In this document: piece after piece, positions 1 to 61,111 of the stretch
Position numbering within the stretch: position 1 is the first letter of the stretch
Layout: each line of letters starts with the position of its first letter
From: a virus
Lineage: Duplodnaviria; Caudoviricetes
IMG/VR virus record: IMGVR_UViG_3300042444_000090
Location: 1 to 61,111 of that record
DNA length: 61,111 nucleotides
Direction: 5' to 3' (one strand)
Made by a program: the position numbers and the translations under genes
Notes under the pieces: generated by a model
Told to the model about the DNA's origin: nothing
Databases searched by the model: none
What the model saw: only the letters and a program-made list of their open reading frames with translations

Positions 1-156
1 ACTTTGTCTTCTCCATCTTTGTTTGACCACGAAGACATGGCCTCATCCATTTTCTTGGAAAGGTTTTCCCCAAGGCTAACAAAGCCTTCGGGCAGTGAAA
101 TTTCTGATTTTTCGTATGGCATAATGTTAGCTTTCTATTGATCAATTTCCCACGTT
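1..156. repeat. Terminal direct repeat / circular assembly overlap (left copy)
   Basis: 1-156 matches 60956-61111 except C30 vs T60985 (synonymous TCG/TCA Ser in the 138-aa ORF). Confidence 0.95.
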
Positions 157-959
157 GCCTTGAAAACTGTAATTCCAGCATTTCCGTTGTTCGTAGAAGG
201 TTGGAAAAAGCCCATTTCCCAAGTGCTGTGTCCAATTGGGCCGTTTCCAACAGGAGCGCCAGAAATGCCTGCCGCCGTCACATTTGTCGGCTGATTGTAG
301 TTGATCGAATGCCAAAGCTGCGCCGTCCCATTGGTTCCAGTGTGCCGAATTGAAATGTTCTGCCGCTGAAAAACATCTCCAACTTCATGCCAAGCGCCAT
401 TGGTGCTGTTAGTCCCGTTATGCGCTATGAGCCTAATTCTATTTGTAAGCCCTACAGTAGTTTCAATTTCAAACCCTATGGCTTTGTTAGTTGGATAACT
501 TGCAATATTTGACATCGCTGTCTGTGTGTTGCCTCCAATTACAGACCGAAAAACGCTTCCATTAGATCGAACAATTCCATCCCATGTAATTTTGAATATT
601 TTAGGAGTATCCCATCTAGTTCCAACGCCTCCAGTTCCCATATTATCTACATTGCGATAAACCCTTGCGAGCGCTTCAGAATTCGTTGAACTTCCAGTTA
701 CTCCAAATTCTAGAGCAGAGTTATCATCATTCACTACAGTAGATACTCCCTGAACATAGGATTCAAGTCCTCCATAGTTAACTGGATATACAAAACTTGC
801 CGCCGTGTCTGCTGTTCCAGTTGCAAGGTTGTTGGCAGTAATGAAATTCGTTGGCCGCTGAACAACGCCATTAGAATTTGCCATTACTCCGACAAGCCCT
901 TGAGACATTGCCGTTGCCGCGCTAACAAACAGCGCCATCAGTACATTTTTAAGGATCAT
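135..959 (-). CDS. Beta-rich, Gly/Thr/Asn-rich protein with signal-peptide-like N-terminus (virion-associated or exported)
   Basis: 274-aa ORF overlapping tailspike end; N-terminus MILKNVLMALFVSAATAMSQ; lectin/jelly-roll-like composition. Confidence 0.6.
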   Translation of the reverse strand: MILKNVLMALFVSAATAMSQGLVGVMANSNGVVQRPTNFITANNLATGTADTAASFVYPVNYGGLESYVQGVSTVVNDDNSALEFGVTGSSTNSEALARVYRNVDNMGTGGVGTRWDTPKIFKITWDGIVRSNGSVFRSVIGGNTQTAMSNIASYPTNKAIGFEIETTVGLTNRIRLIAHNGTNSTNGAWHEVGDVFQRQNISIRHTGTNGTAQLWHSINYNQPTNVTAAGISGAPVGNGPIGHSTWEMGFFQPSTNNGNAGITVFKATWEIDQ

Positions 960-3900
960 ATGCTGCTAGTGGTTTCCATGATCCGCTGGCGCGAACATAG
1001 ACGGTTGTTGAGTGATCGCCATCAGACCTAATATAGATAGATCCTGTTGGCGCTGTTGCGCTAGGAACGCCAGTTCCATTAATGATTTGACCCGCTCCCA
1101 ATTGAATATTTCCGCGAGTCAATGCTAAAGCAATATCTTTGGTAAGCGTCAGTTCGGAAAAACTACTTATCGGCCCGTAAAATTCGTGATTGAACATCTC
1201 GCCAAATGTTCCGGGCGTAGTGATGGTAATTCCAGAAATCGTGAATGTATTCTGCGTTGCGTTAGAAACCGTTCTCACGCCATTAATTGAAGGCGTGCTA
1301 TTAGAGTCGCTAACGTAAATCTCGCATCCATTGTACAGACCGTGATTGTTAGAAGTAACAAGAGCATTCCCGCCACTGGCAGAAATAGAAGATATCTTCA
1401 AGGACGGTTTGGCGTCACATAGCGGAATTGCTCCTCTGTCGCTATATGAATAAATTTCGGAAATCATAAACCGCCCAAGCCAATCTTTCCAGTGATTAAA
1501 ATTCTGGACATAAAGGTCAAGATACGGCCTGCTTGTAGCCCTCATAAATCGTATTTTGCTAATAGGCACAGTATTGTCAGCGGCTCCATATGGCGCGAGT
1601 GGATTATATCTGACATTAATGCTGTTATTGTCTTGTGGAGAACAGCTAATATCAAACTCCAGACCCATTACCTTCACAACGCCACTACAAGTTTGATTAA
1701 TAATCGGAGCGTTTTCAAAACCATAGATAAACCGATACCATCCATTCGTTGTCGGAAGGAAATTGGCTGTATGTGACCTAATTCTAAGATCCGACCTGTT
1801 GGTGTATCCGTTCCTGTATGTATTTCCCTTGTTAGGCCCATCAACAATAAGGCAGCTTCCATTCTGACCGGCCATTAGGTAATCAAAATTATTGACCCAA
1901 TTGTCTTTGACAGTCATGTGCTGCCATCCAACAGTTGGCGAATCAGGGTTGAAAAAAACTATAGCGGCTTTTGTTCCGTGACCATCAATGATAGCAGAAG
2001 TGCCTGCCTGTGTAATTTGGCGATATGGATATTTGAATGTGTTCGGCGTTACATCCCTTGCAAAGAAGTCTCCATAAACTTCTCCAACGGTGTTAGATCC
2101 GCTAATCCAGAGCGACTGCCCTTCTGTATATCCGTGATTGGCGAGCGTGATCAATACAGCATCGCCACCTCCCCAAGTTGTTGGAGTAAGCGAGGTAGCA
2201 AACTTTCTTCTGCTTAAATTTCTGGCAACACAGTCAAATTTGTTATTAGTGATCGTCGCATAATCAACGCCAGCAAAGACACAGGCTCCTACAAGAAGCT
2301 GATCTTGATACTGGAAGGTATTGCCATCAACAATAGATCCCTGCTGGCGCAGCATAATTGGAAGAGTTCCCCCATTATATTGAGGCGTCAAATATTGCTG
2401 TTTCGGCGTGAAGTAGCTGGAAAACACATTGTTTGATATAATGGTGCTTCCCTTAACGCCTAAACTTCCCTCGTCGTTGCAATCCATGAGCCAGCTTGAA
2501 TTGTAAACGATGTTATTAGTAAATACCCCACGCGCTCGTTTATTTCTGAATGTGGGGGAATCCGTTGCACATGGGCAATCAGGATTAACGCCCGGCTCCC
2601 TGACAACCAATTGACTGTTAAACGTACAGCCATCAACAATGGTTGTATTCTCTCTAATATTATTAAACAGCGTGAAGTACCCTCCTTGTGTAATCACTGT
2701 TCCCGGGGCCAACGGTTGATATACGTACTCATAACTTTGACCAACCCAATACTGCGCTTCATCTAAGCGAGTGACGGTCAATGTTGTGCCGTTTGTAGCA
2801 ACCTGTGCCGCTGTCAAATTTTGCGTAGATTGATACACGCCGCAAAACTCTGACGCAGGCCACGTATTACGGAAAACTACAAAAATATCGCCAATCCGAA
2901 GATCTGTCAGATTCGGAGGGCCAAAATTCCAGCCATTAAGCGTGATGGTTACATTAGATCCGATGGCGGGTTGCGTATATGCAGCAGTAAATCCTGCAAC
3001 AGCACCTTCTCCTGTGATTTCAGAGATCAAAACTTCGATTGCATAGTTTCTAAATGTGCAACCACTAAACGTCTGATTGATGGCGCAAACATAATTGAAG
3101 CCATCTTTCGGGCCATTAACATCATTCGGGATAATGCCGTCTCTAGATCCCTCACCATAACAGTTAATCCATTTTGCATTTCTAACCCATTGGCTCAAAT
3201 TAACAGTTTGTCCTGACGCCTCTGGATATGAAGAAAGAGCAGGGTCGGTTGAGCCATACAAAATGCAAGATGCGTATGGATATAAAAATTCGCAGTTTGA
3301 CCATTCAACATTTTCTATTTTCCCGTACGTATCGCGCTGCCAGCCGGGGCCGGGGAAAATGTTTCTGATATATCCGAAATATTGACAGTTAACGAATTGG
3401 CAATTTCTGAAAGCCACCATTTCAATTGGATCCGTGCTAACGGGATACATAGTGAATCCCCAAGCGGTATACCAGTTGGAGCGCCGTTGATCGTCCCACT
3501 CTATTCGGAGATCTTCAAATACAATTCTTCTGGCTCTAGTATTTACTGCGAACATTGGCCCACAATTCGGATCAGTGGTATTGGTTCCCCAAATGCGCGC
3601 CCCATTTCCTCTTATTGTAAGGCACGTATTGACGGTTCCATTTCTAATTTCAATACAGTTTGCCCCCTGAGCAGAGCCGGGGTACTTTGCCGTAGACGCT
3701 TTGAATTGATCTACCCAATACGATTTGGGTTCAAATTCAACAACGGAAATGCCTTTTGTTACTGCGTAGTCCACAGCGGCCTGAATAGCTGCGCTGTCTT
3801 CGTATCCCCAATAAACGCGCTTGTTAGTGACATTTGCCTGAGCGTTTACGTTAAGGCGAACCTGTGTTGTTGAAACAACCTGAGTAATCGTTCCGCGCAA

Positions 3901-5025
3901 ATTTTGCCTTTCAGGAATGTATGCATTTGCATTTCCTGCTCCACGGACTTCCATAATAAGTCCAACGTCTCCTGCCACAAAATTTGCTCCAGTTACGGTT
4001 ACCAAATTACTGCCAGAGGACATTGCCGCTGTGTCTGCCTGCTTGAAACTTCCTTTTGCTCCGAAATCTTCGACCTTGACGCTATCGGCAAAACGATCTT
4101 CCAAATAGCGCGGAGTAGTAGTTCCCTGAGTTGTGATTGGGCCAATCGACAAAGATGGCAAACTTTGCCAGACCGCAGGCGCTCCATTTGGAGGGGCTGT
4201 TAAAACTTGCTGAATAGGGCCACCGGGCAGCGCGGGAAGTTCTTTTGGAATGATTCCCCACGTTGGGGCTGCATTAAGTCCTGCAGAAGTAAGATATTTC
4301 GTACCCGGCAACGGATCTGACGGAAGCTGTGTGAAGGCTTGCCACAAAACAGACCCGTTGAGTGACGTAAGTTGATATAGGCCAGAAGGAGGAATTGCAG
4401 GAACAGTCAATTTCGTTGCCAATTGGGCAAGCAAATATGCGAGCCAAGCGCCAACGGTTTGCGTTTGGCTGCTTCCTGTCGGTGTCGCATCGCTTTGAGT
4501 GACATCCTGAATAACTCCGGGGGGCTGATATCCAAGATTTACAATACTAATAATCGCTCCATTCGCTGGAGGAGTGACAAATACTATGTTGACAGGAGTC
4601 GTATTAGAAATTGTGTACTGCGAAATCGGGCGCTGAACTAAGCCATTGACTTGAACTAGATAACTTGACGCCAACGTGTTTACGCTAGGAGAAAGCGCAA
4701 AAGTATTTAGAGCGCCAGTTCCAGTATAAGACCAATACTGAAACGGAGAATATTGACCTACAGTATTCTGGAAAATCCGCATGAGATAACACAGGAGTCC
4801 TTCTCCTTCTTCTCGCGGAATAGTGGGAACCTCTGCAGGGCTTTGAGTAGGATCACATGGAATATCCCAAACAACGCGACCACCAGAAACTGTTTTTGTA
4901 ATTTCTCCGTAGAGCGAATCAACCAAGTTATCAATCAGGGAAGGAACACTTTCATGCTGAACCGTTGGATAAGGCGTGTCGGGGCAGCAGGAGTTTTTGT
5001 AAATGTTATTGTCGTTGCATGACAT
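949..5025 (-). CDS. Tailspike / tail fibre with pectate-lyase-like beta-helix (putative polysaccharide depolymerase)
   Basis: 1358 aa; RYLEDRFADSVKVEDFGAKG and DSAAIQAAVD motifs, beta-helix repeats, C-terminal GTGVPSATAPTGSIYIRSDG motif. Confidence 0.85.
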   Translation of the reverse strand: MSCNDNNIYKNSCCPDTPYPTVQHESVPSLIDNLVDSLYGEITKTVSGGRVVWDIPCDPTQSPAEVPTIPREEGEGLLCYLMRIFQNTVGQYSPFQYWSYTGTGALNTFALSPSVNTLASSYLVQVNGLVQRPISQYTISNTTPVNIVFVTPPANGAIISIVNLGYQPPGVIQDVTQSDATPTGSSQTQTVGAWLAYLLAQLATKLTVPAIPPSGLYQLTSLNGSVLWQAFTQLPSDPLPGTKYLTSAGLNAAPTWGIIPKELPALPGGPIQQVLTAPPNGAPAVWQSLPSLSIGPITTQGTTTPRYLEDRFADSVKVEDFGAKGSFKQADTAAMSSGSNLVTVTGANFVAGDVGLIMEVRGAGNANAYIPERQNLRGTITQVVSTTQVRLNVNAQANVTNKRVYWGYEDSAAIQAAVDYAVTKGISVVEFEPKSYWVDQFKASTAKYPGSAQGANCIEIRNGTVNTCLTIRGNGARIWGTNTTDPNCGPMFAVNTRARRIVFEDLRIEWDDQRRSNWYTAWGFTMYPVSTDPIEMVAFRNCQFVNCQYFGYIRNIFPGPGWQRDTYGKIENVEWSNCEFLYPYASCILYGSTDPALSSYPEASGQTVNLSQWVRNAKWINCYGEGSRDGIIPNDVNGPKDGFNYVCAINQTFSGCTFRNYAIEVLISEITGEGAVAGFTAAYTQPAIGSNVTITLNGWNFGPPNLTDLRIGDIFVVFRNTWPASEFCGVYQSTQNLTAAQVATNGTTLTVTRLDEAQYWVGQSYEYVYQPLAPGTVITQGGYFTLFNNIRENTTIVDGCTFNSQLVVREPGVNPDCPCATDSPTFRNKRARGVFTNNIVYNSSWLMDCNDEGSLGVKGSTIISNNVFSSYFTPKQQYLTPQYNGGTLPIMLRQQGSIVDGNTFQYQDQLLVGACVFAGVDYATITNNKFDCVARNLSRRKFATSLTPTTWGGGDAVLITLANHGYTEGQSLWISGSNTVGEVYGDFFARDVTPNTFKYPYRQITQAGTSAIIDGHGTKAAIVFFNPDSPTVGWQHMTVKDNWVNNFDYLMAGQNGSCLIVDGPNKGNTYRNGYTNRSDLRIRSHTANFLPTTNGWYRFIYGFENAPIINQTCSGVVKVMGLEFDISCSPQDNNSINVRYNPLAPYGAADNTVPISKIRFMRATSRPYLDLYVQNFNHWKDWLGRFMISEIYSYSDRGAIPLCDAKPSLKISSISASGGNALVTSNNHGLYNGCEIYVSDSNSTPSINGVRTVSNATQNTFTISGITITTPGTFGEMFNHEFYGPISSFSELTLTKDIALALTRGNIQLGAGQIINGTGVPSATAPTGSIYIRSDGDHSTTVYVRASGSWKPLAAYDP

Positions 5026-5039
5026 ATGTTTGATCCTCG

Positions 5040-5600
5040 TTAGGCGTTTTCTACAAGCAAGTATGGAATGGTTTTCTGTCCATAGCGATCCATTTCTCCG
5101 TAGACCAGATTAATAAATGCGGCCCATTGGGAGGGGTAAATCGTTTGGCACCCGGCGGATGACGTAGACGTATAAGATCCTTTATGGATGTTAATCGCGA
5201 CTCCAACGCCATCGTAATAGCTATCGGTTTTGGCGTTGTATCGACTCACTGGCAAAGTTTCGCCCTGCGTAGCAGGGCGCAGGGCAGGATATCCAGACCC
5301 TCTGGATATTCCATGCCTGCCCTTTTTATAACGGTGAACTCCCGCTTTCAGCGTAGCAACGGCGGGTTTCAACCGTGATGGGTCGGTATTGGCATTGAAT
5401 GATGCATACGCCTGTGGCGACAAGATGAAAATCCCGTCATCATATATGCCAATATCGTTGCGATTTCTCTTCCCCATCGAATTTTTGTAATAGCCCCTGA
5501 TCCCCACCAAAGCTACCTGATCGGTAATGCCAGCCTTCTTCAGAAGCCTTTCGGTTTCCTTGCGGCTTTGCAGCGGCTTTGATGGGGGAACTATCTTCAT
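5040..5600 (-). CDS. Putative endolysin (YkuD/L,D-transpeptidase-like fold)
   Basis: INIHKG...TSSAGCQTI His/Cys motif; LVGIRG, NTDPS motifs; adjacent to holin. Confidence 0.7.
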   Translation of the reverse strand: MKIVPPSKPLQSRKETERLLKKAGITDQVALVGIRGYYKNSMGKRNRNDIGIYDDGIFILSPQAYASFNANTDPSRLKPAVATLKAGVHRYKKGRHGISRGSGYPALRPATQGETLPVSRYNAKTDSYYDGVGVAINIHKGSYTSTSSAGCQTIYPSQWAAFINLVYGEMDRYGQKTIPYLLVENA

Positions 5601-5776
5601 TTGTTGCCCTTGCGGACTACGTTGATCAGGCCGACGAGCGACAGGCCAACGGCAATAATTTGACCCTGCAATTCAGGCTCAAGACGGACTCCAGCGGCTG
5701 TTGCAAGCATGATGAGTCCTCTCCAAGTTGAATTTTCGGTCAATCGTTCCAGAACGGTTTGAATGAGTTTATTCAT
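5597..5776 (-). CDS. Holin (59 aa, below ORF-track cutoff)
   Basis: Hand translation MNKLIQTVLERLTENSTWRGLIMLATAAGVRLEPELQGQIIAVGLSLVGLINVVRKGNK; two hydrophobic segments, basic C-terminus, ATGA coupling at both ends. Confidence 0.75.
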   Translation of the reverse strand: MNKLIQTVLERLTENSTWRGLIMLATAAGVRLEPELQGQIIAVGLSLVGLINVVRKGNK

Positions 5777-5994
5777 TTTGATGATGTAGGTTTAGGTTGT
5801 TGTTTGCTCCAGAGATAATCTATCGCTCCAGAGACATTCGGTATGAAGACGAGCTTCATTTCAAGTCTTCCAAGTTTACCAGAGTTTTCTCCTGCAGGGG
5901 GAATCGGGATACTTACGCAAGAAGACAGTAACATCGCTGTAATAATTGCCAGAATGACAAGAAGAAGCATTGTCGCTGCCGTTTTTGGTTTCAT
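5773..5994 (-). CDS. Small lipoprotein, spanin-like
   Basis: Hydrophobic signal then lipobox LLSSC; in lysis cassette. Confidence 0.6.
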   Translation of the reverse strand: MKPKTAATMLLLVILAIITAMLLSSCVSIPIPPAGENSGKLGRLEMKLVFIPNVSGAIDYLWSKQQPKPTSSK

Positions 5995-6284
5995 CCTCCA
6001 GTTAAGCGCCTTTCTACTCGCTCCATTAGGGCTGTGTTCAAACTGATGGTCTTATGCGCCGTTCCGATTACTTCCAGCATATCTTTGTTAGCAATTTTAA
6101 GATGATTGATAAACTCAATGGATTGATCGTCCATCCGTTTCTGCAAGATATCGATGCGGCCAGTGAAATATTTGAAGAGCCAAAATGCTGAGAAAAGCCC
6201 AATCACAATTAGTGCGACAAAAAGCCATCGGTCACTTTGAGATGCCGCAACTGTTGCTGTTTCAATTACTGTTTGAGGATTCAT
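5991..6284 (-). CDS. Membrane protein, one TM helix plus coiled coil (lysis accessory)
   Basis: WLFVALIVIGLFSAFWLF TM segment followed by heptad-like tail. Confidence 0.55.
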   Translation of the reverse strand: MNPQTVIETATVAASQSDRWLFVALIVIGLFSAFWLFKYFTGRIDILQKRMDDQSIEFINHLKIANKDMLEVIGTAHKTISLNTALMERVERRLTGG

Positions 6285-6289
6285 TGGTA

Positions 6290-6664
6290 CTACGAGTTAA
6301 GAATTGTGAGAGCTTCTTGAACAATTTCTTCAAACGGATACGGAGCATTTGCCCAAAATAGTTTATCTTGAGGGTTCATTGCGTATTCCATAAGGATTCC
6401 ATCGATCCACGTTCTGGCAGCATTGAGCTTTGGTGAAGTTTTTCCAGCAGCTTGCAGCTTCTTCTCTAGATCAGAAAGGGTTAAAAGCCTTAATGAGGTA
6501 AATCCTTGATATCTGAGCCATTCTTCAGCGCCCATTCCATAATACTCATCTTCTTGGCCTGTTGGCTGGCCCTGAGCATTATAGAATATCTTTAGATACC
6601 CTGTCTTTTGATCTCCTGAAGGGTCTGTGTAGGTATAGGTTTGGATTTGGTATGTATCACTCAT
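6290..6664 (-). CDS. Hypothetical protein (fibre-associated)
   Basis: ORF coupled (ATGA) to upstream fibre-like gene; start taken at MSDTYQ. Confidence 0.55.
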   Translation of the reverse strand: MSDTYQIQTYTYTDPSGDQKTGYLKIFYNAQGQPTGQEDEYYGMGAEEWLRYQGFTSLRLLTLSDLEKKLQAAGKTSPKLNAARTWIDGILMEYAMNPQDKLFWANAPYPFEEIVQEALTILNS

Positions 6665-7941
6665 GTGCGTACCCAAAATAGATTTGCGTAATGCCTGACA
6701 GCAGTAGGAGCCGTTGTGTGACTTGGCACAATCACGTAAAACGCATATTCGTCAGTAGTGTTTACAGCGATGCTCAATCCAGAATTTTGATAAGAAGACT
6801 GTGCAGAAGCATAATTTAGACCAGTAAATCCAAAGCTACTGAATACTGCAGTGGTTTTATTATATATTCCAATTGTTGCAGTGGTTGCATGGCCTGCTCC
6901 GACAGTGCCTCCTACTGAAATCGTTGCATTGGCCGCAACAATAGTGCCTGCATAAGGGAATCGGAATCCACGCTCAGTAGGTGAAATAGCGGCAACGGCA
7001 TCGTGCGGATATCCGAAATAGTATGTTTGCCCTCCAAGCGCTGGACTCAATCCAGTAGCATGATGTCCTCCAATAGTTGCCGGGGCATTTACGTTGCTTG
7101 CCGTAGGCGTGACGTTTCTCCAAAGAGATCCATCATATCGCAAAATCTGACCCGAAACAGCGCCAGAGATCAAAACGTCATGTAGCTCATCTAGTTCATA
7201 CCCATTTTGAACTTTGACGTAAGCAATGCCGTTTCCTGCGTTAGCTCGCTCTACAACTCCAAGAAATACGCTATGAGCAGGGGCAACAGGTTTTGTACGT
7301 TGATAGCCGCCATTTGTTCCTAAATAAATTGGATCGCCGTCTACAAATGGTGAGCCAAGATTGAGTTGATCCATCGATCCGTATAGGGTGATGGTTCCTT
7401 GAGCATTCGGAGCCAAACTTGCATCCCGAATAAATCCGATTGTAGTGGCAGATGTCGCATCAGAAGTGTTACTTGCTCGTTTTACCGATAGCTTGTTTCC
7501 GACAGAGCCAAACGCATACACAACAGTTCCTCGCGTTAGCGTCACCGAATCGGCGTTGACAACGGTTGCAATTAGATGGTCAGCGTCTCCAGTTCCACCA
7601 GTAACAGCAGCTTGAACAAAAGCTGTAGTGGCAAGTTGATTTGTGCTGGTTCCGGGTGCTGCTGTAGGGGCGAGCGGAACTCCCGTCAAAGACACATTGG
7701 TCTTGACCGTTGGATTCGGATAAGTTCCAGCTAAATCTCCTCCTGCCGTTCCAGACGGCGCTGTGCCATTTGTGGCGATGTAATTAAGCGCATATAGCAC
7801 TAAATGCCTAAAATCAGAGGTGCTTAGAATGGGCGGTTGTAGATTCAAATCGCCGGGGCCACCAATCGCGTTTAACAATTCCAATACCAACTGCTGGTAC
7901 TGAGACGTGCTCAAATTAGGAGGTATCGGAGAATACGGCAT
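6661..7941 (-). CDS. Virion fibre / head decoration-like structural protein
   Basis: 426 aa Gly/Thr/Ala-rich; AGGDLAGTYPNPTV, APTAAPGTSTNQLATTAFV, ELDELHDVLI..GQILRYDGSLWRN fibre motifs; directly after capsid gene. Confidence 0.7.
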   Translation of the reverse strand: MPYSPIPPNLSTSQYQQLVLELLNAIGGPGDLNLQPPILSTSDFRHLVLYALNYIATNGTAPSGTAGGDLAGTYPNPTVKTNVSLTGVPLAPTAAPGTSTNQLATTAFVQAAVTGGTGDADHLIATVVNADSVTLTRGTVVYAFGSVGNKLSVKRASNTSDATSATTIGFIRDASLAPNAQGTITLYGSMDQLNLGSPFVDGDPIYLGTNGGYQRTKPVAPAHSVFLGVVERANAGNGIAYVKVQNGYELDELHDVLISGAVSGQILRYDGSLWRNVTPTASNVNAPATIGGHHATGLSPALGGQTYYFGYPHDAVAAISPTERGFRFPYAGTIVAANATISVGGTVGAGHATTATIGIYNKTTAVFSSFGFTGLNYASAQSSYQNSGLSIAVNTTDEYAFYVIVPSHTTAPTAVRHYANLFWVRT

Positions 7942-7973
7942 GACTCTAATAGATTCTGAATTTCACCTGATAG

Positions 7974-8002
7974 GGCGGGGGAGCGATTGCTCGCCCCCCG
8001 CC
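7974..8002 (-). terminator. GC-rich hairpin after major capsid gene (terminator or processing stem)
   Basis: GGCGGGGGGCGA-GCAA-TCGCTCCCCCGCC on minus strand; GNRA loop; no strong U tail. Confidence 0.55.
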
Positions 8003-8022
8003 GTGATCAAGTGACTTCCAAA

Positions 8023-9231
8023 TTAGAGGCCAGTGGTGCTGGTCGAGCAGGGAAGCGGCAGACCGTCAAACGGGCAGCGCTTGTACACGATAGCACAGAC
8101 GTTCTGCGGACGAATCGGCTGAATCGCACGGCTGATTTGGTAGATGTGCTGACCAAAATCGCCATACAGGTTACAGTCGTTGTCGCGGAAGTACGTCCAC
8201 TCCAGTTCACCCATCGCAAGCTGCGGGGCAAACTTGAAGGTTCCTTCACCAGTGTAGCTCTCAGGAACCAGACGCTTGAACGCCTCACCAGCAATGACGA
8301 ACATGACTTCGTACGGAGCGTTCACCCAAGCCGGGTTACGGCGCTGAGCGAATCCGTTGGTCACGGCGCTGCTGATGATCGGGTTAACAAGCACAAGGTT
8401 GCCGCTGCCATCGAATCCAGTGGCGCGGAGAGGCTGTTGGTCGATACCAAAAGCGAATCCACGGTAGCCCATGAATTGATAGCCAGAGATGCTCTCTTCG
8501 CCCAAGCGGAAGGAGCCAGCAGACAGGTAATTCAGATCTTCCTTAACGTCCGCATCGTTGCGGAAGTTTTCGATCTGGTCTGCGGACGCCATAACTTGGA
8601 AGAACTCGCCATCGCGGGTAGCGAAAGGCTCAGCGAGCATTTCCTCACGCATGAACGTGCCGATCTTGTAGAGCGACTTGAAGTTCATCGGGCCGTCAGG
8701 GAGCGTAGGCGCAAACAGGGTATTAATCTGCTGCATATCGCCCGTCAGGTTTTGCGAGAAGGTCTTCGTGCTGTTAACGGTGAACTTAATGCCGCTCTGC
8801 TTCAGGTACTGGAAGCGGATGTCAGCATTGATGATCTGAAGGATCGATTTCTCAAGAGAAACCTGAGCCTGCAAATAACTACCCTTAAAGGCAGTGCGAG
8901 CTTGCTTCACGCAGACGCGAGGGCCAGCACCACGGAGGGTCTGAAGCTGGAATTGGTATTCCGTGCTTCCGACCTGATCAGGGGTTGCACCAACGCCGCA
9001 AAGCGTAGTGTCGTTAACGAATTCGGGCTGAGCCAAAGAGGCTGCAGGAACCGCCATTTCTTCGACAACGGAACGGACAACGTCAGAGACGTTAGGAAGC
9101 GTTCCACCATCGATGGAGTTAATATAGGGCGATTTGCGCGCAAGAACGCGACCAATCTGCCCAATGATACGATTGACATCTTTGGAGGCGAAATTTTGGA
9201 TCGTCGCCAAAGGAATACAGTCATTAGCCAT
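8023..9231 (-). CDS. Major capsid protein
   Basis: 402 aa, strongly biased codons (open antisense frame), downstream of portal/scaffold, long leader and 3' hairpin. Confidence 0.8.
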   Translation of the reverse strand: MANDCIPLATIQNFASKDVNRIIGQIGRVLARKSPYINSIDGGTLPNVSDVVRSVVEEMAVPAASLAQPEFVNDTTLCGVGATPDQVGSTEYQFQLQTLRGAGPRVCVKQARTAFKGSYLQAQVSLEKSILQIINADIRFQYLKQSGIKFTVNSTKTFSQNLTGDMQQINTLFAPTLPDGPMNFKSLYKIGTFMREEMLAEPFATRDGEFFQVMASADQIENFRNDADVKEDLNYLSAGSFRLGEESISGYQFMGYRGFAFGIDQQPLRATGFDGSGNLVLVNPIISSAVTNGFAQRRNPAWVNAPYEVMFVIAGEAFKRLVPESYTGEGTFKFAPQLAMGELEWTYFRDNDCNLYGDFGQHIYQISRAIQPIRPQNVCAIVYKRCPFDGLPLPCSTSTTGL

Positions 9232-9293
9232 AGTTTTAGGATTTTATTAGGTTTTAAGGTTTTTGCCCCTAATCCCGTCCCAAAACTTTTCGG

Positions 9294-9448
9294 GGCGACA
9301 TTAGAAGCGGTTAAATTCCCACGGGTGCAGGAAAATGCTTTCTCTAGTCGCACCCGGCACGTTGGTGCTTTGTTTTCGGCCTGTCTTGCAGCGCTGATGA
9401 CCGCTGCTGGTCGCTGCTATAACGGAAGCAGTATCCCGATCTGTCGCC
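9294..9448 (-). ncRNA. Candidate structured RNA / 5' leader of capsid gene
   Basis: Closing pair 9294-9300/9442-9448 encloses several internal stems; TTGACA just upstream at 9473-9478 (minus). Confidence 0.4.
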
Positions 9449-9464
9449 ACAAGTAGTGACTTAT

Positions 9465-10190
9465 CTAATTTTTGTCAAGCGCCTTTTTTATCATCAATTC
9501 TATTGGGGCAAAATCCCCATCAATTGAGTAATGTGCGTCTTTGTATTTGACGATGGAATCTGGCAGCGGGGGGTGCGTTTCCTGAATAAGCGGGCGATTC
9601 AATCCTGCCGCTATCCAAAACGGCGCGGATTGATTTCCAATGAATAAGGCGCTTCCTTCAATTAACTGTGCAAGTTCCAACAAATTGTTGACCCATATAC
9701 TGTCAACCGATCCAAAGCTGCTCGTAAAATCTCCGCGCTCATCATAGAGGCCAACGAAAATTATCTGTCCACGGTATTTATCTACAATCTTTCCCCAAGG
9801 GAACGAGTCGTTTCGATATCTATGCGATCTGCAGCACAATATTTTGCCATCGGTTCTAGAATCTGGAGCAACGTCCAGCCATCGGAACGTGCTCGGATTG
9901 GAAATCCCAAGAGTTCTGGCCTGCATTTCAATGATTGGATGCTGGCCCCAATATTTTCTGAATCCCGTAACATCGTAATCGATGTTTTCAGGTGATTTTT
10001 CATAAACAACCGAATCGATGTACGGTTGAATTTCTAAGAGCGGCTTTAGGGAGTCGAACTTAAACCCCTCCATCAGCAAATGCGGCTGATGGTTGTGGTC
10101 TGTAATGACCAAAGTTCCGCCCCCAAGCGCTCTCATGCTTGGAAGAAACGCAATGATATCTCCAATATGGCCCGAATGCAGAAATCTCAT
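9465..10190 (-). CDS. Glycosyltransferase, GT9 (heptosyltransferase)-like GT-B fold
   Basis: HSGHIGDII N-terminal motif; LLELAQLIEGSALFIGNQSAPFWIAAGL matches the GT9 C-terminal motif. Confidence 0.8.
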   Translation of the reverse strand: MRFLHSGHIGDIIAFLPSMRALGGGTLVITDHNHQPHLLMEGFKFDSLKPLLEIQPYIDSVVYEKSPENIDYDVTGFRKYWGQHPIIEMQARTLGISNPSTFRWLDVAPDSRTDGKILCCRSHRYRNDSFPWGKIVDKYRGQIIFVGLYDERGDFTSSFGSVDSIWVNNLLELAQLIEGSALFIGNQSAPFWIAAGLNRPLIQETHPPLPDSIVKYKDAHYSIDGDFAPIELMIKKALDKN

Positions 10191-10205
10191 CGTTGAAATG
10201 TTTTC

Positions 10206-10793
10206 TCACCGTACAAACTCCCTTAGTTCGGACGATTTAGACCTTTCTCTGGTTTTTTTGGCGTGAAATAACAAGGGCAAAACGTCTTGAAGTGTTGATT
10301 CAATGTTCAAAACGTCTGCCTCGTTTCTTTCTTTTCCAGCTTCCTCCAGTGGTTCTGCCAAAAACTTGGCGATAGCAGCGCTGCAATGCTGCTGACTTGC
10401 GTAAAACAGGTAGGAAGGCTCTCCCGTCACGGCGAGAATTGTAGATTGCGCTTCATACTTGTCGGCAGCGTCTGTTGGGAAGTTTATGTTGGCGACATCG
10501 TAGTCAGACATCCATCCCCCTCCTGCAGCGTGTAATGCACACCATCTGCGATATCTTGCCGCTATTTTAGAATACTCGTCGGCCTTGCCCTGATCCAATA
10601 GCCTAGCAAGATCTACCAATTTCTTAGTCAATTTGAAGTAGAAGTTGCTGTTTTTCGCATGGCTTGCGTTAAGCATCACGCATTCCCAACCGTGTCTCTC
10701 CCAAGATGACTTCCATATATTCGCACAGGCGAATTCTTCTTGTTGAGGAAAGCCCTGAAGGGACTCGTAGTAGGAGTAAATCTTCTTTTTCAT
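10206..10793 (-). CDS. Glycosyltransferase-like, DxD (GT32-like)
   Basis: RW.ALHAAGGGWMSDYDV resembles the GT32 GGxYxDxD motif; start set at MKKKIY by ATGA coupling. Confidence 0.6.
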   Translation of the reverse strand: MKKKIYSYYESLQGFPQQEEFACANIWKSSWERHGWECVMLNASHAKNSNFYFKLTKKLVDLARLLDQGKADEYSKIAARYRRWCALHAAGGGWMSDYDVANINFPTDAADKYEAQSTILAVTGEPSYLFYASQQHCSAAIAKFLAEPLEEAGKERNEADVLNIESTLQDVLPLLFHAKKTRERSKSSELREFVR

Positions 10794-11863
10794 CCGTAGA
10801 TTTTGTATCCAACGTGATAAACGGGCAGACCAAGGTCTATGTGGGCCTGATGTCCAGCATCTTTGGCTCGCAGACAAAATGAAACGTCCTCGCCGCGCTC
10901 GGCATCAAACTCCCTGAAATAATCGTAGTCATAATCAGGAGTTTTTACCCTCAAGCTGTCTCCAAATTTTTCTCGGATTGCTGAAAAGACGTTTCTGTGG
11001 ATCAGAAGGCATCCTGTAGCAACCCAATCCACAGGAACAACGGCATCATCGCTGTTTTGCACACGGGACGCCAATTGCGTGTTGGAACACATAAGAAGAC
11101 CGTTTTCCTGTCTTCCGAAATATGGCCCCCCTATGAGCGTTTTCCCGCTTCCGATCAATCGGTGAAGAACGTGACGCTGTAGTGCCGTTTCCGTCTTGTT
11201 TCTCGACGGAGGAACCCAATAACGCATCCAGTTCGGCCTGCCAATACAGGGAACGATGTCATCATCGATCATCAGCAAATACTTGGCATCAGTTTCCAAG
11301 AATTTTGCTGCCATACGGTTCCTTGAGTGTCCGATTTTGGCGTCACCAAGGCACATTTCAAAGCGCAGCTTGTCTTTGCCGAAATCAAGCGCCAAAGCCA
11401 TGCAAGCCTGCATTGTTAATCCGTTGTGCGGCCCCTTGTGGAAGCAGCATCCAAGCATGATGTCGCGTCCGACAAACTCGCAACGGTATGATGGCGCTCC
11501 TTCGGCTGACCGTGACTCGGTGATTGGGTTAATAAAGTCAGGATCAATTGAATTTTCGGGTGCTTTTTCGATCTGAGAAAGCGCCTTTCCCTTTTTTGGT
11601 TTTTCGGGTTTTGCTGGCTTTGTTGATGTTTTGATTTGAACCTTCGGAGCGGGTGCTTGAGGCTTTTCCACTTGTTCGGCGGGTTTGTTTTGCTCTACAG
11701 GCTTGGACACAGGCTCATCGAACCGTGACAGATCTCGGTCTGTCGGAGGCACATAAGGCTGTTTTAACTCCTGCTGTGGAGCGCCGGGCCTTGTAAACGG
11801 ATCAAACGAATCCAAGGCATTCATTGTTATTTTCTCGTCAGGACTAACACGGTTTTCAGACAT
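10790..11863 (-). CDS. GT2-like (GT-A) glycosyltransferase with Pro/Lys-rich N-terminal extension
   Basis: SRNRMAAKFL, YLLMIDDDI, WVATGCLLIHRNVF, GEDVSFCLRAK, HVG motifs. Confidence 0.8.
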   Translation of the reverse strand: MSENRVSPDEKITMNALDSFDPFTRPGAPQQELKQPYVPPTDRDLSRFDEPVSKPVEQNKPAEQVEKPQAPAPKVQIKTSTKPAKPEKPKKGKALSQIEKAPENSIDPDFINPITESRSAEGAPSYRCEFVGRDIMLGCCFHKGPHNGLTMQACMALALDFGKDKLRFEMCLGDAKIGHSRNRMAAKFLETDAKYLLMIDDDIVPCIGRPNWMRYWVPPSRNKTETALQRHVLHRLIGSGKTLIGGPYFGRQENGLLMCSNTQLASRVQNSDDAVVPVDWVATGCLLIHRNVFSAIREKFGDSLRVKTPDYDYDYFREFDAERGEDVSFCLRAKDAGHQAHIDLGLPVYHVGYKIYG

Positions 11864-11928
11864 AATTTTGGTAAGTTTATCCTGAAGGAAACTTTTGGTT
11901 TCCCCCAATATATTTATGAGCCTTTGCA

Positions 11929-13212
11929 CTAGATTCCAGCCTCTTCAAGACCAAGGTCAATGGCATCGCTGGCCGACATTTTAATCCTGTCGTTCAGGCT
12001 GCTTCCCTTGCTTGCATTAGATCCAGTAACCGTGCTCTTAGGCATACGTGATGCGCCTTTAATTTTGCTGTTTTCGTCGTTCAGGCGCTTTAGCTGAGCC
12101 TCAAGTTGCTGCCTTGCCTGTTGTTCGGCCTGCAATTGTTCAACAAGAACGTGAGAGAATACTGCCGCAGCAGCGACTTCTGCCCTTTCCTGAGATGTTG
12201 TCGGCCACAATGCAGATTCAAACTTATCGGCTAAGTCTGTTACTTTCGCGTTGTGTTTTTCGATAGCTTCTCGCTCTTCAGGCGTTGCGTTAGGATTCGG
12301 TTCGTAGAACCTTGCCCAAGGAATTTCTTTAGTGACGCCATCAATGTGCTGGTAGATTTGTGCTCTTTCATTTTCGTACCAGTTCAAATTGGCCTGACCG
12401 CGCTTTACCATGAACTCTTCAATGTTATTCGCGGCATTTTCAATTTCTGTCTGTTGGGCGGTTTTGAGCTTGTTGATCTCTTTAAGCCCATCCTTGAGCA
12501 TTTCCGCATCAAGCATCGGAAGCCTGTCGATAGCGTTGGTTTTCCACCAATTCTGATCGATTTTGTCTGGCCCCCCTGCCTTCTCAATCGATGCAATGAC
12601 ATCTTCTGAGGCTCCATGTTTACGCAAAAGTCCGTAAACAGATTCTTTTGCGCTAGAGATTGGCTTTTCGTAGCGAGCTTGAAACTCTGAGTCGTTTTTC
12701 AGGTCAAAGATCTGCCTGAATTTTTTCAGATCTTCATAATCAGGGGGAAGCTGTTGCTGCTGTTGTCCCGATTCCATCTGCTGAACCCGTTGGCGCAACG
12801 CTTCGGCCTCTTGAGCCTGACGCTTGTAGACGGATGCTGTCTCTTGGAGCTTTTTCCAATTGTTCCTATTGGCCTCAGAAAGGTTTCTAGGTTGCTCAAT
12901 TGACGCGATTTCTGGATCAATCTCGGTAGCCTGCTGCTCATCTTGCGTTGGCGCTGGAGTTACGGCATTGCCCTGCAGTGCCGCTTTTACCTGTTCTGAG
13001 CTAACAGGCTCAGGAGCCTCTTCAGGTTCTGGCGCAATGGCTTCTTCGGATTCCTTGACTGCCTCATCAAGCAACGAATCGATTGCGGCATCTGTATCGT
13101 TGTCAATTTTGTCGGCATCCAAAGACGGATTTCCGAATCCTGCTGCTGGAGTGGGATCTGGAACAATATTTTCCTGATCTTGTGTGGGTTCTGTATCGAT
13201 GTCTGTTGTCAT
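11929..13212 (-). CDS. Capsid scaffolding protein
   Basis: 427 aa acidic N-terminus, long coiled coils, between portal and capsid genes. Confidence 0.65.
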   Translation of the reverse strand: MTTDIDTEPTQDQENIVPDPTPAAGFGNPSLDADKIDNDTDAAIDSLLDEAVKESEEAIAPEPEEAPEPVSSEQVKAALQGNAVTPAPTQDEQQATEIDPEIASIEQPRNLSEANRNNWKKLQETASVYKRQAQEAEALRQRVQQMESGQQQQQLPPDYEDLKKFRQIFDLKNDSEFQARYEKPISSAKESVYGLLRKHGASEDVIASIEKAGGPDKIDQNWWKTNAIDRLPMLDAEMLKDGLKEINKLKTAQQTEIENAANNIEEFMVKRGQANLNWYENERAQIYQHIDGVTKEIPWARFYEPNPNATPEEREAIEKHNAKVTDLADKFESALWPTTSQERAEVAAAAVFSHVLVEQLQAEQQARQQLEAQLKRLNDENSKIKGASRMPKSTVTGSNASKGSSLNDRIKMSASDAIDLGLEEAGI

Positions 13213-13217
13213 AGAGT

Positions 13218-13475
13218 TTATTTATTTCGCATGGATTTGGCTCCACGGCATTTCCATTTCTTCCTAGAAAGACTATTTGGCGAATTCGGATCGTTTTTCC
13301 AATCGCCTTTGATTTTTAGAGAGCGAGCGCAATATGCATCCCCCTTCTTTGTGCCGGGACGAATACGGTCTTTGCCATCTTTGGCCTTTCCAGCCTGACC
13401 GTATTTCACAGTGCGTGTTCTTCCCGTGGCCTTATTGGTCACAATCTTGGTAAATCGCTTTTTGATCGTCGCCAT
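13218..13475 (-). CDS. Small basic conserved phage protein
   Basis: VKYGQAG..RIRPGTKKGDAYCARS..DPNSPNSLSRKKWKC motif familiar from phage head regions. Confidence 0.65.
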   Translation of the reverse strand: MATIKKRFTKIVTNKATGRTRTVKYGQAGKAKDGKDRIRPGTKKGDAYCARSLKIKGDWKNDPNSPNSLSRKKWKCRGAKSMRNK

Positions 13476-13485
13476 AATCTGCTCT

Positions 13486-13725
13486 TTACATTTCGATAAA
13501 TTTGCCGCTAGACGGATCAAGATTTTGATCAGGATCTGACAACATCTCTTGCACGTCTTTGACTGCCTTTTCATAGCCCTCTTTGTATTTGGCTTCTAAC
13601 GCAACAGTCTCAATGGTTTTCCCATTGCACAGAGGAATGCGCGACTGAAGGACTTGCAGCAGTTTCCCTCCAGAGCGTTTGTGATAGTCGCGCAACAGCG
13701 CAATGTCGGATTCTTCCCAATTCAT
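13486..13725 (-). CDS. Small hypothetical protein (portal-neighbour type)
   Basis: 79-aa ORF coupled to GT34 gene. Confidence 0.6.
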   Translation of the reverse strand: MNWEESDIALLRDYHKRSGGKLLQVLQSRIPLCNGKTIETVALEAKYKEGYEKAVKDVQEMLSDPDQNLDPSSGKFIEM

Positions 13726-14333
13726 TGTATGTATTGTTTTAATATTTCGATTCGGATTTCGTTTTCAAGGCTAGGCAGATGCAGCGCAAAATCTCCGTTT
13801 TGCCAGTGCGCTGAGTGACTTTTCGGATATTCATAAGCATCTGGATGGTATGAATTCAGTTCGCGCTGCGGAATGTAATGGACAATACCAGCATACGGGT
13901 AAACAGATGCAAAATGCTGTATTGCCTGCTGCTCTCCATTGGGCCTATCCCCGAAAAGCGTTTTGCCATGCGTTTTGCAAGCGTAGAAGAATGCTTTTGA
14001 CCAATCCGTGTTTCGGATCAGCATTGCTCCCGCATTCAGTCCGTTTATGTCCGCTGTCAGAAACACGTCTGCAGCAGGATTTTCGTCCAGAATCCAAGTT
14101 ATTGGCTTTGGATTTGTTATTAGAACGTCTGCGTCCAGCCACAGGACTGCGCTGTGCTTTTGGCTTAGATGTTCGCTTATTAGGTTCAGTTTTTCCCATA
14201 AACAGTTCTCCTGATCGACAATCTTGGCTTCCTGATTCCATCCGTAGGCTTCTGCAAATTTAACATGGCTAGGTATGGTCAGATCGGCCACAGCCTGCAT
14301 ATTTTCGCTATACAGACTGATGACTGACTTCAT
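13722..14333 (-). CDS. Glycosyltransferase, GT34 (GMA12/MNN10-like)
   Basis: WEKL, VLWLDADVLITN, DINGLNAGAMLIRNTDWS, EQQAI, PQRELNSY, WQNGDFALHLP motifs. Confidence 0.85.
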   Translation of the reverse strand: MKSVISLYSENMQAVADLTIPSHVKFAEAYGWNQEAKIVDQENCLWEKLNLISEHLSQKHSAVLWLDADVLITNPKPITWILDENPAADVFLTADINGLNAGAMLIRNTDWSKAFFYACKTHGKTLFGDRPNGEQQAIQHFASVYPYAGIVHYIPQRELNSYHPDAYEYPKSHSAHWQNGDFALHLPSLENEIRIEILKQYIQ

Positions 14334-14692
14334 TTTTTCATGCCTTTGGTCAGTACGGCGCGATCAGCCTTTTCTTGAGCAACATCTCGGAAGTTCGGCT
14401 TTCCTTCGCTCATTTGTTTGCGCGACTTTTTAAGGTTCGGCATGGATTCGTCCCACGCTTTGTCAAAATCGGCTTCATAGTCGATTTTTTTGATGGGTTC
14501 CATCTTCTTCATCTTGGGCATAGCCATCATTTTCTTTTTTTCCATTAGCATATATCCGCCCTTGCCAGTACGCCTTGAAGGGGGCGCCCCCTTGGATGCT
14601 TTTCTTTTTGGAGAAAGCATTTTTCCAATGCGGCTAATGTCACTTCCTGCGGGAGAAAGTATTTCTCCCATTTTTTTGATGTCTTTGTTCAT
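14330..14692 (-). CDS. Lys/Met-rich basic hypothetical protein
   Basis: ORF between portal and GT34; internal repeat KMGEILSP/RIGKMLSP. Confidence 0.6.
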   Translation of the reverse strand: MNKDIKKMGEILSPAGSDISRIGKMLSPKRKASKGAPPSRRTGKGGYMLMEKKKMMAMPKMKKMEPIKKIDYEADFDKAWDESMPNLKKSRKQMSEGKPNFRDVAQEKADRAVLTKGMKK

Positions 14693-14696
14693 ATAA

Positions 14697-17120
14697 TTAT
14701 CCTGCTGTTGGTGGTTTGGGAGGAGTGGCAACTTGGCCTACTGCACTCCATTGTGACGGCATATCTTCAGAAGCTAGTTTTCCAACTTCTTTGACTTGTG
14801 CCGACGAAACTCTGCGGGGTGAAGGCGTTGGCCCTGACGCTGCGGCGGCTGCTGGCTGCAACTCTGGCGGCGGCGGTACTGCCATACCCTTGGTAAGGTG
14901 ATCAAACGCCTGTTTGACTGCTTGCTTCATCTGCGAAATAAGCTGCGGGTTGGCTTGCTTCATTTCGGCCTGCTGCAAGTGCGTTGTGAAGTGCTTCAGG
15001 GCGCTCATAAACGGCGCAACCATCTCAGGCGGCAAGCTGCCGGGCGGGGCTTGCGCGATAACGGGGAAGAGTTTCTCCGCCATCGTAGTCAAATGGATCA
15101 CATCGTTGTCGCGAGGCGAAACAGGCACTTCCTGACCAGCAATCATGCTCTGTAGCTCAATAACTTGCTGTCTAGTCGCCTCAATCGCCAGCGCCTCGAC
15201 TTGATCTTTCGGAAGAATGACGGAATTGGCGATAGATTCGCCAACTTTGCGGCTCCAATCGAGTTTGATCAGTTCATCCTGATTGATTGCGGGGTTGCCC
15301 ATGTAGCGCTGGATCAAAAGATCCAAAATCGCCTCTTCTTGGGCCAACGTGTCAGGCAAAAGTTCCTCTGCGGACGAGTGAGCCATGAGCAAAATGTCGC
15401 TAGGCGGCAAATTGCGCTCCATCATCGCCAAACAGCATGAAATTGCGTCTTCGTCCAAGTGTTCAGGCACTTCAAAAGGCACAAGGAATGACGGAAGTTC
15501 CATCGTTGACTTCTCAAAAGCGAAAACGACTTCTTTTTTGGCCCAAACGGCATTTTTTGACTGCATTCGGGCCATGTCTAGCGCCGTTTTTAGCTCAGAT
15601 GCGGCCTTTACGTGCTCAGGATGACAAATTCCGCGCTGCATACGGGCCACAGCCTTGGAATATTGCTTAACCCAACGCATCAGGATGCCCTCGCGGATCT
15701 GTCCTTCGATTGCGGCGATGCGGTTGACCTCGCTTGCGGTCTTTTGTGTGGTGCTTCGGCCTAGCGCCTCGCCCGGCAGGAATGCGCCGATCTGAATTTC
15801 GGCCAATCCTGAGACAAACTGGTCGAGTCTGATGAAATCTTCGACATCAGACGGCAAATTTTGCGCCACAACATCGTATCCTTCGGCCACATAGGCGATA
15901 GGATGCATGACTGTAAGCGGAGGAACGCCTGCTTTAGCATTCGGCCCCTTCTTTAGCAGCAAAAGACCGCGCAAATACGTGTTATCCACCACCAAGTTGC
16001 GAGCCTTATCAATGGCAATGTGCGTGTTATAAAGATCTCGTCCCGCTCCACGGGATGACATCAGCGAACCTGAGCCAATTTCGATGGCGAACAATGCAAT
16101 AGCATCGCTCATGCGATTGTATCGATCCAACTGTGTGCAAATTTCAGACCCTGACTTGTCGCTCATCAGGTATCTGGAGATTTTTCCAGTGGGTTCTTTG
16201 ACCAGAATCTCGCCTAGCTCTACGTACTTCGCATCGTTTTCAAAAGCAGCGCCGTACGAACCCTCGCGAATCCAATCTTCATAGCGCCGTGCGTCATCAT
16301 CCGTATCAAGCGACCTTCCAATCGGCGTTGCGTTGTTGATTGCCTCGACAAGATTGTCGATATGCCAGCCAGCCAACGCTGAAAGTTCGGGATCTTCCAA
16401 AATCGGCAGCAATTCGGACACTTGGTAACGGCGCTTCCTCGCCCAAATCGGAATAGCGTCTGCCTCTTGCGGGGTTTCTATGCTGAAAAACGTGAAGTCT
16501 TGGCGCAGAAACTCAGGCTTCCAATCGCGCAAATCATCCCAACACATCGCCGTAAATCCAAAAGTGGTATTCTCATGGACAATCTGAGCGACAAGATCGT
16601 CATGGCCTCGCCATGCCCTGATACACTTCGTAATCTCCTCGCGGAAAATCTTGGTTTTATTTTCTGAATCAACGCCTTCTTTCGGGAACTTCGTGTACGT
16701 AAGCGTAGGCGTTTGCTCAATGACCTGACGGAACGGCGGCTGAATACGCGACACCATCGTGGAAAGAAATCCTGTAGGACGATTGCTCCTCCAGCTTTGC
16801 CCCATGCTTTCCAGCTTCTTTTGCTGATACGGCGGTTCGTTGTTCAGCTTCTTTTGGATAAGCTGATTCTTACGATTGCGTTCGGCATTCTGCTGCTTGA
16901 GACGCTTATAAGCGCTGTACGCTTGCTGAGTATCGCGGAAAACCCTGCGAACTTTCAAATTCTTCGGGTTTACAACATCTCCAGAAGTATTCGGGCCAGC
17001 TTCGGTAATCTGCAGTCCAATAATTTTTGGCTTGTCTGTCGCGTCACCAATACGCGCTGCTTCGTTTGCGTACGTGTCAGTAATCTCTGGCGGCAGAGGC
17101 TTAGATGTTTTAGTTGCCAT
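14697..17120 (-). CDS. Portal protein
   Basis: ~807 aa helical protein after terminase; KTASEV motif; Gln/Pro-rich C-terminus as in P22-like portals. Confidence 0.8.
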   Translation of the reverse strand: MATKTSKPLPPEITDTYANEAARIGDATDKPKIIGLQITEAGPNTSGDVVNPKNLKVRRVFRDTQQAYSAYKRLKQQNAERNRKNQLIQKKLNNEPPYQQKKLESMGQSWRSNRPTGFLSTMVSRIQPPFRQVIEQTPTLTYTKFPKEGVDSENKTKIFREEITKCIRAWRGHDDLVAQIVHENTTFGFTAMCWDDLRDWKPEFLRQDFTFFSIETPQEADAIPIWARKRRYQVSELLPILEDPELSALAGWHIDNLVEAINNATPIGRSLDTDDDARRYEDWIREGSYGAAFENDAKYVELGEILVKEPTGKISRYLMSDKSGSEICTQLDRYNRMSDAIALFAIEIGSGSLMSSRGAGRDLYNTHIAIDKARNLVVDNTYLRGLLLLKKGPNAKAGVPPLTVMHPIAYVAEGYDVVAQNLPSDVEDFIRLDQFVSGLAEIQIGAFLPGEALGRSTTQKTASEVNRIAAIEGQIREGILMRWVKQYSKAVARMQRGICHPEHVKAASELKTALDMARMQSKNAVWAKKEVVFAFEKSTMELPSFLVPFEVPEHLDEDAISCCLAMMERNLPPSDILLMAHSSAEELLPDTLAQEEAILDLLIQRYMGNPAINQDELIKLDWSRKVGESIANSVILPKDQVEALAIEATRQQVIELQSMIAGQEVPVSPRDNDVIHLTTMAEKLFPVIAQAPPGSLPPEMVAPFMSALKHFTTHLQQAEMKQANPQLISQMKQAVKQAFDHLTKGMAVPPPPELQPAAAAASGPTPSPRRVSSAQVKEVGKLASEDMPSQWSAVGQVATPPKPPTAG

Positions 17121-17122
17121 AT

Positions 17123-17704
17123 TTAGTATTTGTTTAGCCAACAATGCGGATTCAGATCTGCTGGCGTGTTAAAGTGACTCCTGTCGAAAAAGATTGCAGT
17201 TCTATTGTCATGTCTTAACTGCTTACATCCTCCAAGAGCTTTGCTTGTTTTAGTATCGCGAGCCTGTCTCAGGCCCGTTGAAAGTCTATCTGCGGCAATA
17301 ATGCACGATTTGCATCCCGATTTCCATGCCACATTGTTTGGGCAAGCCTTGCAAATCTTGGCGCGTTGTTCGGCCAAGTCATCCGAAACAAGCATATGCT
17401 GGTTCCGTGATCCTGCCAGATTCCGCGCCCAAATTGTAATATCCTGAAGAAGTTCAGAGGATCGTGACTGAATGCTGACGCTTGTAATCGCGACCATATC
17501 AACGCCATGACAATGCGTAGGATAATTGCTGCAAAGAAATGAGTTTACATCGCCCTCGACATCTCCAAGGGGCAAATGGTTTTCGGCCCTATAATTCGTG
17601 ACCGTCTCGTACAATTGATCAAGCGTAATGGCGTCGAGCCTGACATCACTCTCGTAGTAATGCCATCCGCCGGGCGGCGTAAATCCCCATATCGGTTTAG
17701 CCAT
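17123..17704 (-). CDS. Cys-rich hypothetical protein (Zn-binding likely)
   Basis: TPPGGWHY; AEQRAKICKACPNN, CKSC, LGGC, HCW. Confidence 0.65.
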   Translation of the reverse strand: MAKPIWGFTPPGGWHYYESDVRLDAITLDQLYETVTNYRAENHLPLGDVEGDVNSFLCSNYPTHCHGVDMVAITSVSIQSRSSELLQDITIWARNLAGSRNQHMLVSDDLAEQRAKICKACPNNVAWKSGCKSCIIAADRLSTGLRQARDTKTSKALGGCKQLRHDNRTAIFFDRSHFNTPADLNPHCWLNKY

Positions 17705-17729
17705 AATCGTGCTTGGGGGTTCTACCGTT

Positions 17730-18338
17730 TCATTTGAAGAGATTACGGAGCGTTCCTCCGCCTCCCTTTTGAATAACAAACTCAATAAACGCTTCCACAC
17801 GATTTGCAAAGTTATAAGTCTGATCAACCGTTGTGCCAATCTTATAATCGTAGTTTTTATCGACAAGCCTGCAAATGCAGACCGTATGCTGCGGAAAGTT
17901 TTCCTCAAGCCATTCTGGCAGCTTTACATGATGCGGGGCAGGACTTCCTTTCTGCCACATACTAAACGTGGCCTTATGATCTGGATTGTATCGGCTAGGC
18001 CAGACCATGCCCTCATACAGTTCCCAACTCGGAACGGTCACAACCAAATACCCATTGGGCTTCAGCACCTGTAGCCAGTTCTCCACCGCAACCTTCGGAT
18101 CGTGCATATGCTCCAAGCACTGGCTCGCATGGACATAATCAAACCAATTGGACTCAAAATAATGATGCAGATTGTTTGCGTCTCCATCTCCCATGTCAAA
18201 ACCCCGCACCCCATCCACCGCAATCAAATCATCCCCTGATCCGACATCAATTCCGCTTCCGCTGAATACTGTCTTCCAAAATTCAGACTCCTTCGGATCT
18301 TCAAATCTTCGGAGCATTGCTTTGCTGGATTCGCGCAT
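17730..18338 (-). CDS. Class I SAM-dependent methyltransferase
   Basis: GIDVGSG motif I, FDYVHASQCLEHM, VLKPNGYLVVTVP. Confidence 0.9.
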   Translation of the reverse strand: MRESSKAMLRRFEDPKESEFWKTVFSGSGIDVGSGDDLIAVDGVRGFDMGDGDANNLHHYFESNWFDYVHASQCLEHMHDPKVAVENWLQVLKPNGYLVVTVPSWELYEGMVWPSRYNPDHKATFSMWQKGSPAPHHVKLPEWLEENFPQHTVCICRLVDKNYDYKIGTTVDQTYNFANRVEAFIEFVIQKGGGGTLRNLFK

Positions 18339-18351
18339 AACCGTTTGTATC

Positions 18352-20190
18352 TCACTCGCTAAAGTCTACAAACTCTAAATTGTCAACGATTGTTTCTATT
18401 TTCCGCTCAATCGGCTCAGGTTTTGGCTCAGTCATCGTCGGCACTGCCCCGCCCCTTTGCCGCATTAAATACACCAATAAAGACAGGGAGTCCAAGGCGT
18501 CAGGGCTACTCTGCCTTGTCCGCTTAACATAATCCGCCTTGCTCTCCACCCTCACCAATCCCTTCCCCTGCTGTTTGTAGCGCCTAGCTATCGCCTGCTT
18601 CACCACATCGTCGTTCCGAAAACTCGGCGCTATTTTTAGGAATTCAAACTCCACGTACTTCGACAATCCAAAGATCAGTTCGGTCACCACTCCGCTGTAT
18701 AACTCGTTTGCCTTCTGACTATCGTCGCCAAGGATTCTGGTTTCCGTAGCCGCCCAACTGTAATTGACCCCCATCACTTCCGATCCAAAAAGGCTACATA
18801 AAGAATCGTGGATGCCAGCGCCGTTGCCTGTCCTGTCCACACACAGCCAGTTCGGGCTGATCCGCATCTGCTTGCAGAACTTTATAATCGCCGCCGTCTG
18901 CTCCAGTGTCGCCCTCTTCGGAAAGCTGATCTGCCCGTCCAACTGAAGGACAATCTTCGGCTTCTTGAACTCAATGAACTTCCCATCCCTAGGCGTCCAG
19001 CCATCGCTCAGGCCAAACCGCCCATGCGAGCACAGCACCTGATCGTTTCCCTCCAAGGCTAAGTCAAATGCCGCCAATGGCACTACTGGCCCAATGAACC
19101 GCACGTTCCCAATAGAATTGTCCATCATAGCAGGCGTTATGATCGCCATCGCTATGCCTTCCTGCGGGAAGAAGCCGCGAGCCATCGTGTAGTATTCCGC
19201 CGTCTTGCCCCTCGCTTCATAGGCCATGTAGCCCTCGTAGGTCTGGAAGCCGGGGAACACTACCCGCTTCTCCGTCACGTTCTCGCACCTAGCCGCATCC
19301 AATCGCAATACGTGCCACCCATCCCTGCTCTTCCACTCAAAGTCCTCCTCACAGTCCGCAGTGAGCCACCCGCCCTCTGGCTCGCATCGCTTGCCAAACT
19401 CGCTCATCCGATCCTTCGGGTTCGACGCTCCAAAAATCTTAATACGTCCTTTTGCTCCCTCCGTATCCGCCGCCGACAAGATGTTCTGCAAGCCTTCCCA
19501 TACGCCTGCAGGAACTTCCTCCGCCTCGTCCAGTACCACATGGGTTCGACTCATAAGCCCCCATTTCGGATGCGGTTTCCCTGCTCTCGGCGCTGGATGG
19601 AATCCGCGCAGCGTTCCCGTCCCACTGTCACCCCTCGGCACTGCCACCAGATGAATCCCGTTCTTGTCATCGTCATTCGCCTGAATCGACTTCACCAGTT
19701 CCTCGCCGCCCTCATACTCTGGTTTCACTAGCGCCGTTCTATAAAACGTCTTAATCGCTGCAAATACGTTCCGCTGTGCGTGAGCCTCAGTCAGCGAAAC
19801 AACTTTAATACAGGTGTAATAAGGATCGCGCATCCAATCCAACAAGAACCATGCCGCCGCATTGAACGTCTTGCCCATCGCACCCGCTCCCTGAATCAGC
19901 AGCTTGTCATGCTCAAACAAGCAGCGCCAAGTGTCCTTCGCTGATTGCGGACGCCAATCGTAAACCGTGCTGCCCCACAGGATCGTCGCCGCCGCCTCAA
20001 ACTGATCCTTCTCCAACAAGTCCTGAACAAACTGCAGCACTATCGACTTCGCCATCGCTTCATCAATCGACTTCGGCATCTTGCCGCCAACCGTTGCCTT
20101 CTTCAGGATATGCGCTGCTGCATATAATACGCCTTTTAACTCATCGCGCTCCGCCTCTGCACGAATCTCCTTCGCCAGCGTCAGCGCCAT
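18352..20190 (-). CDS. terL: Terminase large subunit
   Basis: Walker A GAGAMGKT, Walker B VVLDEAEE, motif III GASNP, nuclease AAFDLA / VDRTGNG / SPDALDS. Confidence 0.92.
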   Translation of the reverse strand: MALTLAKEIRAEAERDELKGVLYAAAHILKKATVGGKMPKSIDEAMAKSIVLQFVQDLLEKDQFEAAATILWGSTVYDWRPQSAKDTWRCLFEHDKLLIQGAGAMGKTFNAAAWFLLDWMRDPYYTCIKVVSLTEAHAQRNVFAAIKTFYRTALVKPEYEGGEELVKSIQANDDDKNGIHLVAVPRGDSGTGTLRGFHPAPRAGKPHPKWGLMSRTHVVLDEAEEVPAGVWEGLQNILSAADTEGAKGRIKIFGASNPKDRMSEFGKRCEPEGGWLTADCEEDFEWKSRDGWHVLRLDAARCENVTEKRVVFPGFQTYEGYMAYEARGKTAEYYTMARGFFPQEGIAMAIITPAMMDNSIGNVRFIGPVVPLAAFDLALEGNDQVLCSHGRFGLSDGWTPRDGKFIEFKKPKIVLQLDGQISFPKRATLEQTAAIIKFCKQMRISPNWLCVDRTGNGAGIHDSLCSLFGSEVMGVNYSWAATETRILGDDSQKANELYSGVVTELIFGLSKYVEFEFLKIAPSFRNDDVVKQAIARRYKQQGKGLVRVESKADYVKRTRQSSPDALDSLSLLVYLMRQRGGAVPTMTEPKPEPIERKIETIVDNLEFVDFSE

Positions 20191-20209
20191 GTTAAGGCTC
20201 TTCCTGATC

Positions 20210-20512
20210 TTAGTTCTTTCCATGCAGCAACACTGGTTCAAGTATCCAATCCAAATAAGCAGGCGTTTGCTCCCCTGAATAGTTCCCTTCGATATTGTAC
20301 TCAAAGAACTCTTCGGCCTCATCTTCACTCATGCCATCACGCATAAGTATCTTTATGCATTTCTCGCGATGGTAGATCGCAATGGGATTGCCGCACTGTC
20401 TTGCTACCCCAACGAAAGCCTCTTCAAACCCGTCAGCCAATAAGATCGGCTCGTCCACGTCCATCAGTTCCTTGAGCTTTGTCAGAAGCTGTTCCTTTGT
20501 CCTGCAAGTCAT
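20210..20512 (-). CDS. Conserved phage hypothetical protein
   Basis: LADGFEEAFVG..Y..EKCI..LM.DGMS..EAEEFFEYNI.G.Y.GE.TP motif. Confidence 0.7.
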   Translation of the reverse strand: MTCRTKEQLLTKLKELMDVDEPILLADGFEEAFVGVARQCGNPIAIYHREKCIKILMRDGMSEDEAEEFFEYNIEGNYSGEQTPAYLDWILEPVLLHGKN

Positions 20513-20698
20513 ATTGGCCTTTATTAAGAGTTTCACTTGTTAAAGTTTTCCTCTACTGCGTTTAATACAAGTTCCGTTGCGTATACTAAAGCGTCATTCA
20601 GTTTATACAACGCTAGTACCTGATCGTCTGCCCAAGCCAAAGCATTCTTGCTTCATGGTCATACGCGACTTCTGGCAGCGATGAACAGCCAGACATAA

Positions 20699-20887
20699 TC
20701 AGCGCGATGATGGCACAGGCTGTTCGCATAGCGGACAAAGCGCAAGGTTCGGCGCTGGCTTCTTGGCGCGATAAGCGTCTGCTGCTCTGGACGCAATCGC
20801 TACAAGCGCACAGCAGACAACCATGCCAACCAGAAACATAATAGGCGTTATTGTTGGGCCTCTCATGTTAATCAGCTTGCTTCTCAT
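20699..20887 (-). CDS. Small membrane protein with CxxC
   Basis: Hydrophobic segment then CPLC. Confidence 0.45.
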   Translation of the reverse strand: MRSKLINMRGPTITPIMFLVGMVVCCALVAIASRAADAYRAKKPAPNLALCPLCEQPVPSSR

Positions 20888-21173
20888 GGCCGTCCTCCTT
20901 GTTTGCGCTGACCTTCCACCACTTGCCTGTCGGACAGTACTCCGTTGCCATAGCGCTCTTTATTTCCATGTTACAGCCACAGACGTTGCACTTGCCCATG
21001 CCGCCGTAGCCTGTCTTGTCGTAATGCTCACAGTAGCGGCAGAAGTCTAGGCGCTTCTCAATGTCAGCGACTGAGGCGCGAGGCATCCCTGCAGCGACGA
21101 ACACAGCGGCAGACTTGAAGAAGTTCTTCGCCATCTGTGCCATTGTTGGCTTTGGTGGTAGCGGTTTGTTCAT
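20868..21173 (-). CDS. Cys-rich Zn-binding hypothetical protein
   Basis: RLDFCRYCEH..CNVCGC..K..CPTGKW. Confidence 0.7.
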   Translation of the reverse strand: MNKPLPPKPTMAQMAKNFFKSAAVFVAAGMPRASVADIEKRLDFCRYCEHYDKTGYGGMGKCNVCGCNMEIKSAMATEYCPTGKWWKVSANKEDGHEKQAD

Positions 21174-21430
21174 GCCATTACGTCATCGTATTTCGCGTGA
21201 GCCTTTATCTCGTCTAGCTCTTTCTTCACTGCAATGAAAGCATCCACTGCGGCCTGAGTCTTGCGCGTATGCCATTCCAGCAGGCGCTTGGCTTCTGCCA
21301 GATCATGGAACACGTCATTGCGCTGCTCTTCCATGCGCTCAGCGTGTTCGGTCAGGCGGATGATCTGTCGGCCCACAGGCGAGCCTACAAGGTTCTTCCG
21401 CACGGCATCTGTCTCAGGGGTAATCTTCAC
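21170..21430 (-). CDS. Hypothetical coiled-coil protein
   Basis: TPETDA motif; coupled to both neighbours. Confidence 0.6.
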   Translation of the reverse strand: MKITPETDAVRKNLVGSPVGRQIIRLTEHAERMEEQRNDVFHDLAEAKRLLEWHTRKTQAAVDAFIAVKKELDEIKAHAKYDDVMA

Positions 21431-21747
21431 GGGCGCTCCTCCTTCTCCAGAAGGCGCTGATACATGATCGCTGCTCGCTCAAACTGTAGCCAGCCATCCT
21501 CAGCGCATTTGCCTGCTACGTGAAAGAACGTCCTGCAGCAATCCATCGCATCCTTGAGCTTCATCTTCAGGTCATAGACTTCCAGCGTCAGGGCCAGTTC
21601 TCTGTCGGCACAGCGTTCCAGAGCGGTCTGGAGCTTAGCCGTCTTCGGGGGTGAGCCAGTGTTGGGGCGCAAACCTTCCCCAAGGTTTTTGTTATGTTGA
21701 TTTCCAACACTGGCTCGTTTCTTCTTGGTATTCATTGATTTATCCAT
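21427..21747 (-). CDS. Hypothetical protein
   Basis: 106-aa ORF coupled to downstream gene. Confidence 0.55.
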   Translation of the reverse strand: MDKSMNTKKKRASVGNQHNKNLGEGLRPNTGSPPKTAKLQTALERCADRELALTLEVYDLKMKLKDAMDCCRTFFHVAGKCAEDGWLQFERAAIMYQRLLEKEERP

Positions 21748-21817
21748 ATGGGGTATTAATTGATAGATGAGTCTGTTCGCCTATACATGACTATGTTTGT
21801 ATTGCGTTATAGGCAAG

Positions 21818-22030
21818 TTATCTCCGTAAGCCCTTGGTTTTGTGCTTGTTGCAGGCGTCCATGTACGTTCTCAAATTCGCCATATCTCGCTCTGCTGCCT
21901 CTCTCCCCTCAGGGGTATCGGGGTAGGTCTGCTCGTAGCGGGGCATGGGTAGCCCCCTAGATAGCCTAGCCCCCACGGGGCCATACGGGGTGCATATCGT
22001 CAGGCGGATACTTAGTTCAGGGCTGCTCAT
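21818..22030 (-). CDS. Hypothetical protein
   Basis: 70-aa ORF overlapping terS end. Confidence 0.55.
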   Translation of the reverse strand: MSSPELSIRLTICTPYGPVGARLSRGLPMPRYEQTYPDTPEGREAAERDMANLRTYMDACNKHKTKGLRR

Positions 22031-22499
22031 GTTCCTTTTCCTCTATCCTGACAAAGTCGCCATCGATGACTTCTGCCTCGACTAGCTCAGGGTGCTCGTC
22101 ACGGCTAGGCGTGTTGAAGGTGAGCGTCAGCTTCTGCTCGCCTGTATGTTCATGCTCAATCCGATCACCGTAGCGTTTCGGGGCCAGCTTGCTGGATACC
22201 CATTTTAGAGCATCTACGCGAAGCCGTCCGATCTGTGCATCATGCGAACTGAATGCTTCATCGATGATCATGTCGAAGTACGTGTCTGCCTGCTCGTCAC
22301 GCGCCTGTGCGTAGTGGGTGCGAAACTCAGGGTACTTTTTAAGCCAACGGAGGACGGTAACCTTGTCGGGGAAGTTATCATCGCGGCAGATGGCGCGGAG
22401 GGATTCACCGAGGGAGATGCGCTCGCATATGGCGTTGGCGATGTATTCGGAGTACGAAGAAGGTCTTCCGATAGGCTTTGCCAATTGTTTCTTCTTCAT
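22017..22499 (-). CDS. terS: Terminase small subunit (Sf6/P22-like HTH)
   Basis: GRPSSYS..IANAICERISLGESLRAIC..P...TVLRWL..YAQAR; RLRVDALKW..SKLAPKRYGDR. Confidence 0.9.
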   Translation of the reverse strand: MKKKQLAKPIGRPSSYSEYIANAICERISLGESLRAICRDDNFPDKVTVLRWLKKYPEFRTHYAQARDEQADTYFDMIIDEAFSSHDAQIGRLRVDALKWVSSKLAPKRYGDRIEHEHTGEQKLTLTFNTPSRDEHPELVEAEVIDGDFVRIEEKEHEQP

Positions 22500-22517
22500 G
22501 GGGTTATGACTTCAATA

Positions 22518-22545
22518 TTGACAGGTTATGCAACGATGGTATAAT
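22518..22545 (+). promoter_or_regulatory. Consensus sigma70 promoter on the antisense (+) strand
   Basis: TTGACA (22518-23), 16 nt, TATAAT (22540-45), with extended -10 TG. Confidence 0.7.
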
Positions 22546-22949
22546 CAAACAGGTGTTTGAATATGAGTCGATGCTTTTTTACGAGCGGATGTCGATGATG
22601 GTTTCTTCTTCCAAGCGCGTTTTGACTTTTTCTTGGACGAATTGGAGTTCGATGCTTTCTGGATCATCATTCGGGATGAGTTTGGCATACCTGAGTTGAT
22701 CGATGAGAGGTTTGCAGCCTCCTGCAAAATTGTCCAAGTCGAGGACATGGCACGATCTGCGCGTAATGCACACGATAGCGCGAGAGCGGCCTTTTTCTTT
22801 TCTTTGAGGAGATGGCTCCAGTGTTTCCCTAGGAGTTGGTTGAGTGACGGGGTTAGGTAGTGAGGTAGAATTATGCGAAGGTGCGGGGGTAGGTGGACGG
22901 GAATACGATCCATCAGGGAGTTGGGAGTAGCCGAGTTTGCGGAGGTCAT
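22545..22949 (-). CDS. Overlapping ORF carrying a RusA N-terminal-like motif
   Basis: LPHYLTPSLNQLLGKHWSHLLKEKKKA resembles the PSxN..HW start of RusA-like resolvases; alternative start at 22913. Confidence 0.45.
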   Translation of the reverse strand: MTSANSATPNSLMDRIPVHLPPHLRIILPHYLTPSLNQLLGKHWSHLLKEKKKAALALSCALRADRAMSSTWTILQEAANLSSINSGMPNSSRMMIQKASNSNSSKKKSKRAWKKKPSSTSARKKASTHIQTPV

Positions 22950-22959
22950 CGAAGGTCAT
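22579..22959 (-). CDS. rusA: RusA-like Holliday junction resolvase (catalytic part)
   Basis: ITRRSCHVLDLDNFAGGCKPLIDQLRYAKLIPNDD = DxDN..K..D..DD motif. Confidence 0.75.
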   Translation of the reverse strand: MTFDDLRKLGYSQLPDGSYSRPPTPAPSHNSTSLPNPVTQPTPRETLEPSPQRKEKGRSRAIVCITRRSCHVLDLDNFAGGCKPLIDQLRYAKLIPNDDPESIELQFVQEKVKTRLEEETIIDIRS

Positions 22960-23131
22960 TGTCTATTGAGTCTTTGTGAGCTTCGGGGGCGTCATTATAG
23001 ACCAGAGATTGGTCATTGGGTGTGGGAGTGTCGGAGGGGGTGTGGCGCTTCTTGGAGAAGATAGCGTCATAGTTTTCCCTGTAGACGATTAGATTAGTGG
23101 GACGGGGCTTATCACCTTTGCCAGCGCTCAT
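22946..23131 (-). CDS. Small conserved phage protein
   Basis: MSAGKGDKPRP...YRENYDAIF motif; ATGA-coupled to TAGT-like gene. Confidence 0.6.
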   Translation of the reverse strand: MSAGKGDKPRPTNLIVYRENYDAIFSKKRHTPSDTPTPNDQSLVYNDAPEAHKDSIDNDLR

Positions 23132-24012
23132 GTGGTTTTTTCTATTTGTGTGAGGCGCATACCATAATCGTTTACAGCGCCTGTGCGAACATATTGTTCG
23201 TAGTGAGGGACGCGATTGAGTTTGTTGCGTTTGAATCTTTTGTAATCGACGTGATGGTGCAGGCGATTGAAGCGCCAAGTGATTTCGGAGACATCGGGGT
23301 GCAGGGCTTTGAGCATTTCGGATTTTGGGCCTGTGCCTTCGTGTGCGTAGAAGGCGTCCGTGTTGCCGCCCTTGAGGGTTTGGGTGGTGGCCTTTTCTTG
23401 GAGGAAGGCGTTGAACTGGCAAGTGACGTAGCCATCCTTGAGTGCGCGGAGGGAGAGGTCGGTGTCCTCGTTATAGCGTCCTCGCCAGCGGTACGGCAGT
23501 GCGTTGTCTATGAGCAGGCAGGAGTATATGCGCGTATTTAGGACGAATGCGGGGAGTGGTTCCTTGGCCTTGGCGAAGAAGTCGTAGTTGAAGCCAGCGA
23601 TGGCGAGGTTGGTGTAGCGGTCTGTGAAGTCTTCGGCGGCGGCGAAGATAGCGCCGTTGGTGACTTTGACCATGAGGTTACGGTTGAGGCGATTGAAAGA
23701 GGCGATGTTATCGTCCATGACCCAATGGCGCTGGTAGCCAGAGAGGGAGGAGATGTCCCATGCGAAGTTCCGTGCGGGGCCGGGGCCGAGCGGCTTGGTG
23801 CGTCCATGCTCATCGCACGGCTCATACTGCTCATGGTACTGCGGGGGCAGCGTCAGGATCTTATCAGGGTGTATAACCTTTGCGTACAGATCGTACTCAT
23901 CACGCTCCACGATGATGTAGTACGGGACGTTGATTGACTCCAGCGCCTTGCTAGTCAGGCGAGAGTCAGCGCGTCCTTTTGATACAATATAGATCGGATA
24001 GCGCGGGTTCAT
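23128..24012 (-). CDS. TET-associated glycosyltransferase (TAGT/GREB1-like), putative DNA-base hypermodification enzyme
   Basis: YPIYIVSKGRA, HWVMDDNI, TRIYSCLLI, WRGRYNEDTDLSLRAL, GGNTD motifs. Confidence 0.8.
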   Translation of the reverse strand: MNPRYPIYIVSKGRADSRLTSKALESINVPYYIIVERDEYDLYAKVIHPDKILTLPPQYHEQYEPCDEHGRTKPLGPGPARNFAWDISSLSGYQRHWVMDDNIASFNRLNRNLMVKVTNGAIFAAAEDFTDRYTNLAIAGFNYDFFAKAKEPLPAFVLNTRIYSCLLIDNALPYRWRGRYNEDTDLSLRALKDGYVTCQFNAFLQEKATTQTLKGGNTDAFYAHEGTGPKSEMLKALHPDVSEITWRFNRLHHHVDYKRFKRNKLNRVPHYEQYVRTGAVNDYGMRLTQIEKTT

Positions 24013-24287
24013 GCGACAGTCTCAGGGGCGTCCTGAGTGTAGCGCAAGTGCGATGCACGGCGGTGCTCCATAGCAGGGAACCACAGTGCGCGTTGCTTGG
24101 GGGTGATGGGCTGGCCCATACGGCGCGAGAATTCTTTTACGTCTTCCTCATTACGGAAGCGCACGTTGATCACGCGATAGGGGCGGAGATCCTCCATGAC
24201 GAATTCAGGCATATCCTGCCATTCTTCCTGCCATAGGGACGGGACATCAAGGAGTGTGGGGTTCTGCTTTGGGCTGAGCTTTTTCAT
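24009..24287 (-). CDS. Conserved small partner of TAGT-like gene
   Basis: EWQDMPEF..VRFRNEEDV..F...GQPITPK..LWFP motif; coupled to TAGT. Confidence 0.65.
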   Translation of the reverse strand: MKKLSPKQNPTLLDVPSLWQEEWQDMPEFVMEDLRPYRVINVRFRNEEDVKEFSRRMGQPITPKQRALWFPAMEHRRASHLRYTQDAPETVA

Positions 24288-24423
24288 CGATGATGAGGGG
24301 AGTGGGTTCCTTACAAAACTGGTCATAGGCCAAATCGGCAGCGAGGTCACAGGGATTGCAATCGCCGTAGAGTTTGCCGTGGACGCAGTATTCTGACGTT
24401 GGGATGGGTTCTTTATCGCTCAT
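24247..24423 (-). CDS. Small Cys/His protein (58 aa, below cutoff)
   Basis: Hand translation MSDKEPIPTSEYCVHGKLYGDCNPCDLAADLAYDQFCKE... Confidence 0.55.
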   Translation of the reverse strand: MSDKEPIPTSEYCVHGKLYGDCNPCDLAADLAYDQFCKEPTPLIIDEKAQPKAEPHTP

Positions 24424-24438
24424 TATAATTCAATTGTG

Positions 24439-24504
24439 TTGGTATTAGCAGCAGCGCCTACGCAGTCACTTGCTGTTTCAGCGCTGCTGCTCCATACATA
24501 CCAA
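24439..24504 (-). promoter_or_regulatory. Intergenic long hairpin with bulge
   Basis: 24447-57 pairs with 24481-91 (11 bp); 24439-45 pairs with 24498-504. Confidence 0.55.
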
Positions 24505-24512
24505 ATTAGCCT

Positions 24513-25037
24513 CTAGAACGGAATGTCATCGTCGGCTAGTTCCTCTTCCTCTTGCTTCGGCTTAGAGGACATGGCCTTAGCCTTGGCATCAGCGGCTTTG
24601 CTAGATGGCTGAGCGATGGAAGTGCTTTCTCCTTTGTCCTCAGCCTTCATGCGAGCGAGCAGACGGTCAGCGACTTCAGCCTTGGCTTTGTTGGTCAGGC
24701 TGTTGAGCCACTTGGCCTTGATCATGGTCTTGCCGTTGTATTCCTCTTCTTCGGTCACGATGATGACTTCAATGTCTGCAAACGAGTCGAGGTCATCCCA
24801 ATCACCATTCCAATCGAATGCCCTGATGAGCGCTTCGACGGTGCGGGGTTTGGCTTTCTCGCTGAGGTAACCGCGCCAGACGATTTCCCTGCGGTACTGG
24901 TCGCCTGCTTCTGTGACGATGCAGGGGATTCGGATGAATGGTGTGCCGCTTTGCGTTTCGTCTAGCCATCCGTTGGGAGGACGTTTGACGGTGCAGAGGA
25001 AGCTGCCTACTTGATCGATGTATTTATTGTCGCTCAT
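24513..25037 (-). CDS. ssb: Single-stranded DNA-binding protein (DUF669-like)
   Basis: OB-like core, flexible tail ending DDDIPF. Confidence 0.8.
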   Translation of the reverse strand: MSDNKYIDQVGSFLCTVKRPPNGWLDETQSGTPFIRIPCIVTEAGDQYRREIVWRGYLSEKAKPRTVEALIRAFDWNGDWDDLDSFADIEVIIVTEEEEYNGKTMIKAKWLNSLTNKAKAEVADRLLARMKAEDKGESTSIAQPSSKAADAKAKAMSSKPKQEEEELADDDIPF

Positions 25038-25045
25038 ATTGATGA

Positions 25046-25321
25046 TTATTCTTCAAACGGGTTGCTGTCTTGTGCCGCCACAGGTGCTGGTGTGGCTTCA
25101 GGTTGCGGTGTGAGGCTAACTTGCGGATGATGACCGGGGGGCCAAGTCTGCGATTCCAGCACCTTTGCGATCTTAGCTAGTTCGCCGCTGATGTATTTAT
25201 ACCAAGCATGGCACTGTTCGTGTTCCATCTTGAGTTCACCTTTGAATTCTTCAGGCTGCGTCCTGCGTTTGGCAGTCTTCACCATGAAGATCAGTTTGCT
25301 AGGTTTAGGTTGTTTAGGCAT
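25046..25321 (-). CDS. Hypothetical protein
   Basis: 91-aa ORF, TAAATG coupling. Confidence 0.55.
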   Translation of the reverse strand: MPKQPKPSKLIFMVKTAKRRTQPEEFKGELKMEHEQCHAWYKYISGELAKIAKVLESQTWPPGHHPQVSLTPQPEATPAPVAAQDSNPFEE

Positions 25322-25480
25322 TTATTTTCCTTTCTTGGGCGAATACACCATCTTTCTGACGGAGAATCCACCACGTTTGTTTTTCATTTTGCTCCACGTC
25401 TCTGGATCGATTGTCGATTTGGACTTAGAGCGTGATTTTCCAGCTTTCTTTCGCTTATTGATGTTCTCGTAGAGACTCAT
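25322..25480 (-). CDS. Small basic protein (52 aa, below cutoff)
   Basis: Hand translation MSLYENINKRKKAGKSRSKSKSTIDPETWSKMKNKRGGFSVRKMVYSPKKGK; fills the gap exactly. Confidence 0.65.
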   Translation of the reverse strand: MSLYENINKRKKAGKSRSKSKSTIDPETWSKMKNKRGGFSVRKMVYSPKKGK

Positions 25481-26124
25481 TGCTTGGGTTTCTTGTTGCT
25501 GAAGTTCTCCAGCAGCGCGAAGGGTGAGCGGCCATAAGCGGCCAAATAGTCATCGGTATCGATGACAAGGCCGAGCTTATCTGCCGTATCTTCACTCCAC
25601 ACTACTTTGGCGTACTTCAAGTTATGGGTTTGGATCAGGTGATCATGCTTGCCGCCGCAGGACGCCTGCAGGACAAGGTTCTTGGGGATCTGGCCTAAAC
25701 GATTAACCCAAAAGGTTAATGATTTAGTGAATGCCCAAAAGTGTATGTCAGGGTTCTCCATGACGAAGAGCAGCCATCCGTCGAAGTATGTCTGCGAGAA
25801 GAAGTCTCCTGCAGTGTGGACGCGACAGCGCTTCATCTTCTTAGGCTTGGCGCGAGTCAGGATCGAACAGACCTGATGCGGTGTCTTGCCCTTGACGGCT
25901 TCAAAGTTCGTCCACAGGCGATTACGCACGGATGGGTAGCGCTCAGTCACGGCGGAGTAGCAGCGGAATTCCTGCTTCGGGCCGTTCCAGACTTTGCCCG
26001 TGTTGCGATCAGCGATGGCGAGGCACTTCTCAGCGCCGGGGCAAGTCGTACCGCTTGGCAGCGACCACGAATACGCATCCGAATCAAATACGTACCGATT
26101 TACTTTGGTGAACGCAGGGATCAT
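25477..26124 (-). CDS. gp88-like (radical-SAM-related, Cys-cluster) protein
   Basis: WSLPSGTTCPGA..C..CY; RVHTAGDFFSQ.Y..W; FWAFTKS. Confidence 0.75.
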   Translation of the reverse strand: MIPAFTKVNRYVFDSDAYSWSLPSGTTCPGAEKCLAIADRNTGKVWNGPKQEFRCYSAVTERYPSVRNRLWTNFEAVKGKTPHQVCSILTRAKPKKMKRCRVHTAGDFFSQTYFDGWLLFVMENPDIHFWAFTKSLTFWVNRLGQIPKNLVLQASCGGKHDHLIQTHNLKYAKVVWSEDTADKLGLVIDTDDYLAAYGRSPFALLENFSNKKPKQ

Positions 26125-26315
26125 GGCGCAATCGTGAACGTGTAGTTTGTATTGTCAGCATCCATCATCGGCACAGCCTGCAGCAGCGCCTGCTGCCAAG
26201 GAACAAACTTGCTGATATGTCCAAATGCTGCAGTGATCATCGAAGTAAATTGTGATCCCATAAAGACGCATATTTTTGGATCTTCATAAGGCTCATCGAT
26301 ATCTTCAAAAATCAT
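26121..26315 (-). CDS. Hypothetical protein
   Basis: 64-aa ORF overlapping both neighbours. Confidence 0.45.
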   Translation of the reverse strand: MIFEDIDEPYEDPKICVFMGSQFTSMITAAFGHISKFVPWQQALLQAVPMMDADNTNYTFTIAP

Positions 26316-26883
26316 ATCGGTAGTTTTGGCGTTCGTCTACAGAATAAACTGTCTCCTGCAAGATGAGTTTGGGGATTGGTTGCGCGTCGATCACGTAGGA
26401 CGAATCTTGAAATATAACGTGATTATTGGGCTGTATTGTCATGCGGCCATTGTCCAAAGCACACCATATAAACATTTTGTCCTGATCGGGAGCATCGCTC
26501 CATCCATCATTCAGATGAGTGGTGCTGAACAAGTAGCGGCCAACATGGATTCCTGACTTGGTCTTGGCGCTCACTCTCATGCCGTCGAGCACAGGATCTT
26601 GCAGCGTGACGAAGTCATAGCTGTAGCAATTCCATGCCTGAGCATCATCGATGTTCCAAGCGAATTGCATTGATCGGTCAAAGGCAATCGCGTTGGGCGG
26701 GATGTTTCGGTACATCATGCCGCCTAGACGGAAGATGACGTTGATACCCCAAGCGCGACCCGGTATCGCCGTGATGCCTACCCACATGGCTTCTTGCCAT
26801 CCGATAGACTTCTCATGCGTGAATGCAGTATCCACGATGACGTAGCGATGGATTGGGATAGATCCTATTTTGCAATAACGCAT
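26305..26883 (-). CDS. Conserved phage hypothetical protein
   Basis: IPGRA, QAWNCYS, GRYLFS, LDNG...QPNN motifs typical of aquatic phage proteins. Confidence 0.65.
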   Translation of the reverse strand: MRYCKIGSIPIHRYVIVDTAFTHEKSIGWQEAMWVGITAIPGRAWGINVIFRLGGMMYRNIPPNAIAFDRSMQFAWNIDDAQAWNCYSYDFVTLQDPVLDGMRVSAKTKSGIHVGRYLFSTTHLNDGWSDAPDQDKMFIWCALDNGRMTIQPNNHVIFQDSSYVIDAQPIPKLILQETVYSVDERQNYRYDF

Positions 26884-27206
26884 TGTTTTGGCCTTTCCAT
26901 GTTGATGGCTTCCTGCAGCAACTTGCAGATGATGCGGATGCGGTTGTTGTTCGGTTCGTTGCCTGCAATTTCCTGAGCTTCTGCCAGCGCCTCAGTTACG
27001 AGCGTTTCAGTACGGTGCTTGCTGCGGGAGAGGATCTTGATCAATCCATCTGCTGCATCATGCTCGCGCCAATCAAGCGCACAGCAAACGATCTCATGCC
27101 AGTTGCCATCAACCAGCACAGACCATGAAGTGCGGCGACAATCTTCCTCGCTGTCATCTTGCGATTTGAGGGGGAACCCGTAGTAACTTCCATCGTATGT
27201 ATTCAT
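26865..27206 (-). CDS. Hypothetical protein
   Basis: 113-aa ORF in operon. Confidence 0.55.
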   Translation of the reverse strand: MNTYDGSYYGFPLKSQDDSEEDCRRTSWSVLVDGNWHEIVCCALDWREHDAADGLIKILSRSKHRTETLVTEALAEAQEIAGNEPNNNRIRIICKLLQEAINMERPKQCVIAK

Positions 27207-27208
27207 AT

Positions 27209-27916
27209 TTATTTGTAATGTATTGTGGTGGAGAACTGTTGAAGGCGACGAAGGATCGGTTCTCCGCGATCTTCCGAAAGCATTTGCCTGAATGATTTGC
27301 CGTCCGCATTGCTCGTCGCAATGGTCGGCTTCTTGTGGGACGTTCTGTATTCCAGAATGTCGAATAACTCTAGCTCAGCGCGTTCTGTGAACTTCTGTTT
27401 GCCTAGATCATCAAGCAACAGGATGCTGCATGACTTGCATTCTTGGATCACATATTCGGCTTTATTGCGCTCTTCCGCACGGGAATGCCATTGATCGGCA
27501 GCAAACTTGGCAAGCTGAGTGGCCGTCACGCCAAAGCAACGCTTGCCTGCGAGCGTATACCGCTTGATGAGCATCCAAGCAGCGCGAGACTTTCCTTTGC
27601 CTGCAGGGCCAACAAGGATCAATCCCGTAGGACTAAACTCCCAATCCTCGACGGCTCGCACGTATGGCGCATAGATCCGCGAAGGATCGGTATCCTGATA
27701 GAGGGGAGGACAGAGATTGGAGAATGCCGCGAGGCGCTGAGCCTGCTCATCCCTTTTCATCTGCTCCTCGTATGCCTTCTGCTCCTTATCGGCACACTCA
27801 TCGCACGTCGAGTCGAAGCGGATCTTACGGGTTCCTACCATGAATACGGGAACCTCGTAGGGCTTGAAGCACTCAGAGCAGGCTACGGTTTCTGTTTGCT
27901 GTTCGTCACCAATCAT
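27209..27916 (-). CDS. DnaC/IstB-like ATPase (helicase loader)
   Basis: Zn finger CSEC/CDEC, Walker A GPAGKGKS, LLLDDLG, TIATSN, ILRRL. Confidence 0.88.
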   Translation of the reverse strand: MIGDEQQTETVACSECFKPYEVPVFMVGTRKIRFDSTCDECADKEQKAYEEQMKRDEQAQRLAAFSNLCPPLYQDTDPSRIYAPYVRAVEDWEFSPTGLILVGPAGKGKSRAAWMLIKRYTLAGKRCFGVTATQLAKFAADQWHSRAEERNKAEYVIQECKSCSILLLDDLGKQKFTERAELELFDILEYRTSHKKPTIATSNADGKSFRQMLSEDRGEPILRRLQQFSTTIHYK

Positions 27917-28637
27917 ATTCGGATTCCTTTCCATCTTTGGATTTCTTGGGCTGCTGTTTGCCATACGCTGGCTGCATTGGGCTACCATCAGCGACCCACT
28001 TTGTCTTCACGCGATTCAGGACTGACTGCCATTTTTGGATCGGACGATGGTTCCAATCAATCCATCCAGAGCCTTCATGCTCCTCAAACCAATCCTTGGC
28101 TTTCCAAGCGGCCAGACCGATACGATCAGCATAGGCCAAGACTTCTTCCAACGTAGGCCACTCGCGCCCTCTCTCTACTACTATACTTGTAGATGAAGAT
28201 GAAGAGTTGCCTTTTGGTTCCAACCTAGATGCCAAGGGTGGTTCCAAGGGTGGTTGACCGTTGGTTGACGTTTGCTTGGACTTTCGGCGCATTTCGGCAG
28301 ACATAAGGCCACCTTGGCGGCTTTTCTCCAAGAACGTCTCCCGCTCGCGCTTGAGAGCGTCCAGCTTGTCATGTACCAACACGTCACCAGCGCCTGAACC
28401 AGAATCCAAGGGTGCTTGGAACATGGTTGCAACCTCCTGTGCAAGGGTGGTTGAAGCACCCTTGCCAATCAGACGGGCCAGCTTAGCTGGATCTTTCGGG
28501 ATGCTGCCATGCTGCCAGCAGTACGATAACAGCCTGATATAGGCTCCTTCTTCCTCAAGGGTCATAAGGCTGACCCTTTGCGACCCTAGCCAATCGGCAG
28601 GGTAAAACATGAATGCGGGGGCTTTACTCTTGGACAT
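27906..28637 (-). CDS. Replication initiator, DUF1376/YdaU-like
   Basis: PAFMFYPADWL..MTLEEEGAYIRLLSYCWQHGSIP; C-terminal PTLEEV..Y domain; followed by DnaC-like gene. Confidence 0.85.
   Translation of the reverse strand: MSKSKAPAFMFYPADWLGSQRVSLMTLEEEGAYIRLLSYCWQHGSIPKDPAKLARLIGKGASTTLAQEVATMFQAPLDSGSGAGDVLVHDKLDALKRERETFLEKSRQGGLMSAEMRRKSKQTSTNGQPPLEPPLASRLEPKGNSSSSSTSIVVERGREWPTLEEVLAYADRIGLAAWKAKDWFEEHEGSGWIDWNHRPIQKWQSVLNRVKTKWVADGSPMQPAYGKQQPKKSKDGKESEYDW
28232..28464. repeat. Iteron cluster, probable replication origin inside initiator gene
   Basis: CAAGGGTG(G/C)TT at 28233, 28245, 28407, 28442 and inverted at 28454-64. Confidence 0.7.
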
Positions 28638-28956
28638 GGCAGGCATGGGCTTTGCCTTTGTAGACTGCGATTGTGGCTGCGTGAGAGCGCTTGCGCCGTG
28701 AGTTGGTATATCCAACCTTAACGATGACGCCTTGCTTACAGGCAGTCAGGAAACGAGCGCCCATAGCATTGTGGTGATGCGGTGGATCTCCGCAGAAGTC
28801 ACGGACATCCTCCGCCGTGAATTCGGAACCGTTTGCGGCCATTGATGCGATGACGCCATCGCAAGCCATGACCCATTCGTTGGACGTGTTCTCCGACACT
28901 TTCGCAGCGCCTTCATCGCGTAGCCTGCGACCTTCTGAGTTATCGTATTTATTCAT
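28624..28956 (-). CDS. Conserved phage hypothetical protein (winged-helix-like)
   Basis: FTAEDVR..PPHHHNAMGARF..G.I..S.R..SHA motif. Confidence 0.65.
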   Translation of the reverse strand: MNKYDNSEGRRLRDEGAAKVSENTSNEWVMACDGVIASMAANGSEFTAEDVRDFCGDPPHHHNAMGARFLTACKQGVIVKVGYTNSRRKRSHAATIAVYKGKAHACHVQE

Positions 28957-28960
28957 GTAT

Positions 28961-29977
28961 TTATTTGAGGGTTTTGATCTTCGTTTCGGTCATGCGGGTT
29001 GTTCCTTGCTTGAACTTTGCGTCCAAGGCAGAAGGCGAATACCCACGTTTATCCGCCCATGCACGGAATGTTTTGCCATCTATCTCTCCGCCAAACAAGC
29101 TAATAATATCGTTTATTGACGCTCCCGTTGTCTCCGCCGCCTCAGCAATCGCCTCAGCAGTGAAGTACTCGCTCCCTTTGGTTGTGCTGATCTTCCAGCC
29201 AGCGACATCAACGCCTTGGCCCATCAATTCCTTGGCTTTGTCTTTGGCGAAATCCCATAGCTCTTTCTTGAACACGTTTGCCATCTTCAAGAACTGGCCC
29301 AAACGCTCAGGGTTGCTGGTCACTTGCTCGCGCAGTTGATCGAGCGTTGTATCGACGCTCTCGACAACGGTGAGAGATTCTTCAACAGGCCCAACAATCG
29401 CGGGGCAAGTGTTTCGCATAGCGCACCATCCGCAGTAGTCGCATGGCGTTGGCTGTTTATTCGGATCTTTATAGGCCGATATGATGCGGCCAACGATCTG
29501 CTTTGCCTCGTCATGCGTGAACTCATGCGTGACCTGAGTCTGGAAATCACAGAACAGGAGAATGCACGTCCAGCTATCAACGAAATGCGACTCCATGTTG
29601 CCCAAGGCATACGCTGCCATCTGCTCCATGTAGTTCCGCATCTGCCCTGTCTTAAGATCCAGAGATATCGACTTGCTTGGGATGCGAGCATCCTCAGTTC
29701 CGATATGTTCGATGCCTGACGTTTTAACCTTCAAGCTGTCCTCATCAACGATGACGGTGTCATCCAAGGCATAGTCCAGCGTTGTCTCAATTGCCCACTG
29801 CACGGACTTTTTGTCAGCGCCAGTGAGTTGATCAAGCAACGCTATATTGCCCGATAATGCAGCGCGATAGGCTGCGTCCATGTTAGTGCCTCGCTGTGCC
29901 GCTGGAGACGTACCTCCAGACGGCTGATAGCAAGCACACGCTGCCAACTTGGGCAGCGATGAATGGCGCAGACTCAT
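28961..29977 (-). CDS. PD-(D/E)XK exonuclease (Cas4-like/DUF2800)
   Basis: RGT..D, GTEDA, DLKTG, QMAAYALG, PCDYCGWC..C. Confidence 0.85.
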   Translation of the reverse strand: MSLRHSSLPKLAACACYQPSGGTSPAAQRGTNMDAAYRAALSGNIALLDQLTGADKKSVQWAIETTLDYALDDTVIVDEDSLKVKTSGIEHIGTEDARIPSKSISLDLKTGQMRNYMEQMAAYALGNMESHFVDSWTCILLFCDFQTQVTHEFTHDEAKQIVGRIISAYKDPNKQPTPCDYCGWCAMRNTCPAIVGPVEESLTVVESVDTTLDQLREQVTSNPERLGQFLKMANVFKKELWDFAKDKAKELMGQGVDVAGWKISTTKGSEYFTAEAIAEAAETTGASINDIISLFGGEIDGKTFRAWADKRGYSPSALDAKFKQGTTRMTETKIKTLK

Positions 29978-30753
29978 TTCGTAACGGCTGCGATGAACTT
30001 GTCAGGATGCGCCAGAATGCGCTCACGGTAGGAGCCTTCGGGAACATCTTTCCACGTCATGCCTTTGTTGATGACGCCTTTGCTGATGAGGAATTCGTTG
30101 GCGCTGCTGTCATGCTTGCCAATCAAATCCTCCACAGGAGCGTACCAAGGCTTGTCCTCGACAACCTCGACCTCGACAACGCTCACTTCCTCGACCTCAA
30201 CCGTGACGGCATCTTCCTTGTCAGGAGCGCTCGTCACAATATCACGGGGAAGCGACTTGGTTGGCGCGGAGAAGTCTGCAACCTCTTCAGGCGTATACAT
30301 CCCCTGCAAGACTGCGGGGAACACGGAGCGCACCCCCTCGCTGATGACGCGAGCGCGTAGCATCTGACGTGGATAGTTCTTCCAGTTGTCCTTGCCAGCA
30401 ATGCCAGCAGCTTTGGCGCGAGCCATGTCCCAATCGATGCGGAGCACTCCGCCCTGCGGGTGAGAGAATGTCGCTGCGACTTTCTCGTCGGTGTGGTCAT
30501 GCCACTCGACCTTGCCGCCTGCCTGCTGGAAACGCGCCAGCATGGCGTCAGAGCGCAAGGATGCCTTGCCTTGGATGATGTGGTATTCAGAGGCGATGCT
30601 GCCGGGGTGCTTCCCCTCAGCTACCGCCGTGATCATTAACGCCAGCGCCTGATCGACAGTTTTCATGCCGAATAGACCGCTCTTGGCGAATGCGATTGCC
30701 ATGCGCTCCATTTCGGAGACGGACGGCATTTGGACTGCTAGTTCTTTGCTCAT
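29974..30753 (-). CDS. RecT-like ssDNA annealing protein
   Basis: YHIIQGK, ARAKAAGI..KDNWKNYPRQMLRAR..R..FP.VL.GMYTPEE; paired with exonuclease. Confidence 0.8.
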   Translation of the reverse strand: MSKELAVQMPSVSEMERMAIAFAKSGLFGMKTVDQALALMITAVAEGKHPGSIASEYHIIQGKASLRSDAMLARFQQAGGKVEWHDHTDEKVAATFSHPQGGVLRIDWDMARAKAAGIAGKDNWKNYPRQMLRARVISEGVRSVFPAVLQGMYTPEEVADFSAPTKSLPRDIVTSAPDKEDAVTVEVEEVSVVEVEVVEDKPWYAPVEDLIGKHDSSANEFLISKGVINKGMTWKDVPEGSYRERILAHPDKFIAAVTK

Positions 30754-30757
30754 GTAT

Positions 30758-31072
30758 TTATTTGCTTTGGTTCAGGTTGATGCCGTCCTGCAGCTTCGGC
30801 GCGAGCGCCTTGAGAGCCTTGCGGCTTTTCGGGTAGTACTCGCGGTTGTACTGCATGATCCAGCGGTTGGTTTTGTCGTACTGAATGATGCGGTTCAGAA
30901 TACTGAATCGCGTTATATCAGCGCTATTGCGTAGGGCGAATGTCTTCATCAGGCGCTGACGATGTTTCTCAATCGTCTTCATGCTGATGTTCAGATCATC
31001 CGCCATCTCCTTGTTGGTGCGTCCAAGTGAAATCGCTGCTGCGATTTGGCGCATCCTGTTTGTCATGTTCAT
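30758..31072 (-). CDS. LuxR/GerE-type HTH regulator
   Basis: GRTNKEMADDLNISMKTIEKHRQRLM. Confidence 0.88.
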   Translation of the reverse strand: MNMTNRMRQIAAAISLGRTNKEMADDLNISMKTIEKHRQRLMKTFALRNSADITRFSILNRIIQYDKTNRWIMQYNREYYPKSRKALKALAPKLQDGINLNQSK

Positions 31073-31087
31073 TGATGTATTGATGGT

Positions 31088-31123
31088 GCGAGCAGCGAAG
31101 CCGTCAGCTACTCCGCTGCTCGC
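31088..31123 (-). promoter_or_regulatory. Intergenic hairpin upstream of LuxR gene
   Basis: GCGAGCAGCG / CGCTGCTCGC perfect 10-bp arms. Confidence 0.55.
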
Positions 31124-31162
31124 TGTTCTTTGTTGGTTGTGGTGCTGACGAAAGTCACGGGA

Positions 31163-31462
31163 CTAGATGGCTCTGAGGCTTTTGCCCTTGCACGTCTGTG
31201 CCTTGACCATTGTCGCGAGCACTTCACGGCAGCGCTCCTCAAACTGGTCGAGGAACTCTTTGCGGCAGCGCCCCTTGACCCACCACTTGCCGCACTCGTC
31301 TGCGAGCTTGAGCGCGAGCTTTTTGCTGTAGGCGCGATTGGTCACGCCACTGCTCTTCGATGCGCGGGATTTTTTCCCGTCCGCTTTGACAGCAGGCTTG
31401 CTGCTGGTGCTGGTCTTGCTTGCTTTGCTGCGAAGAATCGCAGCGCTGTCTCCGTATGTCAT
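31163..31462 (-). CDS. Basic protein: K/S-rich tail plus possible histone-fold domain (internal start)
   Basis: Own promoter and leader motif before ATG 31462; helical pattern NRAYSKKLALKLA..R..KEFLDQFEERCREVL..V...KGKSL. Confidence 0.5.
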   Translation of the reverse strand: MTYGDSAAILRSKASKTSTSSKPAVKADGKKSRASKSSGVTNRAYSKKLALKLADECGKWWVKGRCRKEFLDQFEERCREVLATMVKAQTCKGKSLRAI

Positions 31463-31930
31463 AGTTGGTATGTATGTATGGTTGATGTTGATGCCCATTG
31501 ATTGAGCATGGGTAGTATCGCCCATAGCCGTTTCGCGGTCAAGATTTATTTTTAGGGGGGTGGGCGGTTCTACCCGCCATGCCCTGCGGATGTGGGAGCC
31601 TAGGGGGGTTCGCACCCTGTCACAGATTTGGCCGTTGACCACTGCCAGCGCATGGCCCCGCACGGTAACGTAGAACGCCCCCTGCGGGTTCTTCTTGGCA
31701 AACTTGCCTAGCGTACCGCTGCGGCACACCAGAGCGAAGCTATGGCTGACCTCGCTGGCGACTTGCCTGACAACACGGGCGAAGGGGATGCCCTTGCGAT
31801 CTTTGCGGCCTACTGCCCTCATGGCGGCATGGCAGCGCGAGTACGGCAGGCCCGTGACGGCACAGAGCGCGACTACGGTGCAGTCTCTCCGCTCGTTAAA
31901 GCCCTGTCTCTCGTTGGAGATGGAGTCCAT
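31163..31930 (-). CDS. Phage protein with DCxxxA..H..D (papain-like) domain, in frame with the downstream basic protein
   Basis: DCTVVALCAVTGLPY, RGHALAVVNG..CD, AWRV; no stop before 31163. Confidence 0.6.
   Translation of the reverse strand: MDSISNERQGFNERRDCTVVALCAVTGLPYSRCHAAMRAVGRKDRKGIPFARVVRQVASEVSHSFALVCRSGTLGKFAKKNPQGAFYVTVRGHALAVVNGQICDRVRTPLGSHIRRAWRVEPPTPLKINLDRETAMGDTTHAQSMGININHTYIPTMTYGDSAAILRSKASKTSTSSKPAVKADGKKSRASKSSGVTNRAYSKKLALKLADECGKWWVKGRCRKEFLDQFEERCREVLATMVKAQTCKGKSLRAI
31514..31542 (-). promoter_or_regulatory. Early promoter P4 with palindromic operator (31508-31525)
   Basis: TTGACC-17-GATACT, A-tract upstream; ATGGG-N8-CCCAT. Confidence 0.7.
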
Positions 31931-31945
31931 GTGGTGGGGTTCCCG

Positions 31946-31967
31946 TGCGGGGGCTTGCGCCCCCGCA
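31946..31967 (-). promoter_or_regulatory. Tetraloop hairpin (9-bp stem, GCAA loop)
   Basis: TGCGGGGGC-GCAA-GCCCCCGCA, intergenic, no U tail. Confidence 0.6.
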
Positions 31968-31979
31968 GCGGGATGCTGG

Positions 31980-32720
31980 TCAGTTGACGAAGTGCTGAGT
32001 GAGATCCCACAGCTTCTGGTTTACCACAACGTCAGCGGCGGGAGACGTGATGCGGCGAACCCCGCTCCAGCGATCTCCGCGAATCAGCGTTTCTTGGACG
32101 CGATTGTAGACGTTCCACAGGTTGCCGTCCGAATCAGCGTTGCGGCGAACCTTGTTCAAGGCGTTGTAGTGATCCTGAGTAGGCTCATCCCAACGCAGCT
32201 TGGCCGCTTCCATGACGTACGTCATCTCGACGAGCGGATGCAGATTGGTGCTTCGCATGGCCTTGACGGCTTCCAGCATCTCAGGCGAGCGCTGAGCCAT
32301 TCCGACAACGGCTTCCTGCACGTTCTCGACATTGGCAAGGCGATGAATGACGCGAGTCTGGAACAGCGACGATCCAGCGATGAGGCCATTGCTGCAGACG
32401 AAACGGAACCACCCAAGCGCAATGCGGAGAGAGGATTTTCCGTCATGGCTGTTGATTATGACAATCTCAGGATGCCCCTCGTCACCGACAACGGGCATGA
32501 TGTCTTTGTGCGTAAGACGCACAAGGTGCTTTTGGAATCCGCGAGTCTCGGCGCTGTTAGCGCGGCAGATCTCGACTTTGCGCGGAACGAATCCGTGCGG
32601 CTCCAAGTGGCTGATGATGTCGCGAGTCGATACGAATCCGTACTTGTCGCTTGTGGTCTTGGCAGCGTGACTTGCCTCAAGAGGAGTCAGTGCTGTGTTG
32701 TAGTCTAGGTTGCTAATCAT
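31980..32720 (-). CDS. DUF932/DUF945-family protein
   Basis: SDKYGFVST, FQKHLVRL, IINSHDGKSS..GWFRFVCSNGL, LWNVYNRVQE..IRG, NQKLW. Confidence 0.88.
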   Translation of the reverse strand: MISNLDYNTALTPLEASHAAKTTSDKYGFVSTRDIISHLEPHGFVPRKVEICRANSAETRGFQKHLVRLTHKDIMPVVGDEGHPEIVIINSHDGKSSLRIALGWFRFVCSNGLIAGSSLFQTRVIHRLANVENVQEAVVGMAQRSPEMLEAVKAMRSTNLHPLVEMTYVMEAAKLRWDEPTQDHYNALNKVRRNADSDGNLWNVYNRVQETLIRGDRWSGVRRITSPAADVVVNQKLWDLTQHFVN

Positions 32721-32768
32721 GGTTGTATGTATGGTTTGTTGTTAGGTGCTCCTTAATGGAGCATGGGC

Positions 32769-32797
32769 AGTATTGCCCACGCGCACTTGATGCACAA
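32769..32797 (-). promoter_or_regulatory. Early promoter P3 with operator (32763-32780)
   Basis: TTGTGC-17-AATACT, two A-tracts upstream; ATGGG-N8-CCCAC. Confidence 0.65.
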
Positions 32798-32853
32798 GGG
32801 TTTTTTCAAAGTTTTTTTCAAGGCCCATTTTACTCTGTTGAAAGCCCGTGAAC

Positions 32854-33117
32854 TCATGGGTTTACCAGCAGCGAGGGAATGGGGTTCACCTCAACCTCGG
32901 AGAAGTCGAGTCCTTCAATGATGTTCGATGCTGCGGCCTCTTCTGCATCACGAACCCACTGCTCAAGGGACTGATGATTAATGCGGCAGACGTTGACGTT
33001 GCACCCCATCTGGTAATCGGTGGCTTTTGCAATGAAGTAAAAGTATCCGTCACCGTTCCCGTGAACAATGAGGCCAGTGTGCTCAATGGCTTTGTTGATG
33101 CGTTTAATCGTTAGCAT
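32854..33117 (-). CDS. Early hypothetical protein
   Basis: GDGYFYF..V.VCRINHQSLEQWV motif; start set at MLTIKR. Confidence 0.6.
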   Translation of the reverse strand: MLTIKRINKAIEHTGLIVHGNGDGYFYFIAKATDYQMGCNVNVCRINHQSLEQWVRDAEEAAASNIIEGLDFSEVEVNPIPSLLVNP

Positions 33118-33161
33118 GATGATGTATTGGTTGTTGTGGCTCGCCATTGGCGCTCCATACC

Positions 33162-33181
33162 GCCCCCGCCGTAGCGGGGGC
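33162..33181 (-). promoter_or_regulatory. Tetraloop hairpin (8-bp stem, cUACGg loop)
   Basis: GCCCCCGC-TACG-GCGGGGGC on minus strand. Confidence 0.6.
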
Positions 33182-33191
33182 AGGAGGAACG

Positions 33192-33884
33192 TCAGTGTGC
33201 CAATTCAGCCCAATCCTCGTTACTGCAGCCCCAATCCTTGAAGTCATCGCACCCGTCGAATCCTTCGTTGTAGGCCATTGCCTCTTTGGAGGTGAGTCTG
33301 GTGATCTCGTCGCCTTCGTAGGACGCACCGACATAGAAGTGCGGGTTCTTGCTGCGTCCGTAGTATGCATCGGAGTGACCCCTGTCCCAAGGGCTTCCGT
33401 GCTCACGATCCAGACGCTCAGGAACGCCTCGCTCAGCGACCATCTCGGCATCGTGCTTATCGATGGCATTAAGGATTTTCGCCTTCGCGGTTTCAAAGCC
33501 CGGCTCAGAAATAACCTCGGCGCGGCCTGCGCTTGCAGCGTAAAGCGCCTCGCGCTTTGCGTTTAATTCCTCCTGCACGTTAATGCGGTCAGCGGGATAG
33601 ATGATCTTGCCTTCAAACTCCATCTGGTTTTTCTCGGACTGAGTTTGGAACGAGGCGTCAACCTCCTGCCACTCGGCAGGAAATTCTTTGTAGCCAATGC
33701 TGTTGGAGCAACGGGCGGCGACATAAGCCACTGCGTCTTGAATGCGCTGCAGGCCCGTGACGATGTAGTCGTTGCCGCCTTTGAATTTCCAGTAGGCGTT
33801 GCCGTTGATGAAGCGCCCGTCTTTGTCGTGCGCTCCATAGTTTTCGATGGTCTGAGTTTGGATGTAGAACGTAGGTGTATTCAT
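33192..33884 (-). CDS. Early two-domain hypothetical protein
   Basis: N-domain ENYGAHD..YWKFKGG; C-domain HGSPWDRGHSDAYYGR..PH; start after conserved leader. Confidence 0.7.
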   Translation of the reverse strand: MNTPTFYIQTQTIENYGAHDKDGRFINGNAYWKFKGGNDYIVTGLQRIQDAVAYVAARCSNSIGYKEFPAEWQEVDASFQTQSEKNQMEFEGKIIYPADRINVQEELNAKREALYAASAGRAEVISEPGFETAKAKILNAIDKHDAEMVAERGVPERLDREHGSPWDRGHSDAYYGRSKNPHFYVGASYEGDEITRLTSKEAMAYNEGFDGCDDFKDWGCSNEDWAELAH

Positions 33885-33918
33885 TGATGTATGTATGGTT
33901 GATGTTTGAGTTAATGCT

Positions 33919-34218
33919 CTATTGAGCGTGATCAATATGGGGTGTTTCCCCCATGCCGTCAAGGGGTTTTTTTGGGGCGATATAGCGCCACATGAAGCCA
34001 ATGGTTTCTCCGCCTTCCACGATGGTTTCAAAGACGTGATTGCGGCTAGGAGCCTTGCCGATAGGCGTCAGGACGATCTCTGTGCCTCCAAAAGCGGGGC
34101 GGGTGGTGACTAAGCACTCAGAGCCTTCCCCCAGCTTCAAACGCTTCCTGAAGGCTTTAGGAACCACCACTTGGCCCTTGGTGCTGAACTTTACCTTCTT
34201 GAGCGGGAGGGGCTTCAT
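33919..34218 (-). CDS. AbrB/MazE/SpoVT-family DNA-binding protein
   Basis: VKFSTKGQVVVPKAFRKRLKLGEG..IVLTP. Confidence 0.85.
   Translation of the reverse strand: MKPLPLKKVKFSTKGQVVVPKAFRKRLKLGEGSECLVTTRPAFGGTEIVLTPIGKAPSRNHVFETIVEGGETIGFMWRYIAPKKPLDGMGETPHIDHAQ
33934..33962 (-). promoter_or_regulatory. Early promoter P2 with operator (33937-33954)
   Basis: TTGACG-17-CATATT; perfect ATGGG-N8-CCCAT. Confidence 0.65.
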
Positions 34219-34784
34219 TTGGCCCCTCCCTTCATCTTGCGTGTCGGCCACTGGTTGAAGACCTTGCCCAAGCAAGACACGTTCAGGATCTGCTGCGTCC
34301 TCCATTGCTCCGTGCCGCTGTTCTTCTCAACGGTCAGGATGCTGTAGTCCCACAGGTGACCGACAACGCTGGCACTGACCACGCCCTCGCCAACTTTGGA
34401 AGTCAGCTTGACAACGTATGCGTCAAACGATGCGCCAGCGTCTTTGCGGACTTGCTCAATCTCACGGGCATAACCCGCCTCGCTGATGCGAACCAACTCA
34501 GGAGCACCATAGGGACGGCATCCAAACTTGTTTTTATTGGACGCTTCGGTGATGCGCTGGATCTGAGCGCGGAACTTCGACTTGTAGACGTAGGAAGCGC
34601 GACTGTCGCGCATACCATTCGGACGGGGAGCAGCCTTGTTGATGTCATAACCGTGCTCAGCGAGCAGCGGCTTGATTGTGTTCTCGACGTAGTTGATGAA
34701 CGCTTTTTCAGCGCGATCAACGCACTCGGTTTTCTGCGGCTCAATGGCAGCAGCTATCGGGTTGGTATGTATTGATGTATTCAT
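34215..34784 (-). CDS. First early gene, conserved phage hypothetical protein
   Basis: WRTQQILNVSCLGKVFNQWPTR C-terminal motif; directly after P1. Confidence 0.7.
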   Translation of the reverse strand: MNTSIHTNPIAAAIEPQKTECVDRAEKAFINYVENTIKPLLAEHGYDINKAAPRPNGMRDSRASYVYKSKFRAQIQRITEASNKNKFGCRPYGAPELVRISEAGYAREIEQVRKDAGASFDAYVVKLTSKVGEGVVSASVVGHLWDYSILTVEKNSGTEQWRTQQILNVSCLGKVFNQWPTRKMKGGAK

Positions 34785-34792
34785 CAGGTAGG

Positions 34793-34821
34793 AGTATTGC
34801 CCATCCCCTGCCTGCGGTCAA
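34793..34821 (-). promoter_or_regulatory. Early promoter P1 (near-leaderless)
   Basis: TTGACC-17-AATACT; ATG only 8 nt after the -10; CCCAT half site. Confidence 0.7.
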
Positions 34822-34867
34822 TATCTATTCTTAAAGAAATTTTACTCTGTTAAATGCCGATTTTGGC

Positions 34868-34901
34868 AAAAAATTGGGGGAGAGACTTTCGCCTCTCCCC
34901 C
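34868..34901 (-). terminator. Rho-independent terminator closing the late operon
   Basis: GGGGGAGAGGC-GAAA-GTCTCTCCCCC followed by AATTTTTT. Confidence 0.8.
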
Positions 34902-34941
34902 TTTGCGCCTCACCAGCGCAATGCCCAATTGCCCGTGCTTA

Positions 34942-35220
34942 TTAAGCGTCAGGCTGCACTACTTGCAAGTCTGGATTTGCGTTCTCCTCGCTCGCCTGCT
35001 GAGCCTGCTCGTCGGTTTGCTCGGCAGCGCCCTTCGCGTTTATCTTTTCAAGCAACGCCACAGCGACCATCAAGCGCATGGAATGCAGCTTGGTCTGCAG
35101 CAGAATGTCTTGAAAGACTGCTTCAGGGGTTATTTCGTCCATGTTGATTTGTCCCAAAACAGCTTGGACAAGCTGATCTGGCGTTTGTGGCTGTTCGTTG
35201 GTTTGGTTTTCTTCGCTCAT
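34942..35220 (-). CDS. Acidic/Gln-rich hypothetical protein
   Basis: 92-aa ORF, ATGA coupling. Confidence 0.6.
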   Translation of the reverse strand: MSEENQTNEQPQTPDQLVQAVLGQINMDEITPEAVFQDILLQTKLHSMRLMVAVALLEKINAKGAAEQTDEQAQQASEENANPDLQVVQPDA

Positions 35221-35486
35221 GTTTCGGGGTTTTCTTGTTCAGAAGGTGCTGGCTCAGAAGGTGCTGGCTCAGAAATTTCTTGAACAATGTTTGACTGAGA
35301 AGCTGCCTGAACCCCCTGCGCTATCATGTTACGAGAGTATTCGCGCAAACGCTTGCTTCTTTCCTGCATCTCAACAAACTCTTTACGCATTCCTTCATGG
35401 AGCGCCTCAAGTTCTTCTGGAGGAACAGGTGTGGGTGCTGGAATTTCTTCTAGCGGTATTTGTTGGAACGGAATTTCTTCGCTCAT
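35217..35486 (-). CDS. Acidic hypothetical protein
   Basis: 89 aa; tandem 15-bp SEPAP repeat. Confidence 0.6.
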   Translation of the reverse strand: MSEEIPFQQIPLEEIPAPTPVPPEELEALHEGMRKEFVEMQERSKRLREYSRNMIAQGVQAASQSNIVQEISEPAPSEPAPSEQENPET

Positions 35487-35497
35487 AATGTTAGTGT

Positions 35498-35761
35498 TTA
35501 TTTTTCTAGGGAATCTCGCTCAACAAGCATCGCCGTAGCCAATTCATACGCTTTGCGGGATACAGCTTCATCCGAATAGCCGTCCTTGAAAATACCAGCA
35601 AGCAAGCCCTGCATTGCCATTCCCGCGAGCCAATCGCGGATAGCCATGCCACTGTTCGGCCTGATAGCTGGAATTTTCCCGTCTCCCGCGAAAGCGTTGA
35701 CAGGGAATGCTGGATGGTTGTTAAGACGAGCCATATCTATTGATGTAGTTGATGCGTTCAT
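35498..35761 (-). CDS. Conserved phage small protein
   Basis: PAFP..GMAIRDWLAGMAMQGLL..AYELATAML motif. Confidence 0.75.
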   Translation of the reverse strand: MNASTTSIDMARLNNHPAFPVNAFAGDGKIPAIRPNSGMAIRDWLAGMAMQGLLAGIFKDGYSDEAVSRKAYELATAMLVERDSLEK

Positions 35762-35815
35762 AAATTTATTTATAGGTTTTGACGCTATGCTTTTTAAGGC
35801 ATTAGCGCAAGAAAA

Positions 35816-35889
35816 TAGCGGGGAGAGGATTTGAACCTCTGACCTTCAGGTTATGGGCCTGACGAGCTACCAGACTGCTCCACCCCGCA
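35816..35889 (-). tRNA. tRNA-Met(CAT), initiator (fMet) type
   Basis: Cloverleaf TGCGGGG..GAGC AGTCTGGTA GCTC..TCAGG CCCATAA CCTGA..GTTCAAAT..CCCCGCT A; 1:72 mismatch, A11:U24; no encoded CCA. Confidence 0.93.
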
Positions 35890-35895
35890 AAGTTG

Positions 35896-36045
35896 TTATT
35901 TAGCGCGTTTTCTTGCAGCTTTCTTTGCTTCACGTTGTACCGAATAGGCAATAGCAAGAGCCTGTTTCTTGGGCTTTCCTGACTTCAGTTCAGCCTTGAG
36001 ATTTCGGGTGAAGCAGTTCTGCGAGGCGCATTTTCGGATAGGCAT
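35896..36045 (-). CDS. Small basic conserved phage protein (49 aa, below cutoff)
   Basis: Hand translation MPIRKCASQNCFTRNLKAELKSGKPKKQALAIAYSVQREAKKAARKRAK. Confidence 0.7.
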   Translation of the reverse strand: MPIRKCASQNCFTRNLKAELKSGKPKKQALAIAYSVQREAKKAARKRAK

Positions 36046-36046
36046 A

Positions 36047-36229
36047 TTAAACCTCCACACCTACGGCTTCTGCCAGTTTATCGATGTTCCCGTTGTCTAG
36101 CTCGTAGGCCAAAGTAGTGACCTCGGTTTCATCGGTTGTTTTCGGATCGTAATAGATCTCGCCGCCATTGTACGGGACTGCCTCCCAACCATCGGGTTTC
36201 TCGTCCCATTCTGAAAGCAGGATGTCCAT
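36047..36229 (-). CDS. Small acidic protein
   Basis: 60 aa, TAATG-coupled to the giant gene. Confidence 0.6.
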   Translation of the reverse strand: MDILLSEWDEKPDGWEAVPYNGGEIYYDPKTTDETEVTTLAYELDNGNIDKLAEAVGVEV

Positions 36230-39200
36230 TAAGGTATCTTAATCTCTGGAAGAGGGGTTTTCAACATCGAACCTACAACGTCATTGTCGCTTACAGCCTT
36301 CCCCTTTTTGGCATTGGCTACAAGCGTTTTATGCTGTTTTTCGTATTTCGGGAACAGCTTCCTAAGATGTGTCGGAGTTTTAATCAGGAAGTTGTTGCCA
36401 TTGGCAGGGCCAATCATCATCCACGGGTAGGAAGGATGGATCTTAAAGTTGGGTTTCTTCAAAAACGCATCTCGCATCTTCTTCTCCGCTGGAGTCATGG
36501 CCGCTTCCTGCTTTGGATTGTTGCCAAAGTATAGAGCAAAAGCCTCAGGATTTGAAGATAGCTGAATTACGGCCACGGCTTGCCCCGTTGTGGCATTGAT
36601 CATGTCTTCAGAATTCTGCAAGGCATTCACTACATTGGGAAGATCGGGAATACCAGAAACTGACTTAGTCGCTTCTCCTCTTGCCGTAAATGAGTAGCCC
36701 AAAAATTCTTGCAGGAAGTTTTTGTTCGATCCCAACTTCAATAAGCGCTTAAACCATGCTTTATTTTTATGCGCGTTGTATACCTTGAGCGCTTCTTTTT
36801 TGGCAGTAGCCATTAGTTTGGGATCATTCTTAGCAACGCGATTCTTGATCGGAGTTAGCGCCCTGTTGAATGCAATGATTGCGTCTTCTTCAGGCGTATT
36901 CTCAGGAGCGGGAATCGGCTTTTCTCCCTTTGCTGCGCGTATCCTGTTCTTCGCCCCGCGCCTTGTAGCGGCTTTGATCTTTTGCGCCCTTAGGTTTCCA
37001 ATCTCCAAAAGGACATGAGCCAGATCTTTTACCCAAGGCTCCAGTTTCCCTGCCTTGTCAAAGGCATCAACTTCTTTGATGTAATCAGTCCCGAAAGCAA
37101 TGTTGGATCGGTGAGCATCATCCGCCATGATTTGCACGATGTGGTATCCATCGTCTACGTAGGGTAGCCTGTTACGCATTGCATTCACTGGCGCAAGCCC
37201 AAGGTTGCCCCAAACGATCTTATATAGAACGCCATCTGGCCCCATTACGGTTTCCTGATTGGACTTGAGGAATTCGTGCATCGGCCCACCCATGTCCTTG
37301 CCAAGGGTGTGATGCCTGTCTGCCTGCACCATCCCAACGCGCTTGCCGCTGATGTCGCTCAGATCTTTGACAACAGGATTAACTACGCGAGTAGGATCTA
37401 TTTTTACAAGGATCTCAGTTCCAGTATCGTCAATCAGGGAAGCGTAGAAAAATCCACGGGCAGGAACCTTCTTCGGAAGTTTGACTACTCCTGTCTTTGT
37501 AATTGTGAAGTCAGCAACTGGAGGATTTTTGCGCTTTGGAAGCATTAAAGGCATTTCCCCTTCTTCAGGCGGCTCAATCTGGCGCGAGATAAATCCGCCG
37601 CCTTCCATTTCGGTCACGTCATTGAACTCAGGGTTCAGCATTTCCGCTATTGCTTTTGCTTCGTCACGTTCTGCCTGTTCCTGTGTTTTTCCCATCGTGC
37701 GTTGATACAGCAGATCCATTGTCTCAGGTTGGATGTCTACAAAGTCAGACAGCACTTCGGCAGCATTGAGAACATCGTTGTTTGCTGAATAGCCGGGGTT
37801 GTATCCTTCTGGAAATGTTCCTGCAGGAGGATGCACTGCGGACATAACATTCGATATATCGACCAATACATCGTCTATTGGCCGCTCCATTCCTTTCGGA
37901 AAGTTCTTTTTCAAGACGTTAAACGGATCGACACGGGAGTCTGTTTTCTTATCCAAGGCAACAATGTCAGGAAGCGATGCGGCAAGATCTGAAAACAGAT
38001 CCATCATATAGCTCATTGCTGTCTTGTTTAGTTCAATGGACTTTGTCAATTCAGCCGATCTTTCTTCGGCATATGGCATTGGAATTTCTCCGCGATTAAG
38101 TTTTTCCAGAAAGTTCTTGTATATACGTTGCAATGTGGACGGCTCAAAATCGTCCAATATTCTGCGAGCAATCGTTGTCAGGTGGAAAGACCTGTCGAAA
38201 CCACCAGAAAATCCTCCACCAAGCGGAGTGTTTACTAAGTCCATAGCATCTATCTCAAAACGATCTTTTCGGAGCAACACGTCATCTTCAGGAAGATCGG
38301 GATCTCTTTCGTAGCGCCTGCTCGGCATGAATTCAGGCTGCGGCCCCGCGCTCGGATCATTTTCGTCTGTCAGACGATCAATTGAATCGACCCACTCAAT
38401 CCATTGCTGCTCGCCATAGCGGCTCTTCATCAGGCTCACAATGGCTTCCTTATTATAGCCGTATTCGATAGCTTTTGTGCCGTTGGCAAAGTTAATGACC
38501 CATCGGGTATTCAAAGAATCGTCCAATAGGCGCTTGCTAGACGGAAGCGTATCAAAATAGGCAGGAGTCGCCTCTTGGCGCATTTCTTCTGCATCTACTT
38601 GCTCTTCTAATGATGGAATAAGCGACTCAAAGCCATTGATACGGAGGGTATTTTCCCAAGCGCCAGCCTTATATTTCGGCCTGTCGGTTCCAACAATGGG
38701 GATTTGAATTTCTTCAAACTGAGCCATTGGCAGATTGTTTTTTTCAAACATCGCCTGCAATTCGGCCTGTGCCTGCTCAAATGTCTTTAGTGGCGGCGGC
38801 ATTAGCAATTTTGAGTCTATTGCCGTATCACCCTCAAAATATAGCTCAGGAGAGAATGCCCCCGTGCCGTCAGCGCCGGGTACAATTCGGATTCTGGCAA
38901 GCCAACTGCCCTTCTTGTCGTTTAGCTCTCCACTGAATCGGACAAATGAAGACGGCTCGCGCTGCGGCATAAACTGAGGCTGGCCCTCTTGTTCAATGCG
39001 AGCAACGGCTTCTGGAGAAAGATCAACTCTCCACATTGGAACAATGCCCTCAATTAGCTGTTTTTGAAAATCTAAAGCCTCTTCAACGGTGTCAAAGCGA
39101 GGACTGATCGGCTTCATGCTATCGTCTCGACTAACCCAAAACTGCTTGTTCGTCTTATTCCATTCGCTTCTGAGTCTAGTGTCAGTAGCCTGCATTCCAT

Positions 39201-42200
39201 ATTCAGGAACCCTTAGAAAGGTATCAACAGCCTTAGCTCCGTAGGGTTTCATGTATTTCCCAATGTCAGAAGGTTGGACTATATCGTAGTAGCCCTTCAT
39301 TCCTTCTCCGCCAATCGTCATGTCCGCTTCGGTAATGCTTTGCTGGTTGCCTGTTGCGTTTTCTATAATTTGAGAGGCCATTTTTTTGCCAACGATTTCG
39401 TTGAGCTTAACTTCAGCGGGACGATTTCCTTCTGCAGCTTCTCCGCGAACCTCTTCTAAAATGTCATTTATCCGCCCTTCTCCACCAATAACAACCCCAT
39501 CGCTTTTACGGACAATGGCCTTGCCAATCATTCCCGGCGTTTGAAGAACATCAACATCTTCTCCCGGTTCTCCTGATTGATCATAGAGCGGATCTCCCTT
39601 GTAGAAGAACACATCTATTTTGTTTTCGCCCGTCTGGTAATAGCTGATGCCGTCAATAATTTGACGCATCATATCCTGATAGCGCTCAACTTGGGTGACG
39701 CCTTTCGTCCATCCAATCCACTCAATGCCATTCGCGGCTACTGGTTTATTAGGAATAGCCTGTATCGCTTGCAACGCTTCGGGGCTGCTATACCCGTAAG
39801 CGTCTTTATAACGATTAGCTCTCTCAACTGCCGCATCAAATTCTTCTCTGCGAATTGCCTCATCAGCGCTTACAGCTTTCTCTAACACTCGTTTGAAAAG
39901 TTGCGTTCCCCAATCGCGCTTGAACGGCATATCGGGAATTCCCGCAAAATCGCCATCTTCGGCTTCCTGCTTTAGAACGGCATCTTCCACAAGGTTTGCG
40001 GCCATTTGGCCTATGGTCATCTTTTGAAGATCACCAGAATATGGATCCATCGCTTCTGTTTCCGTAGTGTCTTCAAGCATTTGTTTCACGGCTTTTTTGA
40101 TTGCTTCGGCTTCCATGCTGTCAGCCTGCATTCTTAGTTCGTGATATGGATCGCTTGTATCCATCAACGGGCTAGATTCGATATCACGCTGAACTTGTTC
40201 GATGGTTTTTTTGCCAGCCTCTCGGCTTTGCTTTCCAAGCAGCGATACGTAAATGTTCTCTAGTCTCCATCTGCTTAGTGTATCTATCAATTTAACTGGA
40301 TCTTCTTCACGCCAACCGTAGTCGCGACCTTTTTGCGCTCTGTCCGATTGGAACTCTTCAATCATTATGCCCAAGCGGCCATTTTCATCGTAACGGTATT
40401 TGTACCTGACATGACCCAAATAGCCGGGGATTTGCTTATAATGTCCTGAACGAAATTCTTTTAGCGGCTTTCCCTCGCGATTCGTGCGCGGAGTCATGGT
40501 CAAAACCATTTCATAATATCCATCTCCACCAGCAAGCGTAAGTGATCCAGTATTATATCGATTTCCTCCATCAACAATTAACAATTCTGGTCTATTCGCT
40601 TTGATATGCTCCATCAAAAGATCCTTACTGACTTTGCCCCCGCCCTGAGTAGCGAGCTTATTAATTACATTAATGGCATCGCTGAACAGAACTTCATCTT
40701 CCCTGATTTTATTAGGGGAATTCCAATTGACCCTAACCTTTACGCCTTCGGTAGCCCGTGAACGTGCCGCTGCTTCTGCTATGGCTTTTTGATCTGCTGG
40801 AACTCTTGCAATGACGGATGTTTTATTATTCTCGTCAGTTTCCGTGACAATATACTCTCCAAGCATGGCCTTGGCTTGCTCTGGCGTCACATACTTACCC
40901 TGAATTTTGCTATTTAGCGTCCTTTCAAGCTGACTATAGAAGCCCCGCTCGCTTGTTGGTTCTTTCATTTCCCTGCGCGGCATGAATGTCGGCAAGCTGT
41001 TCGTGTTTACGGCATCAACAAGCGCTGGTGTGATCGGGAATATCCAGCCTTCATCGGCATCTATGTAGTCGATATTTTCCTGTTTCTGAGCCTCTCCAAC
41101 AGCTTTCTCAAGCGTCTTGTACTCGGCTACAGCTTGGTCTGGCATTGTTGGGTCTGCAGGGTCTTTGGGATCTTTCATCCCAACGTATACCAAGTCTCCC
41201 CTGCCCATGTTTTGCGGCTTCGGAATTTGGAATGGAAATACTTTGCTTCCGTATTTTTTTAGGAACTTATTGACCTCATTGACGGCAATTTCATCGTAGT
41301 AAGGCTTGAATTTCAAACCGCCAAAAAATGTCGATCCGCGCTTTGGTTTGATGGTGTTGCTTATCCCGTTTTTGGCATTGTTAAGGATTTCATCTGCCAT
41401 TGACTTCGGAATGATTTTGTCGAGAGCCTTACCTTGGAAATCATAACTCCCCATGCCCGGAGACATCTCAGCAAAAATGACTTCTTTGCTGTTAGGATCG
41501 ACGGTCAAATATGCATAGACCCCACTAGACGGATACAGCAAAACTTGAACCTGTCCCGAATCATCGATGCCTTTATATTCGACCTTTTCAAGAGGAGCCA
41601 TATCGCGCCAGCGCTTGGCTTGGGTTTTTCCGCCTGACCAGTAGACGTATTTTTGTTCGTTCTTAACGGCATCTACAATTTGGTTTTTAATCAAAGCTAA
41701 GCCCCATTCACGGCTCTGACTAAATGGAGCTTCAGGAGGGGCTTCCCTGTTTACTGGAACGGGATCTCCCGCCTCAACACGCAATTTAATGGTCGGTTCA
41801 GGGAGGTTGCTAACATCTAAAACCCCTCCAACCATTGGCAGCTTAGTTCCAGATTGTTTTGCAGACTGTCCCGCAAGAAATCTCTTCATATTGGGATCTG
41901 TTCCATAGCTCCCAAAATATTCGTCTAGATATTGCTCGGCATCTTCGCGTCTATCAAAATCTTGTTTCAAAGTAATGTCAGGGCCGTCATCAACATTTAG
42001 AATCACCTTGTAAGAGTTAGTATACTGGCGATACCCAATTGGATTGCCCTGACCATCTTTTCTGCGAGCGGCCTGATTTCTGTCGCTCTGCATTTCGTGG
42101 ATATGGCTAATCGGAACAAGATGGCTGAATCCAGTTCCTCCATATGCTCGCATTGCAACGTCAGGAGATCTGAAGTCCCAACCCTTATACGTCAAATAAA

Positions 42201-45200
42201 AGTCTGCTTCTTGGCGATTTATGATGTCGTTTTTGACAGCTTCTGCCACAACATGAAGAGGAATTCCAGATTTGGCGTCCCATTCAGCAAATTCAGGATC
42301 AGGCGTGTATATTGTTTTTAGCGCCGATTCGATCTGTGGTATTGTCCGCAGTGTCGGATCAACAATCATGCGGTCACCTACGCGCATATGGGCTATATAG
42401 TACGGATAGCTTTCGTAATGTGTTTCAGTGAATTCTAGACCTTCTGCTCGTCCGCGATTGCTTATTTGAAAGTCTAATGCCTGCTCTCTAGAAAGATTGC
42501 GAGCAACCTTCTCCGCCATTGCTTTTGTATCGTAGTAAGCGCCGACAGGAGCATCTGTATTTGGGAAAACCCTGTCTCCCTGCTCAAAGACAACTTCGTA
42601 TTTTCCTGCTCCAGAAAGCGCGTCTTTTGGCCTTTTCCTGACTGTATACTTTACAACTTCAAGTTTTGGACGGACTTGCAGAATTTTTTCTCTGTAATTT
42701 GTATCACCAAGGATTCGGTATTCGCCGTATTGAGTAGTAGGACGATCCCGATATCCACCAATTGCTTGCGGCCAATATTGTTTAAGACCAAGTTCATTCA
42801 CATTATAAATGCGCTGCGTTGGATCTTTTACCATGCCATTGATGCGCCAGTAAGCCTGAGAACGCTTTTCCTCGGATGCAATTTGCTGATCTAGCTCAAG
42901 AAGATTGATCTCGCTTTCGTCCATTGCCAAATCGCGCTTGCGGACAGCTTCATCCAGCTTACGCATTGCCTTGGCAGTAGCCAAATCTTTGTCCTTTGCA
43001 GCCTCTAGCTCTCTGCTGGCAGCTTCGCGCTCGGCCATATACTCGTCATTGATACGTTGCCAATCCTTGTCAGCAATCTGATCACGTTTAGACTGTATTT
43101 GCTGCGCTCGCTCATCTGCTGCTTCTGCAGTCAGGCGCGACCAACGCTCTGCTTCTTCTACTCCAAAATCATCAATGCCTTGTATGGCTTTCAGAAGCGC
43201 ATACTTATCAAGATTGAATCCCTGATCGGCCAACTCTCCCAACACTTCTGTTTTGATAAATCCGCTAGGTTGGCGAATCCTTGCTCTTTTAAGCGCTGAT
43301 TGGGCCTCTTGCTCAGAAAGATAATATGGGAAACGAGCAACTGCGGGACTAGGACTCCAGATGTTTCCAGCTTCATCATAGATCCCCCAAGATCCAGTGG
43401 CGGGATCTTGATTGACCGTGTAGTTGCCAACTAGGTCGGGAATGCGGTTGCGAGCTTCTTGGTCAAGATTCAAATACTGCGAAAACAAAGTCTCTAATTT
43501 AGAAGCCAAACGCTTGCCTGCAGGGGCCATGTTTTTCCATGAAATGGCGCGTTCTCCAGAATCTTGTCCACCAAGAACGCTAAGCATGAATTTGACGTTA
43601 TTCTGGCGGAGGTACTCCATCAGATCGGCTTTATTCACGTTCTTGCCGTCATTACTCAGCGTATCTATGGCCTCGTTAATTTTGCTCCATTCAATTTCGG
43701 AAGGCTTAATTCCATTTTGCGGATTGTTGATGATAGCTTTAACCTGTTCGATTGTTGCTGATTTGCCTTGAATCTTCTCATCTAGCGCTCCCTCAAGCCT
43801 GCTGTTGAAACCGGGGTACACGCGCTCGTCAATGGTCATTTCCCGCCTTGGCCGCATGGGCATGAACGCAGCAGCTTCTCGGAGATCGCGGAGAGACTGC
43901 AGTTCACTTGTGTAGTCCTGACCGTAGGCTTCAGCAAATTGATCGCCAAGCGACCTCTCTTCGTCTTCAAGAATCCTAAGGCGCTCGCGCTGCTCAGAAG
44001 TCATGCGGAATCCCTCTTTTGGCAAGGTTTCTGGCTGGCGAATACCGCCATCGCGTTGAGGCATAAAGTTGGCTTTTGCCAAGCCATAGGCCACAGGCAT
44101 TTTCGGCAAGGATGTTGGAGCGATTTGCGCGATGTGATCAATGCGGACGGACATAATCGTCCTGTCCATATTCAGATCGCGGGGATCTCCTTTTCTGCGA
44201 GGAACCTTTGTCCGATCAGGATTCGCTCCTTCTGTAGATGTGTCAAATAAGTTAAGAAAATCGTTAAAGACGTTTCTCTTCATGGCCGCTACTTGCGGAT
44301 CTGCATCAAGCGGCTTTGCATTAGGGCCAGCAATTTGTCCGCTTTCGGTATATCCACTGCCGGGCAATCCCTGCTGCCAGTTATTGAGGTAACTCTGAGT
44401 AAACTCGTTCCAGAATTGTTCTTTGCTGCCCTTCCAAGGCATCAAACGCGCAGGCATCCTGTCGCCCCATGCATGAAGTTTATCAAACATTCGACCTACT
44501 GAAATCGCCGTGAAAAGGAAGTTTCCAGCCTTGGACATCATCAATCCAATCGGAACAAGATCATAATACTTCGGTGAAAAGGCTTCATATTCGCCCTTTT
44601 CATTCATCATCGCGGCATAATTGATCAAGTACCTTGATCCATCGTTGCGAACCAACGAGTCATTGATATTTAGAATAACGTCCTTGATGCTTTTCGGTAG
44701 AATTGTTTCGGGCAGGCTTTTAATAGCTTCAACCTGTAAGGGGCTTAGAGTTCCACGATATGTATCGCCGCCTTCTTTGGTAGGATCAAAACGATTGGGA
44801 GCGCCATAGTCAGGGGTATCTAGTGCCTCCTGAATGATTTTATTGCGCTGCTTTAGAATCCGTTTCGCTTCTTTGGGTTGATGGAACTTAGGCGTTACCC
44901 CGTCTGGCTGCATCGCAATCTGCCTTGCGACAATAATCTTGCTGCCTACTGGAATGCCTTGGATGTTAACCTCTGCAGACAGTGGCCCGTATCCATTGCT
45001 TTGCTGTACTCCAGCATCAGTAATATCCCAAGAGCCTTCGTAGACCATTGTCCCTGACAACGCCTGTGGAGCGCCAATCGCTTTTCCATCAGGCCCAATA
45101 ATTTGTGCCTGAACTTCAGTAACTGGCAGCGGACTGTATGTTCCAAACGTCTCTAAAAGCGCTTTGTTTTTGACCAGTTCAGACCGTGTAATTCTAGGAG

Positions 45201-48200
45201 CCTGCTTGCCTTTTACTGCAGGACTGATCTGCCCCTGCAAATCAATCATGGCTTCCAACGCTTCACGTGCCAGCAACTGAACTTCGGGAGTGAATCTTGC
45301 CCCGCTATTGTCTGAAATAACGTCCTGCGAGTCAGGAATATTAAGAAGACGCTTCATGGCAGACAGCTTCTTCGATAGGGTTTCAAACTTTGCTCTCTTA
45401 AATGCTAAGTTAGCCTTGTCAAAAATGACCTGAATGGCAGGAGTGGGAGCCTTTCCAAAAACTCGGCTCATGCTGTCAGCGGCCAAGTCTGCCGTAATTT
45501 CTTCACGCAGTTTGGCTGCTGCCTCTTTTTGATTGATTAGAACTTGGCCTGTTTGTGGATCTCTTAATACTTGTCCACTAACTGGATCGCGTTGCGCGAC
45601 AGAATTCAGGAAAAATTCAGGGTTTACGGCAGTTCCTGCGTATACATTCACGTAAAGATCGGCCAATTCTGATTCGGTCAGCCCCTCGCCAACTTCGGCA
45701 ATTACCTGACCATCGGCATTTTTGATCTGTTCCTTGAAAAGAATACGATATGGCTCAGCCATCAACTGCTGGTACTCAGGAATTTTGCTTAAATGGTGTC
45801 CCGCCTCATGCCTTAGCGCCGTCAAAGGATCTTGACCACTATTAATGCGGCGAATAACAGCATCTGTATTGATGACCATCGTCGGTTTGGCGTCATCCAT
45901 GACAATCTTAGGCCCACGAAACTGAGGAATGCCGCCAGAAATGACAGTGTCATCTATTGTTCCATCATAAAATCCATCCTGCTCTGCGTATGCATCAAGT
46001 TGAGCATCAGAAGCGTCAGGATATTTAGCGCGTAGATGGTCTTTAATTTGTTGGCTGCTCAACAAACGAATGCCCACGTTATTCTGACCACGAACAAATC
46101 CGCCGTTAGCCTGATTGTGAATTCCTGCGAGCGTTAGCAGATATTGCCTTCCAAATTCATTGCGCGTTTGGACGTTTGCTCGTTTCATGCGCTCCAGCGC
46201 ACGTTGGTTATTCGCCAAATTTTTCTGTGCCACCTCCGCAAGCTGAGGATTATTGCTTGCAGCAGCAGCTTGAGCAGCTTGAGCGGCACGATCAACGCGC
46301 TGTTGCTGGTTGTTGATGACAACTTGCCAATCTGTCATGGCATCCACATTGCCTCGGTCAGTGGGATTAAGATCTTGGTAAGCCTTCCAAGCGTCTGAAT
46401 CTTCTTTGCGCCTGCGCCGTGCATCGTAAACGGGATCATCCATCCCGAAAACCTTGTTCATCAGGCGCGTTTGTGTGCGACCTAAGCTAGACCACAGCAA
46501 ACCCTGACCCAACATCGCGGCCATTTCTTCAGAATCTTGAGAGTCCGCAATGCCAACGGCCAATCCAACGAGAGTCGGCTCAACGCCTGCACGAATATAC
46601 TCTCTGGTATTGTCAATAATGCTGTCTAAGCGCTTGCCACCAGAAGCTGTTAGCCTGTCGCTCAAGCCGCCCTTAATCGGCGTTGCTTTAATCGGCTCTC
46701 CGCCTTCTGCCCTAGGAGCACCTTTGCCTGCCTGACGGTCACGGCGGAGCTTAGACATCGTTTCAAATGTTCCAGCCTGACCTCCAGCGGATAGGCGCTT
46801 CGCCTCATAGTAGTTTCGGATGAATTCAGGGGTAGATTTAAGCATCCTCGCTCCGATCAATCCCCCGATAACTCCCAAAGGTGAATCAGGCTCTAGGCCA
46901 TAGCCAATGCCAGCGCCAGCCACATATGGTGAAACTTGACGAACCTTCTTAAAGAAGTTGCTTCTATCAATGGCCTCTTGCGCCCGTTTAAGAGATTCGT
47001 CTACCGCAACAGCAGTTTTTTCTCTTTTCGTTACACGTTGAGACTTGTCGAATGTTGCCGCCTGTTTTGAGCGCAGCTTTTGGGCATCTTCGGCCAAAAT
47101 CCGATTCACTTCATCGGGGGTTTTCCCACGGAATCTCAGGTAGCTCGCAACCTTGGGTGTCGCATATGACCCCAATTTGAGCAAATTCATGCCGTAGCCA
47201 ACCGCATCCAATCCGAATCCCTCTGGCAGAAGGATCTCGCCAGCGGTCATAATGTCCTGATCCATCTCAGGAATCAGTTTTTTGGCTTCCGCGATGGCTT
47301 CAAGACCTCCAACCGTCATGGCCTCTAAGTCGCCTTCACGCGCAGTAATGGCTTGCTCGCGGGTATATCCATAATCCCGCATATAGTCTTCGACAGTTCC
47401 AATACTAGACGTAGCAACAGCATTCACTGCAGGCGCAATAAAGTCCAAATACCTGTGGTAAGCCGTTGGATTGAGCGATTCAAACTCGTATGCCGCCCCT
47501 TCATAGTTCTTGCGAGCTTTCCAGCGCTCAAAACTTGTATCGTAGCTGTTTAGGCCAACGCTTTCGCTCAAAAGATCCCATCCCTCAACCCCGCCAGCAC
47601 CCATTTTCTGACCAAGTTTGGCAAGTTGGTAGGGAAGGTCTACGGCAGGAGAAACAAAGGCCATAGGCGCTGCTTTAGCCCTGTCGGTGACATCCTGCTG
47701 CGTTTTAAGGATCTCTTGCTGCTGCTCAGGAGTGTATTCCTGCAAAACTAGATCAAGATACTCTTTGCCAGTAAATTCAACGCCACCACCCGTGTATCCC
47801 GCTTGAGGATAATACTCGCCAATGCGCTCGTTTACGCGCTCCCGTGCGCGGACAGGAAGCTGAGAGTGAAGCTGCCATGCAAGATTGTAGTCCTTGCCAG
47901 TAATCTCGCCCAAAGCGACATCTCTGACGCCTTTTGCAACGCCTTTTCCAACGCCAACAAGCGTTTCCCCAAACATGACTGCCATGTCGATTGGGAATTT
48001 GCCAACAGCGCCCCCAAGATTTAGCCACTCCTGAGAGTTTTTAGGGATGCGCCAAGCGCTATTTGAGCGAATATAGTCATATACCTCGCGCTCTTGCTTG
48101 GCGTTTAGAGGCATATCGGGACGCAATTTGACAGCTTCTGCCAGTTCTTCAGTGCTTAAAGAGTCCCGCAGATCCATCAAGTTGGCGTCCATTTCAGAGC

Positions 48201-48657
48201 CAGCCTGATCAGCGGAAAGTCTTAGAAAAATATCTAGCGGTTTGGTTGAAACTTCTTCTTTCGGCTCTTCTGCCTTTGGCTGCGTAATGATTTCAGGAGC
48301 CTTAGTTGGCTCTTCCTGCTTGAACGGAAGCATCCACGCCTTCCAATCTTTGGCAGGAGCGCTGATCTCAGCGCCTCGCGTCATTTGCTCAATCGTAACG
48401 GGCTTCCCTGCCTCTACTTTAGGAGGTTCTGGATTAGGAGGAAGCTGAGGGGCGGGTTCTGCTTTGGCTGCTTCGGTCAAAGGCTCAGGAACAGCACCTT
48501 TTTCGGCTACAACAGGAGGAAGCGCCATGCGCTCACGCTCAACAACATCTTCAGCCTCTGCCAGAATTTGATCAGCGGGTGTAAGAGGGGGTTTTTGACC
48601 CTCTTCTGCATCTAGCGCCTCTTGCGCTTCCCGCAGGATGTCTTCAGCAGTAGCCAT
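36229..48657 (-). CDS. Giant (4142 aa) polyvalent internal virion / ejection protein
   Basis: Last gene of the internal-protein cluster; HEAGH zincin motif; duplicated ExQSD domain; six FMPxR-like motifs. Confidence 0.8.
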   Translation of the reverse strand: MATAEDILREAQEALDAEEGQKPPLTPADQILAEAEDVVERERMALPPVVAEKGAVPEPLTEAAKAEPAPQLPPNPEPPKVEAGKPVTIEQMTRGAEISAPAKDWKAWMLPFKQEEPTKAPEIITQPKAEEPKEEVSTKPLDIFLRLSADQAGSEMDANLMDLRDSLSTEELAEAVKLRPDMPLNAKQEREVYDYIRSNSAWRIPKNSQEWLNLGGAVGKFPIDMAVMFGETLVGVGKGVAKGVRDVALGEITGKDYNLAWQLHSQLPVRARERVNERIGEYYPQAGYTGGGVEFTGKEYLDLVLQEYTPEQQQEILKTQQDVTDRAKAAPMAFVSPAVDLPYQLAKLGQKMGAGGVEGWDLLSESVGLNSYDTSFERWKARKNYEGAAYEFESLNPTAYHRYLDFIAPAVNAVATSSIGTVEDYMRDYGYTREQAITAREGDLEAMTVGGLEAIAEAKKLIPEMDQDIMTAGEILLPEGFGLDAVGYGMNLLKLGSYATPKVASYLRFRGKTPDEVNRILAEDAQKLRSKQAATFDKSQRVTKREKTAVAVDESLKRAQEAIDRSNFFKKVRQVSPYVAGAGIGYGLEPDSPLGVIGGLIGARMLKSTPEFIRNYYEAKRLSAGGQAGTFETMSKLRRDRQAGKGAPRAEGGEPIKATPIKGGLSDRLTASGGKRLDSIIDNTREYIRAGVEPTLVGLAVGIADSQDSEEMAAMLGQGLLWSSLGRTQTRLMNKVFGMDDPVYDARRRRKEDSDAWKAYQDLNPTDRGNVDAMTDWQVVINNQQQRVDRAAQAAQAAAASNNPQLAEVAQKNLANNQRALERMKRANVQTRNEFGRQYLLTLAGIHNQANGGFVRGQNNVGIRLLSSQQIKDHLRAKYPDASDAQLDAYAEQDGFYDGTIDDTVISGGIPQFRGPKIVMDDAKPTMVINTDAVIRRINSGQDPLTALRHEAGHHLSKIPEYQQLMAEPYRILFKEQIKNADGQVIAEVGEGLTESELADLYVNVYAGTAVNPEFFLNSVAQRDPVSGQVLRDPQTGQVLINQKEAAAKLREEITADLAADSMSRVFGKAPTPAIQVIFDKANLAFKRAKFETLSKKLSAMKRLLNIPDSQDVISDNSGARFTPEVQLLAREALEAMIDLQGQISPAVKGKQAPRITRSELVKNKALLETFGTYSPLPVTEVQAQIIGPDGKAIGAPQALSGTMVYEGSWDITDAGVQQSNGYGPLSAEVNIQGIPVGSKIIVARQIAMQPDGVTPKFHQPKEAKRILKQRNKIIQEALDTPDYGAPNRFDPTKEGGDTYRGTLSPLQVEAIKSLPETILPKSIKDVILNINDSLVRNDGSRYLINYAAMMNEKGEYEAFSPKYYDLVPIGLMMSKAGNFLFTAISVGRMFDKLHAWGDRMPARLMPWKGSKEQFWNEFTQSYLNNWQQGLPGSGYTESGQIAGPNAKPLDADPQVAAMKRNVFNDFLNLFDTSTEGANPDRTKVPRRKGDPRDLNMDRTIMSVRIDHIAQIAPTSLPKMPVAYGLAKANFMPQRDGGIRQPETLPKEGFRMTSEQRERLRILEDEERSLGDQFAEAYGQDYTSELQSLRDLREAAAFMPMRPRREMTIDERVYPGFNSRLEGALDEKIQGKSATIEQVKAIINNPQNGIKPSEIEWSKINEAIDTLSNDGKNVNKADLMEYLRQNNVKFMLSVLGGQDSGERAISWKNMAPAGKRLASKLETLFSQYLNLDQEARNRIPDLVGNYTVNQDPATGSWGIYDEAGNIWSPSPAVARFPYYLSEQEAQSALKRARIRQPSGFIKTEVLGELADQGFNLDKYALLKAIQGIDDFGVEEAERWSRLTAEAADERAQQIQSKRDQIADKDWQRINDEYMAEREAASRELEAAKDKDLATAKAMRKLDEAVRKRDLAMDESEINLLELDQQIASEEKRSQAYWRINGMVKDPTQRIYNVNELGLKQYWPQAIGGYRDRPTTQYGEYRILGDTNYREKILQVRPKLEVVKYTVRKRPKDALSGAGKYEVVFEQGDRVFPNTDAPVGAYYDTKAMAEKVARNLSREQALDFQISNRGRAEGLEFTETHYESYPYYIAHMRVGDRMIVDPTLRTIPQIESALKTIYTPDPEFAEWDAKSGIPLHVVAEAVKNDIINRQEADFYLTYKGWDFRSPDVAMRAYGGTGFSHLVPISHIHEMQSDRNQAARRKDGQGNPIGYRQYTNSYKVILNVDDGPDITLKQDFDRREDAEQYLDEYFGSYGTDPNMKRFLAGQSAKQSGTKLPMVGGVLDVSNLPEPTIKLRVEAGDPVPVNREAPPEAPFSQSREWGLALIKNQIVDAVKNEQKYVYWSGGKTQAKRWRDMAPLEKVEYKGIDDSGQVQVLLYPSSGVYAYLTVDPNSKEVIFAEMSPGMGSYDFQGKALDKIIPKSMADEILNNAKNGISNTIKPKRGSTFFGGLKFKPYYDEIAVNEVNKFLKKYGSKVFPFQIPKPQNMGRGDLVYVGMKDPKDPADPTMPDQAVAEYKTLEKAVGEAQKQENIDYIDADEGWIFPITPALVDAVNTNSLPTFMPRREMKEPTSERGFYSQLERTLNSKIQGKYVTPEQAKAMLGEYIVTETDENNKTSVIARVPADQKAIAEAAARSRATEGVKVRVNWNSPNKIREDEVLFSDAINVINKLATQGGGKVSKDLLMEHIKANRPELLIVDGGNRYNTGSLTLAGGDGYYEMVLTMTPRTNREGKPLKEFRSGHYKQIPGYLGHVRYKYRYDENGRLGIMIEEFQSDRAQKGRDYGWREEDPVKLIDTLSRWRLENIYVSLLGKQSREAGKKTIEQVQRDIESSPLMDTSDPYHELRMQADSMEAEAIKKAVKQMLEDTTETEAMDPYSGDLQKMTIGQMAANLVEDAVLKQEAEDGDFAGIPDMPFKRDWGTQLFKRVLEKAVSADEAIRREEFDAAVERANRYKDAYGYSSPEALQAIQAIPNKPVAANGIEWIGWTKGVTQVERYQDMMRQIIDGISYYQTGENKIDVFFYKGDPLYDQSGEPGEDVDVLQTPGMIGKAIVRKSDGVVIGGEGRINDILEEVRGEAAEGNRPAEVKLNEIVGKKMASQIIENATGNQQSITEADMTIGGEGMKGYYDIVQPSDIGKYMKPYGAKAVDTFLRVPEYGMQATDTRLRSEWNKTNKQFWVSRDDSMKPISPRFDTVEEALDFQKQLIEGIVPMWRVDLSPEAVARIEQEGQPQFMPQREPSSFVRFSGELNDKKGSWLARIRIVPGADGTGAFSPELYFEGDTAIDSKLLMPPPLKTFEQAQAELQAMFEKNNLPMAQFEEIQIPIVGTDRPKYKAGAWENTLRINGFESLIPSLEEQVDAEEMRQEATPAYFDTLPSSKRLLDDSLNTRWVINFANGTKAIEYGYNKEAIVSLMKSRYGEQQWIEWVDSIDRLTDENDPSAGPQPEFMPSRRYERDPDLPEDDVLLRKDRFEIDAMDLVNTPLGGGFSGGFDRSFHLTTIARRILDDFEPSTLQRIYKNFLEKLNRGEIPMPYAEERSAELTKSIELNKTAMSYMMDLFSDLAASLPDIVALDKKTDSRVDPFNVLKKNFPKGMERPIDDVLVDISNVMSAVHPPAGTFPEGYNPGYSANNDVLNAAEVLSDFVDIQPETMDLLYQRTMGKTQEQAERDEAKAIAEMLNPEFNDVTEMEGGGFISRQIEPPEEGEMPLMLPKRKNPPVADFTITKTGVVKLPKKVPARGFFYASLIDDTGTEILVKIDPTRVVNPVVKDLSDISGKRVGMVQADRHHTLGKDMGGPMHEFLKSNQETVMGPDGVLYKIVWGNLGLAPVNAMRNRLPYVDDGYHIVQIMADDAHRSNIAFGTDYIKEVDAFDKAGKLEPWVKDLAHVLLEIGNLRAQKIKAATRRGAKNRIRAAKGEKPIPAPENTPEEDAIIAFNRALTPIKNRVAKNDPKLMATAKKEALKVYNAHKNKAWFKRLLKLGSNKNFLQEFLGYSFTARGEATKSVSGIPDLPNVVNALQNSEDMINATTGQAVAVIQLSSNPEAFALYFGNNPKQEAAMTPAEKKMRDAFLKKPNFKIHPSYPWMMIGPANGNNFLIKTPTHLRKLFPKYEKQHKTLVANAKKGKAVSDNDVVGSMLKTPLPEIKIP

Positions 48658-48658
48658 G

Positions 48659-50425
48659 TTAGTCTACAGCAATAGCGGATTCCATTTCTGCTTCTAGAAC
48701 TTTCTTTTGCGCCAACAACTTTTTCAGTTCATCGAACTTTGCGTTGTATTCATCAGTTCCTTTGGTCAGTCCTGTCATTTCGACAACTTTTGCTCGTACT
48801 TGTGATTCAATATCCCCAAGCGGATCGGGGGTTTTCAGGTCAATTGCCACCATTTCTGGACGCGCTCCAGATTGTTCAGCAAGACGCTTATAAATGTTGG
48901 TAAGCTGATTCTGACCACGTTGTCTCTCCATAAAAAGAGACTTGCCCTGTTTGACAAAGTTTTTTCTCTGATCGGGGGCAAGCCTTCCGCCAGTAAGCAG
49001 TCGATTATATTCCGCTCTGATGCGGTCAGGAACGCCTGCCGCATTCTGAGCGTTTGCAAACTCTTGTTCTCGGACAACACTGCCGGGGTCTAGCAGCTTC
49101 ATAAAGCTGAAGATCATCGCAAGATCTCCCGCTCCCTCGCCACCAGACTCTGCCATACGCGAAGCACTTTTGATGTTAGCCCATGCATTTTGAACCACCA
49201 TGTAGTCCTTGGATGACGCAATAAACTCCTTACGCAGCTTTTGTTCCGCATCTGTATCAGCGCCAGCGGTAGTTGCAGGCTTTTCTGCTTCGGCTCTTGC
49301 CTTACCAACTTCAAGTCTGGCTTTTTCAAGGGCTAGGCGCTCAGCTTCCGTTTGCGGAGCTTTGGGCTTCGGCGGCATGACTTCAAAATAAGTTTCACCA
49401 GTTGGGTCATCCACCCTAGGAACAACTTCTGGACGCTCGTAATTCTCAGGCATTGGCATTTCTGCCACTCGTCGCGCCTGATCATAATTCGCGTACGCTC
49501 CCGGCTCAAATCCAGCGGGAAACTCCGTTGTTGGAGGAGCCATTTGGGCCAACGGCGCTCCCGCCGTGCTAGGAGTAAGATCACGAACCCCCTGCTGCAA
49601 TTCTTGCATTTGGCGAGCAGTTTCAGAGGGGATATAAGCGATATTAATCTGTCCAGCTAAGTCGGTAAGCGGCAGTCCCATTGCGCTTGCAGGAAGAGCC
49701 TGCGGTGCTCCGCCAGCTTGAGCAGCAGCAAATTGTGCAGCCTGCTCAGGGTTAATCCGCATCGCTCCAGCGGGAATAACATCGCTTCCTACTGGCAATA
49801 CGGGCGGAGGCGTCAGATTAAAAAGCGATCCCTCCCCTTGGACAGCAGGCAAATCCTCCTCGTCTTTTGTTGGAAGATCTGGCTCAACGGGAGGAATATC
49901 TCGTAGGTCTTCATTAAGATTTGGCTCAAGTGGGTCGGTTCCGTCGAAACTTTCTTCATCTTCAATGTCTCCGCCACCGCGATAAGGCGCTGTAGAGGGT
50001 TCGCCAATCATGCGGCGGGGGGGCTTTTTATTTGCCCCAACTTCCTGAAGGCGTTGTGCTGCAGATTCGCGCAAATACTGAATGCGTTTTTGCACGGCAT
50101 CTGAAGAACGGGCAGACTTAATCTGTTCAATATCTAGCGCCCTGCTGTGCTTTCTTTCTTCTGCAGCCACAGCCCGTTCTTGCTCAACATTGCTCATGTA
50201 AGCCTGCAATCCCGCTGCTCCAAGAGCCTGAAGAGCGCCATACGCAGCAGTAGCGGGAGCTTCTGGATTCTCGTCTCCAATCGCATATGCCCCTGCCACG
50301 TCTCTTGTAAAATCATTTTGAGTGACTACAGGTGTAAATGGAGAAAGACCCTCCAAAGCAGAAGTTATTTTTGACTGCTTAGGGGTAAATGAATATCCCG
50401 CTGTTTCTGACATTGGCGCTGCCAT
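48659..50425 (-). CDS. Internal virion / DNA transfer protein
   Basis: GDLAMIFSFMKLLDPGSVVREQEF motif typical of podovirus ejection proteins; coiled coils. Confidence 0.7.
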   Translation of the reverse strand: MAAPMSETAGYSFTPKQSKITSALEGLSPFTPVVTQNDFTRDVAGAYAIGDENPEAPATAAYGALQALGAAGLQAYMSNVEQERAVAAEERKHSRALDIEQIKSARSSDAVQKRIQYLRESAAQRLQEVGANKKPPRRMIGEPSTAPYRGGGDIEDEESFDGTDPLEPNLNEDLRDIPPVEPDLPTKDEEDLPAVQGEGSLFNLTPPPVLPVGSDVIPAGAMRINPEQAAQFAAAQAGGAPQALPASAMGLPLTDLAGQINIAYIPSETARQMQELQQGVRDLTPSTAGAPLAQMAPPTTEFPAGFEPGAYANYDQARRVAEMPMPENYERPEVVPRVDDPTGETYFEVMPPKPKAPQTEAERLALEKARLEVGKARAEAEKPATTAGADTDAEQKLRKEFIASSKDYMVVQNAWANIKSASRMAESGGEGAGDLAMIFSFMKLLDPGSVVREQEFANAQNAAGVPDRIRAEYNRLLTGGRLAPDQRKNFVKQGKSLFMERQRGQNQLTNIYKRLAEQSGARPEMVAIDLKTPDPLGDIESQVRAKVVEMTGLTKGTDEYNAKFDELKKLLAQKKVLEAEMESAIAVD

Positions 50426-50428
50426 ATT

Positions 50429-51160
50429 TTATCCTCCGCCGTAAGTTAGATTTTGAGATGAAATGTTGAACCGATTACTTCTGGCATTTCTTCCGCCAGA
50501 TTCTTGATTGATAGCTGCAGCAGCAACGGCAGGGGCGACATTGCTAGGAGCCATATAAGGAGTGGCCCCTGCAAGAGAACCCCCGCCTGCTCCTCCAACA
50601 TTAGAAAGAGCCTGAAGACGTGCCGCATTAATATCGAATCCCCCGCCCACGTTCCCCACCGATGTGTTCGCTAAAGCGTATTTCTGACCCGCAGCGGAAT
50701 CTGCGGCCACTTGTGCAGCATTCATTGCGCTCAATCGTCCACTTGCTCTTTGAATAGAAGCATTTTGCGCTGCTGTTGCCGATTGGTTTTCTGCAGCAAT
50801 TGCCGCATCTCGTTGACGCTTAGCTTCGGCCTCAGCAGCCGCTTTTTTTTCTGCATCAAGTTTTGCCTGAAGCGCTTTAATAGCTTTATCGTTTTCTGCC
50901 TGTTGTGCCGCTGATGTCCCTCCGACAACTGTTACGGTTGGACGCTGCGGATTTACAATACTATTAACCGCTCTTCCAACGCCCCCAAATGCATTGCCAA
51001 CTGCTCTTCCTGCAGAACTAACCGCTCCTGTAACGCCTCTCCAAGCGTTACTAATTGCGCGGCCAAGACTCCATCCACCTAAAAGCAAAAGCCATTCGGG
51101 ACGTTCTGGAGAAAACGCAAGACAAACAGTATTGATGATAAAATCAACAATGCCGTGCAT
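50429..51160 (-). CDS. Ala/Gly-rich internal virion protein, paralog 3
   Basis: GGGFDINAARLQALSNVG; C-terminal NRFNISSQNLTYGGG. Confidence 0.65.
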   Translation of the reverse strand: MHGIVDFIINTVCLAFSPERPEWLLLLGGWSLGRAISNAWRGVTGAVSSAGRAVGNAFGGVGRAVNSIVNPQRPTVTVVGGTSAAQQAENDKAIKALQAKLDAEKKAAAEAEAKRQRDAAIAAENQSATAAQNASIQRASGRLSAMNAAQVAADSAAGQKYALANTSVGNVGGGFDINAARLQALSNVGGAGGGSLAGATPYMAPSNVAPAVAAAAINQESGGRNARSNRFNISSQNLTYGGG

Positions 51161-51161
51161 A

Positions 51162-51707
51162 TTATGCTCCTCCGAATGTCAGATTTTGTGCTTGCGGCAA
51201 TCCGAAACGATTTTGCGGAGCATTTGTTCCGCCTGCTTGTGCATTGGCGGCAATCAGACCCTGAGGAACTCCCATCGGAACAGCGCCACCTGAAGCTGCA
51301 GGGCCAGACGCATATGGCAACGCAGCCGCAGCGCCTGCACCAGCAACATTGCCAAGAGCCTGCATTTTAGCGGCGTTGATATCGAATCCTCCGCCGCCAC
51401 CCAATCCAGATGTCGCCATACTTTGACGTTGTGCCGCTTGCGTGTCTTGCAATTGTTGTGAAGCCTGCAGTCCGCTCAGTGAGCGTTGTGCCTGTTGAAC
51501 AGAAGTAAGCTGTTGGCCTCGCGCCTGATCATCCTCGGCTTGAATTTTGATTTGCCGTTGACGCTCTGCTTCAGCTTTGGCAGCAGCAGCAGCCGCCGCT
51601 GCTTGTTGCGCCCTTAGCTGATTCATCATCTGCTCCATTCTGTTGTCTACTTGCGGCATACCAGTTACCGCTCTCGTTCCCCCGCCTCTTCGTCCCATGC
51701 CGCCCAT
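51162..51707 (-). CDS. Ala/Gln-rich internal virion protein, paralog 2
   Basis: GGGFDINAAKMQALGNVA; NRFGLPQAQNLTFGGA. Confidence 0.65.
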   Translation of the reverse strand: MGGMGRRGGGTRAVTGMPQVDNRMEQMMNQLRAQQAAAAAAAAKAEAERQRQIKIQAEDDQARGQQLTSVQQAQRSLSGLQASQQLQDTQAAQRQSMATSGLGGGGGFDINAAKMQALGNVAGAGAAAALPYASGPAASGGAVPMGVPQGLIAANAQAGGTNAPQNRFGLPQAQNLTFGGA

Positions 51708-51708
51708 A

Positions 51709-52245
51709 TTATGCTCCTCCAAAGGTTAGTTTTTGTGCGTTTGGCAAGGTAAATACATTCGATTTTTGAGTGCTTCCACCAGTGCCAGTGTTAAGTGATT
51801 CGGCAGTAGTCAACGCTGGATTAATTAGCGCTGGATTTGCCGCGAGATTCGCAGCCGTCGAGGGGAGCGTAGTGGAAGCAGCACCCAAGTTAGCCAAAGC
51901 GGCATTCCTAGAAGCGTTGATATCAAATCCTCCGCCCGTTGCCGCCATTCCCGCAGCTTCTTGCTCTTGTTTATACCTGTTGAGCGCTGCTTGATCAGCC
52001 AAACCCTGTGTAGCTTGCATTCTGCTAAGTGTATCAGCAGCGCTCTGCGTCGATTGCTGCATCCTTTGTTCGGCGCTGCGATCTTCTGCGGCAATTGCAG
52101 CTTCCCGTTGTGCTTTTGCAGCAGCAGCAGCAGCTTCTTTAGCTGCAGCAATTTGCTGTTGCATCATTTGTTGCATCATAGCCGCTGAATTGTCAGCAGG
52201 CATTGAATAAGTGATGTTTCCACCACCTCCGAATAGTCCTCCCAT
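51709..52245 (-). CDS. Ala/Gln-rich internal virion protein, paralog 1
   Basis: GGGFDINASRNAALANLG; NVFTLPNAQKLTFGGA. Confidence 0.65.
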   Translation of the reverse strand: MGGLFGGGGNITYSMPADNSAAMMQQMMQQQIAAAKEAAAAAAKAQREAAIAAEDRSAEQRMQQSTQSAADTLSRMQATQGLADQAALNRYKQEQEAAGMAATGGGFDINASRNAALANLGAASTTLPSTAANLAANPALINPALTTAESLNTGTGGSTQKSNVFTLPNAQKLTFGGA

Positions 52246-52310
52246 AATTTTATCCTCCGTTTTGTTAGTTGTTATGCTTTCTTGAGGGTTCTCCCAAGAA
52301 AAATGTTAGG

Positions 52311-53225
52311 TTATGCCGTCATTTGTGTAAGCCCTGACATTGTTTGATCAAATCCTTTGCCAAAACCTGAGCTTCCTCCTGTTTTGGCTTTATAAATCGG
52401 CCCGTCAACTGCGCCATCAAGCCCTCCGAAAATCGATCCGAATAAAGCGCCATATGCAGACCCTGTAGGCCCACCAAAAGATCCGCCCGTCCATCCCTCA
52501 GATCCTCCAATGCTTATCCCCTTGAGCGTCCGATCTATCCAAGGGGTTCCTGTTTTTACTCCGCCAAGGCTTTTCAAGGCCATCGGAACAATTGCGCCCA
52601 TAGCGCCAGAAGCAATGTTCCCGCCCCCTCCGCCAAGACTTTTCATAGCCCCCGTCATTCCTCCGCCTGCAGCCGTTCCAGACGCAGCTTTTGCCGCTCC
52701 AGCGCCAGTGGCAACGTCTTTTCCTCCGCCTAACAGTCCACCAAGCCCTCCTGATCCACCTCCTGATCCACTCATCATTGACATTGCTGCAGGAATTGCC
52801 GCTGACAAGATGTCTGTTCCTGCCCCCATCGCGGCACTTCCAGCGGCCTCATTATTGTCTGCTGCCACTTGATAATTTTCGGGATTATCAGGAGAAAAAG
52901 TAAATCCGTTTTGCTCGCGCTCGCTCTGGCTTTGCATGGCATTCCATTGTGATGCAGCAGAAGATTGGCGCTGAGACGTGATTGCGCGGGAAAATCTATC
53001 CGTTGCGGATGTTCCAAGCGCTTCTTGTGCAAGCCGCATCAGAGCTTCTGACCGCTTATCTGCCTCAGGTTTCCCGTAAAACTGTCCTTCTGACATCAAA
53101 TTAGCAGCATAATTTTGACGCGCTGCTCTTTCAGATCCAGCAGAAGGCGCGGCCATACGGTTGGCTTTATAATCAGCCGCCGTTGGCAGGGTTGCCTTTT
53201 GAACCTGTTGATTTGATCCGCCCAT
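52311..53225 (-). CDS. Gly-rich internal virion (membrane-penetrating) protein
   Basis: MGG start; glycine-zipper-like C-terminal half. Confidence 0.6.
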   Translation of the reverse strand: MGGSNQQVQKATLPTAADYKANRMAAPSAGSERAARQNYAANLMSEGQFYGKPEADKRSEALMRLAQEALGTSATDRFSRAITSQRQSSAASQWNAMQSQSEREQNGFTFSPDNPENYQVAADNNEAAGSAAMGAGTDILSAAIPAAMSMMSGSGGGSGGLGGLLGGGKDVATGAGAAKAASGTAAGGGMTGAMKSLGGGGGNIASGAMGAIVPMALKSLGGVKTGTPWIDRTLKGISIGGSEGWTGGSFGGPTGSAYGALFGSIFGGLDGAVDGPIYKAKTGGSSGFGKGFDQTMSGLTQMTA

Positions 53226-53239
53226 AGTTTTATTTAGAA

Positions 53240-54082
53240 CTATCTTCCGCCGAAATACATGGCCCCCGCCTGAGTTGCCATTCCTCCCAAATTGCCAAGA
53301 GCACCAATCATTGCTGCTTGTTGTGCATTTCGTGCTGCGGCATTCTGAGCAGCGCCTTGATAAAGCATTTGTTGATAGGCTTGCTGATTTGCTCTGTTTG
53401 CTTGTGAAAGGCTAAGCAAGTCTCCAATTCCAGTGTTTCCAAAGTCTGCAGCAGATGCTCCAAGACCTTGTGCAGCGCCAAGAAGTCCAGCTTGCCAGCG
53501 TCCAACAGCTTCCTTGTTGGCTACTTCGGCAGCTTGCTTGCCAGCCATCAATGCGCCCGGATCAAGTCCTCCCGTAGGAGCGCCATAAGCATTAACATAG
53601 TTTTGTTGCGCGGCGATGTTGCCCAATTCAAAATCTCTTCCTGCCTGAGTAGACATATCGAACAAAGCAGAGCGGGAAATGGTGCTGTCTGGATCGATTC
53701 CAGTAGCCGACATTGCAGGGATTCCTTTTGTTTTTGCCCATTCTTCCATTTGCTTTTTCCAAGCATCTTTGGAAGTGGCCTCTTGAAGTCGCCTCGGAAC
53801 GTCTCGGCGCATTTGCGCTGCTTCAGGGCTTGCAAGTTCTTCGTATTTGCGGGATCTGGCAAGGTTTGCCATGCCAAGTTCTCCAGCTTCGCGGGATACT
53901 TGTTCAGGACTAAACTCCTGCATCTGTGGCGTAATATTTGAGGCCAGCTTCAGCATATCAGCCTGATTTTTCAAAAACATCAGGCCCATCTGGTTTTTCT
54001 GACCCAACAAAGCCGCTTCCATGTCCATAGAAGGGCGCTTGATGTAGTCGCCGGGGTTTACTGTTGCTGGTGATCCGCCCAT
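53240..54082 (-). CDS. Internal virion / pilot-like protein
   Basis: MGGSP start; Gln/Ala-rich; hydrophobic Gly-rich C-terminus. Confidence 0.6.
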   Translation of the reverse strand: MGGSPATVNPGDYIKRPSMDMEAALLGQKNQMGLMFLKNQADMLKLASNITPQMQEFSPEQVSREAGELGMANLARSRKYEELASPEAAQMRRDVPRRLQEATSKDAWKKQMEEWAKTKGIPAMSATGIDPDSTISRSALFDMSTQAGRDFELGNIAAQQNYVNAYGAPTGGLDPGALMAGKQAAEVANKEAVGRWQAGLLGAAQGLGASAADFGNTGIGDLLSLSQANRANQQAYQQMLYQGAAQNAAARNAQQAAMIGALGNLGGMATQAGAMYFGGR

Positions 54083-54086
54083 ATAA

Positions 54087-54479
54087 TTACTCCTTAGGTT
54101 CTTTGATTTCGTAGATTTCTCGGTTCAATGGAGTAAGACCTATTTTTGTCATTACCTCATTTGGAAAATTTGGACGCTTATCTGCTGTAGGAACTCCAAT
54201 ATAAGCGAGTGATCCAGACATTTGCACATGGCTAACAAAATCATTTATTACAGAAAAAACGTCTTTTGGCTTCGTGTGTTCGGGATGAAATGCTGGATAA
54301 ATTGTCGGGATATAAACCCAATCCGAATATCCAACAAGCCGACCATCTCTGTAATGTCCAAGGACGTTAATATTCGGATGTTCTTTGATTTCGTGATTAA
54401 ACTCTTGAGCAAAATCTACAGCCTCAAGGAATTCGTTGGTTCCATGTCTCAACAATTTGTAATTTATGCGTCTATTCAT
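54087..54479 (-). CDS. GNAT-like protein (T7 gp13 / P22 gp14 position)
   Basis: YRDGRLVGY strand, MTKIGL end motif; between nozzle and ejection genes. Confidence 0.5.
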   Translation of the reverse strand: MNRRINYKLLRHGTNEFLEAVDFAQEFNHEIKEHPNINVLGHYRDGRLVGYSDWVYIPTIYPAFHPEHTKPKDVFSVINDFVSHVQMSGSLAYIGVPTADKRPNFPNEVMTKIGLTPLNREIYEIKEPKE

Positions 54480-54480
54480 G

Positions 54481-54726
54481 TTATGCTCTACCCACAAAAA
54501 CCTCATTTTTGGTAGTATATCCAGCGAATTTTGCAGCCTGCTCCTGAATAACTTTAACCCTGTCCGTAAAGCTGCCGCAGACAGCGCACGGAAGGCATTC
54601 GGGATCTTTGTATGCCGTGAATGGGATCGATGAATACAGCGGAACCATGCTTGTATCCGAAAAAGGACTGATGAACTTGTTTGGAAAGCTCGTTACTGGA
54701 ACAGCGGCCTGTGAAATATTGGGCAT
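54481..54726 (-). CDS. Small structural protein
   Basis: 81 aa from MPNISQ; CLPCAVC; TAATATG coupling. Confidence 0.55.
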   Translation of the reverse strand: MPNISQAAVPVTSFPNKFISPFSDTSMVPLYSSIPFTAYKDPECLPCAVCGSFTDRVKVIQEQAAKFAGYTTKNEVFVGRA

Positions 54727-54727
54727 A

Positions 54728-56854
54728 TTAGCAAGGATTAGAAATTTTATACTGCACAGCCGCAGCATTTGCTGCCTGAAGCGCCAAAACGCCAGCCTGT
54801 TCCTCGGCATGGGCATAGGAAATGAAGGAAAGATATGATGCAGAAGCTGTTGCAGATATTGATGGATAGCCAACGCATGGCAGCGTAACCGTCTTGAATA
54901 CCTTGGCGAAAAACGTCTTGTTTTCACCAAGAGGACTGTCCTGCGGACTCGGAAGAATATCGATCTTTATGGAGTCTCCGCTCTCCCCAACAACGCAAGT
55001 CAGGGTTTCGCTTGTGTTGGGATTACCCACGGACTTCTCGCTCCAAGGATCTTGGAATACCCTGACAACTTCCACTCCTAGCTCTCCACACCATTCGATC
55101 AGCACAGAAAAGGCTTTGTCTATGTCTGCGGTCAAAGGGCTTTCGCACGTCTCATAACGCGCATTTCGCGTGGCGCTTTCGGTAACCAAACGCCTGTATT
55201 GGGTGTTTAGAAAGCCCAATTCATTGATTTCTTCTTCAAACGGTGTGTTCTTGTATTGATGAGGCTCGGTAATTGCCAAAATTCTACGATCTAGAACCTT
55301 CTGATATGACCCCTTGCTGCCCCTGAAGCTGGCTCGCACATCAACAGTGCCGCCGATCTCTTTGCATTCAATCTCGGCATACACAAATTGCTTTAGATCC
55401 ATACCATCACCAAGCTGGGCGGTTTCGATCTGGCTATAAATGCGGTTATAGAACTCCGTTGTGCTGCCGTCTTGGTTGATCCGCAAATATGAGTCCGTGC
55501 GTTCTGGCATGAAGGACTCCCAAAGATGGTTGTAAGACCCATCGTTTGTAGCCGTGTAATCCAAAGAAAAATGGAAGCACCTTGGCTGACCATCAACCAC
55601 TCCGCCCGTCCACTCAACGGGCCTTGTTCCTTCCCAAACGCCACACCAAGCAGGGTTTCTTGCCTGACCCCACTCAGATGCCGCCGCATAGTCGAGCACC
55701 ATTGTGGCCGAATTTACGGGTTCTAGGTAAGGGACAGAGTAAAGAAGGTAATTCTCAAACGATGTAGCGCAAATTTGCTTCTGATCTCCAGCCATGTAGC
55801 GCTTTGTACGCGCCATCTCGACATCTTTGTACAAAACCTGAGATGACAAATATGAGGCGGCAGCAACGTCAGCAGCAACCAATCCACCCTGAGAATACCA
55901 CCACATTTGTCCAGCCTGAAACGCTATGCTTTTGCCAGCAACGCATCCGACAGTTGGATACAGCGTATTTTGGAAGTTTGCCGTAGATGCCCATGCAGAC
56001 CTGTCCAAAATTCCTGACGCCAGCGAGAATGTAGACCTGTCAGTAAAAACAATCAGTCGCGTGTCTGTGTTTTGACCGACATAAGATACAAGTCCAGTTA
56101 CGGGCCTTGAAAAACTGAAATCTCCCCTGCCTGCACCTGAAGTTCTTTCAAGCCAGCTTGTGGGATCGCCCAAATCTGAAGCCAAAACAAGGTTGTTGTC
56201 GGCAATCCAAAGCCGATTTCCAGAAAATGCCATCCATGTCCCAACAGGAATCTTGTCGCTTTGAACTCCTGTGCGGTTTGATCCGTCCCAATAGGCTGGA
56301 GAAGAAATTCCGTCCTGAATCATCACGATGCGATGCGATGGAGTAACCGTTGTATCGCCGCCAGTGGAAGTGGTGGCCGATCTGGTCGCTAACGTGAAGA
56401 CGCATTGCGAGACATCTTCATCCAGCTTGATGCCGCGCAGTCGATAATCGTCCCAATTCTTGGGCTGCACTAGCGGGAATGGAGCAAAATATACGTTTCC
56501 GCTAACAGCGAATAAGATGTATGGAATTTCATCTTTCGCCACTCCCTTGCCATCAACGTCAAAAATTTGTCTTGGAACTGTGATTAGCTGTCCGTTGACA
56601 GTTTTTTTCTCGGCAGCTTGAGACTGTTTGTTAGCCGCAAAAAAAACTCCTCCTTGTATGTTTCCGGGCGGTAAAGAAAGGCGCATTGCATAGCCGGGGC
56701 GCGTTTGGGCAATGCCGCCCCTGACGGTAACATTGACGCCCCACTTCAGTTGGTTTTCTGGAAGCGCCCAAGCGTTTCTGACGCTGTTAACCCCTTGAGT
56801 CCAACCAGCAGTGCTTTTTACAAGCCTTCCAGCGTTGATTTGATCGGACTTCAT
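54728..56854 (-). CDS. Tail nozzle (tubular protein B / P22 gp10-like beta-propeller)
   Basis: 708 aa; NVTVRGG..TRPG, MAFSGNRLWIA, VGCVAGKSI. Confidence 0.75.
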   Translation of the reverse strand: MKSDQINAGRLVKSTAGWTQGVNSVRNAWALPENQLKWGVNVTVRGGIAQTRPGYAMRLSLPPGNIQGGVFFAANKQSQAAEKKTVNGQLITVPRQIFDVDGKGVAKDEIPYILFAVSGNVYFAPFPLVQPKNWDDYRLRGIKLDEDVSQCVFTLATRSATTSTGGDTTVTPSHRIVMIQDGISSPAYWDGSNRTGVQSDKIPVGTWMAFSGNRLWIADNNLVLASDLGDPTSWLERTSGAGRGDFSFSRPVTGLVSYVGQNTDTRLIVFTDRSTFSLASGILDRSAWASTANFQNTLYPTVGCVAGKSIAFQAGQMWWYSQGGLVAADVAAASYLSSQVLYKDVEMARTKRYMAGDQKQICATSFENYLLYSVPYLEPVNSATMVLDYAAASEWGQARNPAWCGVWEGTRPVEWTGGVVDGQPRCFHFSLDYTATNDGSYNHLWESFMPERTDSYLRINQDGSTTEFYNRIYSQIETAQLGDGMDLKQFVYAEIECKEIGGTVDVRASFRGSKGSYQKVLDRRILAITEPHQYKNTPFEEEINELGFLNTQYRRLVTESATRNARYETCESPLTADIDKAFSVLIEWCGELGVEVVRVFQDPWSEKSVGNPNTSETLTCVVGESGDSIKIDILPSPQDSPLGENKTFFAKVFKTVTLPCVGYPSISATASASYLSFISYAHAEEQAGVLALQAANAAAVQYKISNPC

Positions 56855-59800
56855 TGCATAACCACATCTGTGCCATCCCCGTAAGTAATGTTATTGATCT
56901 GAGGGGTAGCCATTGCGTGTCCTTCAATGCTTTCTTGCTGATTTTTCAAGTACGCTATAGCTATTGTCCAATAGCGTTGCGCCTGATCGGCAAAATCCTT
57001 GTCTTCCAAGTCAACCGCATGAAGCGCTGCCAGAATCGCACGTTCATTCTCCAACGGAATGAAATCATACATAGATTCAATCGTTGGGTTCTTAATGCGA
57101 TATATAATACGCGCCCAAGAGCATGGCTGACCAAGTCGGATTCTCCTGTACTGAGGATTAATATCCGCAGGATGGTATTGCCCGATTAGGGTCATGTCAT
57201 TACTGCGCCCGTAATCGTAAGCGTACAAAGACACAAATCCGTCCGTTTTTGGCTTTTCAATCTGTTGGACTGATTTCACCAAGGTAGGAGGTTCAATTGA
57301 GTCTATAATAAAGGTGCTGTCGGCGCTATTTCCTGCCGTTTGATAGGAAACACGTCCGACAGTTGAAGCTAGGTTTCTTGCCTGAGCTTCAGTGCTATAC
57401 AGTTCAAACTCGTCGGAATCCAGCTTTCTGACGTAGTAGTTCGCCCCCGCAACCAGAGGATTAGGAAGAGAATCCCCATCTCTCGGACGCGCCGTAATGG
57501 CTTGTCCTGTCGAGTAAAGCGATGCCGTCTCTACAATGCTTGTAGATGGAACCGCTGTTACCGTCCTATCCAAGTCGAGGCTGAGTTGGCCTGTCCCCGG
57601 AGTGGTAATCGTTACCAAGGTATTGTTGGAATATACCTTAACATCGTCACCAAAAATTTTGATTGTGTAGTCCGTACCCGCAACAAGAGGAGAAGGCAGG
57701 GTTCCAGAAGAAGAAAACCGCACAACTTCGTTTTCCTGCAAAAATTGAACGCTATCAGGATTAATTCGGTTTTGATATGGCAACGGAAATGCCGAAACTC
57801 GCAAAGCATAGTATGCCTGACCAGTTCCAAAAGCTGTCACGCTAATCAACCCCGTTGTTCCGCCAGCATTTGCATTAGTTACCGTATTATAAATACGAGC
57901 AGTCTGATTTCCTGCGTCAATATTGAGGAAAAACTGAGTAGTTCCCTTATCAATAGATGGAGTTGTGCTCGGAAGGTTGTAGTCAGATGCAAAATAAATT
58001 CCCTGTCCAGTGTTCAGTCCATCAAAATCTCCAACCCATCTATTGGTGAATCCAACAGCAAATGATCTAGAAATCAGCACATAAAACTGTCCCGTTCCAA
58101 CGCTAGTAATATTTACGGGACTGTAATCGACGTTGGTGATTGTAAAGCTGGACGATGAAAATGGTTGTTCTGCTCGATATGATGCGCCCTGAGTAATTGG
58201 GCTTGGAAAAGTTCCTGTGGTTGTAAAAGAGACAAATACGCCAGTTGAAGGAGTAAACGTAATGGTAGGATTGCCAGTGTATCCCGTTCCTTTGGTGACC
58301 ACATTAACTTTTACAAGTTGACCTCCAGACACAACGGCAGTTGCAGTTGCGCCTGTGCCGCCGCCGCCGCTGATCGTTACTGCAGGAGCCTGCGTATAGC
58401 CAGATCCTCCATTGGTTACTTCAATGTATTCAAGGAATGACGTTGTAATGGTACACGTTCCAGCAGCATTTGTGCCGCCGCCGCCAGTAAATGAAAGCCT
58501 CGGCGGGATGACATAACCCTCACCCGGACTATTAATGATCAAACCGTTGACCACTTGAGATGTGTTATTGATGGTAGCAGATATGATGGCTCCAGAACCA
58601 ACAGCCTGCAGGGTAATTCCCGTGATTCCACCATTGATATCTAGCCCATTGATTGTGGCCCTTGCGCCTTTGCCAGCTTTCGCAATACTTAAATCAGTAA
58701 TTGTAACTGTTGCGTTTGGCTGATATCCGCTGCCAGCGCTAACAACGCCAATCGATGCAACGCGACCACCTGTAACAGTGATATTAAATGTGGCCTGTGT
58801 TGTAAATGTGCTGTCGATCTCAATGCCAACCTGATTTTGCACGTATCCAGCGCCACCAGTATCGTCAACCGTCACTGTAGGAACACTGGTATAGCCACTG
58901 CCGGGCGCGGTTACTTGAACTCCAGTAATAATGCCAGATGGAACGCCTTTCGCCTGAGCACCAGACCCTGAAGGATTCGGAAGATTCAAGCCTTCAGCAA
59001 GAATGTTACTTTGTGTCCCGATAGCAACGGTTGCAGGAATCAACTTAACCAAAGAGTTTGTACCGCTTCCAGAAGTCACCAAGTTGATCGGATTGGTGTC
59101 GTTTACGGCATCAGATGATGTTGGATGGATGCTGACCGTTGTGGAGTTAATCGCTCGCACATAGTAGTTTGTTCCAGCCACCAACGGTTGAGGCAAAATT
59201 CCGCCGTTGGTCGTGGCTTGAACCTGATCTCCTGTTGAAAATCCGTGCGGGACGGAGAACGTCATCTTCGTTTGCGGCGAAATCGGCTTTTGAAGATCTA
59301 CGTTGATAGCTGTAGTCGCTCCCGTAGTGTAAACGGGATTCGTATTGTTCGTAGCATCTGCAATCGATTCAAAAATCTGCAGATGCGTAGGACTGATCAG
59401 GTTGGCAAAATAGGTAGCCTTAGAAATTAAAGGAGAAGGCAGGATGTTGCCGGGGAAATTGATCGGGTTAGCAGTGTCCAGAGCAATTGCAGGAGTGCTC
59501 GACAGCGAGAGAGCCGTGACTACCCTGCTTGGTTTTTTGTCCAACAGCCTTAGCGACGAAACCCCCACAATGCTCTGGAGATTAATAGGATAATTGCCAG
59601 CCTGAGCGTTCAGGGGATCAGCATAAAGCTGAATAACCGTAGGACTGACAACCCCCACGTAATAAATCTGGCCGTCTCGGAGAGGCGGAGGAACCACCCC
59701 CCCGATTGGAGTGATGACCACTGATTGACCAGAGTCCAAGGTGTGTGGCGTTGCCGTTTGGAAGAATCCAAGCGGGGATATCGCCGCATCTCTTGTCCTG

Positions 59801-60336
59801 ACGGTCACATCAGGAGGGAGGATGGCTCCTAGGGGGAAATCCTCTGGACTGTAAATCGGTATGTATAGACCGTCTACACCTTGCCCGTCAGGAGTTTGGC
59901 TTCTGAGCGTAGCATTCCATTGGTTTGTCCCAAGAACCCTGATTTGTTTCCCTGCATCATTTGATACCTCAGCGATAGCAATAAGCTGAGACGGCTGAAT
60001 GATGTCCATCATCGTGGCCGTATATCCACGATCATCCCAAGCCCAAGGGACGGAACTATAAGCGCCCCCCTTATTTACGTGATATTGAAAAAGTCTGTTT
60101 CGGAAATACAGAGGACTGCCGTCCGTGTTTACGGCTAAAGGCACTTCAATGCCCCTAGGCAGCGCAACACTGCAGCGATCCCATCCAGTGCAGATATCGA
60201 TCTCTGCTACCGAATGCGTCCAGTGACCAGACTCCATCAGGGTCTGGATCGATTGAGTCAGTTTCCGAAAAACCTTGGTTTTGTCTGTAGTGCCAAGGAT
60301 TTCTGCTGCCTCGTCAAAGATTTGCGAGACAAACAT
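56851..60336 (-). CDS. Head-tail adaptor (tubular protein A-like) with large repeat insertion
   Basis: Helical N- and C-termini flank LPxPLVAGxxYYV repeats and GSGYT..PTVT repeats; coupled to nozzle gene. Confidence 0.65.
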   Translation of the reverse strand: MFVSQIFDEAAEILGTTDKTKVFRKLTQSIQTLMESGHWTHSVAEIDICTGWDRCSVALPRGIEVPLAVNTDGSPLYFRNRLFQYHVNKGGAYSSVPWAWDDRGYTATMMDIIQPSQLIAIAEVSNDAGKQIRVLGTNQWNATLRSQTPDGQGVDGLYIPIYSPEDFPLGAILPPDVTVRTRDAAISPLGFFQTATPHTLDSGQSVVITPIGGVVPPPLRDGQIYYVGVVSPTVIQLYADPLNAQAGNYPINLQSIVGVSSLRLLDKKPSRVVTALSLSSTPAIALDTANPINFPGNILPSPLISKATYFANLISPTHLQIFESIADATNNTNPVYTTGATTAINVDLQKPISPQTKMTFSVPHGFSTGDQVQATTNGGILPQPLVAGTNYYVRAINSTTVSIHPTSSDAVNDTNPINLVTSGSGTNSLVKLIPATVAIGTQSNILAEGLNLPNPSGSGAQAKGVPSGIITGVQVTAPGSGYTSVPTVTVDDTGGAGYVQNQVGIEIDSTFTTQATFNITVTGGRVASIGVVSAGSGYQPNATVTITDLSIAKAGKGARATINGLDINGGITGITLQAVGSGAIISATINNTSQVVNGLIINSPGEGYVIPPRLSFTGGGGTNAAGTCTITTSFLEYIEVTNGGSGYTQAPAVTISGGGGTGATATAVVSGGQLVKVNVVTKGTGYTGNPTITFTPSTGVFVSFTTTGTFPSPITQGASYRAEQPFSSSSFTITNVDYSPVNITSVGTGQFYVLISRSFAVGFTNRWVGDFDGLNTGQGIYFASDYNLPSTTPSIDKGTTQFFLNIDAGNQTARIYNTVTNANAGGTTGLISVTAFGTGQAYYALRVSAFPLPYQNRINPDSVQFLQENEVVRFSSSGTLPSPLVAGTDYTIKIFGDDVKVYSNNTLVTITTPGTGQLSLDLDRTVTAVPSTSIVETASLYSTGQAITARPRDGDSLPNPLVAGANYYVRKLDSDEFELYSTEAQARNLASTVGRVSYQTAGNSADSTFIIDSIEPPTLVKSVQQIEKPKTDGFVSLYAYDYGRSNDMTLIGQYHPADINPQYRRIRLGQPCSWARIIYRIKNPTIESMYDFIPLENERAILAALHAVDLEDKDFADQAQRYWTIAIAYLKNQQESIEGHAMATPQINNITYGDGTDVVMQ

Positions 60337-60341
60337 GGCAA

Positions 60342-60659
60342 CTACATGGCTCCTCGTTGATTTAGCTCGGCAGCAAAGGCTTCCAGATCGGCATCAGAGG
60401 GCGCTCCAGCGGGGGCAGCAGGCTCTCCAGCGGCCATTTCAGGAGTCGTTGGCCCTGTTCCACCAGAAGCCGCATCAACCTCTAGTGCGAGCGCATCAAG
60501 GGCGGTAGCAAGCTGGATCACAATGTTGTGCATCTCCATGAAAGCGTTTTTCGGGATACTCACCATGACGGTTCCTGCATCAGCAGGAGCGGCAGGCATC
60601 GGCGCTTCTTCGGGCATTGGCGGCATGGGAGCCATATTGGGTGTGTTTGGTTTAGCCAT
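60342..60659 (-). CDS. Pro/Ala-rich hypothetical protein
   Basis: Start MAKPNT at TAATATG coupling. Confidence 0.6.
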   Translation of the reverse strand: MAKPNTPNMAPMPPMPEEAPMPAAPADAGTVMVSIPKNAFMEMHNIVIQLATALDALALEVDAASGGTGPTTPEMAAGEPAAPAGAPSDADLEAFAAELNQRGAM

Positions 60660-60660
60660 A

Positions 60661-61077
60661 TTAATCTTCTTCCTCTTCTTCGGACTCATCGTCCTCAGGT
60701 TCGTTTTCTGCTTCGGCAAGGCCGCTTTCAATTGCGTCCTCGTCATCCATTTCTTCTTCAGATTCTTCTGAAAGGTTTTCTTCGGGTTTGATTCCGCAAA
60801 TGCAAAGTTCAACAGAATAGCGCTTGTCTGTCCCGTCTTCAGTTTTGACAGATTCGGTTTTTTCCATGACCTTCTTGTAGCGGATCATGGCAGTGCCTTC
60901 TGAAGGCATATCCTTCAATCCCTTCACGTTTTCAAAATACAGTGAAGGATAGTAAACTTTGTCTTCTCCATCTTTGTTTGACCATGAAGACATGGCCTCA
61001 TCCATTTTCTTGGAAAGGTTTTCCCCAAGGCTAACAAAGCCTTCGGGCAGTGAAATTTCTGATTTTTCGTATGGCAT
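60661..61077 (-). CDS. Acidic hypothetical protein
   Basis: 138 aa; KVYYPSLY motif, Glu/Asp tail. Confidence 0.65.
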   Translation of the reverse strand: MPYEKSEISLPEGFVSLGENLSKKMDEAMSSWSNKDGEDKVYYPSLYFENVKGLKDMPSEGTAMIRYKKVMEKTESVKTEDGTDKRYSVELCICGIKPEENLSEESEEEMDDEDAIESGLAEAENEPEDDESEEEEED

Positions 61078-61111
61078 AATGTTAGCTTTCTATTGATCAA
61101 TTTCCCACGTT
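60956..61111. repeat. Terminal direct repeat / circular overlap (right copy)
   Basis: Matches 1-156 with one mismatch. Confidence 0.95.

Follow-up and report, generated by a model that had tools for sequence, protein, structure and literature searches.

RusA of Escherichia coli is a single chain of about 120 residues that acts as a homodimer, with D70, D72, K76 and D91 as its catalytic residues. Among the Rz/Rz1 spanins of phage lambda, the gene for Rz1 lies entirely within that for Rz, in its +1 frame, and the two proteins join in a complex; their sequences are unrelated, and Rz1 probably arose by overprinting. Programmed -1 frameshifting is known from dnaX, from orfA/orfB of the IS3 family and from the phage tail chaperones G/GT, and at IS3-type -1 sites a stop follows shortly after the switch. 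In the parts of the literature accessible to a search, no two-frame or split RusA was found; in PMC5764923 and PMC10885494, RusA and frameshifts are mentioned in unrelated senses, and the reference list of the latter cites the IS1222 CGA AAG. In this study I describe two nested, out-of-frame genes in a window of 61,111 nucleotides (the whole stretch of phage DNA that was analysed), which probably encode two halves of one RusA-like Holliday-junction resolvase.

Layout of the two reading frames

ORF A and ORF B both lie on the minus strand and overlap almost fully (Table 1). The sequence confirms the coordinates given in a preliminary description of this locus, with two overlapping frames of which B is the -1 frame of A, and with start codons (ATG at 22959 for B and at 22949 for A) spaced 10 nt apart. 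As the codons of A begin 1 nt after those of B, passing from A to B amounts to a -1 change. ORF A is made up of a leader, a RusA-like N-half (strand b1, the PSLN..HW loop and helix a1) and a tail. A second ATG of frame A lies at 22913. The gene at 23128-24012 and the small upstream ORF are joined in the same manner as the small ORF and A, with the stop of the former and the ATG of the latter overlapping as ATGA. The RusA-like gene is a phage gene and adjoins that of the terminase small subunit.

Table 1. Features of the two-frame RusA-like locus (positions in the window)
Feature	Position	Strand	Description
ORF B	22579-22959	-	126 aa; N-terminal motif, linker and catalytic C-half of RusA-like fold; ...LDLDNFAGGCKPLIDQLRYAKLIPNDDP...
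ORF A	22545-22949	-	134 aa, +1 frame of B; ...RIILPHYLTPSLNQLLGKHWSHLLKEKKKAALALS... then Ser/Thr/Lys-rich tail
A-rich run AAAGAAAAGAAAAAG	22791-22805	-	Frame A: AAA GAA AAG AAA AAG; resembles a slippery site
N-terminal motif, B codons 1-21	22897-22959	-	MTFDDLRKLGYSQLPDGSYSR, pattern h..L..LGY...PDGSY, frame B
B linker, B codons 22-59	22783-22896	-	Out-of-frame image of the N-half of A; kept stop-free
Frame A functional N-half	22755-22883	-	HLRIILPHYLTPSLNQLLGKHWSHLLKEKKKAALALSCALRAD; b1, PSLN..HW, helix a1
Doubly constrained zone	22765-22782	-	CGC GCT ATC GTG TGC ATT
Catalytic C-half, B codons 60-126	22582-22782	-	b2, LDLDN, helix with K83, NDDP, b3, b4
ORF A tail	22545-22754	-	Overlaps the C-half of B; without frame-A amino-acid selection
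ATGA overlap	22946-22949	-	ATG of A overlaps TGA stop of upstream small ORF (22946-23131)

Conservation of the layout

All 81 stored loci (80 relatives and the window's own locus) gave tblastn matches to both frames, a two-frame agreement far beyond chance, and both frames are open in every one of them, which answers for these loci the question, raised in the preliminary description, whether they stay open in homologs. In all, 119 distinct viral genes carry the N-half motif in +1 phase to D.DN, at a spacing fixed at 37, 40 or 44 codons, and identity between two-frame genes falls to about 35-50%. In the wider family, 2485 clusters match the C-half profile; 102 of the best 150 clusters look B-type, and a motif similar to the N-terminal motif of B is present in 29 of these 102 proteins. 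A search with the N-half profile for single-frame relatives among longer proteins yielded 55 matches, but the 18 retrieved were all A-type ORFs with out-of-frame tails and had to be rejected as such relatives. Among phage GenBank records, a DNA search in distant mode with positions 21000-25000 returned only one unrelated match of 65%, and tblastn with B gave no match. A scan with P0188 returned mostly contigs already recovered.

A gene in two frames might also result from an indel introduced by assembly or sequencing, or from the decay of a pseudogene, and in the window the frame change does lie near a homopolymer-rich run. However, contigs from three other DNA runs, obtained in other studies, span 22427-22966 with zero inserted or missing letters, so that the suspicion of an assembly indel is dispelled, and a 100% identical gene is present on another IMG/VR contig, L002. 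The fixed-spacing layout in the 119 distinct genes, at the low identities given above, and the strong purifying selection on each segment in its appropriate frame (see below) likewise contradict this explanation, whose probability is next to nil. The only contig from RNA run X20, of 152 nt, differs at 7 positions over 22583-22706; it stems from a relative and is uninformative on the transcription of this phage.

Frame-specific selection

Codon phase was measured as the proportion of synonymous changes among the differing codons, in frame B versus frame A, and selection falls into three blocks: frame B in B codons 2-21, frame A in codons ~24-59, and frame B again in codons 66-126. In the first block 37% of the differing codons are synonymous in B versus 13% in A, with wobble variation at position 3 of B; over codons 27-59 the shares are 8% in B versus 48% in A, and over codons 66-125 they are 50% versus 14%, with the wobble again at B position 3. 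The preliminary description divided the locus into a front part in A followed by a catalytic part in B. Both of these parts are recovered, but the first 21 codons of B, a conserved frame-B motif, had been missed, and as codons 2-21 are selected in frame B, the pattern is B-A-B and not plain A then B. In alignments of 20 sequences, the N-half (alignment A1) has 15 invariant columns; the C-half (alignment A2) has 26. Codon phase detects no frame-B amino-acid selection in the B linker, and no frame-A amino-acid selection in the tail of ORF A.

Although its amino acids are not selected there, frame B is kept free of stops throughout the part coded in A. A third-position T that would create a stop in the B linker occurs in 0 of 201 contexts, versus 126 of 806 (15.6%) in safe contexts; 31 stops would have been expected in the linker. 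In the tail of ORF A, NTG before A has 0 occurrences (Fisher p 0.004). These within-gene tests replaced simulations with synonymous codons, in which stop-free frames arose with a probability per sequence of 0.16 for the A tail and 0.50 for the B linker; as the simulations underestimated how often the third frame is open (4/20 observed vs 0.04; 10/20 vs 0.12), their figures were set aside. Both frames are thus open, have starts of their own and show frame-specific selection, as nested overlapping gene pairs do.

The junction between the frames

In the preliminary description the frames cross at the A-rich run, and a programmed -1 frameshift there is one of its two readings. Neither idea is supported: selection changes frame 10-25 nt downstream of the run, at 22765-22782, the run itself is confined to the clade of the window and a few others, frame-A selection continues for ~10 codons beyond it, and no conserved RNA structure follows. 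At 22765-22782 both frames are constrained simultaneously, as R60.. V63. I65 at the start of b2 in B and as A60 L61. (S/C)63 A64 L65 at the end of a1 in A. In 28 representatives, position -14 holds R in 25 and A in 25; the third base at -13 is T in 28/28, all 28 have L, V or I at -11, and the third base at -10 is C in 27. Position -9 is ATT in 27/28 (I in 27 for B, L in 28 for A); that Ile is always ATT (27/28) stands out, as C-ending codons make up 76% of the xTN codons in this gene. Ahead of R60, 24/28 have C as the wobble base, although the A-frame residue at that place is hypervariable.

These observations bear on the main alternative, that one chain is made by recoding, either from the A start with a -1 slip near the end of a1, or from the B start with a +1 change followed by a -1 change. 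I consider this unlikely. With the +1/-1 order, such a chain would run from the N-terminal motif to b1, a1 and b2 onward, which is the order in single-frame RusA-like proteins. Indeed, the B-A-B selected segments are colinear with the single-frame relatives, and in the clade of the window G AAA AAG is followed by a hairpin. However, alignments of 20 representatives and of 36 genes from the 44-codon clade revealed no conserved slippery site of the X XXY YYZ or A AAG type at either of the two junctions. RNAalifold on 20 sequences found no conserved structure (consensus -1.0 kcal/mol, 4 pairs, 0 covarying), and the hairpin downstream of the run in the window is unexceptional (z -1.55; 13 of 200 shuffles fold as well). 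Moreover, frame B is protected from stops exactly where a shifted ribosome would not read it.

The extent of the secondary structure elements gives a further argument. Mapped through alignment A4, a1 corresponds to A codons 47-66 and b2 to B codons 60-69 in the window, and since these overlap, a chain made by a single -1 shift cannot carry both whole. In the 37-codon clades, the end of a1 and the start of b2 are selected on the same nucleotides, and no single shift point reads both. In the 44-codon clade, on the other hand, a1 and b2 barely overlap, so that a single shift there would yield a normal chain, which speaks for recoding and against two chains. The same is true of the database protein P0193, in which the N-half of A is fused in frame to the C-half of B, exactly as a switch at codon 61/62 would give; a fused chain may therefore be viable. 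IMG/VR holds no locus near-identical to P0193, the best reaching 63%.

Starts and stops

The B-frame ATG is present in 117/119 genes and absent in 2. In frame A, an ATG lies upstream of b1 in 111/119, the remaining 8 having only TTG or GTG, and the nearest ATG stands 5 to 34 codons ahead of the motif, so that its position is not fixed. In the 44-codon clade it lies 10-14 codons ahead of the motif in 33/37 genes, across five different B codon pairs. Two loci have a start signal directly ahead of b1, which is not expected of a recoded chain: in L237, GGGAGG is followed after 8 nt by an ATG that stands directly after a TGA and directly before b1, giving MAIRIVVKQPIPSLN, and in L238 GGGGAAGG is followed by a GTG directly before b1. 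In the window there is no Shine-Dalgarno (SD) sequence ahead of either start, as is the case for 27 of its 38 long ORFs.

Downstream, frame A of 114/119 genes meets no stop until at least +45 codons beyond D.DN. In 4/119 it ends 9-11 codons ahead of D.DN, immediately behind a1, and in 1 it ends at +32. The four early stops resemble the arrangement at IS3-type -1 sites, and in this respect fit recoding. Nevertheless, a stop after a1, together with the missing conserved slippery site and RNA structure, the stop-free state of B and the SD and start of A itself, argues against frameshifting and for two chains.

Relationship with RusA

The whole fold was found on one polypeptide neither in the window nor in the 119 distinct genes. 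Searches with Pfam gave no RusA match at E<=1 for the A and B of the window, nor for 20 C-halves; among the single-frame relatives, P0211 reaches 20.1 bits (E 0.001), under the cut-off of 22.8, and the 8 others have no match. Against PHROGs, the B of the window matches only weakly (E 0.014 to phrog_34, 0.15 to phrog_1682) and A has no RusA match, whereas the single-frame relatives hit PHROGs named 'RusA-like Holliday junction resolvase' (P0253, 3.6e-10; P0313, 2e-9 and 3.4e-8; P0211, 2.8e-4; P0316, 3.4e-4; L300, 1.6e-3). Profile searches of PDB sequences with alignments A1, A2 and A4 gave no RusA match.

The relationship becomes clearer from predicted structures. P0253, an unsplit homolog, is modelled by AF2 with pLDDT 87.8 and pTM 0.81, with b1 at residues 14-20, a1 at 35-53 and b2 at 67-76, a loop of 13 residues separating a1 from b2. 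All 4 of its Foldseek matches at E<=0.001 are RusA chains, the top one with E 1.7e-4, probability 1.00, TM 0.57/0.70 and 20% identity, and P0253 is thus predicted to have the E. coli RusA fold. The N-half of the window's A aligns to about residues 14-56 of P0253.

The possibility that B alone is a working nuclease, with A an unrelated overprinted gene or unexpressed, has to be considered at this point. Most gene callers annotate B (a search found 159 proteins, and all 20 retrieved are B-type), and its C-half folds confidently by itself in AF2. In the model of B alone (pLDDT 73.8), residues 61-126 form b-a-b-b at 80-89 and the N-terminal motif forms a short helix and hairpin at 70-75. However, residues 21-60 reach only 52-56, and it is this B reading of the A segment that is unselected (8% synonymous). 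Foldseek returns nothing for this model at E<=0.001, and with VIA the best Z is 4.7; RusA 1q8r_A comes 6th (Z 4.2, rmsd 3.2, 63 aligned), tied with 4-OT/MIF folds, residues 58-126 of the model lying on 52-116 of RusA. The model of B alone thus has no clear fold match. In addition, frame A is under amino-acid selection in the A segment, and what this segment encodes, b1, PSLN..HW and a1, is found in frame before the same C-half in single-frame relatives. A self-sufficient B is very improbable.

The catalytic candidates in B are L73-D74-L75-D76-N77, K83 and D98-D99, and in an alignment of 20 sequences both Asp and the Asn of D.DN, the Lys and the leading Asp of DD never vary. Modelling A and B together had been suggested as a check, and a prediction with B (alignment A3) and the N-half of A (alignment A1) does pass, with an ipSAE of 0.52 against 0.02 for the best control, runs agreeing in at least 98% of contacts and a partner pLDDT of at least 74. 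Of 80 solved complexes, 58 attain the mark, as do 2 of 110 mismatched pairs; scores at 0.60 or below account for only 7 of these 80 and for both mismatches. As the structure of RusA is already solved, the pass may stem from structures known to the predictor, and the model points only weakly to a complex of B with the N-half of A.

A proposed resolvase in two chains

The reading that I favour is that of two overprinted polypeptides forming a heteromeric RusA, one of the two possibilities put forward in the preliminary description. The stop-free frame B, the SD and start of A itself and the stop after a1 in some clades speak for it. Both ORFs would be translated, A and B being initiated separately at close start codons behind the end of the upstream gene. 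ORF A would supply strand b1, the PSLN..HW loop and helix a1, and ORF B the N-terminal motif, a linker of ~38 residues, b2, a2, b3 and b4, so that the acidic catalytic residues and the lysine (D74, D76, D98/D99 and K83) would all come from B. The chains would bind each other non-covalently to complete a RusA fold, two such heterodimers presumably pairing up, and the complex would cut the junction. Apart from P0193 and the 44-codon clade, what counts against two chains is the variable position of the A start, with only TTG or GTG in 8 of 119 genes, and the window itself, which has no SD at either start. Neither the role of the N-terminal motif of B nor the open A tail is accounted for by two chains.

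A double frame change, first +1 behind the N-terminal motif and then -1 where a1 ends, would have to take place within ~45 codons, without canonical slippery sequence or structure, in hundreds of phage lineages, and I regard it as distinctly improbable. If true, it would imply a new recoding signal, perhaps the nascent peptide or the conserved CGC..T...T...C ATT; recoding of any kind would here rest on signals of unknown type.

If the two-chain reading is correct, a small single-domain enzyme fold has been split, its pieces overprinted, and both kept by selection across a large and diverse group of phages. This would be a natural protein fission, by frameshift and rescue via a second start, and not the overprinting of a new protein. 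The locus would offer a small natural system in which to study dual coding, the assembly of split proteins and the choice between paired start codons. The front half is systematically missed in gene calling, as only one of A and B is ever called and each falls short of Pfam RusA. The B-type 'hypothetical proteins' that adjoin terminase genes could be annotated as putative catalytic subunits of RusA-like resolvases whose partner ORF is hidden.

Comparison with known systems

With RusA of E. coli and phage 82 (PDB 1Q8R, 2H8C, 2H8E; PF05866) the locus shares the predicted order b1, PS.N loop, a1, b2, D.DN, a2, DD, b3, b4. In contrast to RusA, the fold is here divided after its first third, the remaining two thirds lying in a different, overlapping frame, an AGG insertion separates D.DN from the lysine, and B carries an extra N-terminal motif. 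Compared with dnaX, orfA/orfB and G/GT, the upstream frame likewise overlaps a downstream -1 frame, and the clade of the window has a run of the A AAG type. However, this locus has no conserved slippery site or stimulatory structure, its -1 frame is open and stop-protected back to a conserved ATG of its own, and one stretch of 18 nt is under selection in both frames. As in Rz/Rz1, a small ORF is nested out of frame in a longer one, and a joint complex is proposed; unlike in the spanins, the nested ORF corresponds by homology to the front half of a fold that was ancestrally one chain, and the overlapped part of the outer ORF is just an unselected linker.

Results

In the window, a virus record of 61,111 bases in IMG/VR, the two reading frames of the RusA-like resolvase gene overlap almost completely on the minus strand, and the coordinates and motifs assigned to them in the preliminary description are all correct. 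Frame B runs from MTFDDLRKLGYSQLPDGSYSR through a Pro/Ser/Thr-rich stretch to RAIVCITRRSCHVLDLDNFAGGCKPLIDQLRYAKLIPNDDPESIELQFVQEKV..., and frame A from a featureless leader through HLRIILPHYLTPSLNQLLGKHWSHLLKEKKKAALALSCALRAD to a Ser/Thr/Lys-rich tail. The A start codon lies within an ATGA that overlaps the stop of a small upstream ORF, itself ATGA-coupled to the glucosyltransferase-like gene; together with ORF A, these genes make up a translationally coupled series that precedes the terminase small subunit gene. As the B start lies only 10 nt upstream of that of A, a terminating ribosome can reach both starts. Near-identical DNA is found in lake-water and freshwater metagenome runs from many studies, and the phrog_842 match is a hint that the DNA of this freshwater phage may contain sugar-modified hydroxymethyl-pyrimidines.

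Features of the resolvase region and other genes in the window
Feature	Position	Strand	Remarks
ORF B	22959 to 22579	minus	126 aa
ORF A	22949 to 22545	minus	134 aa; codons start one base after those of B
Doubly constrained zone	22765-22782		B codons 60-65
Small ORF	22946-23131	minus	61 aa from its own ATG; ATGA stop-start overlaps on both sides
Glucosyltransferase-like gene	23128-24012	minus	294 aa; phrog_842 'beta-glucosyl-HMC-alpha-glucosyltransferase', E 1.3e-44; A/B gene downstream of it
Terminase small subunit gene	22017-22499		phrog_1482, 2.6e-43; A/B gene directly upstream of it
Cys-rich protein gene	20868-21173	minus	101 aa, several C..C pairs; phrog_13558 (function unassigned), E 2.3e-12
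Giant ORF	36229-48657	minus	4142 codons, very large for a 61-kb phage

With B as query, IMG/VR yielded 109 matching stretches, 100 of which encode a relative. The best 80 of these (47-100% identity) were stored together with the window's own locus, and in all 81 loci tblastn matches both A and B and both frames are open, as the preliminary description had wished to see checked in homologs. It had also asked for an assembly indel to be sought: contigs of three other DNA runs from different studies span the gene with no indel letters. Counting all loci fetched, 119 distinct genes carry PSLN..HW in the +1 frame relative to the catalytic D.DN, at a rigid spacing (37 codons, 80 genes; 44 codons, 37 genes; 40 codons, 2 genes). 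Together these observations rule out an assembly or sequencing error, as well as a pseudogene.

Neither A nor B reaches a Pfam family, PDB sequences searched with profiles gave no match, and B matches RusA-like PHROGs weakly. A profile of the C-terminal half, searched with HMMER against 1.84 billion cluster representatives, matched 2485 clusters at E<=1e-3 and 397 at E<=1e-10. When the best 150 of the 2485 were sorted by motif, 102 were B-type, having 52 or more residues ahead of D.DN but no PSLN..HW in the same frame; 34 were short calls, 6 lacked the C-half pattern and 8 were flagged as same-frame, a flag that proved false by eye for P0233. True single-frame forms by eye are clusters P0211, P0253, P0303, P0313, P0314, P0316, P0317 and P0277. 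Seven IMG/VR loci with 54-codon spacing (L297, L299-L304) received a single-frame flag, and by eye L298 is single-frame as well. In the single-frame relatives, the same catalytic half is preceded by strand b1, PSLN..HW, a helix (about 19-22 residues), a loop (8-13 residues) and strand b2. Full-length matches to PHROGs annotated as RusA-like Holliday junction resolvase were obtained for these relatives (P0253 at 3.6e-10; P0313 at 2e-9 and 3.4e-8), and P0211 falls just under the Pfam RusA cut-off (20.1 vs 22.8 bits). P0253 was modelled with AF2 from an alignment in which the A and B halves of the window were separate rows (pLDDT 87.8, pTM 0.81), and Foldseek gave this model four matches at E<=0.001, every one an E. 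coli RusA chain, led by 1q8r_B (E 1.7e-4, prob 1.00, TM 0.57/0.70, rmsd 3.3, 20% identity). The PHROG matches and this RusA-like model thus indicate that the family has the RusA fold. The window gene is a member of this family, its RusA fold, as modelled, divided between two frames. Window B alone is predicted as a short helix and a hairpin, a low-confidence part at 21-60 and a confident b-a-b-b unit; against RusA residues 52-116 this half-fold scores Z 4.2, tied with generic folds.

Codon positions were compared in 20 representatives of less than 88% nucleotide identity. The most variable position is B position 3 in B codons 2-21, B position 1 (that is, A position 3) in about codons 24-59, and again B position 3 in codons 66-126. 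Of the differing codons, 37% are synonymous in B and 13% in A over codons 2-21, 8% and 48% over codons 27-59, and 50% and 14% over codons 66-125. The order of selected frames is consequently B, A, B: the conserved N-terminal motif (h..L..LGY...PDGSY) is read in B, b1, PSLN..HW and helix a1 in A, and the catalytic half again in B. The change from A to B had been recognised in the preliminary description, which missed the first B segment. The N-terminal motif is present in 29 of the 102 B-type proteins among the best 150 clusters, and by eye it was not seen in most single-frame relatives.

At the passage from A to B, both frames are constrained. In 28 representatives, distant clades included, frame B reads Arg (25/28), then L/V/I (28/28), then Ile (27/28), and frame A reads Ala (25/28), Leu (25/28), Ser/Cys (26/28), Ala/Ser (27/28) and Leu (28/28). 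A residue 59 is hypervariable, yet its wobble base is C in 24 of 28, as the Arg of B requires; B residue 61 varies, yet its third base is T in all 28, as a Leu of A requires. The Ile of B is ATT in 27 of 28, though 76% of this gene's xTN codons end in C; ATC would turn a Leu of A into Ser, and ATA would create a stop in A. In the P0253 model a1 covers residues 35-53 and b2 residues 67-76, equivalent through the alignment to window A codons 47-66 and B codons 60-69; these elements overlap, which is why selection acts in both frames on the same nucleotides. In the 44-codon clade the two elements are set seven codons further apart, and the zone under double constraint shrinks to about three codons.

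Discussion

The preliminary description offered two readings, a -1 frameshift at an A-rich run and two overprinted chains. The latter I hold to be the rather more probable: judging from sequence and modelling, A and B would each be started separately and the two chains would assemble. In the 37-codon clades a single -1 shift cannot leave a1 and b2 both complete. Alignments of relatives contain no conserved slippery heptamer at either junction and no conserved RNA structure was found in them, the window's own hairpin is not significant, and the A-rich run is clade-specific and lies upstream of the switch. Frame B is moreover protected from stops in the A-coded segment, where a shifting ribosome would never read B: in 40 representatives, T occurs at the A wobble position in 0 of 201 stop-creating contexts, against 126 of 806 (15.6%) safe contexts from the same segments (31 stops expected; nominal P 1e-15, inflated by relatedness). 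Start signals argue for separate chains as well. The B ATG is conserved in 117 of 119 genes and is followed by a selected motif, and in the 44-codon clade 33 of 37 genes keep an A-frame ATG at 10-14 codons ahead of the PSLN..HW motif through five different B codon pairs (YA, YD, YE, HA, NA). In the relative L237, GGGAGG is followed after 8 nt by an ATG directly after a TGA (MAIRIVVKQPIPSLN), and L238 has GGGGAAGG with GTG as the A start; the only possible B start of either (TTG or GTG) lies 4 nt upstream of the A start, behind the same SD. These loci (L237, about 1960-2290; L238, about 150-480), with one strong SD and two out-of-frame starts 4 nt apart, would illustrate paired initiation in a compact form. 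Frame A ends at a stop just after a1, 9-11 codons before D.DN, in 4 of 119 genes. In the window itself, the ATGA overlap at the A start, with the B start 10 nt away, fits separate initiation of both chains too.

When B and the A half were predicted as a complex, ipSAE was 0.52 against 0.02 for the best control, which the tool calls 'weak support'; contacts agreed between runs to at least 98%, and the partner pLDDT was at least 74. The mark set by the tool was passed by 58 of 80 solved complexes and by 2 of 110 mismatched pairs, but only seven of the 80, and both mismatches, scored no more than 0.60. Since RusA has a solved structure, the predictor may have passed by having memorised the fold.

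Other observations sit less easily with two separate chains. In the 44-codon clade a single -1 shift would yield a normal chain, and recoding could therefore operate there. The A start position is not fixed, and in 8 of 119 genes it is a TTG or GTG alone. SD sequences are absent before both starts in the window, as in 27 of its 38 long ORFs; the other 11 have an SD-like sequence. Initiation signals look uneven across this genome, strong GGAGGA-type SDs preceding the minus-strand genes at 48659-54082 and being absent from most others, the resolvase region included. The database cluster representative P0193 (112 aa) carries the N-half of A and the C-half of B in frame, with ...HWSQLHRLKREARLAL joined directly to RVRITRHACRVLDADNFAGG..., exactly the chain expected if the reading frame changed between codons 61 and 62, in the doubly coded zone. 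Its DNA was not found in IMG/VR; the protein may represent a natural re-fusion or a sequencing error, or hint that a fused chain works. Finally, frame A is open to within a few codons of the end of B in 114 of 119 genes. Within-gene tests, in which NTG before A (p 0.004) and NTA before A/G (p 0.015) each occurred 0 times, suggest that stops are avoided in the A tail. However, the C3 bias of this gene (76% vs 43% in neighbouring ORFs) explains much of this, and four genes have no A tail. Codon-shuffling simulations were discarded, as they under-predicted the openness of the control frame.

Full-text searches of the literature turned up no report of a RusA-type enzyme encoded in two frames. Precedents exist for nested genes such as Rz/Rz1, for split enzymes and for -1 frameshift genes. 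To my knowledge, a single-domain fold split between two fully overlapping frames and kept throughout a large phage family has not been described.

Follow-up and report, generated by a model that had tools for sequence, protein, structure and literature searches.

Does the giant protein encoded in the window, the 61,111-nucleotide stretch of Caudoviricetes virus DNA analysed here, carry signals at which it is taken apart by a protease of its own? An earlier note had raised this possibility for a protein with a HEAGH motif and repeated FMPxR motifs. The protein, P0001, is encoded on the minus strand by a single open frame of 4142 aa (36229..48657), contains zero cysteine residues and gave zero matches in Pfam, including its LPD and peptidase models, and in PHROG. 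The coordinates previously given for the motifs, for HEAGH and for the REEITAD stretch were every one exact in this frame, and all six motifs indeed lie C-terminal to HEAGH, the sole HExxH in P0001.

Module architecture of P0001

Split at the motifs, P0001 begins with an N-terminal scaffold conserved throughout the family, module B (44068..48657, aa 1-1530; this and all following coordinates are on the minus strand). Its C-terminal letters are ..KMPVAYGLAKAN, immediately ahead of junction 1 (FMPQR; 44053..44067, aa 1531). Then come H, a short spacer of two helices (43867..44052, aa 1536-1597), junction 2 (FMPMR; 43852..43866, aa 1598), module C1 (40987..43851, aa 1603-2557), junction 3 (FMPRR; 40972..40986, aa 2558), module C2, a paralogue of C1 (38974..40971, aa 2563-3228), junction 4 (FMPQR; 38959..38973, aa 3229), module E (38332..38958, aa 3234-3442), junction 5 (FMPSR; 38317..38331, aa 3443), module F (37546..38316, aa 3448-3704), junction 6 in the degenerate form MLPKR (37531..37545, aa 3705) and the conserved C-terminal module D (36232..37530, aa 3710-4142). 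The invariant pattern of module D, D-R..G..MGG..H.SN, offers a weak lead to His-Me/HNH nucleases, and C1 is related to an unnamed module in the LPD-bearing polyvalent proteins P0020 and P0021.

That the motifs fall at module edges was borne out by duplication ends, cassettes and homology breakpoints. An internal duplication begins exactly at aa 1598 and 2558 and reaches aa 2577 and 3245. When 18 relatives were split at their motifs, the same cassettes recurred in varying order, with B always first and D usually last. Against 7 relatives of different build, the homology of P0001 breaks off mostly 0-16 residues from a motif in both partners. In 7 relatives, the best Pfam stretches of ART-PolyVal, GNAT, PBECR5, DUF7178 and L5_gp82 each fall within a single inter-motif module, and PBECR5 begins 4 residues past a motif. 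The earlier link of P0001 to polyvalent proteins also holds: its relatives bear ART-PolyVal, GNAT and PBECR5, its C modules have a counterpart in LPD1/LPD5/LPD39-bearing proteins, and the model of B matches predicted structures of annotated polyvalent proteins.

A junction signal beyond the scaffold

FMPxR occurs five times in P0001, against 0.014 expected from composition; among 2000 shuffles of the protein, 1975 contained zero FMPxR, 25 contained one and 0 contained two or more. MLPKR, previously listed as a degenerate copy, can be counted as a true sixth site because relatives read FLPKR (P0003, P0007) or YLPKR (P0005) at the aligned position, followed by the same 'KNPPVADFT' module. The junction motif is all but confined to the giant protein; the one other FMPxR in the phage, in gp708, is not conserved in relatives.

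The Arg at +4 characterises the P0001 clade and two sister clades, and the form FMPxR does not extend to the whole family, where the invariant core is only [FY]-[ML]-P. As to the concern that the motifs might be absent from homologs, they are likewise kept in relatives, and there only in the region past HExxH: across 121 family proteins, [FY][ML]P was counted 391 times beyond the end of B versus 55.5 expected, and 33 times within B versus 42.6 expected. Among the 96 proteins with at least 600 aa past the first junction, three or more internal sites are found in 57, two in 18, one in 8 and none in 13. HExxH is kept in most of these 13 cargo-bearing relatives; FAP, FSP or FMA occurs in some of them, and no recurring signal was found in the remaining members of the 13. 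The complete B-only relatives P0135, P0138 and P0139 carry no cargo and stop 4-7 residues past N[FY][SL]P; since they keep the motif, the first one may in part be a piece of the B fold or have another function. An [FY][ML]P match that is no junction is FLPAY, at the start of the ART/DUF3990 domain.

On the further concern that they might be buried in folded domains, the motifs are found in parts predicted as coil or modelled with low confidence. The AF2 model that spans aa 700-1610 has a mean pLDDT of 76 and is confident up to aa 1529; FMPQR then opens a stretch of pLDDT <50, and FMPMR also lies within a stretch of pLDDT <50, while the poorer model of aa 3150-4142 has coil at all three of its motifs. 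At positions 5-25 past 317 internal sites, KD is about -1.0, which is more hydrophilic than the cargo mean of -0.66. The residues preceding the motif are not unusually hydrophilic, so that the aromatic could cap the preceding module.

Dialects and codon usage at the junctions

The signal is written in lineage-specific dialects, namely FMPxR, [FY]LPxR, FMPER, I[SRA]FMPx, RF[AS]PE, [FWY]MAE and N[FY]LP, each employed at all junctions of one protein, and within-protein agreement exceeded that of all 1000 permutations at six motif positions. Such concerted dialects are expected if one co-encoded reader reads all sites. Codons for Phe, Pro and Arg vary across the six P0001 sites, and all four Pro codons are in use at 93 sites from 24 loci. 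The junction motif is under selection at the protein level. Of the earlier idea of a module-shuffling junction, the exchange of cassettes at these points survives, but a DNA-level recombination signal was rejected because the codons vary synonymously.

The invariant Met had further been suggested to be an internal start, from which the modules would also be made separately. ATG is indeed found at +1 in five of the six P0001 sites. Sister clades, however, have Leu here; in the 24 loci, this residue is Leu in 28 of the 93 sites, 16 of them CTT, and it is Ala or Ser in some lineages; an SD-like sequence stands ahead of 15 of the 93 sites, versus 13% at random in-frame positions. Given the Leu substitution and an SD-like sequence at background level, internal translation was discarded, and we grant it practically no chance of being correct. 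We conclude that the junction signal is real and selected.

A candidate metallopeptidase motif in module B

HEAGH (45796..45810, aa 950-954) is the candidate for the active-site helix of a zincin. Among relatives, E951 never varies and H950 and H954 are at least 90% conserved; 135 of 140 aligned rows read H-E-x-x-H, some of which are actually HExxGH, a variant seen in several relatives (e.g., HEGGGH, HEIGGH and HEVVGH). The candidacy of REEITAD (45487..45507, aa 1051-1057) for the third zinc ligand, also put forward in the earlier note, was strengthened by the conservation of its Glu alongside that of HExxH: E1053 is invariant and position 1057 is D or E, so that the motif reads Exxx[DE], within a predicted helix, and E951 and E1053 are both invariant in 76 and in 47 sequences. 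Across the family, this second motif reads EE[IV]xA[DE]. Both HEAGH and REEITAD are on helices predicted by AF2 with a pLDDT of 80-88. At 99 residues, the distance between H954 and E1053 is large by gluzincin standards, and the zinc ligand could instead be E961. It belongs to a nearly invariant 'PE' (P960-E961; 45775..45780) six residues past H954, and the PE site is Gln in P0060, P0119 and P0124, the three relatives with Glu for the second His.

The assignment of B as a putative zincin is one of motifs only. Among the Pfam models, Peptidase_M43 was matched below threshold in 5 of 22 members and three other metallopeptidase families by single members; a PDB sequence search gave no match for the protein or for a 22-row profile of the HExxH region, and a PDB fold search with the 911-residue model gave none at E<=0.001. 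HExxGH and EExxAE are the motifs of M49 dipeptidyl-peptidase III, to which the HExxGH of P0001 relatives and the second motif of the family bear a motif-level likeness only; no sequence or fold match to M49 entries was obtained in the PDB sequence, profile and fold searches or in Pfam.

A comparable pattern is seen in 108 large ART-PolyVal proteins without detectable B, in which D[IV]R[FY] occurs 206 times versus 12.3 expected, with 180 copies past the first HExxH and 4 ahead of it. The tail is present in 71 of the 87 proteins with HExxH versus 9 of the 21 without (Fisher p=0.0007, uncorrected for relatedness). The D[IV]R[FY] tail is analogous to the [FY][ML]P junction signal.

Proposed processing and competing explanations

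Our best reading, held tentatively and at somewhat less than an even chance, is that P0001 is a polyvalent polyprotein delivered by the virion, with its own metallopeptidase processing it at the junction signals. It would probably be packed into the virion and enter the host by ejection. The B scaffold bears a gluzincin-like metallopeptidase motif (HEAGH with E1053xxxD1057 on a later helix), the exchangeable modules H, C1, C2, E, F and D are strung after it, and the boundary signal is [FY][ML]Px[RK] in the P0001 clade and roughly I-[RQN]-[FY]-[ML]-P family-wide. The junctions would be processed by a cognate protease, the likeliest being the embedded metallopeptidase, and the cut would most likely fall just ahead of the aromatic, between x and [FY] in x-[FY]-[ML]-P, so that S1' would receive a large hydrophobic residue. 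Thermolysin-like enzymes favour such a residue at this position. The 460-kDa chain would thereby yield B and free modules, either in the capsid or after ejection. We infer that the signals are cut, where and by what enzyme, and also that P0001 is carried in the virion.

Cleavage-site evidence is silent on the identity of the enzyme, and the junctions might be cut by a different protease, such as a phage prohead or maturation protease, another virion protein or a host enzyme, with HExxH acting on host targets, for example the cell wall or host proteins. Such a division of labour would suit P0060, which has HExxE for HExxH and yet retains five N[FY]LP sites, and the D[IV]R[FY] tails kept in 9 of the 21 HExxH-less polyvalent proteins; a preprint on phage phi24B (bioRxiv 10.64898/2026.04.10.717836) suggests that the metallopeptidase domain of this phage's large ejection protein has a function at the cell wall. 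We nevertheless consider it unlikely, as no protease family, prohead protease included, was recognised in the head module or the other ORFs scanned, the motif is near-private to the giant protein, a maturation protease usually trims head proteins too, and lineage-specific dialects disfavour a conserved host enzyme. The motif could also be left uncut and serve in docking, for example as a sheet-adding strand, so that the modules are held, ordered or handed over by a reader while the chain, unfolded as 'beads on a string', is packaged or ejected; this reader might be the conserved C-terminal half of B, a host factor, or the portal or capsid interior. Concerted dialects suit any single reader, protease or not, the motif adjoins the end of the preceding module as a C-terminal tag would, and the complete B-only relatives end in it with cargo absent; moreover, the alternating I-R-F pattern fits a short strand, and B is best conserved at aa 1250-1530 rather than in the HExxH region. 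However, one tag per module is not obviously needed when modules are covalently linked, tandem sites 14-30 residues apart (P0005, P0006, P0019 and P0007) resemble redundant cut sites more than docking sites, and docking leaves the strict conservation of H-E-x-x-H upstream of every array unexplained, which makes it a possible but rather doubtful account.

It is also conceivable, although improbable, that the signal has no reader at all and is either a passive structural cap or linker that the modules brought with them or a recombination junction left behind by cassette exchange. Cassettes are exchanged at these points, and in distant polyvalent proteins modules of the same types close with an aromatic, GQP[LM]F or DIR[FY]; part of the signal may therefore come with the module. 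Against this, the unrelated module types B, C, E, F, ART, GNAT and PBECR5 end in the same tripeptide, the junctions of each protein have shifted together by lineage (M to L, M to A/S and P to A), the codons vary synonymously, and stretches of 9-15 nt are too short for homologous recombination.

Relation to known systems

Autoproteolytic release, the reading we favour for P0001, has been proposed for polyvalent proteins, whose domains would be freed by zincin-like peptidases (Iyer, Burroughs, Anand, de Souza and Aravind 2017, PMC5512222). Like the MPTase-hub proteins in the main text of that paper, P0001 is a giant phage multi-module protein with HExxH upstream of disparate effectors; by contrast, it is without any Pfam family match. 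Among the passages listed from that main text, none was found to describe a cleavage site or inter-module signal; an explicit lineage-specific junction signal is defined here. P1 DdrB, as summarised there, is processed to about 76 kDa before packaging; this head-packaged anti-defence protein likewise has an MPTase domain and is proteolytically processed, but in a single event and with a C-terminal MPTase. The same text draws an analogy with RNA-virus polyproteins. These, like P0001, are single multi-function chains with short repeated boundary motifs, which co-vary with the virus's own protease; the hosts and enzymes differ, and the purpose of P0001 would be effector delivery, not genome expression.

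The accessible part of the preprint on Stx phage phi24B (bioRxiv 10.64898/2026.04.10.717836) describes gp47, a virion protein of 2811 aa in which LPD5, LPD1 and LPD38 are combined with a MuF-C metallopeptidase domain, as a proposed ejection protein, and reports neither processing of gp47 nor a junction motif. Like P0001, gp47 is very large and polyvalent with a metallopeptidase domain, and it was found in podovirus virions. A tblastn search of P0001 against 50,697 phage records gave no match, and similarity to gp47 was undetectable. In MARTX toxins, which are secreted by bacteria and resemble P0001 in layout, conserved delivery regions flank a variable set of effector cassettes, and an in-chain cysteine protease is thought to free these after delivery at short linker sites, after Leu. 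P0001 has no sequence relation to them and, as a phage protein, combines a putative metallopeptidase with an aromatic-Met/Leu-Pro signal.

A repeated motif marks the module edges of the giant ORF

The giant ORF at 36229-48657 lies on the minus strand, which carries all long ORFs of the window, and encodes a protein of 4142 aa (P0001). The earlier note had proposed that five FMPxR motifs and a degenerate MLPKR in this protein, all C-terminal to a HEAGH zincin motif, may be cleavage or targeting signals that free injected effectors. The positions of all these motifs proved exact (FMPQR at aa 1531, FMPMR at 1598, FMPRR at 2558, FMPQR at 3229, FMPSR at 3443 and MLPKR at 3705), as did those of HEAGH at aa 950, the single HExxH of P0001, and of REEITAD at aa 1051. 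The composition of P0001 predicts 0.014 FMPxR, and among 2000 shuffles of the protein 1975 contained none, 25 contained one and none contained two or more.

Self-comparison of P0001 revealed one large internal duplication, whose two copies align from the Phe of FMPMR (1598) and that of FMPRR (2558) onward, and whose last block (2412-2577 versus 3085-3245) passes through FMPRR and FMPQR. A word-based search yielded 20 relatives at E<=1e-3 among 1658 scored candidates. Except for the distant P0020 and P0021, these carry, downstream of a single HExxH at aa 320-1060, several [FY][ML]Px[RK] or FMP sites. Cutting 18 proteins at the motifs and clustering the resulting cassettes (P0004, P0020 and P0021 excluded) gave seven modules for P0001, in the order B(1530)-H(67)-C(960)-C(671)-E(214)-F(262)-D(438). 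The corresponding orders in relatives were B-x-E-F-x-A-A-x-A-D (P0007), B-C-A-D (P0008) and B-G-C-D (P0011). Across the cut proteins, B is invariably first and D usually last, with variable content in the middle.

That the motifs fall at module edges was borne out by BLAST comparisons of P0001 with seven relatives of different build: the breakpoints lie mostly 0-16 residues from a motif in both partners, and module D begins exactly at MLPKR, FLPKR or FMPQR. Each of the best Pfam stretches in seven relatives (ART-PolyVal, GNAT families, PBECR5, DUF7178 and Phage_L5_gp82) is contained in one inter-motif piece and none spans a junction; in P0015, PBECR5 starts four residues past FMPKS. FLPAY fits the loose pattern yet opens an ART/DUF3990 domain and is not a junction. 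Four relatives (P0005, P0006, P0007 and P0019) have junction signals in tandem directly behind B, spaced by only 14-30 residues (as in FLPRR-14 aa-FLPKR), and the counterpart of this site in P0001 is a 67-aa two-helix spacer. Module D (36232-37530, minus strand) has an invariant D-R...G..MGG...H.SN pattern and scores of about 0.8 in a protein atlas to the small nucleases HNH, GH-E, Ntox15 and Endonuclease_NS_2, which we take as no more than a weak lead towards an HNH/GH-E/Ntox15-like small nuclease. For the first C module, the best atlas score was 0.82, with no family.

The same signal recurs throughout the wider family. An exhaustive profile-free search with aa 700-1530 as the query retrieved 176 cluster representatives at E<=1e-3 among 1.84 billion proteins. 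FMP was seen 311 times against 15.8 expected among 131 family proteins at least 1500 aa long, and the looser core [FY][ML]P 516 times against 120.9. When 121 family proteins were split at the end of B, leaving out related loci and P0002-P0004 (near-duplicates of P0001), [FY][ML]P occurred 33 times in B versus 42.6 expected and 391 times after B versus 55.5 expected. The sevenfold enrichment past B, with none in B, agrees with the claim that the motifs are confined to the region after HExxH. Among 96 proteins with at least 600 aa past the first junction, 57 had at least three internal sites, 18 had two, eight had one and 13 had none.

B itself ends in most of 146 aligned rows with '..LP[VI]xYGxxKxN' followed by [FYMLWA][ML]P. 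The consensus of 387 sites is I (33%) at -2, R/Q/N (66%) at -1, F/Y, M/L, P and then A/E/S, leading into an acidic, Pro-rich stretch. Past 317 internal sites, residues 5-25 exceed the average of the cargo in hydrophilicity and the preceding residues show no such shift, so the signal behaves as a tag on the C-terminal end of a module.

As the earlier note would require, the two motifs covered by an AlphaFold2 model of aa 700-1610 (47-row alignment, mean pLDDT 76) lie outside its confidently folded structure. A short helix at aa 1524-1529 closes the confident part; from FMPQR onward, pLDDT stays below 50 for 21 residues. Two low-confidence helices make up the H module, and the terminal low-confidence stretch contains FMPMR. 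A second model, of aa 3150-4142 (15 rows), is poor, with a mean pLDDT of 50; its three motifs are in long coil segments, a weak indication that they may sit in linkers.

The junction signal varies by lineage as a protein-level signal

Each lineage has its own dialect of the signal, with one version used throughout each protein. The dialect is FMPxR in the window's clade, [FY]LPxR in P0005-P0007, FMPER/FMPQR in P0008-P0014 and P0019, I[SRA]-FMP-x without Arg in P0015-P0018, R-F-[AS]-P-E in P0038 and P0042, [FWY]-M-A-E in P0067 and P0071, and N-[FY]-L-P in P0060. Across the 339 sites of 69 proteins with at least three sites each, agreement within proteins was higher than in any of 1000 permutations at positions -2, -1, 0, +1, +3 and +4, in a measure inflated by internal duplications and shared descent. 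Non-homologous junctions change in parallel (M to L, M to A/S, P to A), which calls for a common reader.

Two readings at the level of nucleic acid had been raised as alternatives. The first takes the invariant Met as an internal start, and five of the six window sites do have ATG at +1. Among 93 sites in 24 related IMG/VR loci, however, Leu also stands at +1, mostly encoded by CTT, and a Shine-Dalgarno-like sequence precedes 15 of the 93, near the background of 13% at random in-frame positions; internal initiation was rejected on these grounds. A module-shuffling junction acting as a DNA recombination signal would suit the variable cassette order, and it is contradicted by synonymous codon variation: the six window sites use TTT/TTC, CCT/CCC/CCG/CCA and CGC/CGG/AGG, and all four Pro codons are used among the 93 sites. 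Because Asn is nearly invariant before the first junction, self-cleavage of the Asn-lyase type was considered there. It was set aside, as Asn gives way to R, Q, S, K, A, T or E at later junctions.

The HExxH domain upstream of the junctions

In a 140-row alignment, 135 rows have H-E-x-x-H, three have HExxE, one has YExxH and one has HDxxH, and inspection showed that several 'HExxH' rows are truly HExxGH, with a one-residue insert. An insert of the form HExxGH or HExxxH (for example HEGGGH or HEVVGH) is present in the related locus L025 and in P0065, P0074, P0079, P0080, P0087, P0098, P0107 and P0116. HExxGH resembles the M49 form of the motif. The insert-bearing relatives keep their junction arrays. 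E951 and E1053 do not vary in either of two alignments, of 76 and of 47 sequences, and H950, H954 and E961 are conserved in at least 90%; position 1057 is D or E in 115 of the 140 rows.

In the AlphaFold2 model, HExxH lies on a helix (model residues 245-257, pLDDT 84-86) with three strands ahead of it, and the E1053 motif lies on another (344-369), both motifs being within pLDDT 80-88. HExxH is therefore helical as well as conserved in relatives, as expected of a zincin. The third zinc ligand of gluzincins is a Glu on a downstream helix, often as ExxxD. In REEITAD, which the earlier note suggested as a possible source of this ligand, the candidate is E1053, invariant and helical; the H954-E1053 spacing of 99 residues is long, and E961 offers an alternative. 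As judged from the alignments, the conserved HExxH...E motif is real.

Pfam and PHROG searches with P0001 gave no match, and neither a PDB sequence search with the protein nor a profile search returned anything relevant. A PDB fold search with the whole 911-residue B model, whose multi-domain nature weakens the test, gave no match at E<=0.001; collagenase T/G, PfA-M1 and lethal factor appeared at E=0.3-0.8 only. Sub-threshold Pfam matches were to Peptidase_M43 in five of 22 members (best E=0.066) and to Zn_peptidase, Reprolysin_4 and Peptidase_Mx in one member each. In these searches, neither a zincin fold nor a significant peptidase-family match was found.

Possible readers of the junction signal

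The junction signal is real, is under protein-level selection, lies at module ends and evolves in concert. We give a little less than an even chance to the reading that the junctions of P0001 are processed by the embedded metallopeptidase, in which cleavage, scissile bond and enzyme are all supposed. The site motif is repeated at the boundaries and is matched to the protein's own putative protease by co-occurrence only. The embedded domain is favored as the reader because HExxH is always upstream of the array, because FMPxR is private to the giant gene and because no other protease was recognized in the ORFs scanned. The only other FMPxR in the phage is at aa 448 of gp708, a 708-aa product (54728-56854, minus strand), as FMPER within the conserved 'LWESFMPERxDSYL'. 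Relatives have FTQNR, FTPSR, FIPSR or FVPER at this position, and the gp708 motif is probably not a junction signal. Cutting by a different protease would equally account for a common reader, and we regard it as quite improbable: no protease family was found in 10 head-module ORFs at E<=1, nor was one recognized in the other ORFs scanned. For a prohead protease of the T4 or phiKZ type in particular, none was recognized in the scanned ORFs and the gp708 motif is not conserved.

Alternatively, the junction might be a docking signal that is bound and left uncut, which seems unlikely, if less so than a separate protease. Complete B-only relatives end shortly after N[FY][SL]P, which argues against an exclusive role in cargo release. 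These are P0135, P0138 and P0139, of 1024-1158 aa, which end 4-7 residues past N-F-S-P, N-F-L-P and N-Y-S-P, respectively; in other short relatives, nothing but a helical tail of ~150-250 aa is added. Two of the three HExxE relatives (P0119 and P0124) have lost the array, but the third (P0060) retains five sites. A complex prediction of B (aa 740-1530, 47-row alignment) with a 50-residue junction peptide (aa 3207-3256), run without controls, scored 0.00 and speaks neither for nor against binding. Passive or unknown roles of the signal take up the remaining probability, and processing by the embedded metallopeptidase is the leading reading.

A possible wider signal in polyvalent proteins

Many phages and plasmids are believed to deploy polyvalent proteins as 'first-strike' cargo, and for the majority of the modules in these proteins no function is known. 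P0001, with seven modules, combines several unrelated domains in one chain, as do these very large proteins of phages and mobile elements. Its own modules have no Pfam name, and models of the polyvalent-protein domain families LPD and ART give no match. Relatives with the same B and D carry ART-PolyVal, GNAT, PBECR5, DUF7178 and L5_gp82 in the variable slots, and the C modules of P0001 align (BLASTP E=1e-18 and 4e-16) to an unnamed module of P0021 and P0020, the former of which contains LPD5, LPD1, ART-PolyVal and LPD39. A BFVD fold search with the B model returned nine predicted viral structures at E<=0.001, all of phage proteins, six of them annotated with polyvalent-protein domains (ART-PolyVal-like or LPD).

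The ART modules of the family end in '..IPLSQRFNxxxPDIR' immediately before FMP. A search with one of them (P0009, aa 1866-2085) gave 1034 large proteins at E<=1e-5, and the best 120 of the 1034 were examined. Among the matches listed, 115 were new and 108 of these had no B domain detectable by phmmer. In these 108 listed proteins, ART modules close with the same tail followed by [FY], most often then Ser; 'NPxxxxPDIR[FY]S' also ends other modules lacking ART context, and D[IV]R[FY] was seen 206 times against 12.3 expected. HExxH is present in 87 of the 108 listed, with 180 D[IV]R[FY] tails after the first HExxH and four before it. The tail occurs in 71 of the 87 with HExxH versus nine of the 21 without it (Fisher p=0.0007, uncorrected for relatedness and among the matches listed). 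A C-type module of distant proteins ends in 'GQP[LM]F'.

From these sequence patterns, FMPxR appears to be one version of an aromatic signal that marks module ends in polyvalent proteins generally. It is conceivable, if doubtful, that polyvalent proteins generally are true polyproteins with a readable processing code, in which an aromatic tag would end every effector module and a co-evolving N-terminal metallopeptidase would cut there after packaging or ejection. In most lineages the tag of such a code would be D-I-R-[FY]-S; this family would use I-[RQN]-[FY]-[ML]-P, and the phage of the window FMPxR.

Peptidase-mediated release of polyvalent-protein domains has been proposed (Iyer et al. 2017, PMC5512222); the available portions of its main text contain no passage on a site or junction motif, nor the words 'linker', 'boundary' or 'interdomain'. 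In its accessible part, a preprint on phi24B describes a 2811-aa polyvalent protein in virions and does not report its processing (bioRxiv 10.64898/2026.04.10.717836). Literature searches on polyvalent and ejection-protein processing and on ART-PolyVal gave nothing further, and no site motif.

With the junction signal as a rule, giant ORFs can be divided from sequence alone into functional units to be screened or used for structure prediction, and the variation of the signal by lineage makes the processing hypothesis concretely and cheaply testable. There is a hint that many unrelated polyvalent proteins share this logic of aromatic tags that end modules downstream of an HExxH domain. Were the processing code true, thousands of unnamed anti-host effector modules in metagenomes would be delimited by the signal on its own, and the protease and its site would form a portable pair.

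Cysteine scarcity and genomic surroundings

P0001 has no cysteine in 4142 residues. Its family has 36 in 362,230 residues, with none in 106 of 131 proteins; cysteine averages 1.0% in 23 other ORFs of the same phage and 0.12% in 108 unrelated large ART-PolyVal proteins, 47 of which have none. Cysteine avoidance in P0001 is compatible with a translocated protein, and the scarcity is an independent clue that fits chains traveling unfolded through the tail and the periplasm or envelope. Just upstream of the giant gene, six ORFs (588, 243, 186, 178, 304 and 280 aa; 48659-54082, minus strand) together have one cysteine in 1779 residues. These six low-cysteine ORFs may encode co-ejected internal proteins; the only PHROG match among them is that of the 588-aa ORF to phrog_13634, of unknown function. 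The giant gene comes after this small-ORF block and gp708, and shares its strand with tail-fibre and terminase genes; this may correspond to the late or structural gene setting typical of polyvalent proteins, which are packaged and delivered along with the DNA. gp708 has a weak 'internal virion protein' match (phrog_511, E=1.7e-4) and 54-98% identity across 21 related loci.

The virus record, of 61,111 bp, is complete or nearly so (97%). In tblastn searches, none of 50,697 phage records matched P0001 (queried as two pieces), gp708 or the terminase, and no cultured relative was found in this collection. Scanning 185,579 species genomes with the B alignment gave 16 pattern matches, none confirmed, and no prophage copy or host clue. 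Naturally split genes, in which cargo modules would lie apart from the giant ORF, were not found in 24 related loci. Directly downstream of the giant ORF lies a tRNA-Met (CAT) gene (35815-35890, minus strand). Also on the minus strand, the head genes include a GMA12/MNN10-type glycosyltransferase-like ORF (13722-14333; Pfam E=2e-16) and a class I methyltransferase-like ORF (17730-18338), and a 1358-aa ORF (949-5025) with a pectin-lyase-type PHROG match is a probable tailspike.
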